DNA of 32,000 nt from positions 1,710,001 through 1,742,000 of the forward strand of contig NC_006624.1 in assembly GCF_000009965.1 (NCBI RefSeq), written 5' to 3'. Shown piece after piece: positions 1 to 32,000 of the stretch. Made by a program: the position numbers and the translations under genes. Numbering within the stretch: position 1 is the stretch's first letter; each line of letters begins with the position of its first letter. The notes below the pieces were generated by a model, which was given only the letters and a program-made list of their open reading frames with translations, did no database searches and was not told where the DNA came from. The DNA is from Thermococcus kodakarensis KOD1. Lineage in GTDB: Archaea > Methanobacteriota_B > Thermococci > Thermococcales > Thermococcaceae.

Positions 1-48
1 AAGCTCTTTGACTTCATCTTCAACCTTCTTTTTGCGGGCCATCATCAT
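1..48 (-). CDS. N-terminal end of an unidentified gene running off the left edge (partial)
   Basis: Minus-strand ATGATGATG (48..40) preceded by a GGGTGA-like SD. Reads MMMARKKKVEDEVKEL... and leaves the window. Too short to identify. Confidence 0.3.
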   Translation of the reverse strand, partial: MMMARKKKVEDEVKEL

Positions 49-218
49 CACCCAATACCTTTGATGTGGGTAAAACATGGGGAGGTTATATACTTTATGT
101 CCCTCAGGGACTTGGCAATGAAACTTTTAAGAATTTCGTCCGATTCTAGAATCAAACTGTAAAAGACCCATATTTTACAATAGCAGCCAGGAAAGAATAT
201 TAAACAGAAAATAAGGGA

Positions 219-1250
219 TTAAATGCCGTTATCCCCAACCTCCCGAAGGACTATGAGCTTTGAACCCTCTGGAACCGGGGAGTCAAGCCTTGGAACGAGC
301 ACTGGGCGGTTGGTGTAGTAACCCATCACGTACAAATTATACTTCCTCTGAACCAGCTCAAGCGCTTCCGAGTACTTCACACCCCAGACTTCTGGGAGTT
401 CAACCACGGTGATGTCGTACCCTCCAAGGGAGCTTGTTATGTCGTCAATGACGTCCACAACTTCAGGCTCGATGACGGCGCTGGCGAGCAGCCTACCCGC
501 TAGACCTCTGCTGAGGATAACCCTGTCGGCCCCAGCCTGTTTCAACAGGTCTATGCTGTCCGCGCTCAGGGCTTCCACGAACACCTTTGCACCGGAAATG
601 CTCTTGACACGGAGGGTCACGAAGACCGACTTCGAGTCATCGTCGAGAGCCAGAACAACATGGGAAGCACTCTCGACCCGGGCCCTTTCGAGTGTCTCCT
701 TATTGATGGGGTCACCTATAAGAACCTCGACTTCCTCTGGAAGCTCAACCTTCCTGCGCTCTTCTTCGTTAGGGAATACCACAACAACTGGCCTGTGGGG
801 AACCTCTCCTCGGCCCATCGCAGAGAGTATCTCGTCCACAAAGCTGGCCACGCTACTACCCTGCCCGATTACAACGTAATGTCCCGAGTACCCAACACGG
901 TGCATGCCCATCATCCTCCTAAGTGAGGAAGAAATTAGGAATTCAGCCAGAAGGGAAACGAGGGCCGTAAAAGTAGAGATGCCCGCGACCGCCGCAACCA
1001 TAGCAACTATTCTTCCCGCCTCCGTCTGAGGGGTTATATCACCGTAACCTATCGTCGCCATGGTTATTACGGCCCAGTAGAAGGCAGTGAAGAAGTCCAG
1101 CCCTTCAAAGTACGCAAACAGTCCGGCAAAGACTAAGGAGAGAACTATCACAGCAGCACCTATCTGTAGGAGCTTGCTCCGCCTCACCCGATATCTAATC
1201 TTAACAAGCCTGCGGATTACAGTTATCGGTATCATCGTTGTGGTGTGCAT
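219..1250 (-). CDS. MthK-like potassium channel with RCK/TrkA domains
   Basis: 343-aa ORF. K+ selectivity-filter signature TMATIGYGDITP lies between two hydrophobic helices. It is followed by a Rossmann-type RCK/TrkA-N segment (YVVIGQGSSVASFVDEI) and a TrkA-C-like C-terminus. Confidence 0.85.
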   Translation of the reverse strand: MHTTTMIPITVIRRLVKIRYRVRRSKLLQIGAAVIVLSLVFAGLFAYFEGLDFFTAFYWAVITMATIGYGDITPQTEAGRIVAMVAAVAGISTFTALVSLLAEFLISSSLRRMMGMHRVGYSGHYVVIGQGSSVASFVDEILSAMGRGEVPHRPVVVVFPNEEERRKVELPEEVEVLIGDPINKETLERARVESASHVVLALDDDSKSVFVTLRVKSISGAKVFVEALSADSIDLLKQAGADRVILSRGLAGRLLASAVIEPEVVDVIDDITSSLGGYDITVVELPEVWGVKYSEALELVQRKYNLYVMGYYTNRPVLVPRLDSPVPEGSKLIVLREVGDNGI

Positions 1251-1323
1251 GCAAGGGGTTAAAAACGTTGGGACGTGGTTAAGTGAACTTTAATGAACAT
1301 AAGAATACCACTAGGCACAAGTT

Positions 1324-1345
1324 TTCCAGTGGAAACGGAACTCTT
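1324..1345 (+). promoter_or_regulatory. mini-ORB / partial ORB (TTCCAGTGGAAACGGAACTCTT), no G-string
   Basis: Exact TTCCAGTGGAAAC core. The extension GGAAACGGAACTCT parallels GGAAACAGAACTCT of the ORB at 1649..1674. Confidence 0.7.
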
Positions 1346-1366
1346 TTTCGATACTCATCGAAAAGA

Positions 1367-1393
1367 CCCCCCAGAGTTTTATTTCCACTGGAA
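1367..1393 (-). promoter_or_regulatory. Full ORB element (minus-strand reading TTCCAGTGGAAATAAAACTCTGGGGGG)
   Basis: Plus strand reads CCCCCCAGAGTTTTATTTCCACTGGAA. The reverse complement gives the ORB core plus a G-string, as in the Orc1/Cdc6 origin recognition boxes defined in Sulfolobus and Pyrococcus. Confidence 0.8.
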
Positions 1394-1648
1394 CCAACTT
1401 TCGGAGAATGGATGGATTTGATGGCTTTAAACAACAGAAAGGGTATTTTTAAAGCGTCTGTGTCAATGTAAATATGATTTTGTTCATTTAAACTTTGTTC
1501 TTTCAGTATTTTTTCAATCTTACATCTTAATACCCGCTAATTATTGAACATTGTTTATGGAAAATTATAAATACATGATGGGAAAGAAAAAGCGGGAGTG
1601 TTTGCACCAAAATTCGATATTGAAAATGGGTGTAGCAACGAAAGCTGC
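1394..1648. other. AT-rich putative duplex unwinding element between the inverted ORBs
   Basis: Strongly AT-rich, for example AAATATGATTTTGTTCATTTAAACTTTGTTCTTTCAGTATTTTTTCAATCTTACATCTTAATA. It is bracketed by ORBs pointing away from each other. Confidence 0.65.
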
Positions 1649-1674
1649 CTCCACTGGAAACAGAACTCTGGGGG
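1649..1674 (+). promoter_or_regulatory. Full ORB element (CTCCACTGGAAACAGAACTCTGGGGG)
   Basis: ORB core (quasi-palindromic variant TCCACTGGA), conserved AACTCT spacer and G-string. Inverted relative to the ORB at 1367..1393. Confidence 0.8.
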
Positions 1675-1785
1675 ACTACAAAATTGTTTATTTTTTGAGA
1701 TTGCGAAAACAAAGATGTTTTCTAAAAATGATCCCTTTTGTCCATCATTGTTCGTGTTTTCATGTATATCCCTGTTCATTCCTCT

Positions 1786-2014
1786 TTCAGTGGAAATAGG
1801 CACACCTACCGATGTTTTGTTTGTCTAATGCAAACTTGTATGTGCATCCCTGATCATTGCTTGCTTCGCGTTTCCTCTGGAGAGGTCTTTTTGCACAGGT
1901 TAGAACTGGAACTTCGAGTGGAATTCTTTGACAGCTCCATGTTCAACAATCCATATAAACCAGCGGCCTACACATAGGTATGCCTTCCAGTGTATCCGCT
2001 GGTTCCTGTGGAGT
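1786..2014. repeat. Scattered degenerate mini-ORB-like motifs between ORB2 and cdc6
   Basis: TTCAGTGGAAA (1786..1796), TTCCTCTGGAGA (1872..1883), TTCGAGTGGAAT (1913..1924), TTCCAGTGTA (1985..1994), TTCCTGTGGAG (2003..2013). Each is 1-3 mismatches from the core. Confidence 0.4.
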
Positions 2015-2142
2015 CCCTCGTGAATGTTCAATATTTCCCCATATTTCCTATCAAAATGTTGAAATAAGGATATGTACTGGTCATTTCGATGGAAAGCGCA
2101 CTATCATATTGACGGAACGACTTCCATCGAGTATGATTTCAA

Positions 2143-3405
2143 GTGGAGAGTGGGACGATGGACGATGACTACCTCAGTTCAATATTCGAGAAGTACCTCC
2201 ATGCCAGGAAGATATTCAAGAACAAAGAAGTGCTTAGGCACAGCTATACCCCAAAGGAGCTTCCACACAGGCACAAGCAGATAGACGACCTTGCCCACAT
2301 TCTTGTTCCAGTTCTCCGCGGTGAAACTCCGTCTAATGTTTTTGTGTATGGGAAAACTGGAACTGGAAAGACCGTAACCGTCAAGTTCGTTACTGAGGAA
2401 CTGAAGAAGATCTCCCAGAAGTACAATATTCCTGTTGAGGTTATCTATATCAACTGTGAAATAATTGATACTCACTACCGCGTTCTCGCAAGGATTGTAA
2501 ACCACTTCAAAGAGGAGAGCGGGATCGAGGTTCCCCTCGTCGGCTGGCCCACCGATGAGGTCTATGCAAAGCTCAAGGAAGTCATTGATGCCAAGGAGCG
2601 CTTCGTTATAATAGTCCTCGACGAGATAGACAAGCTCATCAAGAAGAGTGGAGACGACATCCTGTATTCTCTGACGAGGATCAACAGCGAGCTTAGCAAG
2701 GCAAAGGTAAGCATCATTGGGATTTCCAACGACCTCAAGTTCAAAGAGTACCTGGATGCGCGCGTTCTCTCCAGCCTGAGCGAAGAGGAGGTCGTTTTCC
2801 CGCCATACGACGCGAACCAGCTCAGGGACATCCTCATGCAGCGTGCCAAGGAGGCTTTTTATGAGGGTGTGCTGGACGATGCGGTTGTGCCGCTGTGTGC
2901 CGCCCTCGCAGCCAGGGAGCACGGAGACGCGAGGAGAGCCCTCGACCTTCTGAGGGTTGCGGGTGAAATAGCGGAGCGCGAGGGGGCGAGCAAAGTTACA
3001 GAGAGGCACGTCTGGAAAGCCCAGGAGAAGATTGAACAGGACACAATGGAAGAGGTTATAAAAACCCTTCCTCTCCACTCAAAGGTTCTCCTCTACGCGA
3101 TAGTCATGCTCGATGAAAACGGCGAGCTCCCTGCCAACACCGGTGAGGTTTACTCAATTTACAAGATGCTCTGCGACAGCCTCGACGTTGAGCCCCTCAC
3201 CCAGAGGCGCGTGAGTGATCTGATCAACGAACTTGACATGCTCGGCATTATCAACGCCAAGGTCGTCAGTAAGGGCCGTTATGGGAGAACAAAGGAGATA
3301 AGGCTCAACGTGACTCCGTATATGGTGAAGAACATATACCGCCACGATGAGCAGGTTCGCCCGCTCCTCACCCTGAGCCTCTCTCGCCAGAGGAGGTTGT
3401 TCTGA
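2143..3405 (+). CDS. cdc6: Orc1/Cdc6 replication initiator (AAA+ plus C-terminal winged helix)
   Basis: Walker A GKTGTGKT, Walker B VIIVLDEID, sensor region GDARRALDLLR, and N-terminus ...RKIFKNKEVLRHSYTPKELPHRH typical of Thermococcales Cdc6. The ORF-track start is GTG 2143; ATG at 2158 (MDDDYL...) is an equally plausible start. Confidence 0.95.
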   Translation: MESGTMDDDYLSSIFEKYLHARKIFKNKEVLRHSYTPKELPHRHKQIDDLAHILVPVLRGETPSNVFVYGKTGTGKTVTVKFVTEELKKISQKYNIPVEVIYINCEIIDTHYRVLARIVNHFKEESGIEVPLVGWPTDEVYAKLKEVIDAKERFVIIVLDEIDKLIKKSGDDILYSLTRINSELSKAKVSIIGISNDLKFKEYLDARVLSSLSEEEVVFPPYDANQLRDILMQRAKEAFYEGVLDDAVVPLCAALAAREHGDARRALDLLRVAGEIAEREGASKVTERHVWKAQEKIEQDTMEEVIKTLPLHSKVLLYAIVMLDENGELPANTGEVYSIYKMLCDSLDVEPLTQRRVSDLINELDMLGIINAKVVSKGRYGRTKEIRLNVTPYMVKNIYRHDEQVRPLLTLSLSRQRRLF

Positions 3406-5612
3406 TGCTGGTGGAGGACCTCCTTAAGAACAACTACCTTATCACGCCGTCCGCGTATTATCTGCTCTCGGACCACTACAAGAAGGCCTTTACCCTGGCC
3501 GAGCTGATAAAGTTCGCCAAAAACCGGGGGACGTTCGTTGTAGACTCCAACCTTGCCAGAGAGTTCCTGGCGGAAAAGGGCATAATTTCCAGTGGAAATG
3601 GTGCCCTTGACGGTTCAGTACTCTCTGGGATCAGCGTTTCTGAATCTCCTGTGAAACCTAACGGGGAGGCAGTTCTGGAATCTGAATCTGATGAATCTGG
3701 GGCCATTGAATCTTCTCTCCAGGAAGGAGTTGAGGATGGGGTCGAATCTATAGCTGAGCCAAGTGCGGCGTCTGTTGAAGATGTTGTCGTCGCTGGGGAA
3801 AGTTCTCTAGCATCTGAAGGCTCTTCACTGGAGGATGAAATCAACACTGAACCAGAGTTATCATCCTCTATGGATGATGGTGCTGAAGTTGTTCAGTCTT
3901 CTGAGGGGGATGAGACCTCTATTTCCACTGGAAATGCCTTGGGATCTGTGGACTATGGTGGCTCTGATTCTGAATCAGAAGCTTTAGAAGAGGCCTCCTC
4001 TGGGGGGGAGAGTTTCATTTCCACTGGAACTCCTGAAGATGAGGCCCTCCTAGAAGAGTCCCCTGAAGGAGAATTTCCCGATGAAAACGGCTTCTCTGAT
4101 GAGTCCCTTCCAGTGGAAAACGGGAGTGAGAATGGGTATGGGGACTCTGAAGAGTACTACGAGAACGGCGACAACGGTGTCAAGCCGAAGATAGTCTACG
4201 GTGACTACGGTGTCCCAATAGCCTACGTTGCAGATGAAACTCCGGAGGAAGAGAAAGCCTATTCGACGTATTCCGACCTAGTGATAGCCCCAAAGGAGGG
4301 CTTCCACTACAGGGCAAAGGAGATTCCCGACGAGTGGGAGCTGGCCTTTGACGTCAAGAACGTGAAGTTCGAGGTTCCCAAGGTCAAGAACGCCCAGAGC
4401 AAGGAGGGTGAGGTCATAATCCAGGCATATTCCAGCTACTTCAAGTCCAGGCTTAAGAAGATGCGGAGGATCTTCCGCGAGAACCCTGAAATCGGCACGA
4501 TAGTGGATATCGCCAAGCTGAGCTACGTCCGAGAAGATGATGTCACGATAATCGGGCTCGTCAATGAAAAGCGCGAGACAAGAAAGGGCTACCTCTTTGA
4601 GATCGAGGACGCCACGGGAAGGATCAAGGTCTTCATAGGCTCGGACAAGGAGGGTGCAAATGAAGCCTACAGCACGATAATGCCCGATTCTGTTGTTGCT
4701 TTCAGGGGCACCCCCGGGAAGGGAATATTCTTCGCAAACAGGGTGTTCCTCCCGGACGTTCCGAAGTTCAAGAGGTCAAAACCACCGCTTGAGGAGAAGG
4801 TCTACGCCATCCTGCTCAGCGACATCCACGTCGGTAGCAACAAGTTCTGCGAGGAAGCTTTTATCAAGTTCCTTGAGTGGCTCAACGGCGAGGTTAACAG
4901 CAGAACCGAGGAAGAGCTGGTGAGCAGAATCAAGTACATCATTATTGGCGGCGACGTCGTTGACGGCGTCGGCATCTATCCGGGCCAGTATAACGAGCTG
5001 GCGATTCCAGATATCTTCGACCAGTATGAGGCCCTTGCAAACCTGCTGAAACAGGTTCCGGACCACATAACGATGTTCATCGGGCCTGGAAACCACGACG
5101 CGGCCAGAACGGCCCTTCCGCAGCCGGGCTTCTACGAAGAGTATGCAAAGCCGCTCTACAAGCTCAAGAACGCTGTGATAATCAGCAATCCTGCCGTAAT
5201 ACGGCTTCACGGCAGGGACTTCCTCGTAGCCCACGGCAGGGGAATAGAGGACGTCGTTGATTTTGTCCCCAACAGGAGCCACCACAGGCCCGCTGAGGCA
5301 ATGGTAGAGCTTCTTAAGCTCAGACACATAGCTCCGACCTTCGGGAACAAGGTTCCGATAGCTCCCGACCCCGAGGATACGCTCGTCATCGAGAGCGTTC
5401 CAGACCTATTCCAGGCAGGCCACGTCCACGTCATGCAGTACAAGACGTACAACGGCGTCTTCGTCATAAACACCGGTACGTGGCAGGCGCAGACTGAATT
5501 CCAGAAGATGGTGAACATAATCCCGACTCCGGCGAGGGTTCCGATAATCGACGTTGAAACCGCCCGCCTGAGGGCTGTGGTTAGGTTTGACCAGTTTTGC
5601 GAGGGGGTTTGA
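3405..5612 (+). CDS. polB: DNA polymerase D (Pol II) small subunit DP1, with a long acidic insertion
   Basis: The ATG shares its A with the cdc6 TGA (TGATG). C-terminal calcineurin-like phosphoesterase motifs are LSDIHVGS, GGDVVDG, GNHD and GHVH, with an OB-fold region before them. Residues ~61-258 are a Ser/Glu/Asp/Gly-rich low-complexity insertion. Confidence 0.95.
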   Translation: MLVEDLLKNNYLITPSAYYLLSDHYKKAFTLAELIKFAKNRGTFVVDSNLAREFLAEKGIISSGNGALDGSVLSGISVSESPVKPNGEAVLESESDESGAIESSLQEGVEDGVESIAEPSAASVEDVVVAGESSLASEGSSLEDEINTEPELSSSMDDGAEVVQSSEGDETSISTGNALGSVDYGGSDSESEALEEASSGGESFISTGTPEDEALLEESPEGEFPDENGFSDESLPVENGSENGYGDSEEYYENGDNGVKPKIVYGDYGVPIAYVADETPEEEKAYSTYSDLVIAPKEGFHYRAKEIPDEWELAFDVKNVKFEVPKVKNAQSKEGEVIIQAYSSYFKSRLKKMRRIFRENPEIGTIVDIAKLSYVREDDVTIIGLVNEKRETRKGYLFEIEDATGRIKVFIGSDKEGANEAYSTIMPDSVVAFRGTPGKGIFFANRVFLPDVPKFKRSKPPLEEKVYAILLSDIHVGSNKFCEEAFIKFLEWLNGEVNSRTEEELVSRIKYIIIGGDVVDGVGIYPGQYNELAIPDIFDQYEALANLLKQVPDHITMFIGPGNHDAARTALPQPGFYEEYAKPLYKLKNAVIISNPAVIRLHGRDFLVAHGRGIEDVVDFVPNRSHHRPAEAMVELLKLRHIAPTFGNKVPIAPDPEDTLVIESVPDLFQAGHVHVMQYKTYNGVFVINTGTWQAQTEFQKMVNIIPTPARVPIIDVETARLRAVVRFDQFCEGV
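3587..4121. repeat. Four ORB/mini-ORB-like motifs inside the DP1 coding sequence
   Basis: TTCCAGTGGAAA 3587..3598; TTCCACTGGAAA 3923..3934; AGAGTTTCATTTCCACTGGAAC 4009..4030 (21/22 identical to oriC ORB 1373..1394); TTCCAGTGGAAAAC 4108..4121. The motif matches are seen directly; their function is inferred. Confidence 0.6.
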
Positions 5613-8600
5613 ATGAGCGAGGAGATTTACTCGCCTGAAATGAAGGCTTACTTCGAGTCACTCCAGCGCGAGATAGACAGGGCCTATGCGATAGCGAGGA
5701 AGGCCCGCGCACAGGGTAAGGATCCGAGCTTTGACGTTGAGGTTCCGCAGGCTACTGATATGGCTGGCCGTGTTGAGAGCCTCGTCGGACCGCCCGGCGT
5801 GGCCGAGAGGATTAGAGAGCTAGTCAAAGAGTATGGCAAGGAGATAGCTGCCCTTAAAGTTGTTGATGAGATAATCGAGGGCAAGTTCGGTGACCTTGGG
5901 AGCAAGGAGAAGTACGCTGAGCAGGCGGTGAGGACTGCCCTGGCAATTCTAACGGAAGGTATAGTTTCCGCTCCACTGGAAGGTATCGCTGACGTTAAAA
6001 TAAAGCGCAACGAGTGGGCCGACGGGAGCGAGTACTTAGCTCTCTACTATGCCGGCCCGATCAGGAGTTCCGGTGGAACGGCTCAGGCTTTGAGCGTTCT
6101 CGTTGGTGATTACGTGAGGAGAAAGCTCGGTCTCGACCGCTTCAAGCCGAGCGATGAACACATTGAGAGGATGGTCGAAGAGGTTGACCTCTACCACAGG
6201 GCTGTTACGAGGTTGCAGTACCACCCGGAGGCAGACGAAGTAAGGCTCGCCATGAGGAACATCCCGATCGAGATAACCGGTGAGGAGACCGATAAAGTTG
6301 AAGTCTCTCACAGAAACGTCCCCGGTGTTGAGACGAACCACCTCCGCGGCGGTGCCATTCTCGTTCTCGCTGAAGGTGTCCTGCAGAAGGCAAAGAAGCT
6401 CGTGAAGTACATAGACAAGATGGGGATCGAGGGCTGGGACTGGATAAAGGAGTTCGTGGAAGCCAAGGAGAAGGGCAAGAGTAGTGAAGAGAATAAAGAC
6501 GAATCGAAGGCCGAGGACACTGGAACTGAGAGCGTCGCTGAAAAGAAGGAGAATGTCGAGAAGGGTTTCTATTACGAGCTCTACGAGAAGTTCAGGGCCA
6601 ATATTGCCCCCAACAAGAAGTACACCAAGGAGATAATCGGTGGAAGACCCCTCTTCGCCGAGCCTTCGACCAACGGCGGCTTCAGGCTCAGGTACGGCCG
6701 CTCAAGGGTCTCCGGCTTTGCGACCTGGAGCGTCAATCCAGCAACAATGCTCATTCTGGACGAGTTCATAGCAATTGGGACCCAGATGAAGACGGAGAGG
6801 CCAGGTAAGGGTTGTATCGTGACTCCAGCGACTACGGTGGAGGGTCCGATCGTCAGGCTCAAGAACGGGAGCGTGGTAAGGGTAGATGACTATGAAACGG
6901 CTCTAAAGGTCAGGAACGAGGTTGACGAGATCCTATACGTTGGCGATGCGCTCGTAAACTTCGGCGACTTCGTCGAGAACAACCAGACGCTTCTCCCGGC
7001 AAACTACGTCGAGGAGTGGTGGGTTCAGGAGCTAGTACAGGCCATCAAAGACCTCTACGAGGTTGAGCTTCAGCCCTTTGCTGAGAACGACAGGGAAGCC
7101 GTAGAGGAAGCGGCTGAGTACCTTGAGGTAGACCCCGATTTCCTGTGGAACCTCTTGAAGGATCCGCTCAGGGTTAAACCAGATGTGGAGACGGCCATTC
7201 ACCTTTCAACGGTTCTCGACATACCGTTCCACCCGTACTACACCCTCTACTGGAACACCCTTCAGCCGGAAGAGGTCGAGGAACTCCAGAAGGCCCTTCT
7301 GGGTGCTCAGATAGAGTGGGCTGAGTTCAGAAAGAACCGCTTCGCGAAGAAGGTCGTCCTTGAGAACGATAAAAATATCAAACGCTACCTTGAGCTCCTC
7401 GGCCTGCCCCACAGGCTTGAAAGGGTTGAGAAGAAGAGGAAGGTCATCGTCGTTGAATATCCCTGGAGTGCGGCCCTTCTGACGCCGCTCGGCAACCTTG
7501 AGTGGGAGTTCAAGGCAAAGCCCTTCTACACGGTCATAGACATCATCAACGAGAACAACAGGATAAAGCTCCGCGATAGGGGAATAAGCTGGATCGGCGC
7601 GAGGATGGGAAGGCCAGAGAAGGCCAAGGAAAGAAAGATGAAGCCGCCGGTCCAGGTTCTCTTCCCGATAGGCCTTGCCGGCGGCCAGAGCAGGGACATC
7701 AAGAAAGCCGCCGAGGAAGGAAAAACGGCCAGGGTTGAGATAGCCTTCTTCAAGTGTCCCAAGTGCGGCCACGTCGGGCCGGAGCACCTCTGCCCCGTCT
7801 GTGGAACCAGGAAGGAGCTCCTCTGGCACTGCCCGAAGTGTGGAGCGGATTATCCTGAGAGCGATGCAAAGGACTTTAACTACCGCTGTCCGAAGTGCGA
7901 CGTTGAGCTCAAGCCCTACGCGGAGCGGGAGATAAAGCCCGCCGACCTGTTAAGGCAGGCCATGGACAACGTCAAGGTCTACGGCATAGACAGGCTCAAG
8001 GGCGTTAAGGGTATGACCTCCGGCTACAAGATGGCCGAGCCGCTGGAGAAGGGTCTTCTCCGTGTTAAAAACGACGTCTACGTCTTTAAGGATGGTACAA
8101 TCCGCTTCGACGCGACCGACGCTCCAATAACCCACTTCAAACCTAAGGAGATAGGGACGAGCGTCGAGAAGCTGAGGGAGCTCGGCTACACTCACGACTT
8201 CGAGGGGAAGCCCCTCGAGAGGGACGACCAGATACTCGAGCTGAAGGTCCAGGACGTTATTCTGCCCTACGAGGCAGGGAGGTACCTCCTCAAGGTGGCG
8301 CGCTTCATCGATGACCTCCTTGAGAAGTTCTACGGATTACCCAGGTTCTACAATGCCGAGAAGATGGAAGACCTTGTGGGTCACCTCGTTATAGGTCTCG
8401 CTCCACACACCTCGGCTGGAATCATTGGGAGGATAATCGGCTTTTCAGACGTTCTCGTTGGCTACGCACACCCGTATTACCATGCGGCGAAGAGGAGGAA
8501 CTGCTTCCCAGGTGACACGAGGATACTCGTCCAGATCAACGGCCTTCCTCAGAGGATAACCCTCAGGGAACTCTACGACCTCTTTGAAGACGAGCGGTAC

Positions 8601-11009
8601 GAAAACATGGCCTACGTGAGAAAGAAGCCGAAGGCGGACGTCAAAGTTTATTCATTTGACCCAGAGAGCGGAAAGGTCGTCCTTACTGACATAGAGGACG
8701 TCATAAAGGCTCCATCGACGGATCATTTGATAAGGTTCGAGCTTGAGCTCGGCAGGAGCTTTGAGACGACTGTTGACCATCCGGTGCTTGTCTACGAAAA
8801 CGGCAAGTTCGTTGAGAAGAGGGCCTTTGAGGTTAGGGAAGGAGATAGAATCCTCGTGCCTAATTTGAAGCTTCCTGAAAAGAACATTGACTACCTTGAT
8901 CTGCTAAAAGAGTTCTCCAGAGAGGAGTTTGCTCATCTTCACGATAGGATAATGGTTCGTGGAATAGCAGAGTGGCTCCGCTCAGTTGAGGCTGATGTAA
9001 AAGAAGACTACCTGCGCAGAGACTCCATACCTTTGAGCGTCCTTCTAAGGGTTCTCACGGAGAAAGAGATATCCATTGAGGAAGTACCTTCCTGCTGGCT
9101 TGGATTTAAGCGCGATAAAGTAAGAATCAAGCGGTTCGTACCTCTCAAACCTCTCCTCCGCGTCGTTGGGTACTACCTTGCCGAGGGCTATGCAAGAGAA
9201 AGCAAGAGTGTCTATCAGCTGAGCTTCTCGATGGCAGAGAAGGAGGTTAGGGAAGACCTCAAGAGGGCACTCAGAGAAGCTTTCGGGGACGGTTTTGGTA
9301 TCTACGAGAGGGGAGGGAAAGTTACAGTTGGCTCGCGTATTCTCTACCTGCTGTTTACGGAAGTTCTGAAGGCTGGAAAGAACGCATACAGCAAGCGCGT
9401 TCCGTCTCTTGTTTTCACACTGCCACGTGAAGCCGTTGCAGAGATGCTTAAGGCATACTTCGAGGGAGATGGAAGTGCCCTTAAGTCCGTGCCTCGTGTG
9501 GTAGCGTATAGTGTTAATAAGGCCCTCCTTGAGGACATTGAGACACTGTTGCTTGCCAAGTTCGGCATTCGTGGCTATTACACCTTTGACAATAATGCCA
9601 ATAGAGGCAACGCTCGCGGGAGACTGTATCACGTTGAACGCGGAACTGAGGCTCCAGTTTCAAAAGTCTACGCCCTTAACATTGCAGGTGAGCACTACCA
9701 CAGGTTCTTCAATAGCATTGGCTTTGTGAGTGAACGCAAGAACTCAATCTATGAGCTTCATGCTGAGAAATCTCCAGCTCAGGATAGATATTCCTCACAG
9801 AATGGCTGGCTGGTGAAAGTCAGGCGCATTGAATACATCACACCAAAAGATGATTTCGTGTTCTCTTTAAACGCTAAAAAGTATCATAATGTGATAATTA
9901 ACGAAAGTATTGTAACACACCAATGCGACGGCGACGAAGACGCTGTAATGCTCCTCCTCGATGCCCTCCTCAACTTCAGCAAATACTATCTGCCCGAAAA
10001 GCGCGGCGGCAAGATGGACGCTCCTCTGGTCGTTACCACCCGTCTTGACCCGAGGGAGGTAGACAGCGAGGTTCACAACATGGATGTGGTCAGGTACTAT
10101 CCTCTCGAGTTCTACAAGGCCACCTACGAGCTCAAGTCTCCAAAGGAAGTGAAGGTCATAGAGCGCGTTGAGGACCGCCTGGGCAAGCCCGAGATGTACG
10201 AGGGGATAAAGTTCACCCACGATACGGACGACATTGGTCTCGGCCCGAAGATGAGCCTGTACAAACAGCTCGGCGACATGGAGGAGAAGGTCGCCAGACA
10301 GCTCGCTCTGGCAGAGAGGATAAGGGCCGTGGATGAGCACCACGTTGCTGAAACGATAATCAACTCTCACCTCGTTCCGGACCTTAGAGGCAACCTTAGG
10401 AGCTTCACGAGGCAGGAGTTCCGCTGCGTCAAGTGCAACACGAAGTACAGAAGGCCACCTTTGACCGGCAAGTGCCCGAAGTGCGGCGGAAAGATAGTCC
10501 TCACCGTCAGCAAGGGTGCAATAGAAAAGTACCTGCCCACGGCCAAGATGCTCGTTACTAAGTACAGAGTAAAGGACTACACGAGGCAGAGGATATGCAT
10601 AACCGAGAAGGACATAAAGACGCTCTTCGAGAACGTCTTTCCTGAGAAACAGAGGACCCTCATGGGCTTCTCGGCGGACATCTGCGAGAAGATGGTCAAG
10701 GAGAGGACGGGTCATTCCAACGGAAAGAACGGCTACCTCGACGAGTTCAACGGGAAGAACGGAAAGGCCAGCAAAAAGTCTGGGAGTTTAGCCTCAAAGC
10801 TCTCTGGAAAAGGCAAAGAACCCTCGAAAAAGAAGGAGAGTGCAAAACCCAAACGCTCCGAGAAGGTCAAGAACCTCACCAGCTTTGAAGCGGCCGCTAA
10901 GAATGAGCAGGCAAGAGGAACGGCAGGGAACGCTAAGAAGGCTGAGAGTGAGAAGCCAAAGAGAAAGAAGCGGAAAGGCATAAGCCTCGACGAGTTCTTC
11001 GGCTCGTAA
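5613..11009 (+). CDS. polC: DNA polymerase D (Pol II) large subunit DP2, intein-containing precursor (1798 aa; 1324 aa after splicing)
   Basis: Starts immediately after the DP1 stop. Cys clusters are CPKCGHVGPEHLCPVCG, CPKCGADY..CPKCD and CVKCNTKYRRPPLTGKCPKCGG. The conserved DP2 catalytic region is split by an intein. Lys-rich C-terminal tail ends in ISLDEFF. Confidence 0.95.
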   Translation: MSEEIYSPEMKAYFESLQREIDRAYAIARKARAQGKDPSFDVEVPQATDMAGRVESLVGPPGVAERIRELVKEYGKEIAALKVVDEIIEGKFGDLGSKEKYAEQAVRTALAILTEGIVSAPLEGIADVKIKRNEWADGSEYLALYYAGPIRSSGGTAQALSVLVGDYVRRKLGLDRFKPSDEHIERMVEEVDLYHRAVTRLQYHPEADEVRLAMRNIPIEITGEETDKVEVSHRNVPGVETNHLRGGAILVLAEGVLQKAKKLVKYIDKMGIEGWDWIKEFVEAKEKGKSSEENKDESKAEDTGTESVAEKKENVEKGFYYELYEKFRANIAPNKKYTKEIIGGRPLFAEPSTNGGFRLRYGRSRVSGFATWSVNPATMLILDEFIAIGTQMKTERPGKGCIVTPATTVEGPIVRLKNGSVVRVDDYETALKVRNEVDEILYVGDALVNFGDFVENNQTLLPANYVEEWWVQELVQAIKDLYEVELQPFAENDREAVEEAAEYLEVDPDFLWNLLKDPLRVKPDVETAIHLSTVLDIPFHPYYTLYWNTLQPEEVEELQKALLGAQIEWAEFRKNRFAKKVVLENDKNIKRYLELLGLPHRLERVEKKRKVIVVEYPWSAALLTPLGNLEWEFKAKPFYTVIDIINENNRIKLRDRGISWIGARMGRPEKAKERKMKPPVQVLFPIGLAGGQSRDIKKAAEEGKTARVEIAFFKCPKCGHVGPEHLCPVCGTRKELLWHCPKCGADYPESDAKDFNYRCPKCDVELKPYAEREIKPADLLRQAMDNVKVYGIDRLKGVKGMTSGYKMAEPLEKGLLRVKNDVYVFKDGTIRFDATDAPITHFKPKEIGTSVEKLRELGYTHDFEGKPLERDDQILELKVQDVILPYEAGRYLLKVARFIDDLLEKFYGLPRFYNAEKMEDLVGHLVIGLAPHTSAGIIGRIIGFSDVLVGYAHPYYHAAKRRNCFPGDTRILVQINGLPQRITLRELYDLFEDERYENMAYVRKKPKADVKVYSFDPESGKVVLTDIEDVIKAPSTDHLIRFELELGRSFETTVDHPVLVYENGKFVEKRAFEVREGDRILVPNLKLPEKNIDYLDLLKEFSREEFAHLHDRIMVRGIAEWLRSVEADVKEDYLRRDSIPLSVLLRVLTEKEISIEEVPSCWLGFKRDKVRIKRFVPLKPLLRVVGYYLAEGYARESKSVYQLSFSMAEKEVREDLKRALREAFGDGFGIYERGGKVTVGSRILYLLFTEVLKAGKNAYSKRVPSLVFTLPREAVAEMLKAYFEGDGSALKSVPRVVAYSVNKALLEDIETLLLAKFGIRGYYTFDNNANRGNARGRLYHVERGTEAPVSKVYALNIAGEHYHRFFNSIGFVSERKNSIYELHAEKSPAQDRYSSQNGWLVKVRRIEYITPKDDFVFSLNAKKYHNVIINESIVTHQCDGDEDAVMLLLDALLNFSKYYLPEKRGGKMDAPLVVTTRLDPREVDSEVHNMDVVRYYPLEFYKATYELKSPKEVKVIERVEDRLGKPEMYEGIKFTHDTDDIGLGPKMSLYKQLGDMEEKVARQLALAERIRAVDEHHVAETIINSHLVPDLRGNLRSFTRQEFRCVKCNTKYRRPPLTGKCPKCGGKIVLTVSKGAIEKYLPTAKMLVTKYRVKDYTRQRICITEKDIKTLFENVFPEKQRTLMGFSADICEKMVKERTGHSNGKNGYLDEFNGKNGKASKKSGSLASKLSGKGKEPSKKKESAKPKRSEKVKNLTSFEAAAKNEQARGTAGNAKKAESEKPKRKKRKGISLDEFFGS
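8502..9923 (+). mobile_element. Intein (474 codons) with LAGLIDADG homing-endonuclease domain in DP2
   Basis: In-frame. The N-terminal splicing block CFPGDTRILV follows extein ...AAKRRN. Block B is TVDHPVLV. Two LAGLIDADG motifs are present (VVGYYLAEGYA, LKAYFEGDGSA). The C-terminal block is VFSLNAKKYHNVIINESIVTHQ, followed by the +1 Cys of CDGDEDA. The flanks closely resemble the P. abyssi PolII mini-intein as I recall it. Confidence 0.9.
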
Positions 11010-11084
11010 CATTCTCCTCTTGGTTTCCTTTTCGTGTGTTCGATCTCCGTTAAGCATATATATGATAAAATCGTCTATCCATTG

Positions 11085-11771
11085 ATGCTCAATCAGTTCA
11101 AGCTCCTTCCCAGCGTCGCCTACCTGCGCGTTCAGAAGCAGGCCTTCATAGGCTATTCCATGCCCCTGGCTGGATGGATAGGGGAGTATCTGATAAACTA
11201 CCAGAAGCTTCCGAGGCCGAACTTCTTGGGCAGGGCAATGGCCAAGCTGGGCTTTCACCTAGCTGGGGAGGATAGGGACGACCGCTTTATCACCCAGTTC
11301 TTCACTAAGGGGAGCGTTTCAATAAGCGCTAGCTGGGACGTCGAGAGGGAGGCTCTTTTCCTCCAGCTCATCCCTCTCCGTTCGAAGCTCTCCAGGGGAC
11401 TGACCATCAGGACGGAGCACATAGAGTTCTACGACCAGTACGTTGTCTCGATTGAACCGGCCGGAAAGCTCCCACCCGGGGTAAAGGGAATAGGGATAAA
11501 CGCCCTCATCCTTGAGGACTTCTACCCTGTCGAGACGCCATACTGGGGCATGCTCCACGAGGACTGGGAGAGCGAGCTCAACCTGGTTGTGATGCGCGAT
11601 GAGGTCTATGAGAGGCTCCACCGCGAGGAGTACCGCTGTCCCGTCTGCTTCTCGCCGCTCCACGAGGAGAAGGGCATCTTGAAGTGCTCCAAATGCGGCT
11701 TTACCTACGCCCCGGAGAACGACTTCGAGAGGGTCATGGAAGAGTTCTCGGTGGAGGAGTTTGCGTTTTGA
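11085..11771 (+). CDS. Hypothetical protein with C-terminal zinc ribbon
   Basis: The ORF-track start is GTG 11034; the first ATG is 11085 (MLNQFKL...), and ATATATAT-like TATA sequence lies at ~11056. C-terminal CPVCFSPLHEEKGILKCSKCGF is a CxxC...CxxC ribbon. No family recognised. Confidence 0.6.
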   Translation: MLNQFKLLPSVAYLRVQKQAFIGYSMPLAGWIGEYLINYQKLPRPNFLGRAMAKLGFHLAGEDRDDRFITQFFTKGSVSISASWDVEREALFLQLIPLRSKLSRGLTIRTEHIEFYDQYVVSIEPAGKLPPGVKGIGINALILEDFYPVETPYWGMLHEDWESELNLVVMRDEVYERLHREEYRCPVCFSPLHEEKGILKCSKCGFTYAPENDFERVMEEFSVEEFAF

Positions 11772-11829
11772 GGTCCCTAATAAAAAGTCAGATTGGGAAA
11801 AGGGTTAAATAGCTTATTTTGGGGTTGTT

Positions 11830-12801
11830 ATGTGGGTGGTTAACGTGCCGGATTATTTTTTGGTGTCTTTATCAAATCGAGAAAACTTAGAGCTCTGTGT
11901 TAAGTACAATTTAGCGGGGTTTACGAACAGTATAAATGGTCTCTGGACTTTCTTTGACATAAGTGTTGGGGATTATATATCATTTCTCTACGGGGCCAGG
12001 GTTCGAAATCTGTACCGTGTCGTCAGGAAGGTAGCTTATAAAAACGCAAGGGATCTTCCTCCCTGGCCTCCAATAACTTTCAGATCACAAAAGACTTATT
12101 ACTTCCCATTCCGGCTGTTTTTGAAACCAGAACGAGAATTTAACGAGCCTATGGTTCGGCAAGAGTTCTCTTATGTTGCCGAAAACTTGCTATTAAGAGG
12201 AGGTTATCGTAAAACTCATTTTCAAGCCGATACTGTAACATTTTACAAGGTTTCTGAGATGGGCAATCCTTTTGCTGGAGAGCCGGAGTACTTGGAGCTT
12301 AATGCAGAAACATTTGAGCCAAAAATTGTGTTTGACAGGAAAAACCAGAGAATTCCTGAGAAGTTCTACTTTAGGGAGCTTATACTCCAGTCGCTGGTGA
12401 GAAAGAAACTTGGAGTCACGGTTCTCCGTGATGTTCTGGAGATATTTGAAGTAGATAATTCTCCAGAGGAATTTGAAGTACTTGGTGAAAAAGCTCTTCC
12501 AGAAGGATACGTGGACATTTTCATAAAACTGAAGCATCCTTCTGCCCTTAATAGGTACATTCTTGCGGAAGTTAAGACTGGAAAAGCCCAGAAAAAGGAT
12601 GTGGAGCAACTAAGAAAGTATCTAAGTGAATACGGGAACGAGGCGGTGGGTGGACTGTTGATAGCCAAGGACTTCTCAAGATCGGCCTTTGAAGATGATC
12701 GGATAATTCCTGTTAGATATTACTTCAAGGAATTAGATCCCTTTGGGGAGTATAGTTATGATGAGCTTTTGAGTATGTTGAAGCTGGAGATAGTAGTATA
12801 A
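11830..12801 (+). CDS. Predicted fusion of a PUA/EVE-like N-terminal domain and a NucS/RecB-type PD-(D/E)xK nuclease C-terminal domain
   Basis: 323-aa ORF in an AT-rich islet. The C-terminal region [11 protein letters not shown]...[45 protein letters not shown] aligns by eye with the NucS/EndoMS catalytic domain pattern GIVDVL...VVLELKRRRA..HAVRQLKSYV....V.GILVAPS (D...E-x-K). The N-terminal [23 protein letters not shown]...[18 protein letters not shown] resembles EVE/PUA-like beta-barrels; this part is tentative. Confidence 0.6.
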
Positions 12802-12939
12802 AGAAGCGGTTGTTTATGTTTGTGTCCTCTGGTATTACATACTCTTTAGCTGATGAAATGTACCCGGATACTGACAACTTCTAGGTCTTGGGTTTTGATC
12901 AAGGAATCCCTGAGGAGGAAGAGTTTGGTGGCCTTCCTT

Positions 12940-13400
12940 TAAGAGGGGAAAACAATTAGGGTTTTTCCTTGCTCTTTTAACGCCCTTTGGTCGTTATACT
13001 ACAAGTAAATCTATTGAAAACCGCCAATTGGGGGGGGGGGGAGAATCATGAAAACTTGGCAATTTAGAAAGGATATTCACTCTTTGATGAAACTTTGCCC
13101 TGCAAAGTTTCTTTGGTCAGGCTTTTTCCAAAAGCTTGCTGGCGAAAAGTTCCACCAAAGGCACTTTCCATAAAATGCTGGGTGTTAATCGTGCACTCTT
13201 CTCCTCCCGATCTCTAAGATGGGTTTAACTGCCGAGGTAGTTTTATGAAGTTTGCTTTTTTCTGGCGTCCTTTGGATGCTTTGTTGGCGACAAACACTTT
13301 ATAAGAGCAAATGAGGAGTAAATTCCTCCCAGGTTTGTATTTTCAGAAAAGCATACCCTTTCTGCCATCCCTCGAGGAATTTGAACGGGGTTGAAAGCTA
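12940..13400. repeat. Dispersed ~1.7-unit copy of the tRNA-linked repeat family
   Basis: TCTTTGATGAAACTTTGCCC (13081..13100) is 20/20 identical to 16879..16898. The degenerate hairpin AACGCCCTTTGGTCGTT+ATACT (12979..13000), TGGGTTTAACT (13220..) and ...AAAAGCATAC..CTGCCATCC..TTGAACG..TGAAAGC (13348..13399) are colinear with units of the 16081..17177 array. Confidence 0.75.
13030..13041 (+). repeat. Homopolymeric G12 tract inside the repeat copy
   Basis: ATTGGGGGGGGGGGGAGAATCA. The homologous position in the unit at ~16830 has GTTGAGCATTGAGAATCA instead. Confidence 0.9.
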
Positions 13401-13545
13401 TGATTGCACAAGCAAGGGCTGATATGGTGCAGGGCCTGAGTTTGAACCTTGTAAATGAAATTCTAGTATAAGTATAGTTGGTGTGAGAATAATTTGAAGA
13501 AAACCATAGATAAAGTGGCGGATATAAGGAGAAATGCACCTGGCA

Positions 13546-14124
13546 TTATTTCTTTTCGGAGTATGGGTTAAATACCAGAGTCCTGCCTTCGTAAGGGGAA
13601 AAACTCACATATAACTTTCCGTTTTGAAGTTTTACTTGCGGATCAAATGGATAGCAACCGCCTCCAGTTCTACAGCCTTTAATTTCATGATAATACCAAT
13701 CCACCTTTCCACTCCCTAAATCAAATGCCCAGACATAGCGGTTTTGCAGATGGTAAACTATGTCAATATCCTTGTAAAGTCCTTCAATCCCAACTATTCC
13801 CCTCTCACCAACCACCGCCACATAAAGGGTTTCATTGTGAATTAAACACTGACCTTCACCACTGAAGTCTCTGCTTAGATTAACTTGAATGCTCTTAATG
13901 ACGTCCTCATTTTTCATCAACAGTATAAGGCCATTCTTTACTTCAACAGGACAATCCGAGTTTCCATTTAGTGAACTGTCAAGTACTTCGTTAGGCAATT
14001 TGCCCTCTTGGATCGGCGTGGTGTATTTATAATCGTAATATGTAAGCCTCAGATAGCTAACTTTCAGAGGTACAACTGGCAAAAGAAAAAATAATAGCAA
14101 CAGAGCCTTCACTTTTCTTCTCAT
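13546..14124 (-). CDS. Hypothetical exported/membrane-anchored protein (signal peptide, beta-rich, 4 Cys)
   Basis: MRRKVKALLLLFFLLPVVPLKVS is a signal/anchor sequence. AT-rich codon usage matches the islet. The ORF-track start is TTG 14130; ATG 14124 is preferred. No family recognised. Confidence 0.6.
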   Translation of the reverse strand: MRRKVKALLLLFFLLPVVPLKVSYLRLTYYDYKYTTPIQEGKLPNEVLDSSLNGNSDCPVEVKNGLILLMKNEDVIKSIQVNLSRDFSGEGQCLIHNETLYVAVVGERGIVGIEGLYKDIDIVYHLQNRYVWAFDLGSGKVDWYYHEIKGCRTGGGCYPFDPQVKLQNGKLYVSFSPYEGRTLVFNPYSEKK

Positions 14125-14258
14125 TTCCAAATCCCTCCAATATATTCCACGACCTCATTATCACTCTTTAGCTTTTGTAGTTCTGCGTAATTAGCGTCTC
14201 TTACGATGATTTTAAATCTTATATGAGCAACTTTTGTATTCTCAAACTTTTCTAACAT
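14121..14258 (-). CDS. Possible 45-aa small protein translationally coupled to the exported protein
   Basis: Read by eye: MLEKFENTKVAHIRFKIIVRDANYAELQKLKSDNEVVEYIGGIWK. Its TGA overlaps the downstream ATG (ATGA). Below the ORF-track length cutoff. Confidence 0.3.
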   Translation of the reverse strand: MLEKFENTKVAHIRFKIIVRDANYAELQKLKSDNEVVEYIGGIWK

Positions 14259-14277
14259 TTGGTCTTTTGTAGTTTTG

Positions 14278-14367
14278 CAGGTTGTGATTAGACATTCATC
14301 TCAAAGCAAACTCTTTAAAAATCAGTCAAAAACTTTCCGCCAGCGCTTTCGTCAGAAAGGGCTGTTA
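14278..14367. repeat. Truncated terminal part of the repeat unit abutting the tRNA-His 3' end
   Basis: AACTTTCCGCCAGCGCTTTCGTCAGAAAGGGCTGTT (14331..14366) matches 17141..17176 at 35/36 positions. The upstream segments TTGTGATT...CTCAAAG..CTCTTTAAAAA are also shared. Confidence 0.8.
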
Positions 14368-14445
14368 TGGGGCCGGGGCCGGGATTTGAACCCGGGCTAG
14401 GGGATCCACAGTCCCCTGTGCTAACCAGGCTACACCACCCCGGCC
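14368..14445 (-). tRNA. tRNA-His (anticodon GUG) with encoded G-1 and CCA
   Basis: The reverse complement folds as a cloverleaf: G-1, acceptor GCCGGGG/CCCCGGC, D-arm GTGTAGCCTGGTTAGCAC, anticodon stem-loop GGGGA-CTGTGGA-TCCCC, T-arm CCGGG-TTCAAAT-CCCGG, discriminator C, CCA. Confidence 0.93.
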
Positions 14446-14471
14446 ATCTCCAGCTTAAGCTTTTGGGTTAG

Positions 14472-14485
14472 CTTTATAAAGTTTT
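14472..14485 (-). promoter_or_regulatory. BRE/TATA promoter of tRNA-His
   Basis: The minus strand reads AAAACTTTATAAAG ~27 nt upstream of the tRNA 5' end. It is near-identical to the box upstream of tRNA-Pro. Confidence 0.6.
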
Positions 14486-14586
14486 CGTCAGAATCGGCGG
14501 AAGAAGGTATCTGGTGTCCTTTTAGGTGGATAACTCCTGTATGGGCTGATATTATGTGAAATCAAAAGGTCAGAGGTGGATTAAAG

Positions 14587-15225
14587 ATGAAAGCCAAGCG
14601 AGAAGCCCTTCAAAGCCTGTTCACGGCCATGAGAGATGGAAAGGTTGACGGGGACATAATAGACCTCCTCCTGCTCATCAACTCCATTAAGGGCATCTAC
14701 ACTACCTCCTCCTGCTCGGGAAGGATAGGCATCATTGAAGAGCCCGCTCTGGGGGCAAAGCCCCTCTCCCGCTGGCTGATAAAAGTCCACAGGCCGATTG
14801 AGTTCGAAGAGGCTAAGGAGGCCCTGAAGAACGCGAAGGAGGGCATAATTTTCCTCAAGAGCCAGCCCCCGATCTTCCACGTCGTTGCTGAAGACCTTGA
14901 GAAGGCCAGGAAGCTCCACGAGCTCGGCCTGGCCTCGGGCTTCAAGTACACTACCTTCAAGGTTATCTCAAAGCGCTATCTTGTTGAGATAAACGCCACT
15001 GAGTACCTGACGGCACCGCTCGGCAGGGACGGCAGAGTTCTCGTCGATGACGGCTACCTCCGCTTTGCGGTTGAGATAGGCAACGAGATGCTGAGGCGCT
15101 CAAAGGGCAGACTTCCCCGCCTTGAAGAGAACTTCAGAAGGCTAAGGGAAGAGCTTGGAACGGACGAGCTTTTCTATGAGCTTGTGGAAGAGTATAAAAT
15201 CAGAGAAAACTGGGAACTCCCCTAA
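14587..15225 (+). CDS. taw3: tRNA wyosine-derivative methyltransferase Taw3 (TYW3 family)
   Basis: 212 aa. Contains the TYW3 hallmark motif (S/T)xSSCxGR as TTSSCSGRIGI. GGTGG SD lies upstream of the ATG. Confidence 0.8.
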   Translation: MKAKREALQSLFTAMRDGKVDGDIIDLLLLINSIKGIYTTSSCSGRIGIIEEPALGAKPLSRWLIKVHRPIEFEEAKEALKNAKEGIIFLKSQPPIFHVVAEDLEKARKLHELGLASGFKYTTFKVISKRYLVEINATEYLTAPLGRDGRVLVDDGYLRFAVEIGNEMLRRSKGRLPRLEENFRRLREELGTDELFYELVEEYKIRENWELP

Positions 15226-15977
15226 CGCATCTCGTTCCACTTAGGATTTCTATACTTCTCTTCTATCAGCTTTTCCGCTAGCTCAAGCTCGTAGTCTGTC
15301 AGCTCGCCCTCCTCAAGCTCAAAGGCGTTGGAGAAGCTCTCCTTCAGCAGTTCGTAGGCTTCCCAGCGGCTCAGCTTTACTCCCTCGCGTTCAAGGGTTG
15401 TAACCCGCTCCCAGATGCTCGAAATACCTTTGTCCTTCAGCTTCTCCTTTGAGACGCGGAGAACCCTTCCCAGAATCTCGACCCTCGTTGCATACATAAA
15501 GGTGCCGTGCTGGAGGATTACTCCCCGTCTCCTCGTCTGGGCCGAGCCGCTTATCTTCTTCCCGTTGGCAACTATGTCGTTCAGTCCTGAGAAGCCCGCT
15601 TTAAGGCCGAGGTCTTTCAGGGCATCCACGAGCGGGCCCGCTAGGTAGCGGTAGCTCTCTTCGACGTTCTTAAGGGCAGGATGGTAGTCTTCCCCGATGA
15701 CAATTGAATAAGTTATCTCGCCGTACTCGTCGTGGAAGACGCTTCCGCCGCCAGTTATCCTCCTCACGACCGGAATACGGAGCTTTTTTGCCTCATCGAG
15801 ATTAACATCGTGGACTACGCTCTGGAACCTGCCGATTGTAACTGAGCTGGGGGAGAAGGCGTAGAGCCTCACAGTGTCCGGGACTTTCCCCTCGATTCTC
15901 GCTCTCATTATGGCCTCGTCTATGGCCATCTGAACTTCGGGCCTGGCCACTATGAGCGGAATGAAGCGCATCGTCAT
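15222..15977 (-). CDS. Lipoate-protein ligase A family, catalytic (BPL/LPL) domain protein
   Basis: Motifs RRITGGGSVFHD and GKKISGSAQ are typical of the LplA catalytic domain. The ORF-track TTG start (16097) adds 40 unconserved residues that overlap the repeat region. ATG 15977 (MTMRFIPL...) is preferred. The ~250 aa size suggests a stand-alone N-domain subunit. Confidence 0.8.
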   Translation of the reverse strand: MTMRFIPLIVARPEVQMAIDEAIMRARIEGKVPDTVRLYAFSPSSVTIGRFQSVVHDVNLDEAKKLRIPVVRRITGGGSVFHDEYGEITYSIVIGEDYHPALKNVEESYRYLAGPLVDALKDLGLKAGFSGLNDIVANGKKISGSAQTRRRGVILQHGTFMYATRVEILGRVLRVSKEKLKDKGISSIWERVTTLEREGVKLSRWEAYELLKESFSNAFELEEGELTDYELELAEKLIEEKYRNPKWNEMR

Positions 15978-16080
15978 TTTAACCACCACCGTTAAAAACT
16001 CCGGAGGGCTTTTAAGTCCAGCGATGATGACGCCCAAGCCCTCCTGACGGGTGATGAGAGCGGTCACCACTGAGCGGATG

Positions 16081-17177
16081 GAAACTTTGCCCCTCAAGTT
16101 TTTTCAAAACCTGGTCAAGATTTACCCTTCTTTTTGAACTTGCCTGTTAAGAGGTGTATGCCTGCTCAGAAGGCAACTTTGTGCGGATTTGCTCTCAAAT
16201 CTCTCGTTAATTGTGATTTCACCTTTCTTTTTAGCGCTCGAAGAGCGCTATACTGTGGGGAAATCCCATGCGATTGGCAAATTGATAAGTAAACCTCTCA
16301 TAAAATTTAGCCTGTTTCAAAAGCATACTATCCTTCCGCCATCCGTTAAGGACGCTTGAACGCTAGTGAAAGCGGCGCTGAAACTTTTAGAAAAAGCTTC
16401 ACCAAAGTTCGTGGTTCCTATTTAACGGGTCGTTTTGGGCGGATTTTCCTTTTGAACGCTGTCTTGAGTCGTGAATTCTATTTTTAATTCGCTTGTTTTT
16501 CTTGAGTTTGCTTTTTAATTGACGCCCGTAGGGCGTCAAGGCGAGAAAACTCCTTTTCATCAGGCTGAAACTTAGGGGAATTCACTGATGTCTGGCTTGT
16601 GTATCTTGAAAATCCTCAGTAAACAGCAATTTTAGAAAAGAACCACGAACCTTGATCAAACTTCGCAAGGAAGCTTTTGGAAAAAGCTTCACCAAAAGCT
16701 CGAATGTCTTCTTGATGTTGGCTTGATGCGATTAGATTCTCTTGGTAGAGGGGCAGAGTAATGCGGGTTTTCTTATTTTTAACGCCTTTCGGGCGTTATA
16801 CTGTGAGTAAACCCCCTTGAAACCGCTAGTTGAGCATTGAGAATCACTGGAAAACAGGAAGCTCAAAAGGACATTCCATCTTTGATGAAACTTTGCCCTT
16901 CAAGCTTTTGGAAAAAGCTTGAGCAAAAGTTGCTCTTCTTCTCGAACTTTGCTTATTGAGGAGTGTATGCTCCACTATAAAGCGAGTTTGAGTGGGTTTA
17001 ACTCCAAAATCCCCCAGCTGATTGTGATTTTGGCTTTCTTTTTAGTGCCCTTCGGGCACTATACGGTGATAAAATCCTTTTGAATCTAGCAACTCGGTAA
17101 GTAAACCCACTCAAAGGCTAGCTCTTTAAAAACGCATACTAACTTTCCGCCAGCGCTTTCGTAAGAAAGGGCTGTTG
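16081..17177. repeat. Array of four tandem degenerate ~230-300 bp repeat units ending at the 3' end of tRNA-Pro
   Basis: Unit anchors (G/C)AAACTT lie at 16081, 16380, 16657 and 16887. Units contain a palindrome AAGCTTTTGGAAAAAGCTT (exact at 16671..16689 and 16902..16920, degenerate in the other two units) and a T-run plus GC hairpin plus TATAC(T/G)GTG. Hairpins are at 16232..16250, 16521..16537, 16781..16797 and 17043..17061. There is no ORF of 60 aa or more in 16098..17085. Confidence 0.85.
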
Positions 17178-17255
<78 letters not shown>

Positions 17256-17283
17256 ACTTCCCGATGATACCGCACCAAAAGGA

Positions 17284-17295
17284 CTTATAAAGTTT
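17284..17295 (-). promoter_or_regulatory. BRE/TATA promoter of tRNA-Pro
   Basis: The minus strand reads AAACTTTATAAG ~29 nt upstream of the tRNA 5' end. Confidence 0.6.
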
Positions 17296-17328
17296 ACGGA
17301 CTATCAAGACAAAGCGGGGTGCTGAAAA

Positions 17329-18387
17329 GTGAAAATCAGCGTTGTAATCCCAACGTACAATGAAAGGGAGAATCTGCCCGAACTTGTTGAGAGGCTCTCG
17401 CGGGCGCTTCAGGGTTATGAGTACGAGATTGTGATAGTTGACGATGATTCACCTGATAAGACGTGGGGGCTCGCGGAGGAGCTGGCAAGGAAGTACCCCA
17501 TTAAGGTCATCAGGAGGACGAAAGAAAAGGGGCTTTCCTCGGCTGTAATCCGTGGGTTTAAGGAGGCCTCTGGTGATGTATTCGTTGTGATGGACGCGGA
17601 CCTTCAGCATCCCCCCGAGAAGGTTCCCGAGCTCATCGAGGCGATAAAACGCGGTGCAGACATCGCTATAGCCAGCAGGTACGTCCCAGGCGGCGCCGTT
17701 AAGAACTGGTACTGGTACAGGAAGCTGATATCCAAAGGGGCCATCATGATAGGCCGCGTTGCCCTTCCCAGAATCAGGAACGTAAAGGATCCTGTAAGTG
17801 GCTTCTTCGCCCTCAGAAGGGAGGTCGTTGAAGGCGTTGAGCTTAATCCTGTGGGCTTTAAGATTCTCATGGAGATACTGGTTAAGGGACACTACAATAA
17901 CGTCAGGGAAGTTCCTTTCACATTCGGGCTGAGAAAAGCCGGAGAAAGCAAGCTCGGAAGCAGGACTATTGTAAACTATCTCAGACACATCTACAGGCTT
18001 ATGAGGTGGGAGGGGGAAATAGACAGGCTAGTGAAGTTCTCCCTGGTTGGTCTCTCTGGTGTCCTCGTAAACGAAGGTTTCCTCTGGGCGTTTGTGGAGT
18101 TTTTTGGATGGGACAAGGTGTTCTCCAACATCCTGGCAACTGAGCTCGCCATACTCAACAACTTCACGTGGAATGACATCTGGACTTTTAGGGATCTGAA
18201 GAACAAACCTCTCCTGAAGAGGCTGGTAAGCTTTCACGTTGCGGCTTTGAGCGGTGCCCTTGTCCAGTGGGCGATCTACGTTATCCTTATGGCAGTTGGA
18301 GTGCACTACCTTCTCGCGAATCTGATTGGAATAGTTGTGTCTTTCATCGTGCGCTTTGCGGTTAACAGGCACGTAACCTGGGGCTGA
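17329..18387 (+). CDS. Dolichol-phosphate mannose synthase-type GT2 glycosyltransferase with C-terminal GtrA-like 4-TM domain
   Basis: GTG start. N-terminal ISVVIPTYNERENL, VDDDSPD and DADLQHPP (DxD) are GT-A family 2 motifs. The C-terminal four hydrophobic helices end ...RFAVNRHVTWG (GtrA-like). Size and architecture (352 aa) match archaeal DPMS. Confidence 0.85.
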   Translation: MKISVVIPTYNERENLPELVERLSRALQGYEYEIVIVDDDSPDKTWGLAEELARKYPIKVIRRTKEKGLSSAVIRGFKEASGDVFVVMDADLQHPPEKVPELIEAIKRGADIAIASRYVPGGAVKNWYWYRKLISKGAIMIGRVALPRIRNVKDPVSGFFALRREVVEGVELNPVGFKILMEILVKGHYNNVREVPFTFGLRKAGESKLGSRTIVNYLRHIYRLMRWEGEIDRLVKFSLVGLSGVLVNEGFLWAFVEFFGWDKVFSNILATELAILNNFTWNDIWTFRDLKNKPLLKRLVSFHVAALSGALVQWAIYVILMAVGVHYLLANLIGIVVSFIVRFAVNRHVTWG

Positions 18388-18438
18388 GCAACGGTGGGTT
18401 TAAATAGAGAACAATGGAAAATATCTAGGGGCGAGCGA

Positions 18439-19152
18439 ATGTACGTTGGAGAACTTTTGAAGAATCTCGACAGGATACCCAGTGGAGTTCCGGGGCTCGA
18501 TGAGCTGATAGGCGGCGGTTTTCTTCCGGGCAGGGTTTACGTCGTGACAGGGCCGCCTGGAAGCGGAAAGACCACGCTGGGGATGCAGTTTCTTGCGGAG
18601 GGCGCCAAGAACGACGAGAAAGGTCTCTTCATAGCACTTTTTGAAACGCCGGATATTATCGTTAGGGATATGCTCAGGTACAACCTTGGGATTCTCGAGT
18701 ACGTCAACTCAAAGAAGATAGTCTTTTACGACCTCGGTGAAATTCTTCTTAGTGCAAACCGTGAGCTGAGCTGGGACGAGCTCTTCAAGCTCCTCCTGGA
18801 AATTATCAAGAGAGAAAACGCCAAAAGGGTTGTCATAGACTCATTCAGCCTCTTCGAGTCATTCGTCACCAACCCTGAGGGAAAGAAGAAAGAGCTGGGC
18901 CGCTTCGTTAGAAAGCTCCGCACCATGGACATAACGACGCTCCTCCTCTCCGAAATGCTGAGCTCCGAAAAGTACACCGACGAGTACTACCTCGCTGATG
19001 GCGTCATCGTGCTCCACCACTTCATGCGCAACTACCAGATGGTCAGGGCGATCCAGATACTCAAGATGAGGGGCGTGCCCCACGACAGCAACCTCAAGAG
19101 GATGCGCTTCACGAACGAGGGTATAACCGTCTACAAGGAGGCCCCAATATGA
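18439..19152 (+). CDS. KaiC-like RecA-superfamily ATPase (single domain)
   Basis: GVPGLDELIGGGFLPGRVYVVTGPPGSGKTTLGMQFL (Walker A), Walker B-like RVVIDSFS and the C-terminal ...ILKMRGVPHD pattern are typical of archaeal KaiC/COG0467 proteins. ATG 18439 with an AGGGG SD is preferred to the ORF-track GTG 18394. Confidence 0.8.
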   Translation: MYVGELLKNLDRIPSGVPGLDELIGGGFLPGRVYVVTGPPGSGKTTLGMQFLAEGAKNDEKGLFIALFETPDIIVRDMLRYNLGILEYVNSKKIVFYDLGEILLSANRELSWDELFKLLLEIIKRENAKRVVIDSFSLFESFVTNPEGKKKELGRFVRKLRTMDITTLLLSEMLSSEKYTDEYYLADGVIVLHHFMRNYQMVRAIQILKMRGVPHDSNLKRMRFTNEGITVYKEAPI

Positions 19153-19592
19153 CTGACAAGAAGAAGCTTGTTAAGGAAGCTTACAGCTTTGGTTACTTCC
19201 TTGGCTTGAAGGGGCATAGCGAATGGGTGGAATGGGTGAGAAAAAAGCGCGAGGAGCTCTACAAGCAGGCAGAGGAGCTCGGAATATATGACTTAGTTAA
19301 GGAGGCCTATAAAAAGGGCAAGGAGCAGGGCCTTCGTGACAGGTCGGAGATGATAGCGAAGAACCTTATAGTTGCTGGAAAAATTGAGCCTGAGGGGACA
19401 TCTAAAAAGGTTGAGGTGGCCTTTTCCCCGGAAGAAAGCAGGGAGGAAGTCCTAGAGTCTGGAAAATCCCTGGAGCGGGAGTACTTTGAATTCCTCCAGA
19501 CCACCAATCTGATGCTCCCGCCGGAGCTCCTTGATTCGGTGAAAGCTCTTGAGCCGCCAAAGATGCTCCGGCTTAGGGGCAGTGAGGGATAA
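19149..19592 (+). CDS. Hypothetical small charged protein, translationally coupled partner of the KaiC-like ATPase
   Basis: The ATG overlaps the upstream TGA (ATGA). 147 aa, helical/charged, with an internal repeat VKEAYSFGYFLGLKG / VKEAYKKGKEQGLRD. No family recognised. Confidence 0.6.
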   Translation: MTDKKKLVKEAYSFGYFLGLKGHSEWVEWVRKKREELYKQAEELGIYDLVKEAYKKGKEQGLRDRSEMIAKNLIVAGKIEPEGTSKKVEVAFSPEESREEVLESGKSLEREYFEFLQTTNLMLPPELLDSVKALEPPKMLRLRGSEG

Positions 19593-19634
19593 CTTTTTTG
19601 TGTCCCCTTTCAATTAATCCCCTGGTGAAACCCT

Positions 19635-21320
19635 ATGGAGCGCTTCCTGCGGGATAGTGCCGAATTTAGCTCAGACAACGTTCTGAACTGGATAGCCGGG
19701 ATTTCGCACTTCCACAGGATACAGGGGTCAAAAGGCCTTGTCGAGGCCGCCGAATACGTTCTCGAAGAGCTGTCCCGCATGGGTCTTGAGGCAAAGCTTC
19801 TCAAGGATAAATACGACGGCAAACGCTGGCATCTAACGCTTCCGTCTCCAATAGCATGGGAAGTTATTGATGGGCGTCTTGAAGTTCCTGGAAGAACACT
19901 CACAACAGCGGAAAGTCCGCTCCTCGTGATGGCCCACTCCCCTTCTGGGGAGGTCGATGGGGAGGTACTTCCGATTCTGAGGCAAGAAGACTGGGAGAGG
20001 GCAGAGGGGAAGGTTGTCCTCGTCGGAAAAGACTGGAGAGATGCCTATAGGAGGGCTAACGAGGTTGGAGCTTCGGGCTTCATAGCTTACAGGGAAGGAA
20101 CTGGTGAGTTCTACCCGTACATAGGCCTGTTCCTGACTAAGGAAGACCTAAACTGGGCGCAAATTCCCGCCTTTGCCGTCCCGGAGGCTGTTGCTAAAGG
20201 CCTGATTAGGAGGGCGCTTTCGGGAGGCGTTGAAGTTAGGGGTACGGCCGAGACGGAGATAAAAAGTTCGGAGACTCTCCCGATGGTCTACGCCGAAGTT
20301 GGCGAACCTCCGTATCTGCTCTTCACGGCGCACATATGCCATCCAAAGCCGGGGGCAAACGACAACGCCAGCGGTAACGCGATGCTCCTTGAGCTGGCTA
20401 GGGTTCTATCAAAGAGGGAAAACGGCAGGTTTGGCTACGCCTTCCTCTGGGTTCCTGAATACCACGGGAGCCAGGCGTTCATTGAAAGGGCGGGTGTTGA
20501 AGAGTATTACGCAGGCATAAACCTCGACATGGTCGCGGGTAGTCCCGACCGCTCAGAATCAACTCTGATGTTCGTGAGGACACCGTTCTCACGCTTCTCG
20601 GTGGTTTCTGGAGCGCTGGAGGTCGCCATTGAGCTGAGCAACTCGAGAGGCAAGAGCTTCTCGGGAAGCAGACTTCCCGTGATGCCCTTCAGGGCATACC
20701 CGTACGAGATGGGGAGCGACCATGACATCTTCAACTTCTTCGGTGTCCCATCCGTCATGCCGATAACCTGGCCTGACAGGTTCTACCACTCAAGCGGTGA
20801 TACGATAGACAAGGTGAGCAGGGAGACTGTGGCCATAGTCGAGAGGGCCGTTCTTTCGGCGGCTCTGTTCCTGTCAGAGGAGGAAAAGCGCAGGATTGAG
20901 CAATTTGCGAGGGGCTACGCTAGAAAAGTTCTTGGGGAAATCGGAATGCGCCTTGAACCTAAGGAGAGCGAGAAGCTCGTAAAGGCCGGCCTCGCTAGAG
21001 ATGCGGAGTTCCTTGGGCTGGAGCTTAACTTGGAGGTAGAGACCAAGGCAAAACCCTGGCTGGAGTGGAAAGAGAGGGGATTGATATCCGAGCGCTTAAT
21101 CAGGAGCAGAGCACCCGGTCTGGCTGAGGACTTTAAGAAGCTGACCGAGGAAAGGGCAACGGTGACGCACCTCCACGAGCTTATAATGCTCGGTGAACTC
21201 CTTTCAGAGGGGAATGCCTATCGGGCCATCGAAGAAGAGTACGGAAGCATCGAGAGGGAGAAACTGAAGAGGCTGGTCGAAATACTTGAAGAAGTGGGCG
21301 TTGTTGCCCTCAGTTCTTAG
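19635..21320 (+). CDS. M28-family/aminopeptidase-like metallopeptidase domain protein with C-terminal extension
   Basis: 561 aa. HICHPKPGANDNASG and later metal-ligand-like motifs (EYHGSQ, GSDHDIF, YHSSGD) are typical of M28-like aminopeptidase-domain proteins. The C-terminal ~150 aa are helical. Family call is moderate. Confidence 0.6.
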   Translation: MERFLRDSAEFSSDNVLNWIAGISHFHRIQGSKGLVEAAEYVLEELSRMGLEAKLLKDKYDGKRWHLTLPSPIAWEVIDGRLEVPGRTLTTAESPLLVMAHSPSGEVDGEVLPILRQEDWERAEGKVVLVGKDWRDAYRRANEVGASGFIAYREGTGEFYPYIGLFLTKEDLNWAQIPAFAVPEAVAKGLIRRALSGGVEVRGTAETEIKSSETLPMVYAEVGEPPYLLFTAHICHPKPGANDNASGNAMLLELARVLSKRENGRFGYAFLWVPEYHGSQAFIERAGVEEYYAGINLDMVAGSPDRSESTLMFVRTPFSRFSVVSGALEVAIELSNSRGKSFSGSRLPVMPFRAYPYEMGSDHDIFNFFGVPSVMPITWPDRFYHSSGDTIDKVSRETVAIVERAVLSAALFLSEEEKRRIEQFARGYARKVLGEIGMRLEPKESEKLVKAGLARDAEFLGLELNLEVETKAKPWLEWKERGLISERLIRSRAPGLAEDFKKLTEERATVTHLHELIMLGELLSEGNAYRAIEEEYGSIEREKLKRLVEILEEVGVVALSS

Positions 21321-21645
21321 CCTCCCTAAGCTCCATCTCAATTTCGTTTATTTTTTCGAGGATGTTCTGCTTTATCCTCGCGAGAAGCTCATGGGGAGAG
21401 ACGGCGGTGTAGGTGTACCCGAGCCATCCCTGCTGTATAAGCTCTCTCCGGAGCATTCCCTTCCTGTAGAGGCTCAAAACGTGCTCTCTAACTGAACGCT
21501 CGCTTATTCCAAGTTCGTTGACTATCTCGGTTACTCTCATCGGGCGCTTTTTCTCCAGGAGGAGCCTGTATATCCTGAGCTCGGTTTTCTTCACTCCCAG
21601 CGACTTAAGCAGTGCTTCGAGCCTCTCGTAGACGTCGCCCATCAC
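21310..21645 (-). CDS. Winged-helix transcriptional regulator (TrmB/MarR-like)
   Basis: 111 aa. The HTH is RVTEIVNELGISERSVREHVLSLYRKGMLRR, followed by a wing. Convergent 11-nt overlap with the peptidase gene. Confidence 0.7.
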   Translation of the reverse strand: MMGDVYERLEALLKSLGVKKTELRIYRLLLEKKRPMRVTEIVNELGISERSVREHVLSLYRKGMLRRELIQQGWLGYTYTAVSPHELLARIKQNILEKINEIEMELREAKN

Positions 21646-21696
21646 ACTTCACCCAACCTGATCTCTCACACCTATGAAGAGGTATCTTCATACCCC

Positions 21697-22347
21697 TTAA
21701 TAAACCTTTACCTTTCTAACGTAAACGCCTTCGGGAAGGAATATCTCTACCTCAGAAACATCTTTTAGGAACGGAACTAACTTCAGACCTTCCCGTATGT
21801 CAAAACCCTCTATGTACGGGTTGATGGTCGGCAGGACGAGGAATTTTTCGGCTCTGACAAAGACTTTGACCTTTTTCGCAACTCCTCCGCTCTTGAATGT
21901 GTATGCGGGATGAGCGTGACCGAGGAAGACTTCCCGGAACTCTCCTTTCGGCAATTTTGTATGGCCGTGGAGGAAGAGTTTTTGGTCGAGAATAAATTTC
22001 TCAACAACGGAAACGTTTTCGAACTTTCTGGCTATCTCTTCGATTCTGCCGTCGTGGTTGCCCTTGGTGATTACGACTTCGGTGTCCTTTAGTGGGGAGA
22101 AGAACCTTAGGAGCATCTCTTTAAGTCTGAAGCTTAGGCCCAGGGGTTCTTTGAGGTCTCCCAGGATTATGAGGAGGTTAGGGTTACTCTCCAGTACGAA
22201 CTGGGCCAGAACTTCCTCAAAATCAGTCCTGATGCGGAGTCCCCTCGAAAGCTCGAAGCCGATGTGGGGGTCGGCAAAAACGAGGGCCTTCCCGCGGGAG
22301 GTCTCAAGCTCAAGGGAAAGAAGTTGAAGTTCGGAAAAAAGAGACAT
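21697..22347 (-). CDS. Calcineurin-like metallophosphoesterase
   Basis: Ordered motifs FADPHIG, LGDLKE, GNHD, HGH and GHAHP. Confidence 0.8.
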   Translation of the reverse strand: MSLFSELQLLSLELETSRGKALVFADPHIGFELSRGLRIRTDFEEVLAQFVLESNPNLLIILGDLKEPLGLSFRLKEMLLRFFSPLKDTEVVITKGNHDGRIEEIARKFENVSVVEKFILDQKLFLHGHTKLPKGEFREVFLGHAHPAYTFKSGGVAKKVKVFVRAEKFLVLPTINPYIEGFDIREGLKLVPFLKDVSEVEIFLPEGVYVRKVKVY

Positions 22348-22362
22348 AGAACCACCGGAGCG

Positions 22363-22476
22363 TCAGATAAGTCCGCGCTCCTTCCTGCGCTGCCTCTTGA
22401 GCCTCCTAATCCTCTTCTTGATCCACTTCCACCTCATCCTTCCCTTCTTCTTCCACTTCCTCGGGCGCCTCTTCAT
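22363..22476 (-). CDS. rpl41e: 50S ribosomal protein L41e (37 aa)
   Basis: [40 protein letters not shown] 22476 is preceded by a GGAGGTGA SD. A BRE/TATA-like AAAACCTTAAAAAC (minus strand, 22517..22530) lies inside the longer 76-aa ORF call, whose N-terminal half is therefore probably not translated. Confidence 0.85.
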
Positions 22477-22837
22477 GATCGTCACCTCCTTTTCCTGAGC
22501 CGACCTCTGGTGGAGAGTTTTTAAGGTTTTCCTTTTTGGCCTGCGGGAGTTTGCATACCTAGAAGAGCTGTTAGGTGGTCTCTTTTGAGACATAGGTGCG
22601 TTTTAGTGGCCGTTTTCGTCGGGTATGCTGACAGCGTTTTTACAAGTGTTATTGATGTTTATGGAGTTTAAATTCCCTGAAAAGCTTGATGCGTTGTGAA
22701 AACTAACGCATTATCTTTGAAAATATCTAAAGGCTGAGAAAAAACAATTTTAATGCCTAAAAAGTCTGTAATATTTTAAAAGCCCGAACCCATCAGGTTT
22801 ATCAACTTTGGGACGTTATAGTGAGTTAGGTGATACT

Positions 22838-23632
22838 ATGAAGGTCGCCTACGTTCAGATGGAGCCGGTTTTTCTTGATCCCGAGGCCAACTACTCCAGG
22901 GCTGAGAAGCTGATACGGGAAGCCGCTGATCAGGGCGCCAAGCTCGTGGTTCTGCCAGAGCTGTTTGACACAGGCTACAACTTCAGGAGCAGGGAAGAAG
23001 TCGAAGAGGTAGCGGGCCAGATACCCGACGGCCCGACGACTGAGTTTCTGGTTGAACTCGCGAAAGAGCTTGAGGTGTTCATAGTTGCTGGAACGGCCGA
23101 GAAGGACGAGAAGGGCAACCTATACAACTCCGCCGTGCTTGTCGGCCCGGTTGGCTGGGGCTACATAGGGAAGTACCGGAAGATACATCTCTTCAACAGG
23201 GAGAAGCTCTTCTTCAGGCCCGGAAACCTCGGCTTCCACGTCTTCAACATCGGGATAGCGAAGGTCGGCGTGATGATATGCTTCGACTGGTTCTTCCCCG
23301 AGAGCGCGAGAACGCTCGCCCTCAAAGGTGCTGACGTCATAGCACACCCGAGCAACCTCGTGATGCCCTACGCCCCGAGGGCCATGCCGATAAGGGCCCT
23401 TGAGAACAGGGTCTACACGATAACGGCCAACAGGATTGGGGAGGAGTTTGGGCTGAGGTTCATAGGAAAGAGCACAATAGCCTCGCCGAGGGCGGAAGTC
23501 CTTGCAATGGGAAGTGAGGATAAAGAGGAAGTCGGGGTAGTAGAGATAGACCTATCGCTGGCGAGGGACAAGAGAATAAACGAAATGAACGACATCTTCA
23601 AGGACAGGAGACCGCAGTACTACACATTGTAA
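22838..23632 (+). CDS. Carbon-nitrogen hydrolase (nitrilase superfamily)
   Basis: MKVAYVQMEP... Catalytic-triad context motifs are VVLPELF (Glu), YRKIHLF (Lys) and VMICFDWFFPE (Cys). ATG 22838 with an AGGTGA SD is preferred to the ORF-track upstream start. Confidence 0.88.
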   Translation: MKVAYVQMEPVFLDPEANYSRAEKLIREAADQGAKLVVLPELFDTGYNFRSREEVEEVAGQIPDGPTTEFLVELAKELEVFIVAGTAEKDEKGNLYNSAVLVGPVGWGYIGKYRKIHLFNREKLFFRPGNLGFHVFNIGIAKVGVMICFDWFFPESARTLALKGADVIAHPSNLVMPYAPRAMPIRALENRVYTITANRIGEEFGLRFIGKSTIASPRAEVLAMGSEDKEEVGVVEIDLSLARDKRINEMNDIFKDRRPQYYTL

Positions 23633-24411
23633 TCCTCAAGAATTTTCCCCGCTATTTCCTTTCTCGGCTTTCTGAAGAGCAGGATGTCCCCAACTTTTTT
23701 CTCGTGTTCCTCCTGAGTGATCAATTCAGCTTCCTTGAAGAAAACACTGCCAATGGCAAGCTGAGTGGCCAAGTCCCAGTAATGAAAGTCAACGTCGCTT
23801 ATCTTTTTGAATCCAGGAAGGATGTAGTAGCCCCTCTTAAAAGTCCCCCTCACGAAGTCGTAGCCCTCGTGCATCGAGGCTATGGTGTAGTTCTCCCTCC
23901 GCCCTTCGATGAGGAACTTTTTGTATCCAGCGCGGTAGAGAATCCAGTAGACCCTGTCCATGTCCTCTATGATGAAAACGCCCTCACCACTCAGGATGGA
24001 CGCAACGTTTGCGAAGAGCCTCACGGCATCAAAGGGATCGAAGTGCGGCATCGTGTAGCCCCAGAGGACCGCAACGTCGTGCTCGCCCACGAGCTTCGCT
24101 ACCTCTCTCGCATCACCCTGGACGAGATTGAGTTCGGGGTTTATATCAGCGATTTTGAGCCACTCCTTAGCGAGCTCAAGGTCGTCTTTCCTGGCGTCGA
24201 GGACCGTTAGGAGCTTTGCACCTGTTGCTTTTGCAAGGGCAACGCCTGCCACTCCAGTTCCAGCGCAGATGTCCAGGACTCTGCCTCCCTTTGGGAGTTT
24301 ATCAGAGACTGACTCAAAAAACTCCCTTATTCTCTCAAACCTCTCCCGTGCCCTCTCGTCTGCCGGATTCATCCGCCAGTTTAGGTACCGATAGAGCTCC
24401 TCGAGGGACAT
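23620..24411 (-). CDS. Class I SAM-dependent methyltransferase
   Basis: Motif I is VLDICAGTGVAGVALA; motif II-like is LDARKDDLE. 263 aa. Convergent 13-nt overlap with the nitrilase gene. Confidence 0.75.
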   Translation of the reverse strand: MSLEELYRYLNWRMNPADERARERFERIREFFESVSDKLPKGGRVLDICAGTGVAGVALAKATGAKLLTVLDARKDDLELAKEWLKIADINPELNLVQGDAREVAKLVGEHDVAVLWGYTMPHFDPFDAVRLFANVASILSGEGVFIIEDMDRVYWILYRAGYKKFLIEGRRENYTIASMHEGYDFVRGTFKRGYYILPGFKKISDVDFHYWDLATQLAIGSVFFKEAELITQEEHEKKVGDILLFRKPRKEIAGKILEDYNV

Positions 24412-24461
24412 GACATCACCACATAAGAGAGTGGGTGAAATAATTTAAGCCTGTCGAAAGG

Positions 24462-24495
24462 TTTAAATATGTTGTCAACTTACTAAGGTTGACAA
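24462..24495 (+). promoter_or_regulatory. TATA box (TTTAAATAT) followed by perfect 8-bp inverted repeat TTGTCAAC-N8-GTTGACAA (candidate operator)
   Basis: TATA at 24462..24470. IR arms are at 24472..24479 and 24488..24495, between the TATA and ATG 24505 (GGTGGTGG SD). This position would overlap the expected transcription start. Confidence 0.55.
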
Positions 24496-24504
24496 GGTGG
24501 TGGT

Positions 24505-25158
24505 ATGCAGGGTGACTGCTACCCTTACCCAACGGGAGGTGTACCGCTTCTCTTGAGCATGGCAGGTTTATGTGTTATGATTGGGAGTATTTTAGTTGGA
24601 TCGAGCTATTTGATGCTGATTGGGCTGGTTCTTTTCCTTCTATCGCGGGGCAAGGGGATAGAACCCGAGAGAAAGCGGCTCCGCTACGTCTTCGGAAGTG
24701 TTGAGCTCAGTGATGTGGTTGAGGTTGCAAGGTTATCCGAGATGGAGCGCGGCCGGATTTTGACCATGGCAAAGGCCTTTGGAACGACGCCTGTAGCGCT
24801 AACGGCTTTTCTGATAGCTTTCGTGGCAAAAGGAGCACCTTATACCGAGCTTCTTGCTGTTTATGCTTACTGGCTCATCATTTACATTGAAATCTTCATC
24901 TTTCCACTCAAAGAGCTTAAAAAGAAGAAGTTATCGTTAACAATCTTGCCGATTCTCCTCTCACTTCCTCTGCTCGCCTTCGGCTCCTTGAAAACGCTCC
25001 CAATAACACTGCTCACGTGGCTCTTTGGAAGCTTTCTCCTGGACGAACTTCTTGGCAGGGATCTGGTAGTTGTGAGGACTGAGAAGGGAAGCTACCTCGT
25101 CTCCTGTGCCAATGGGGAGCTGATAGTAGGGTTGATCGGGTATGGTGGAATTATGTGA
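24505..25158 (+). CDS. Multi-pass membrane protein, paralogue 1
   Basis: 217 aa with several hydrophobic helices. It shares RLRYVFGSVELSDVVEVARLSE and a C-terminal beta-like segment (LVVVRTEKGSYLV) with the next gene (RLRYAFGRLAINVPLSEIEDVKVVSRLE; YVVITTQRKKYSL). Confidence 0.65.
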   Translation: MQGDCYPYPTGGVPLLLSMAGLCVMIGSILVGSSYLMLIGLVLFLLSRGKGIEPERKRLRYVFGSVELSDVVEVARLSEMERGRILTMAKAFGTTPVALTAFLIAFVAKGAPYTELLAVYAYWLIIYIEIFIFPLKELKKKKLSLTILPILLSLPLLAFGSLKTLPITLLTWLFGSFLLDELLGRDLVVVRTEKGSYLVSCANGELIVGLIGYGGIM

Positions 25159-25177
25159 AGCTAAGGGGTGATCCGTG

Positions 25178-25885
25178 ATGAAAGTGGGGGATGCAAAGCC
25201 CGCTAACTTCTCCGGAGGTCCCCTCCTTTTAGTAGGGTTCTCATTTCTCCTGATAATAGGCTTTCCAAGACTTGCTCCGGATTGGTGGTACTTCTCTATT
25301 GTGGGCTGGCTCGTCCTTGCGGCTTCATGGGGGACATCGGTTGATGTGGAAGGATGGACATTGAGGCTTAGGTACGCCTTTGGCAGATTAGCAATTAACG
25401 TTCCCCTCTCTGAAATAGAAGACGTTAAAGTAGTGAGCAGGCTTGAGAGGGCAGTCCTGATAAGGGAATTTCCGGGATTGTATATCTTAATCACCGCCAG
25501 TGTGCTGTTCGTCTTCCTTGACCTTTTGCTCCTTCCCAGCGGGCTTTTGGAGGGGTATTATCTTGGCGACATAGGGCTGATATTCTTCGGCCTCATTTAC
25601 CTTGCGGTTATGTCCCTGCCGTTCAGTAGGACTAACATCGCCCTCCTCTTCGGGGTTCTCGATCTGCTCTTTGCGGCACTTCTTATGGAGCTGAAGATGG
25701 GTTATGTTGACCCCGTATCCGTTTTGGTCTTGGGTATATTCGGACTCCTTTTTGTTGCCGAGTATTACCGTAAGGACTACGTTGTGATAACGACCCAAAG
25801 GAAAAAGTACTCCCTAATGAGTGAGGAGCCTGAGGCGGTATTACGAGTCCTGCTCAGGGGGGTCGCCAATGTTCAAGCTCCCTGA
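25178..25885 (+). CDS. Multi-pass membrane protein, paralogue 2
   Basis: ATG 25178 (GTG 25175 in the track) with an AAGGGGTGA SD. Same architecture as the upstream gene. The soluble insert resembles a bacterial-PH-like (YdbS/YdbT-type) segment; this is tentative. Confidence 0.65.
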   Translation: MKVGDAKPANFSGGPLLLVGFSFLLIIGFPRLAPDWWYFSIVGWLVLAASWGTSVDVEGWTLRLRYAFGRLAINVPLSEIEDVKVVSRLERAVLIREFPGLYILITASVLFVFLDLLLLPSGLLEGYYLGDIGLIFFGLIYLAVMSLPFSRTNIALLFGVLDLLFAALLMELKMGYVDPVSVLVLGIFGLLFVAEYYRKDYVVITTQRKKYSLMSEEPEAVLRVLLRGVANVQAP

Positions 25886-26261
25886 GGGAATGGAGAGGGT
25901 CTGGCTAATGAGGGCCAGGGGCATGCGTGAGGTGGATATAGCAGAAACTCTAGGAATCTCAAGGCAGGCTGTAAATAAGGCCCTCAAGGATGCCAGGGTG
26001 AAGCTCTTCGAGGCATTCTTTTCCATAGCCGAGACGTTCTCGTGGGATGTCGTGAGAGTTAACGCGGAGAAGGGCTTCTCCGTCTTCATGGGAAAAGTCC
26101 TCGGGAAGAGAGTGAGAGTTTACGCCTTCTACCTGCCTGGAAAGGGGATTAAGGCCTTTTTCGGAGAGGACGTTCCTGACTACATCCTCCAGCACGCTGT
26201 TGAGGTTGGAATAATCGAAAAGCCTGAAAAAGAGGGGCTGATAAAGGCGCTTGAGAGCTAA
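25869..26261 (+). CDS. Tfx / sigma-70 region-4-type HTH DNA-binding protein
   Basis: RVWLMRARGMREVDIAETLGISRQAVNKALKDARVKL is an HTH of the Tfx/LuxR/sigma-r4 type, followed by a ~70-aa C-terminal domain. ATG 25869 (GGGGGG SD, overlaps the upstream gene by 17 nt) is preferred; ATG 25890 is the alternative. Confidence 0.7.
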   Translation: MFKLPEGMERVWLMRARGMREVDIAETLGISRQAVNKALKDARVKLFEAFFSIAETFSWDVVRVNAEKGFSVFMGKVLGKRVRVYAFYLPGKGIKAFFGEDVPDYILQHAVEVGIIEKPEKEGLIKALES

Positions 26262-26988
26262 TAATAGCCCTCCCTGTAGGCAGAGGTCAGCATGACGTAG
26301 GCCGCGTAGAAGATCACCAGCAGGGAAATCGGAAGTAGCAGTATTCCCAGAACGTCGTCCTCAAAGCCCATCCATGCAAGAAAGGCTTCAAACGTCAAGA
26401 GCGCGGAGACCAGCGTGATGGCCTTTGCGAAGCCTCGTGCCATTATCCCTGAGAACTTCGGGGCGAGCTGGAAGACGAGCGGCCTGGAGGCGAGGAGCGT
26501 TAGAGCTATGAAGAGGGCCATCACTGAGCCGAGGACAATTGCCATGTCCCTCGGGAGCTTTGGAGACATGAGAACGAGGAGCAAAGCGAAGACCAGCTGT
26601 GCAGCTAAGTGCTTTCCGAGCTTGGGCGGCTCTATGCTTTTCGTGGGCTTCTCCGGCGCTTCCCTGGAGATGTCCTCAAGCTCGTACTCGCGCCTGGCCA
26701 CGATGTAGCCGATCGCCAAGACAACGGCGACTCCCCCGATGAGGAGGACAAACATGCCGTATAGCGGCAGGAAGAACGAGGAGAGCATAAATAACAGCCA
26801 AGGGCAATTAGACCGATTCCGGTTATCCTGTTCGCCCTTTCCCTCGCCCGCTCGCTGAGGTAGGTGTAGCCGATTCTGAACCCTATCCCAGGTTCGCCCT
26901 TGGAGGTTGCGGTAAGTATGCCCCCTATCACGAAGGCCAGTCCGAGGAAAACACCGTAGAGAATCCTAAAGATGAAGTAGGGGTTCAC
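26258..26988 (-). pseudogene. SdpI/DUF1648-like membrane protein paralogue split by a -1 frameshift near 26788
   Basis: ORF 26632..26988 matches the paralogue at 26985..27779 only for its first ~67 codons (GFRIGYTYLSERARERAN vs GFRIGYTYMSDRAWRETN), then turns into Arg/Ser-rich nonsense. The similarity continues in ORF 26258..26788 (ELEDISREAPEKP vs EELSIEAPEKP). The frames meet at TGTTATTTATGCTC (minus strand). Confidence 0.6.
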
Positions 26989-27779
26989 GTTCCCTCACCC
27001 CTCGCCCAAAAGAGTCGGAAAATCATGCCGATGGTAACTATCAGAAAAGTCCAGACGGAATAACCTATCCAGCTCGATGGAACTTGGCCGGCGTTGTAGA
27101 GGAGCACCAGGCTGTCAATGGCCACCAGCCCAAGGGCCATAACGGTCGTAAACTCCGCGAAGGCTTTCCAGCCCCTTCTGCTGAACCTGAGGAGCGGTGC
27201 GAAGGCGGGCTCTCTGAGGAAGTAGGTCATGACGAGGAAGAGCGGGTAAACCACAAGCGGGAACAGTAGGGTGCCCAGGGTCTTTGAGGCAAAGTTATCC
27301 GGTTCTCCAGAGGCGTTGAAGTGGATAGCGACTCTCTCGGGGAGTTTATCCCAGAGGATAGCCGCGAGGATGATATAAGCAACCAGCCCGAGGAGCTGAA
27401 TCACCAGATATGGTCTAACGTTGACCTCTATCTTTTCAGACGGCTTTTCTGGGGCTTCTATTGACAGCTCTTCCTCTTCGTAGGCCTTTTTGGCTACTCT
27501 GAAACCCGCCACCGTGAGGAAGACGACCCCCGCGAGCATTGTGAGTATGAAGGTGAGAATTCCCAGGCCCGCCAGCGCAAGCCCAAGGAGTAGAACTGAG
27601 AAGACCATCATGAAGAGCCCCGCAAAGGTGTTGGTTTCCCTCCAGGCCCTATCGGACATGTAGGTGTAGCCGATCCTGAAGCCGATGAAGTAGTTCCTCC
27701 TGTTCCTGAAGGCGAAGGTCAGCAGGCCCGCAGCCAGAAGGGTGAGTGAGATGAAGACTTCGAAGACCAGCTCGCTCAT
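26985..27779 (-). CDS. Membrane protein with SdpI-like and DUF1648-like motifs
   Basis: 264 aa, multi-TM. Contains GFRIGYTYMSDRAW after TM1 (SdpI-family-like) and LWDKLPERVAIHFNASGEPDNF (DUF1648-like). The start overlaps the PadR stop (TAATG). Confidence 0.6.
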   Translation of the reverse strand: MSELVFEVFISLTLLAAGLLTFAFRNRRNYFIGFRIGYTYMSDRAWRETNTFAGLFMMVFSVLLLGLALAGLGILTFILTMLAGVVFLTVAGFRVAKKAYEEEELSIEAPEKPSEKIEVNVRPYLVIQLLGLVAYIILAAILWDKLPERVAIHFNASGEPDNFASKTLGTLLFPLVVYPLFLVMTYFLREPAFAPLLRFSRRGWKAFAEFTTVMALGLVAIDSLVLLYNAGQVPSSWIGYSVWTFLIVTIGMIFRLFWARGEGT

Positions 27780-28135
27780 TAGAGACCCTCCAGCTTCTCA
27801 AGAACCGATTCGATTACCCTTATCTCCTCACGCAATTGGGCGAGAACACTCCTCCCCATCTCGGTGATTGAGTAGTACTTCCTAGGTCTTCCACCGGCCT
27901 CGGCCCAGCTGTCCTGGAGGAGGCCGAGCTTCTTGAGGCTCTTCAGAAGGTCGTATAGGGCCCCCTCGCTGGGGACGAGCTTTCCGCCGCTCAGCTCCTC
28001 AAGCCTCTTCCGTATCGCGTAGCCGTGTAGCTCTCCTTCCCTTTCGAGGATAGAGAGGACTAAAAAGGAGTAGAGGCCAGAGCGGAGCTCCTTTCTGAGC
28101 TTCTTGAGCGCCTTTTCCTCGCTCTTTCCAAGCAA
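27779..28135 (-). CDS. PadR-family transcriptional regulator
   Basis: LHGYAIRKRLEELSGGKLVPSEGALYDLLKSLKKLGLL...GRPRKYYSITEMG is the PadR winged-helix signature. Only a TTG start is available (28135), and the GAGG just upstream sits unusually close to it (2 nt), so the exact start is uncertain. Confidence 0.85.
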   Translation of the reverse strand: MLGKSEEKALKKLRKELRSGLYSFLVLSILEREGELHGYAIRKRLEELSGGKLVPSEGALYDLLKSLKKLGLLQDSWAEAGGRPRKYYSITEMGRSVLAQLREEIRVIESVLEKLEGL

Positions 28136-28141
28136 AGCCTC

Positions 28142-28870
28142 TCACCAGATTACCTTTTCCTCCTCGGGCTCTTCGATCCTAGCTAGTGGCAGTGTGTAGG
28201 CTATTAAAGCTATTGCGATAACGGCGAAGATAACTTCCAGCCCAATCGTGAACTTCATCGCCAGTACTTTGTTCTCTAGGAAAAGGAACTGGGCATAGGC
28301 GGCAATCGTATCAACGAAGCCGTGCAGAATTGCCATCATGAGAAAGCCCTTCTTCCCGAAGCCGTTCCTGGCCGCGTAAGCTAGATAAACCGTTGTCCCT
28401 ACGTGGAAGAGGACTGCGAAGTAGCGCTCCACCATTGAGAGGAGGGCCTGAAGAGCAGGAACGTCGAGCTTTCCTCCGGCAGCCGCTACCGCGATAATTG
28501 GTGTAATCACTATGAGGAGGACTTCCATTATGCCAAAGCCGAGGCCGACGAACAGCGCAGTGTTTGGGCTCTTGTCCTTGACGAGGAAGTACTTGACGCC
28601 CTCCTGAACGAAACCTGCGACGAGCCCCAGCCAGAGGGCAACTCCGAGTGTAAAGACAGTTCCTCTGGCGATAACGTCGGCGTTGCTCCTTATCCCTATC
28701 CCGATGAGAGGGAGCTGCTGAATCGGGTTCTGGACGACCATCGCCAGTATGAAGGCCACCGCACCGAGGATCAGCTCGGCCCACTTCTGCTTCTTGAAGC
28801 CGAGGAAGTAAACCGTAGCCCATGCCAGAAGCCCGCCGAGGAGCGGGAACGGCGGGAGGTACATGTTCAC
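28142..28870 (-). CDS. YhfC/CPBP-like polytopic membrane protein (putative intramembrane metalloprotease)
   Basis: 242 aa, ~7 TM. Conserved-looking polar motifs within helices (FVQEGVKYF, GFGIMEV, VERYFAVLFHVG, AILHGFVD) are reminiscent of the YhfC family. Assignment is tentative. Confidence 0.45.
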   Translation of the reverse strand: MNMYLPPFPLLGGLLAWATVYFLGFKKQKWAELILGAVAFILAMVVQNPIQQLPLIGIGIRSNADVIARGTVFTLGVALWLGLVAGFVQEGVKYFLVKDKSPNTALFVGLGFGIMEVLLIVITPIIAVAAAGGKLDVPALQALLSMVERYFAVLFHVGTTVYLAYAARNGFGKKGFLMMAILHGFVDTIAAYAQFLFLENKVLAMKFTIGLEVIFAVIAIALIAYTLPLARIEEPEEEKVIW

Positions 28871-29217
28871 TCCTCCTTCTCAACAACTACTGCAGTCCCG
28901 TAGGCGTAGACCTCTGCCACGCTCGAACCAACGTTTGATGTTGCGAAGCGGACGTTAACTACGGCGTTGGCGCCAAGCTCCTTGGCGTGGAGCGCCATCC
29001 TCCTTAAAGCTTCTTCCCTCGCCTCTGCCATCATTTGAGTGTACTCTCTGACTTCGCCACCCTTGATGTTCCTTAGGACGGCCATTATGTCCCTGCCTAT
29101 GTGTGTGGCCTTGACTATGCCGCCCCTCGCTATGCCCTTGACCTCGACGATGCGGTAGCCGGGAATCGTTTCGGTCGTTACGACCATAATTCCTTCAACG
29201 GTCTCCATACCCATCAC
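28867..29217 (-). CDS. YbjQ/UPF0145-family protein
   Basis: VVTTETIPGYRIVEVKGIARGGIVKATHIGRDI...GGEVREYTQMMAEAREEALRRM...GANAVVNVRF...YGTAV is the classic YbjQ pattern. Its stop overlaps the next gene's start (4 nt). Confidence 0.8.
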   Translation of the reverse strand: MMGMETVEGIMVVTTETIPGYRIVEVKGIARGGIVKATHIGRDIMAVLRNIKGGEVREYTQMMAEAREEALRRMALHAKELGANAVVNVRFATSNVGSSVAEVYAYGTAVVVEKEE

Positions 29218-29256
29218 CCCGATGCATCGAACTTCGAGGTATTATTGGGTGGAGGA

Positions 29257-29268
29257 GTATAAAAGCTT
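29257..29268 (-). promoter_or_regulatory. Candidate TATA box for the YbjQ-YhfC-PadR-SdpI operon
   Basis: The minus strand reads AAGCTTTTATAC ~40 nt upstream of ATG 29217. Confidence 0.4.
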
Positions 29269-29299
29269 TATGCGGGAACGAAGAAGAAAAAGAAGAGAA

Positions 29300-29914
29300 T
29301 CAGGCCTCGTCGTAATAGAGGGTGTAAGTCATCGGGTCGTCGTAAACTTCTTGCGGAGCGACCGAGTAGAAGTACTTCCAGCTCCATCCGCCGTCGTTCT
29401 CGTCGAGGTTTATCTGGTAGTTGCTGGCGACGAGGTAGGCCGCCCAGACGAGCTGGGAGCAGTAGTACTTGTCGTCGTAGACCTCCGGCTTGCCGATGTA
29501 GTTGTAGTTGTAGGGCTTGCCGAGCTGCTGGTAGGCGAACTCAACTGCCTTCTGCCTGACGTCGTCGGTTGTCTTGACGCGCTGGAGGGCGACGATGTCG
29601 TACCTGCTGAGGAACTCCCTTAGCGGGCTGATGATGATGCCCTTGCCTATTTTGGCCTCTATAACCATCCAGTCGTCAATGGTGTCGTTGTACCAGGCGA
29701 CTATCGCAACATGCACCCAGAAGCCTGGAATTATGGCGTTGAAGAGGTCTGGGCTGTGGCCGTAGACGAGGTCGCCCGGTCTGATGTCGGTCGGGTAGGG
29801 GTGCTGGTAGGTTCTGGTGTCCCAGATGTAGTTTATGAGGTCGCCGGCGCTGGCGCTTGGAAGGGTCGCTCCCAGAAGGAGGAGCACCAGGGCTGCTATT
29901 CCAACCTTTCTCAT
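29300..29914 (-). CDS. Secreted permuted papain-fold (NlpC/P60, YiiX/YaeF-like) hydrolase
   Basis: Signal peptide MRKVGIAALVLLLLGATLPSASA. The His-bearing segment FWVHVAIVAW precedes the Cys-bearing segment YYCSQLVWAAY, which is the permuted order typical of YiiX/YaeF-type NlpC/P60 proteins. Confidence 0.6.
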   Translation of the reverse strand: MRKVGIAALVLLLLGATLPSASAGDLINYIWDTRTYQHPYPTDIRPGDLVYGHSPDLFNAIIPGFWVHVAIVAWYNDTIDDWMVIEAKIGKGIIISPLREFLSRYDIVALQRVKTTDDVRQKAVEFAYQQLGKPYNYNYIGKPEVYDDKYYCSQLVWAAYLVASNYQINLDENDGGWSWKYFYSVAPQEVYDDPMTYTLYYDEA

Positions 29915-30165
29915 TTTATCACCTCCTTATTGGGCAGAACAATGAGGGCAGGGGGAGTTAATAAGTTTTACTTCGCAGTGTTAGTTTCGGGATCGTACCT
30001 TGGGTTTTTGTACTGTCCCATAGCAAATTATGGCACGTAGCTTTTAGTTTTGGAACATTATGGTGCAATAATAGGGAAACTATGAATACCTCATGTCCGG
30101 GTACTGTGGAACTGAATAGTGGAGATTTAAAAAAGGCTCTTTCGAAACTCTAACGGGTGAGTTCA

Positions 30166-31191
30166 ATGCATGAGATTCCATTCGGCGAGGTACTCGAAAA
30201 GCTCCGCGGGCTTAACGCTCACAGGGTTCTCATCCAGACTCCAGAGGGCCTCAAGAGGGAGGCTCAGGAGTTAGCTGACTTCCTTGAGGAGAACGGAATT
30301 GAGGCGATAATAAGCGGAGACATCAACTACGGTGCCTGTGATCCGGCCGACAGTGAGGCAAAGAGGCTCGGGTGCGACGCGCTGATTCATCTCGGACACT
30401 CCTACATGCAGCTCCACCTTGAGGTTCCTACTATCTTCGTGCCTGCTTTCGCGAAAGTTGACGTAGTCCCAGCCCTTGAGAAGAACCTCGAAGAAATCAG
30501 GAAGCTCGGGAAAAGGATAGTCCTCGTCACGACGGCCCAGCACATCCACGGGCTTGAAAGGGCGAAGGAGTTCCTAGAAAAGAACGGTTTTGAGGTCTTA
30601 ATCGGGAGGGGAGATTCTCGCGTCAGCTGGCCGGGGCAGGTTCTTGGGTGCAACTTCAGCGCTGCCAAGGTTGACGCCGATGGAGTTCTCTTTATAGGCG
30701 CGGGCTACTTCCACCCGATTGGCGTTGCGATGGCCGTTAAGAAGCCAACGCTCGCGATCAACCCCTACTCGGGCGATGCCATCTGGATGGACACGGAAGC
30801 GGAGAGGCTCGTAAGGAAGCGCTGGGCGCAGATAGCCAAGGCGATGGATGCGCAGAGGTTCGGCGTGATAACGAGCACGAAAAAGGGTCAGCTCCGCCTA
30901 GCAGAGGCAAAGAGGGTTGTTAAACTCCTCCGTGAGTACGGAAAGTACGCGAGGCTTTTGACGATGAACCACATAAGCTATCAGGCTTTAGAGGGCTTCG
31001 ACTTCGATGCCTACGTCGTCGTTGCCTGCCCGAGGGTTCCAATAGACGACTACGAGAACTGGAGGAAGCCCGTGCTTACTCCGAGGGAGGTTGAAATTCT
31101 CCTCGGGCTGAGAGAAGACTACGAGTTCGACGAGATTCTCGGGGCGGAGAGAAGGGAAGACGAGCCTATTGGTATAAGCTTGCGCCACTGA
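30166..31191 (+). CDS. dph2: Diphthamide biosynthesis radical-SAM enzyme Dph2 (2-(3-amino-3-carboxypropyl)histidine synthase)
   Basis: MHEIPFGEVLEKL...RVLIQTPEGLKREAQELADFLEENGIE...INYGACDPAD...CDALIHLGHSYM closely resembles P. horikoshii Dph2 as I recall it. ATG 30166 (GGGTGA SD) is preferred to GTG 30157. TATA ATTTAAAAAA lies at 30125..30134. Confidence 0.9.
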   Translation: MHEIPFGEVLEKLRGLNAHRVLIQTPEGLKREAQELADFLEENGIEAIISGDINYGACDPADSEAKRLGCDALIHLGHSYMQLHLEVPTIFVPAFAKVDVVPALEKNLEEIRKLGKRIVLVTTAQHIHGLERAKEFLEKNGFEVLIGRGDSRVSWPGQVLGCNFSAAKVDADGVLFIGAGYFHPIGVAMAVKKPTLAINPYSGDAIWMDTEAERLVRKRWAQIAKAMDAQRFGVITSTKKGQLRLAEAKRVVKLLREYGKYARLLTMNHISYQALEGFDFDAYVVVACPRVPIDDYENWRKPVLTPREVEILLGLREDYEFDEILGAERREDEPIGISLRH

Positions 31192-31290
31192 TTCAACACC
31201 CTGCTTGAATTTTTAAAATTTTTCATGTTTTATGTTCGAATGACGAAATCCTAATAAGGTTTGGCGTAGAAAATAATCGGGCGGTGCACG

Positions 31291-32000
31291 GTGTCTGCTA
31301 ATTCAAAGCTTCTTGAAGGTTACCTAAAGTCTAGAAAAATCAAAAAAGCTTCGGAGCTTGTTCTCAGCAACGAAGAAGCCCTCACACTGCTTCTGTCTTT
31401 TCTTCACAGCAAAGACTCAAAGATGAAGCTGGCGGCGGTTATGACCCTTGAAGAGGCCTTGAAGCGAATGCCCGACATAATGCGCCTCAGAATCCTAAAG
31501 AGAACCCTTGACGACTTGATAGCGCTGGCTCTGGAGAACGACGATAGAGTTTCAATCTACGCTCTCAGGGCAATAAAAGCCCTCATTACTGGACTCCCCC
31601 TTGACCCTGAGAGCTTTGTGAAGCTCGGTCATGCGATCAAAGACCTCGTAAAGGCGCGCAGGAACGAGGTTGTCCTCCTCGAAATCCCGCCGATCCTGGA
31701 GAGTGTCCGGATAACTTCCTCGGACCCGAGGGTTCACGACATCATCTCCCGTCTCCTCCACTCCAAGAACCCCCGTCTCAAGGCCATGGGGCTCAGGCTC
31801 CTTTTAAACACGAGCGCTTACACGGGAGACCCTGCCCTTTTAAAGACCGTTTTTTCCGAGGTTCGGGACATGCTTACTGTCGAAGATATCCCCCTGATAG
31901 ACTTCGCTTTGACCCTGCTTCTTGATGTGGCTCACTATCCCCTGCGTGAGGAGATTATCGATGACGTTGCTGGTGTTCTGACCCTCGTGAAGAACCTTGC
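31291..32000 (+). CDS. HEAT/ARM-like repeat protein, N-terminal part (partial, runs off the right edge)
   Basis: Translated by eye from GTG 31291; an in-frame TAG lies at 31267. Reads (M)SANSKLLEGYLKSRKIKKASELVLSNEEALTLLLSFLHSKDSKMKLAAVMTLEEALKRMP...SSDPRVHDIISRLLHSKNPRLKAMGLRLLLN..., open to the window end. It is absent from the ORF track because it has no stop. Confidence 0.6.
   Translation, partial: MSANSKLLEGYLKSRKIKKASELVLSNEEALTLLLSFLHSKDSKMKLAAVMTLEEALKRMPDIMRLRILKRTLDDLIALALENDDRVSIYALRAIKALITGLPLDPESFVKLGHAIKDLVKARRNEVVLLEIPPILESVRITSSDPRVHDIISRLLHSKNPRLKAMGLRLLLNTSAYTGDPALLKTVFSEVRDMLTVEDIPLIDFALTLLLDVAHYPLREEIIDDVAGVLTLVKNL

Follow-up and report, generated by a model that had tools for sequence, protein, structure and literature searches.

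A cluster of predicted Orc1/Cdc6 recognition sites overprinted on DP1 linker codons beside oriC in Thermococcus kodakarensis

Within the 32,000-nucleotide stretch of the Thermococcus kodakarensis KOD1 chromosome analysed here (the window), four ORB-type motifs lie inside dp1, the gene for the small subunit of PolD, at positions 3585-4121. It is highly probable that these are Orc1/Cdc6 recognition sites overprinted on codons of the DP1 linker, aiding oriC as an accessory, non-initiating cluster. The cdc6 gene is bracketed by the intergenic oriC cluster on one side and the dp1 cluster on the other. A dp1 ORB cluster beside cdc6 was already described in Pyrococcus in 2007 (Matsunaga et al., Nucleic Acids Res 35:3214; PMC1904270) and is conserved in P. 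abyssi, P. furiosus, P. horikoshii and T. kodakarensis (PMC1904270). The first-pass annotation, which recognized a second ORB cluster in dp1 and cdc6 flanked on both sides, agrees with that description. The cluster reported here is an orthologous instance of the published feature, correctly rediscovered and not new. The relevant features of the window are as follows.

1323..1345, minus strand: oriC mini-ORB or near-full ORB without G-tract, TTTCCAGTGGAAACGGAACTCTT; diverges from ORB1; family D2; inverted repeats I3 and I5
1366..1394, plus strand: oriC ORB1, CCCCCCAGAGTTTTATTTCCACTGGAAC; I1 is a 36-nt inverted repeat with ORB2
1400..1640, no strand: AT-rich stretch between ORB1 and ORB2, GC down to 0.305; presumptive oriC unwinding element
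1647..1675, minus strand: oriC ORB2, CTCCACTGGAAACAGAACTCTGGGGG; inverted relative to ORB1
2143..3405, plus strand: cdc6/orc1 initiator gene; domains Cdc6_C, Cdc6_lid and AAA
3405..5612, plus strand: dp1, PolD small subunit of 735 aa; an acidic disordered linker (about aa 57-260) hosts the cluster
3585..3599, minus strand: site 1, perfect 15-bp dyad ATTTCCAGTGGAAAT, peptide ISSGN, directly after the DP1 N-terminal domain
3906..3935, plus strand: site A, mini-ORB with partial 5' extension, GGGGATGAGACCTCTATTTCCACTGGAAAT, peptide SISTGN; family D1
4002..4030, plus strand: site B (ORB3 equivalent), GGGGGGGAGAGTTTCATTTCCACTGGAAC, peptide GGESFISTG
4108..4121, minus strand: site C, mini-ORB TTCCAGTGGAAAAC, peptide LPVEN in the other frame

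The dp1 cluster occupies the 5' part of dp1 right after cdc6 and, as in other Thermococcales clusters of this kind, combines a long ORB with mini-ORBs, namely one ORB3-type site and three shorter ones. All four motifs fall in the part of DP1 that separates the PolB_N domain (aa 3-56) from the OB/phosphoesterase core (aa 380-676), and each contains an exact TTCCA-N-TGGAA core. The closest DP1 is that of T. peptonophilus (88%). The cores of site 1 (TTCCAGTGGAAA, 3587-3598), site A (TTCCACTGGAAA, 3923-3934, peptide ISTGN) and site B (TTCCACTGGAAC, 4019-4030, peptide ISTGT), as well as site C, were read directly at the coordinates given in the first-pass annotation, and translation in the DP1 frame returned the same peptides (ISSGN, ISTGN, ISTGT and LPVEN). 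Site B starts exactly 96 bp 3' of site A and matches P. furiosus ORB1-3. Its segment AGAGTTTCATTTCCACTGGAAC (4009-4030) differs from the oriC ORB AGAGTTTTATTTCCACTGGAAC (1373-1394) at 1 of 22 positions, and a G7 run (4002-4008) stands immediately before it, in contrast to C6 in the oriC copy; the 21/22 identity and the G7/C6 difference noted earlier were both confirmed in the sequence. Site C is inverted relative to site B, 89 bp downstream. Sites B and C form an inverted pair with mini-ORB cores inside and extended halves outside, like ORB1 (1366-1394) and ORB2 (1647-1675), so that the earlier comparison with the oriC pair stands and its term "outward" is a matter of wording.

Chance can be excluded as the origin of the dp1 motifs, as was claimed earlier. 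TTCCASTGGAA matched six times in the 32-kb window against 0.07 matches expected from shuffles, and none of 100 shuffles reached six. All six matches belonged to oriC (1324, 1383) or to the DP1 linker, with zero in the remaining ~28 kb of the window. The 11-mer was also rare as background: over 28-32 Thermococcales loci, the density of exact copies reached 2.19/kb in the dp1 linker and 1.07/kb in the region of oriC, compared with 0.024/kb in distant flanks (8 singletons in 337 kb). The dp1 sites are therefore clustered beside the orc1/cdc6 gene far above chance and background.

The window also holds the intergenic oriC, whose ORB1 matches P. furiosus ORB1 (PMC1904270). The true start of cdc6, a gene with 82-95% identity across all Thermococcales loci, is likely the ATG at 2158. 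As for the dp1 cluster, which lies ~2.3 kb from oriC, its GC content was 0.47-0.52 (3600-4200) compared with 0.305 in oriC (1401-1600), and no AT-rich unwinding element was found across it by GC profile. It should thus be regarded neither as an initiation site nor as a second origin.

That the sites bind the initiator is suggested by their Pyrococcus counterparts. ChIP and ChIP-chip in P. abyssi located Cdc6/Orc1 at both the oriC and dp1 clusters, with dp1 enrichment comparable to that of oriC (PMC1904270). In gel shifts, half-maximal Cdc6 binding to P. furiosus ORB3 required ~240 nM, against 110-150 nM for oriC ORBs, and a single mini-ORB bound Cdc6 weakly (PMC1904270). The earlier proposal of extra Orc1/Cdc6 binding sites agrees with these data from the orthologous cluster. 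The cluster described here and its Pyrococcus counterpart both occupy the 5' third of dp1 directly after cdc6, consist of a longer ORB and 13-bp mini-ORBs, contain the ORB3 core AGAGTTTYATTTCCACTGGAA and leave cdc6 bracketed by two clusters; the 96-bp spacing also occurs in P. abyssi. They differ in the number and exact positions of mini-ORBs and in the G-tract, which is conserved in Thermococcus ORB3 and missing from that of Pyrococcus. ORB and mini-ORB elements were originally defined in Sulfolobus (cited in PMC1904270 as ref. 7). With the Thermococcales oriC ORB1 and ORB2, the dp1 sites share the dyad core TTCCA-N-TGGAA, the 5' extension AGAGTTTCAT, the inverted-pair arrangement and, in Pyrococcus, binding by the same initiator. 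In contrast to the oriC ORBs, they are coding, carry a G-tract instead of a C-tract and enclose no AT-rich unwinding element.

We then compared 32 Thermococcales loci (MAGs and isolate genomes; several counts cover fewer lineages). The dp1 cluster was present in 26 of the 32, in Palaeococcus, Pyrococcus and Thermococcus, which makes it conserved order-wide. Many lineages likewise carry a site at the position of site 1 (+182 to +190), and the A-to-B spacing was 96 bp in 22 of 23 lineages, P. abyssi included (SD 1.8 bp), whereas the linker segments beside this unit varied widely in length (SD 65-77 bp). The 27 residues between sites A and B were not conserved. In T. peptonophilus, the closest relative, site C has degenerated (TTACACTGGAAAAC). 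Outside Thermococcales, in a small sample of three loci (Methanococcoides, Woesearchaeota and Bathyarchaeia), the cdc6 flank and dp1 shared no repeated motif.

There have been at least two losses of the cluster, one in the T. litoralis clade and one in a MAG lineage (L023); in both, no dp1 match was found even at <=2 mismatches. In the T. litoralis clade only ~290 bp separate a TIP49 gene and cdc6, and oriC lies 349-453 kb away (Cossu 2015); T. sibiricus, too, has a relocated oriC. L023 weakens the idea that the dp1 cluster occurs only where oriC adjoins cdc6, since its canonical oriC is still beside cdc6 and its dp1 has no motif at all; cluster loss is therefore not strictly tied to separation of oriC and cdc6. 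From the two losses it follows that the cluster is dispensable, i.e. accessory and not essential.

These losses also bear on another possible role. Orc1/Cdc6 bound inside dp1 might act as a roadblock or attenuator of the cdc6-dp1-dp2 operon, coupling PolD expression to the initiator level. The three genes form one operon in T. kodakarensis (PMC5663688), they overlap or abut in the window, and the sites are transcribed and located just 3' of cdc6. However, the T. litoralis clade and L023 keep an intact operon with the dp1 sites gone. Moreover, every lineage examined, including those without the dp1 cluster, keeps another mini-ORB ~10-15 bp 5' of the cdc6 start; this mini-ORB is a better candidate operator for autoregulation than the dp1 sites. 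We consider operon control by the dp1 sites rather unlikely, while noting that it could coexist with an auxiliary role at oriC.

Selection maintains the dp1 sites as DNA sequence and not for the peptide that they encode. The motif nTT TCC AST GGA encodes 59 of 64 [ILVF]S[ST]G linker peptides, against background usage in the same genes of 0.11 for TCC, 0.24 for ACT and 0.22 for GGA, and the motif codons are almost invariant over ~30 lineages. As a control, synonymous codons are scrambled at 55 invariant catalytic-domain residues (mean top-codon frequency 0.59). Since the motif codons are frozen while invariant catalytic residues vary synonymously, selection must act on DNA. The same DNA motif is also read in two frames, as [IV]S[ST]G and as [LV]P[VL]E. 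The ORB-like flanks are conserved as well: the logo of site B is G.GGGggaGAGTTtt.TTTCCACTGGA, in which AGT encodes the Ser in 20 of 21 lineages and GGG the Gly in 17 of 21. When the locus is compared pairwise with that of T. peptonophilus, sites 1, A and B stand out as perfect islands, which is weak evidence alone because the pair is 88% identical overall. The codon test with its catalytic control, together with the use of two frames, bears out the earlier suggestion that the DNA motif is the selected entity.

It is consequently very improbable that ISTG/ISSG and LPVE are selected at the protein level as short linear motifs or linker repeats of DP1 and resemble ORBs incidentally, and we rejected this reading on the codon test and the two-frame use. 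It does account for the recurrence of [IV]STG peptides every 31-32 aa in most Thermococcales DP1 proteins and for GESFISTG as the sole conserved island of the linker. Yet synonymous positions are frozen in 59 of 64 cases and free at invariant catalytic residues, the two frames give unrelated peptides, the conserved flank AGAGTTT and G-tract fit the ORB consensus and not a peptide pattern, and DP1 is normal in lineages without the motif.

We give no more credit to a neutral relic, i.e. a functionless origin-derived repeat captured in the ORF or recently copied by duplication or gene conversion. Such an origin would suit the low-complexity, indel-rich linker and the resemblance to oriC copies at 21 of 22 positions. 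Against it, Palaeococcus, Pyrococcus and most Thermococcus lineages have kept the sites despite saturated synonymous sites, and orthologous sites are occupied in vivo (PMC1904270). No DNA-level tandem repeat was detected either: Tandem Repeats Finder returned nothing on 3400-4400 and only a trivial 11-nt repeat in locus L003, and within the 96-bp unit the ORB parts alone are conserved, which leads us to reject a tandem-repeat origin of this unit. Finally, a regulatory structure formed by pairing of the dyad motifs in dp1 mRNA is scarcely credible and was dropped: TTCCACTGGAA at 4019 and TTCCAGTGGAA at 4108 (the complementary 11-mers of sites B and C) are exact reverse complements, but shuffled sequences fold as stably as the RNA of 3900-4135 (z = +0.25; 119 of 200 at least as stable), the third site of several lineages shares the central base of site B, which breaks complementarity, and pairing leaves the conserved 5' extension unexplained.

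Most likely, then, the dp1 motifs are auxiliary predicted Orc1/Cdc6 sites working with oriC. According to this model, the cluster would raise and stabilise local Orc1/Cdc6 occupancy around oriC. This may involve cooperative binding in helical phase, with cdc6 enclosed in a loop or higher-order complex. The cluster would thereby help to mark the single origin without initiating itself. Two bacterial systems offer likenesses. As for the first, Matsunaga et al. drew an analogy with the bipartite origin of Bacillus subtilis, which has DnaA-box clusters on either side of dnaA (PMC1904270). In both cases the initiator gene lies between two clusters of initiator sites and loop formation has been proposed, although the proteins and motifs are unrelated and the second cluster here is coding DNA. 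B. subtilis needs both clusters for origin function, whereas two natural lineages here lost the second one, and these losses argue against a universal need for both. As for the second, datA of E. coli is a locus for initiator titration, a reservoir situated far from oriC and acting via DnaA-ATP hydrolysis. The dp1 cluster is a candidate for a similar function, in that the level of free initiator could be buffered by binding sites lying away from the unwinding region; unlike datA, it is near oriC. Deletion of cdc6 and oriC causes no phenotype in T. kodakarensis (PMC5663688), from which it follows that any contribution of the dp1 cluster is conditional. In the system of PMC11005403, oriC is used in stationary phase. 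Later origin-deletion studies in Thermococcus took out the intergenic ORBs only (PMC5663688).

As a tentative extension, the dp1 cluster might be a helically phased Orc1 array in which geometry as well as sequence is selected; we regard this as possible, though doubtful. Speculatively, should the helical repeat at growth temperature be ~10.7 bp, 96 bp would make about nine turns, and the A-B gap minus two Orc1 footprints might accommodate about one archaeal histone tetramer. Where oriC has a C-tract, the long site of Thermococcus has a G-tract, and the two tracts would count as equivalent in a readout of the minor groove or of shape. One could further speculate that a phased array nucleates a defined nucleoprotein structure which, with oriC, loops out cdc6.

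The value of this analysis is mainly one of validation, as a reading of the bare sequence picked out, within a gene, an initiator-binding cluster that experiments support. DNA-level purifying selection seen in the codon analysis, the use of two frames, the 96-bp spacing, the conserved G-tract and at least two natural losses are added here, and they leave its classification as an orthologous instance of a published feature unchanged. Synonymous recoding could remove the dp1 sites while leaving the DP1 protein unchanged. If the sites do form a phased array, overprinted initiator sites would largely set which residues make up the DP1 linker.

The window is a Thermococcus replication-origin locus, in which the following features were placed:

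219-1250, minus strand, ion-channel gene
~900 bp following the ion-channel gene, intergenic oriC
2143-3405, cdc6/orc1
3405-5612, dp1 (PolD small subunit, 735 aa)
5613-11009, dp2
~8559-9920 (DP2 aa 983-1436), DP2 intein

The intein lies in the catalytic domain of DP2 (1798 aa) and has a LAGLIDADG homing-endonuclease domain. Inteins are likewise present in Palaeococcus pacificus and P. abyssi, while DP2 of the closest relative, T. peptonophilus, is 1323 aa long and contains none.

Six copies of the degenerate 11-mer TTCCASTGGAA are present in the 32 kb window (0.07 expected): two in oriC, four in the dp1 linker and none elsewhere. The linker lies between the N-terminal domain of DP1 (aa 3-56) and its OB/phosphoesterase core. 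The four motifs listed in the first-pass annotation, which belong to site 1 (3585-3599), site A (3906-3935), site B (4002-4030) and site C (4108-4121), were recovered at the positions given there and in every detail when the sequence was read, and translation yielded ISSGN, ISTGN, ISTGT and LPVEN within the linker, just as had been proposed. The near-identity of site B to an oriC ORB (an Orc1/Cdc6 recognition element) was also borne out: with its flank (AGAGTTTCATTTCCACTGGAAC) it differs at one position from the ORB at 1373-1394, and a G7 run stands before it where the latter has C6. Orientation of the sites was taken from their flanks; the central base is an unreliable guide by itself, being C in ORB2 even though that element is inverted. 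A 36-nt inverted repeat (3556-3628, 72% complementary) is centred on site 1; its ends, CCAGAGAG and CTCTCTGG, are perfectly complementary and similar to the ORB extension. This repeat may be due to chance.

The dp1 cluster is an already published feature, and the cluster in the window is its orthologous instance. Matsunaga et al. pointed out that cdc6 is flanked by two ORB clusters, an organisation kept in three Pyrococcus genomes and T. kodakarensis (PMC1904270), and the second cluster described in the first-pass annotation agrees with their account. In Pyrococcus, Cdc6/Orc1 was bound to both clusters in vivo, with a dp1 ChIP signal comparable to that of oriC, and purified P. furiosus Cdc6 shifted ORB3, half-maximally at about 240 nM (110-150 nM for ORB1 and ORB2; PMC1904270), which supports the suggested presence of Orc1/Cdc6 binding sites in dp1. 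The published ORB3 oligonucleotide (…GAGAGTTTTATTTCCACTGGAAGT…) corresponds to positions 4008-4030 of the window. The same authors suggested a role of the dp1 cluster in initiation and drew an analogy with B. subtilis, where DnaA-box clusters flank dnaA as ORB clusters flank cdc6, with looping as a possibility (PMC1904270). According to our literature search, later Thermococcus origin studies confined their deletions or analyses to the intergenic ORBs and did not address the dp1 cluster.

The best-supported explanation is that the dp1 sites serve Orc1/Cdc6 as auxiliary binding sites, written over the codons of a disordered linker that tolerates them, and that together with oriC they would concentrate the initiator around the single origin. 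Binding has been demonstrated in Pyrococcus only; the sites in the window are binding sites predicted from sequence. The cluster might cooperate or form a loop with oriC. It lacks an unwinding element, as its GC content is ~0.5, unlike that of oriC (0.305).

For comparison, we used 28 Thermococcales loci from species-representative genomes, together with T. litoralis, P. abyssi, Palaeococcus pacificus and T. peptonophilus (a close species, DP1 88% identical to that of the window). The loci were mostly MAG contigs; the contig scan with a Thermococcales DP1 alignment gave MAG contigs only and no isolate genomes, and isolates such as T. litoralis, P. abyssi and T. peptonophilus were drawn from a protein-indexed collection. 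In the Thermococcales loci, the exact 11-mer reached 2.19 copies per kb within the dp1 linker and 1.07 within the oriC region, against 0.024 in distant DNA (beyond ~1 kb on the downstream side or 5 kb on the upstream side; 8 isolated copies in 337 kb). The motif is therefore uncommon in coding DNA, and the high background that the first-pass annotation had named as grounds for rejection was not observed.

The cluster occurs in Palaeococcus, Pyrococcus and most Thermococcus and is therefore ancestral. In the T. litoralis clade (L017, L020-L022, L042), no dp1 match was found even at two mismatches. Only ~290 bp separate a TIP49-family gene from cdc6 there, consistent with the placement of oriC in T. 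litoralis and T. sibiricus at a distance of 349-453 kb from cdc6 (Cossu et al. 2015). The cluster was also lost from L023, a high-GC MAG lineage nested among cluster-bearing Thermococcus, whose DP1 linker (L023:10001-11914) is a different Pro/Glu-rich sequence without ORB-like motif. L023 is thus a natural loss-of-cluster genotype; its oriC is canonical and adjacent to cdc6 (L023:7828-8704) and includes full ORBs (L023:8011-8038 and 8292-8320), so losing the cluster does not strictly go together with relocation of the origin. These natural losses indicate that the cluster is dispensable.

They also bear on the proposal that the dp1 sites act as a roadblock or autoregulatory element. This is less likely, because the operon persists in lineages where the sites were lost, and because a separate mini-ORB upstream of the cdc6 start, retained in every lineage, is the more obvious operator. 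The latter ([AG]TTTCCA[GCA]TGGAG) precedes the start codon by ~10-15 bp in all of the Thermococcales loci examined (L001-L045), including the T. litoralis clade, L023, Palaeococcus and Pyrococcus; the window copy (ATTTCAAGTGGAG, 2136-2148) is degenerate, with two mismatches. This mini-ORB is likely a Cdc6 autoregulatory operator. The mechanical cdc6 ORF start is GTG 2143, and an in-frame ATG at 2158 (MDDDYLSSIFEKYL…) is the likelier one, as it gives the length (415 aa) and N-terminus seen in relatives. A TATA-like ATATAAAC (1953-1960) followed by a degenerate mini-ORB-like pair, CTTCCAGTGTATCC (1984-1997) and GTTCCTGTGGAG (2002-2013), was seen in nearly all loci ~130-250 bp upstream of cdc6. 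A mini-ORB match within the cdc6 coding region, ~280 bp into the gene (~-980 from the dp1 start), was present in L030, L006, L009, L027 and L043, lineages including P. abyssi, and absent from the window.

Conservation of a peptide motif was contradicted by codon usage. The test began from a peptide search and could not see which codons were used; of 64 [ILVF]S[ST]G linker peptides, 59 were encoded by nTT TCC AST GGA (background frequencies in these genes: TCC 0.11, ACT 0.24, GGA 0.22). To control for shared ancestry, 55 residues of the catalytic domain that are invariant in the same loci were compared, and their synonymous codons were scrambled (mean top-codon frequency 0.59; one invariant Gly, for example, was GGC 11, GGG 7, GGT 6 and GGA 3 times). 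Moreover, a second reading frame is used as well, in which the motif gives [LV]P[VL]E, and at site B (logo G.GGGggaGAGTTtt.TTTCCACTGGA) the ORB-specific flank is conserved too, Ser being AGT in 20/21 lineages and Gly GGG in 17/21. From the frozen codons, the two frames and the conserved flanks it follows that selection acts on the DNA sequence, as the first-pass annotation had argued. The G-tract of site B (ORB3), conserved among Thermococcus lineages and absent from P. abyssi and P. furiosus, occupies the offset of the oriC ORB C-tract (4002-4008 vs 1367-1372); the two may be interchangeable for readout of the minor groove or of DNA shape.

Sites A (3923) and B (4019), in the same orientation, are exactly 96 bp apart in 22/23 lineages, including P. 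abyssi, while linker length before A and after B varies (SD 65-77 bp). The 27 residues between them show essentially no conservation. Across loci, a third site lies 77-110 bp downstream of B, often inverted, and many lineages have a further one at +182 to +190, right after the N-terminal domain. A neutral relic is contradicted by specific tests, including the conserved ORB flank at site B; no tandem repeat was detectable at the DNA level in the cluster region. A role in mRNA structure is contradicted by the unremarkable RNA fold of this region.

Incremental to the 2007 paper, and not found in it, are the proof from codons that selection acts on DNA, the reading of the motif in two frames, the invariant spacing of 96 bp, the G-tract specific to Thermococcus and the loss of the cluster on two independent occasions. 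They leave the identity of the dp1 cluster unchanged and allow for a sharper design of experiments.

Follow-up and report, generated by a model that had tools for sequence, protein, structure and literature searches.

What fills the 1.1-kb gap that follows a tRNA-Pro gene in Thermococcus kodakarensis KOD1, and what keeps its hairpins paired while their sequences change? A sequence-only reading of this locus had described an ORF-free array of four degenerate repeats whose GC hairpins differ on both arms at once, and had offered three origins for it: a family of structured ncRNAs, hairpin elements moved by a Y1 transposase, or scars of repeated tRNA-targeted integration. We analyzed the array within its window (the whole stretch of 32,000 nucleotides; the genome coordinate is the window position plus 1,710,000) and compared it with loci from other genomes.

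Units and Neighbors of the tRNA-Pro Array

Four diverged units fill positions 16076-17177, the ~1.1-kb gap 3' of tRNA-Pro. In plus-strand orientation and order, these are U1 (16076-16366; subtype A1 with a C-type tail, alignment A1; nhmmer E = 7.5e-41), U2 (16367-16651; subtype B1; E = 7.2e-34), U3 (16652-16881; subtype B; E = 3.5e-45), and U4 (16882-17177; subtype A2; E = 1.2e-56). All elements of the array listed in the sequence-only reading were found in place, including its contact with the tRNA gene: U4 ends at 17177, and tRNA-Pro(CGG) (TKt35) occupies 17178-17255 on the minus strand; therefore, the array sits 3' of the tRNA. The left border is formed by the C/D box sRNA Tko-sR61 (16020-16075, plus strand; start at 1726020(+) in Tables S5 and S6 of Jäger 2014), which Rfam C/D box models match under the gathering score (sR1, 33 bits). 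The flanking genes are TK1908 (lipoate ligase domain) and TK1909 (dolichol-phosphate mannose synthase). The interval between TK1908 and TKt35 carries no annotation, and the array contains no ORF longer than 56 aa, which justifies the term ORF-free. In Rfam 15, the two tRNAs are the only matches in the window that reach the gathering score, and within 16076-17177 there is no match at E ≤ 10.

The GC content of the units is 40-43%. An identity of ~70% between units, as initially estimated, is true of one pair only, U1 and U4 (71% over 269 nt; blastn E = 3e-24), because U2 and U3 have only blocks in common with these two. U2 carries an insertion of ~29 nt 3' of its hairpin, U3 has an outer inverted repeat (16695-16715/16863-16883, 81% complementary), and U4 shares 83% identity with a unit that follows tRNA-Met in a Thermococcaceae MAG (L002). 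Tandem Repeats Finder reported no repeat in the array because the copies are too diverged. A CRISPR array, already discounted from the sequence alone, was rejected: the units are 230-296 nt long, at most 71% identical, and contain no short identical repeats. The window also holds a replication origin at about 1250-2143. The origin elements were considered as a source of the units and dismissed, as the ORB repeats (TTCCAGTGGAAAC) are unrelated to them.

Architecture of the Unit

The order of elements is AT-rich boundary palindrome(s), a ~190-bp imperfect palindrome, a tail, and the tRNA 3' end. The boundary palindrome is H1 (AAGCTTTTnGAAAAAGCTT) and/or H2 (GAAACTTTGC..GCAAAGTTTC), with T-runs on both strands. 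H1 corresponds to the second palindrome of the sequence-only reading, AAGCTTTTGGAAAAAGCTT, and its distribution agrees with that account: exact copies lie at 16671-16689 (plus strand T4, minus strand T5) and 16902-16920, and the copies at about 16097-16115 and at 16381-16399 are degenerate. The first degenerate copy provides a T6 run directly 3' of Tko-sR61. In U4, the composite boundary palindrome H2[H1] (16887-16933; GAAACTTTGC ... AAGCTTTTGGAAAAAGCTT ... GCAAAAGTTGC) folds as a single extended hairpin. A simple H2 hairpin, with the arm GAAACTTTGC or a close variant, adjoins tRNAs at loci L004, L005, L007, and L009.

The four GC hairpins have perfect stems, 1-2 bp longer than first described: TAGCGCTC-GAA-GAGCGCTA in U1 (16232-16250, T-run 16228-16232), TTGACGCCC/GGGCGTCAA in U2 (16519-16539), TAACGCC/GGCGTTA in U3 (16780-16798), and TAGTGCCC/GGGCACTA in U4 (17043-17061). 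When perfect stems of at least 6 bp with at least four G/C pairs and a loop of 3-5 nt are counted, only these four in the 32-kb window have a T-rich run 5' of the hairpin. In subtypes A and B the stem is preceded by TTTTT(A), and no tetranucleotide 5' of the stem is common to A/B and B1/C. Tetraloops of the UUCG or GNRA type would have identified the plus strand as the RNA, but this reading was rejected, as the full stems leave 3-nt loops. The motif TATAC(T/G)GTG, attributed earlier to every unit, follows the hairpin in three of the four (at 16249, 16797, and 17060; in U1 it reads TATACTGTG, 16249-16257) but is missing from U2, which likewise has no TATACTGTG.

The tail consists of a TATA-like A/T tract and a short hairpin meeting the tRNA 3' end. 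The A-type tail box of U4, TTTAAAAA (17126-17133), is by its spacing the TATA box of a plus-strand start at 17152, and on the tRNA strand this box reads as a T5 run, ~45 nt beyond the tRNA end; a T5-T6 run ~40-48 nt beyond the tRNA end occurs in both junction types. The tail hairpin H3 with the adjoining TGTTG (17153-17177; GCGCTTTC-GTAA-GAAAGGGC) is fused directly to the tRNA 3' end, and the H3 loop holds TTAC on the tRNA strand. The same junction recurs at tRNA-His (14343-14367), at tRNA-Met of the MAG (L002), and at its Asn-Met operon (L003).

Compensatory Changes in Four Helices

The GC hairpin had been taken for a free-standing module. It actually forms the tip of a larger structure, an imperfect palindrome of ~190 nt made up of four helices, P1-P4, and the three outer helices covary too. 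The palindromic body of U4 spans 16965-17139, with all helices centered on about 17052: P1 (16965-16970/17134-17139), P2 (16987-17000/17102-17115), P3 (17026-17031/17071-17076), and P4, the apex stem (17043-17061; P4 of U1 is at 16232-16250). An inverted repeat in this body is complementary at 14/14 positions, and on either strand the predicted fold of U4 is much more stable than those of shuffled controls (z = -3.7 and -4.5). RNAalifold on the MAFFT alignment of 20 units gave the apex hairpin alone; the outer helices come from constrained folds of single units. When the GC hairpin is left out, the arms alone exceed all 100 shuffles in 11 of 19 units.

In a model of 26 pairs (alignment A2, 20 members), 83.3% of cells are paired, compared with 37-54% when partners are slid, a control that is biased toward the model because the pairs came from folds of the same sequences. 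Changes on both sides are seen in 18 of the 26 pairs, versus 4-8 in the slid controls. The covariation score of 0.372 was reached by none of the 500 shuffles, for which the score is 0.213 ± 0.013. The sample comprises four genomes, about 20 units, and five subtypes, and because it is small, the independent compensatory events are few. For the apex hairpin, the compensatory changes proposed from the four KOD1 stems hold across the 20 members, with 93.7% of cells paired and six of eight pairs altered on both sides. Consensus pairs are of the Watson-Crick type in 24/26 cases in U1, 26/26 in U4, and 24-26/26 in well-kept A units. An example of a two-step change is provided by P1, which spans 170 nt: two strains at one locus have GCATGC/GCATAC with a C·A mismatch (L057) and GCATGC/GCATGC (L002), and other A2 units have GTATGC/GCATAC.

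The covariation is genuine, and the fold is under selection or otherwise maintained. The remaining mismatches comprise 39 of the G·T type and 31 of the A·C type; the two are about equal, and therefore neither RNA strand is favored. Decayed copies also exist (STE_B, KOD_C), and hence pairing is not maintained automatically.

A Repeat Family at tRNA 3' Ends

The cross-species search used an nhmmer profile from 18 units and returned 20 units (E from 1e-22 to 1e-56) in four Thermococcus genomes: KOD1, the Thermococcaceae MAG (L002-L005), T. stetteri (L007), and T. pacificus (L009, L055). The units are 230-300 bp long and belong to subtypes A1, A2, B, B1, and C. The link to tRNA genes, noticed initially at tRNA-Pro, is general, as all nine arrays lie at tRNA 3' ends in these four genomes and their polarity relative to the tRNA is identical (9/9). 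The arrays adjoin tRNA-Pro and tRNA-His in KOD1; tRNA-Met (with an intron), the Asn-Met operon, tRNA-Val, and tRNA-Trp (with an intron) in the MAG; tRNA-Pro in T. stetteri; and tRNA-Pro and tRNA-Gly in T. pacificus. Units are absent from ~26 kb of tRNA-free Thermococcus DNA (L054, L056), from the rest of the loci, and from the flanks of T. stetteri tRNA-His and T. pacificus tRNA-Gln.

Among 185,579 genomes, a searchable set that evidently does not include KOD1, the exact apex motif was found in one Thermococcaceae MAG only, apart from a chance match in one Clostridia MAG. A metagenome scan with the A-type left arm yielded one contig, a strain variant of an already known locus. BLAST of the KOD1 arrays and a MAG array against plasmid and phage collections gave only tRNA-like or chance matches, and four pattern scans of IMG/VR, followed by BLAST and nhmmer on the matches, gave no units. 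No paper describing the repeat family was found in the literature. Apparently, this non-coding family is specific to Thermococcus and hitherto undescribed.

The arrays of close species differ strongly. Between KOD1 and T. stetteri, the flanks of the tRNA-Pro array are 94-95% identical, whereas the array itself is 1.1 kb in the former and 0.31 kb in the latter, and only pieces of 20-30 nt align. On the other hand, the U4-like unit behind tRNA-Met belongs to a MAG in which the R1P-kinase shares ~80% identity or less with the orthologues from named Thermococcus species, and unit identity between distant genomes is 76-83%. These comparisons show arrays that, judging from the alignments, have been rebuilt very quickly among close species, with subtypes recognizable among distant ones, behind different tRNAs.

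The tRNA-His locus of KOD1 presents a second, decayed pile-up at 12932-13400 (plus strand; nhmmer E = 1.6e-33 and 3.4e-27). It contains a B-type unit whose apex stem (12978-12996) is broken, an H2 hairpin (13089-13111), an inverted H1, and a C-type unit (13146-13400). Next to it, at 13410-13448 on the minus strand, lies a pseudo-att consisting of a degenerate tail end and ~25 nt of the tRNA-His 3' end, in which ~31 of 39 aligned positions match 14353-14392. The low-GC gene TK1906 separates this copy from the live tRNA-His (14368-14444, minus strand), which is itself adjoined by an isolated A-type tail (14294-14367, plus strand; 84% identical to the U4 tail; nhmmer E = 0.0011). The flank of tRNA-His is variable, with TK1905 and TK1906 in KOD1 versus a restriction-modification system in T. 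stetteri.

Transcription from the Units

Start sites were taken from the published KOD1 maps (Jäger 2014, Tables S5, S6, and S8). An orphan sRNA starts in U1 at 16275(-) (TTS1726275_-, Table S6), ~27 nt from the TATA-like box CATAAAATTTAG at 16297-16308. In the U4 tail, the start 17152(+) (TTS1727152_+, 'antisense TKt35', Table S8) is the A of CCGCC[A]GCGC, and the same base of this motif is used at 14342(+) behind tRNA-His. There, a tail box as in U4 (14315-14322) has starts on both strands, 14342(+) and 14301(-), the latter ~27 nt from a TATA-like box. Starts are also mapped in the decayed pile-up, at 13219(-) and 13326(+). Thus, the tails hold working promoters; the tail promoter reads into the tRNA, with GTG or ATG at the junction.

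The KOD1 transcriptome includes 55 orphan sRNAs, mostly 'T. kodakarensis-specific', AU-rich, and unexplained (PMC4247193). Of the 53 orphan start sites taken from Table S6 of that study, 23 follow a tRNA at a distance of 1.5 kb or less, where 1.45 would be expected (P ~3e-22), and those inside the window fall on defined unit positions. It is therefore possible that the 'T. kodakarensis-specific' sRNAs arise mainly from this family.

Possible Origins of the Units

The explanation that we favor, at a probability of roughly 40%, is that the units are selfish palindromic DNA repeats, which recombine and have tRNA 3' flanks as their target, and that the transcripts are by-products. Such units would spread and turn over as DNA, moved by recombination aimed at the tRNA 3' end. 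The agent would probably be a promiscuous tyrosine integrase of Thermococcales that targets tRNA 3' ends and acts in trans, or else ectopic recombination between arrays. The palindrome would be required as a folded DNA hairpin or cruciform during recombination, and the orphan sRNAs and antisense-tRNA transcripts would arise from A/T tracts that happen to work as TATA boxes and as T-run terminators. The 3' half of a tRNA gene is the target of pT26-2-family integrases, which between them use at least 14 different tRNAs (PMC7253208). The pseudo tRNA-His 3' end at 13410-13448 is a trace of integration in line with this reading. The 32-kb window contains no integrase, transposase, or recombinase gene, and in particular no Y1 transposase gene, and no mobilizing enzyme could be linked to the units. 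On inspection of the nine arrays no target-site duplications were seen; the junctions are H1/H2 palindromes or the tRNA end.

Structured ncRNA genes, with the palindrome as a long RNA hairpin and the covariation produced by selection on RNA, would also account for strong folding of both U4 strands, covariation in all four helices, start sites at proper TATA spacing inside units, the T5 stop that H1 supplies ~200 nt downstream on the minus strand, and the excess of orphan starts behind tRNAs. The part of the initial ncRNA proposal that stands is that transcripts do start in units, and the units may act through RNA, or through double-stranded RNA from both strands. However, mismatches that G·U pairing would tolerate and A·C mismatches show no strand bias, and the starts do not frame the palindrome: 16275(-) lies within the right arm, and transcription from 17152(+) and 14342(+) begins beyond the palindrome and proceeds into the tRNA. 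Furthermore, T5 on the plus strand just 5' of the apex would end a plus-strand RNA before the hairpin, the GC content is low for structured RNA at 85 °C, the arrays differ between sister species, and a match in Rfam is absent. Given the equal mismatch types and the non-framing starts, a structure at the DNA level fits better than an ncRNA family, which we consider unlikely. Templated repair within a strand, or gene conversion, could also keep near-palindromes in DNA perfect in the absence of functional selection, and the same pattern on both strands and the nearly pure Watson-Crick pairing of well-kept units would be expected from such a process. Yet conserved non-complementary stretches between the helices (the left T-run versus the right TATACTGTG) are kept across subtypes, and templated repair would tend to symmetrize them; the decayed copies STE_B and KOD_C likewise count against it. 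Neutral compensation of this kind is highly improbable.

The proposal of integration scars has a single tangible trace in its favor, the pseudo tRNA-His end at 13410-13448. In its passive form, the units would be end pieces of plasmids or viruses repeatedly integrated in the tRNA 3' half and mostly deleted since, with the tail as a former integrase promoter region. The degenerate tRNA-His 3' copy with its tail, the low-GC cargo gene before the live tRNA, and the variable island in the tRNA-His flank argue for this history, as do a tail promoter that fires into the tRNA with GTG or ATG at the junction and the suicidal Thermococcales integrases, which read antiparallel to the tRNA and whose att sites extend 6 nt beyond it (PMC7253208). 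However, within the Pro array no tRNA fragments separate the four units. This array also contains no int(N) or int(C) fragments or other integrase-like coding remnant, its ORFs being at most 56 aa and the indels between copies not multiples of three; an integrase search with the antisense-tRNA-Pro peptide gave one spurious match, to a 72-aa hypothetical protein. There is no similarity to sequenced plasmids or viruses, and passive decay leaves the compensated pairing and the 76-83% identity across distant genomes unexplained, so that passive scars are a doubtful source of the family. Another candidate is a host cis module, a two-way terminator or insulator behind strongly transcribed tRNA genes, consistent with the T4-T6 runs on both strands in H1, H2, and the tails, the T-run at a set distance beyond the tRNA in both junction types, the T6 placed by a degenerate H1 right after Tko-sR61, and the fixed polarity. 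But archaeal termination requires only oligo-T, which would not select a 190-nt palindrome with GC helices, and a single unit would suffice, yet there are up to four per array. T. stetteri tRNA-His and T. pacificus tRNA-Gln do without units, and the units themselves start transcription, also antisense to the tRNA. Terminator modules are accordingly quite improbable.

Comparison with Known Repeats and Mobile Elements

The units resemble the bacterial REP/BIME, ERIC/IRU, RUP, and Correia repeats, which likewise are short non-coding imperfect palindromes present in many intergenic copies, are often transcribed, carry promoter or terminator signals, and keep their pairing among diverged copies. 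Unlike these, the units are archaeal, and at ~190 nt with four helices they are far longer than REP; they lack the conserved GTAG-type (GT(A/G)G) 5' motif of the 20-40-nt REP palindromes and so do not belong to REP/BIME. REP-type repeats are dispersed, whereas the units are tandem, of one polarity, and seemingly confined to the tRNA 3' flank. REP has RAYT, and no RAYT or transposase partner of the units is known. MITEs and PATEs are similarly non-autonomous, 100-400 bp long, with hairpin-forming ends, and suggest the idea of movement by an enzyme encoded elsewhere. The units differ from MITEs in that target-site duplications are not seen and searches of plasmid, phage, and viral sequences turned up no related full-length IS; the ~20-nt inverted repeat near the ends of B-type units is a helix of the nested palindrome, not a distinct MITE-like terminus. 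PATEs of IS200/IS605 have separate subterminal hairpins at the left and right ends and a conserved cleavage site of four or five nucleotides; the units show a single nested palindrome, with the TTAC of the H3 loop as a possible lead.

Among archaeal elements, the pT26-2/TKV and pTN3 elements with SSV-type integrases also use tRNA 3' halves, with new DNA starting a few bases after the tRNA, and one degenerate tRNA 3' duplicate of this sort is present here (13410-13448). These elements, however, are 10-30 kb long and protein-coding, with int(N)/int(C) and exact att repeats at their ends, whereas the units are 0.25 kb and non-coding, are not similar to sequenced plasmids, and in the Pro array lack att repeats. 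The sRk48/sRk52 ncRNA family, with the core ...GAAGATGTGGGGAGTTCCGTTCCCCC..., occurs 3' of OrfB (TK1842) genes or as orphan copies (Phok 2011). KOD1 has one copy of it, which lies outside the window at 1653785-1654163, and membership of the units in it was rejected because the published alignment (Phok 2011) has no similarity to them. The tail has GGGCTGTT and TTCGTAA in common with the left flank of the Pyrococcus sRk48/52 loci, which is a lead only.

Integron attC arrays offer a likeness in mechanism, not in membership: they are tandem beside a fixed site, they are recognized as folded DNA, and their fold is kept over sequence by compensating changes, as in the units (18/26 two-sided pairs, 83% paired). 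The differences are that no integrase gene, attI, or promoter stands beside the array, that the units have no ORFs, that the anchor is a tRNA 3' end, and that there is no sign of one-by-one capture. A scheme in which units are added singly at the tRNA-proximal junction by a fold-recognizing tyrosine recombinase, in the manner of attC, with tRNA 3' ends in the role of attI, seems to us decidedly improbable. If true, it would be a non-coding 'cassette' system seeding promoters, antisense-tRNA transcripts, and homology for inversions. Hairpin-forming repeats in mitochondrial genomes, for example of sponges, reportedly invade intergenic regions of compact genomes; their hosts and sequences are unrelated to ours, and this is an analogy only.

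Implications for Thermococcus Biology

T. kodakarensis is the main genetic model among hyperthermophilic archaea, and much of its orphan sRNA class, along with the antisense-tRNA transcripts reported for it, may be explained by a single repeat family. In Thermococcales, the two breakpoints of a chromosome inversion lie at different tRNA genes, and the pTN3 integrase failed to recombine tRNA-Leu with tRNA-Thr in vitro (PMC5495485). Homology of 230-300 bp located directly behind different tRNAs would be a testable substrate for such inversions, and thus the units may explain the tRNA-gene breakpoints of Thermococcus rearrangements. More generally, the family provides a case of compensatory evolution in a non-coding archaeal repeat: a palindrome of ~190 nt that is kept by compensation without strand bias, and therefore points to a recombination-linked DNA hairpin or cruciform at 85 °C.

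Structure of the array downstream of tRNA-Pro

The interval between TK1908 and the tRNA-Pro gene TKt35 of Thermococcus kodakarensis KOD1 holds four diverged non-coding palindromic units, U1 (16076–16366), U2 (16367–16651), U3 (16652–16881), and U4 (16882–17177), and all elements described for them by the sequence-only reading are present. The KOD1 gene table places TK1908 at genome positions 1725222–1725971, TKt35 at 1727178–1727255, and TK1909 at 1727329–1728387 (PMC4247193); TK1909 is the dolichol-phosphate mannose synthase gene (window 17329–18387). Genome positions thus exceed window positions by 1,710,000. The array adjoins tRNA-Pro as claimed, and because the tRNA is encoded on the minus strand, the array is downstream of it. 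It is indeed ORF-free (longest ORF at most 56 aa), and the GC content of the units is 40–43%, compared with 52–55% in the surrounding DNA. The Cdc6/PolD genes (2143–11009) and the replication origin (~1250–2143) are ~14 kb away, and the ORB repeats of the origin are unrelated to the units. Upstream of cdc6 (1300–1700), the ORB-type repeats TTCCAGTGGAAAC occur at ~1325, 1385, and 1655, and the orphan starts 1711476+ and 1711597+ (Jäger 2014, PMC4247193) fall in the AT-rich core of the origin region.

The earlier estimate of ~70% identity holds for U1 and U4 (71% over 269 nt, E = 3e-24), which are true paralogs, but not for U2 and U3, which have only blocks in common with U1 and U4. The GC-rich stems are perfect in all four units (16232–16250, 16519–16539, 16780–16798, and 17043–17061); among the perfect hairpins of the 32-kb window (stem of at least 6 bp with at least four G/C pairs, loop of 3–5 nt), only these have a T-rich run upstream. 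The motif TATAC(T/G)GTG, ascribed to every unit, follows only three of the four hairpins and is missing from U2; the second palindrome exists in two exact copies, as reported. One KOD1 short-read contig (Logan DRR165549_142) has its left end at ~17083, inside U4 and just past the apex hairpin, a break that points either to a second, nearly identical copy in the KOD1 genome or to reduced coverage at the hairpin.

Family members and their association with tRNA 3' ends

The initial observation is confirmed and can be extended. The tRNA-proximal end, or tail, of U4 recurs at 14294–14367, directly against tRNA-His (84% identity), and decayed units are found at 12932–13400; in one of these, of B type, a 13-G run (13031–13044) breaks the right arm, where other copies have GTTGAGCATT. 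Relatives exist in other genomes. An exact-pattern scan for the apex motif in one genome per species returned four loci, all in a single Thermococcaceae MAG, and one chance match, with no occurrence in any other species representative. Further loci were taken from the orthologous tRNA-Pro regions of T. stetteri and T. pacificus and from one more T. pacificus region. An nhmmer profile of 18 units recovers 20 units, at E values from 1e-22 down to 1e-56. All subtypes have a common architecture and differ in the apex stem: AGCGCTC in A1, AGTGCCC in A2, AACGCCC in B, GACGCCC in B1, and GCGTCC in C. The MAG junction between C and B1 units (L005 4945–5010) contains a 30-nt palindrome, GGAAACTTTGCCCCGCAAAGTTTCATCAA, which is missing from the otherwise colinear KOD1 junction (16375–16420); thus, the boundary palindrome H2 behaves as an insertion/deletion module of its own.

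Each array ends exactly at a tRNA 3' end, with the tRNA read on the strand opposite to that displayed, and polarity relative to the tRNA is identical in 9/9 arrays. The tRNAs involved are Pro and His in KOD1, elongator Met (with an intron), the Asn-Met operon, Val, and Trp (with an intron) in the MAG, Pro in T. stetteri, and Pro and Gly in T. pacificus. Two junction modules are used: an A-type tail ending in CCGCCAGCGC-TTTCGTAAGAAAGGGCTGTTG or a B-type tail ending in TTTGAT-GAAACTTTGCnnnGCAAAGTTTC-TA, each followed by the TGG of the tRNA. The hairpin of the second junction is CAAACTTCGC..GCGAAGTTTG in T. pacificus, again with both arms changed. No unit turned up in the loci lacking a tRNA (L054, L056), nor in the rest of the ~145 kb of Thermococcus DNA covered, and two tRNAs, tRNA-His of T. 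stetteri and tRNA-Gln of T. pacificus, have no units.

Two sequence likenesses concern the ends of the units. The tail CTTTCGTAAGAAAGGGCTGTTG (17153–17177, 14343–14367) has GGGCTGTT and TTCGTAA in common with GGGCTGTTTCGTAA, the left-hand flank found at several Pyrococcus sRk48/52 loci associated with IS200/IS605 OrfB genes (Phok 2011, Figure S5); one T. stetteri unit carries GAAGGGCTGTTTCGAATG (L007 9740–9770), and the loop of the tail hairpin is TTAC on the tRNA strand. The likeness may reflect an IS200/IS605 link or chance. Copies of the boundary palindrome AAGCTTTTAGAAAAAGCTT also occur in IMG/VR viral contigs of low GC content (26–35%; L010–L033, e.g., L024 2475–2493, L028 5434–5585, L031 4204–4250), including giant-virus MAGs. 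There, as in Thermococcus, (N)NCCAAAA comes after the palindrome, which often stands in tandem with GAAACTTTTTT..AAAAAGTTTC palindromes; these contigs have no tRNAs near the copies and no further likeness to units. T-run palindromes may have been adopted convergently here as stop signals that act in both directions.

Covariation within a long palindrome

In U4, an inverted repeat (16987–17000/17102–17115) is complementary at 14/14 positions; an outer pair (GTATGC at 16965, GCATAC at 17134) and an inner pair (GATTTT at 17026, AAAATC at 17071) flank the same center, 17052, which is the apex loop. The GC hairpin is the tip of a long palindrome. U4 folds into a long hairpin on both strands (z = -3.7 and -4.5), as do most other units. 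With the apex removed, pairing of the arms beats all 100 shuffles in 11/19 units (mean z = -2.8); clearly decayed copies fail.

Pairs present in at least 8/20 units under a forced-hairpin fold define 26 pairs in four helices, P1–P4, counted on a MAFFT alignment of the 20 units (one extra outlying pair of P2 is listed by the counting tool as a fifth helix). In this model, which was derived from the sequences it was scored on and in which subtypes represent only a handful of independent events, 83.3% of cells are paired (slid partners 37–54%, shuffles 73.5%), 18/26 pairs are changed on both sides (4–8 and 12.2), and the covariation score is 0.372 (0.085–0.131 and 0.213 ± 0.013; 0/500 shuffles reach it). 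The claim that stem differences are paired thus survives formal alignment. The helices differ among subtypes in a compensating manner: P1 is GTATGC/GCATAC in A and GAATGTCC/GGACATTC in B, P2 is GGGTTTA/TAAACCC in A and AGATTCTC/GAGAATC in B, and P3 is GATTTT/AAAATC in A, GGGTTT/AAACCC in B, and AAGTTTG/CAAAC in C. At one MAG locus, two strains with only about six differing positions in the unit have P1 as GCATGC/GCATAC, with a C·A mismatch (L057), and GCATGC/GCATGC (L002); other A2 units have GTATGC/GCATAC. This small case shows compensation under way.

Turnover between species

The flanks of the array are 94–95% identical between KOD1 and T. stetteri (15940–16077, including sR61, and 17176–17338, including the tRNA and its promoter). 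Between them lie 1.1 kb in KOD1 and 0.31 kb in T. stetteri, alignable only in pieces of 20–30 nt. What T. stetteri retains is a U1-like unit reduced to its right half, together with a B1-like unit that has decayed and whose tail meets tRNA-Pro via H2; the KOD1 extra, U3 and U4, is on the tRNA-proximal side. U4 is 83% identical to the MAG unit behind tRNA-Met, and U1 is 76% identical to the MAG units behind the Asn-Met operon and tRNA-Val. The MAG R1P-kinase is at most ~80% identical to its orthologs from named Thermococcus species among the matches listed; the KOD1 ortholog was not seen among the 120 listed. Such rapid structural turnover with patchy conservation of discrete units is a signature of DNA-level spread or recombination. 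One MAG array (L005 4600–5900, compared with L054, L055, and L056) also coincides with a synteny break, being flanked by the R1P-kinase gene and by tRNA-Trp, whose other neighbors are the EamA and GcvT genes. The tRNA next to EamA and GcvT in T. pacificus is instead tRNA-Gly, with its own array, and in three other species the R1P-kinase is six genes past GcvT.

Transcription from the units

The array is transcriptionally active, since published starts map inside units. Start 1726275(-), an orphan sRNA (PMC4247193), falls inside U1, ~27 nt from the box CATAAAATTTAG. Starts 1727152(+) and 1724342(+), listed as antisense to tRNA-Pro and tRNA-His, respectively (PMC4247193), both correspond to the A of CCGCC[A]GCGC in an A-type tail; this base precedes the tRNA end by 26 nt and follows TTTAAAAA by 26–27 nt. 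The tails therefore contain real archaeal promoters. Start 1724301(-) diverges from the same tRNA-His tail box as 1724342(+), so that one A/T box has mapped starts both ways, and starts 1723219(-) and 1723326(+) lie within a C-type unit (PMC4247193). Start 1726020(+) belongs to the C/D box sRNA Tko-sR61 (PMC4247193), which scores below every Rfam gathering threshold (16020–16115 region; best 33 bits vs. 45) despite its mapped start and probably ends at a T6 run supplied by the array's first boundary palindrome, a degenerate one.

Of 53 orphan sRNA starts (Table S6, PMC4247193), 23 lie no more than 1.5 kb downstream of a tRNA 3' end, at 15 tRNAs; genome length alone predicts ~1.45 (binomial P ~3e-22), an expectation that ignores the confinement of sRNA starts to intergenic DNA. 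We infer that these tRNA-flank loci belong to the repeat family, which was not recognized in the primary transcriptome paper (PMC4247193).

Nature and origin of the units

Several features connect the units with integration at tRNA genes. The pT26-2-family integrases of Thermococcales target at least 14 tRNAs in their 3' halves, are antiparallel to the tRNA, and use att sites that stop 6 nt beyond it (PMC7253208). Behind tRNA-His, a degenerate copy of the tail end with ~25 nt of the tRNA 3' end (13410–13448) is separated from the live tRNA by TK1906 (13546–14124), a low-GC signal-peptide ORF with no Pfam match; TK1905 (11830–12801), upstream, has weak sub-threshold PD-(D/E)XK nuclease matches. 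The same flank in T. stetteri holds a restriction-modification system (ResIII helicase and N6/N4 methyltransferase, L007 1671–7606), and therefore it is an insertion hot spot. In KOD1 this flank (12800–14444) is a variable island of GC 0.34–0.44 with decayed units and the degenerate tRNA copy. However, the Pro array contains no tRNA fragments and no integrase remnant (ORF scan, antisense-tRNA-Pro peptide search), and no similarity of the units to sequenced plasmids or viruses was found, which argues against a pure scar model; passive scars of integrated elements are an unlikely source of the units.

Structured RNA genes, to which the covariation and the mapped starts might point, are about as doubtful. 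The starts do not frame the palindrome, so we treat the transcripts as by-products, and G·T-type (39) and A·C-type (31) mismatched cells are similarly frequent, so that neither strand is favored; the best-kept units are nearly all Watson-Crick. Units also supply stop signals, given the T5 run complementary to the tail A/T tract ~45 nt past the tRNA end and the T5 + T4 of boundary palindrome H1, both on the tRNA strand; host terminator modules are nevertheless an improbable explanation of the family. Least credible is neutral maintenance of the palindromes: the helices are separated in all subtypes by conserved asymmetric segments (a T-run to the left and TATACTGTG to the right), which speaks against simple self-templated repair and against an inverted duplication of recent date.

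As already stated in the sequence-only reading, the array is not a CRISPR; we also rejected assignment of the units to an Rfam family or to the OrfB-linked sRk48/52 RNA. In their way of working they are closest to bacterial intergenic palindromic repeats and MITEs, and they resemble integron attC sites in keeping fold over sequence and in forming a tandem array at a fixed site; however, each of these assignments fails on a defining feature, as the units lack a GTAG motif, target-site duplications, and a neighboring integrase. Repeats in the tRNA flanks of Thermococcus were not found described in the literature, of which our coverage is incomplete.

On our preferred, still tentative reading (probability about 0.4), the units form a family of palindromic DNA repeats that are selfish and recombine. 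The units would spread and recombine as DNA, aimed at tRNA 3' flanks, and transcripts from them would be incidental. Homology among unit-bearing tRNA flanks could be the basis of the inversions that Cossu et al. reported in association with tRNAs (PMC5495485).
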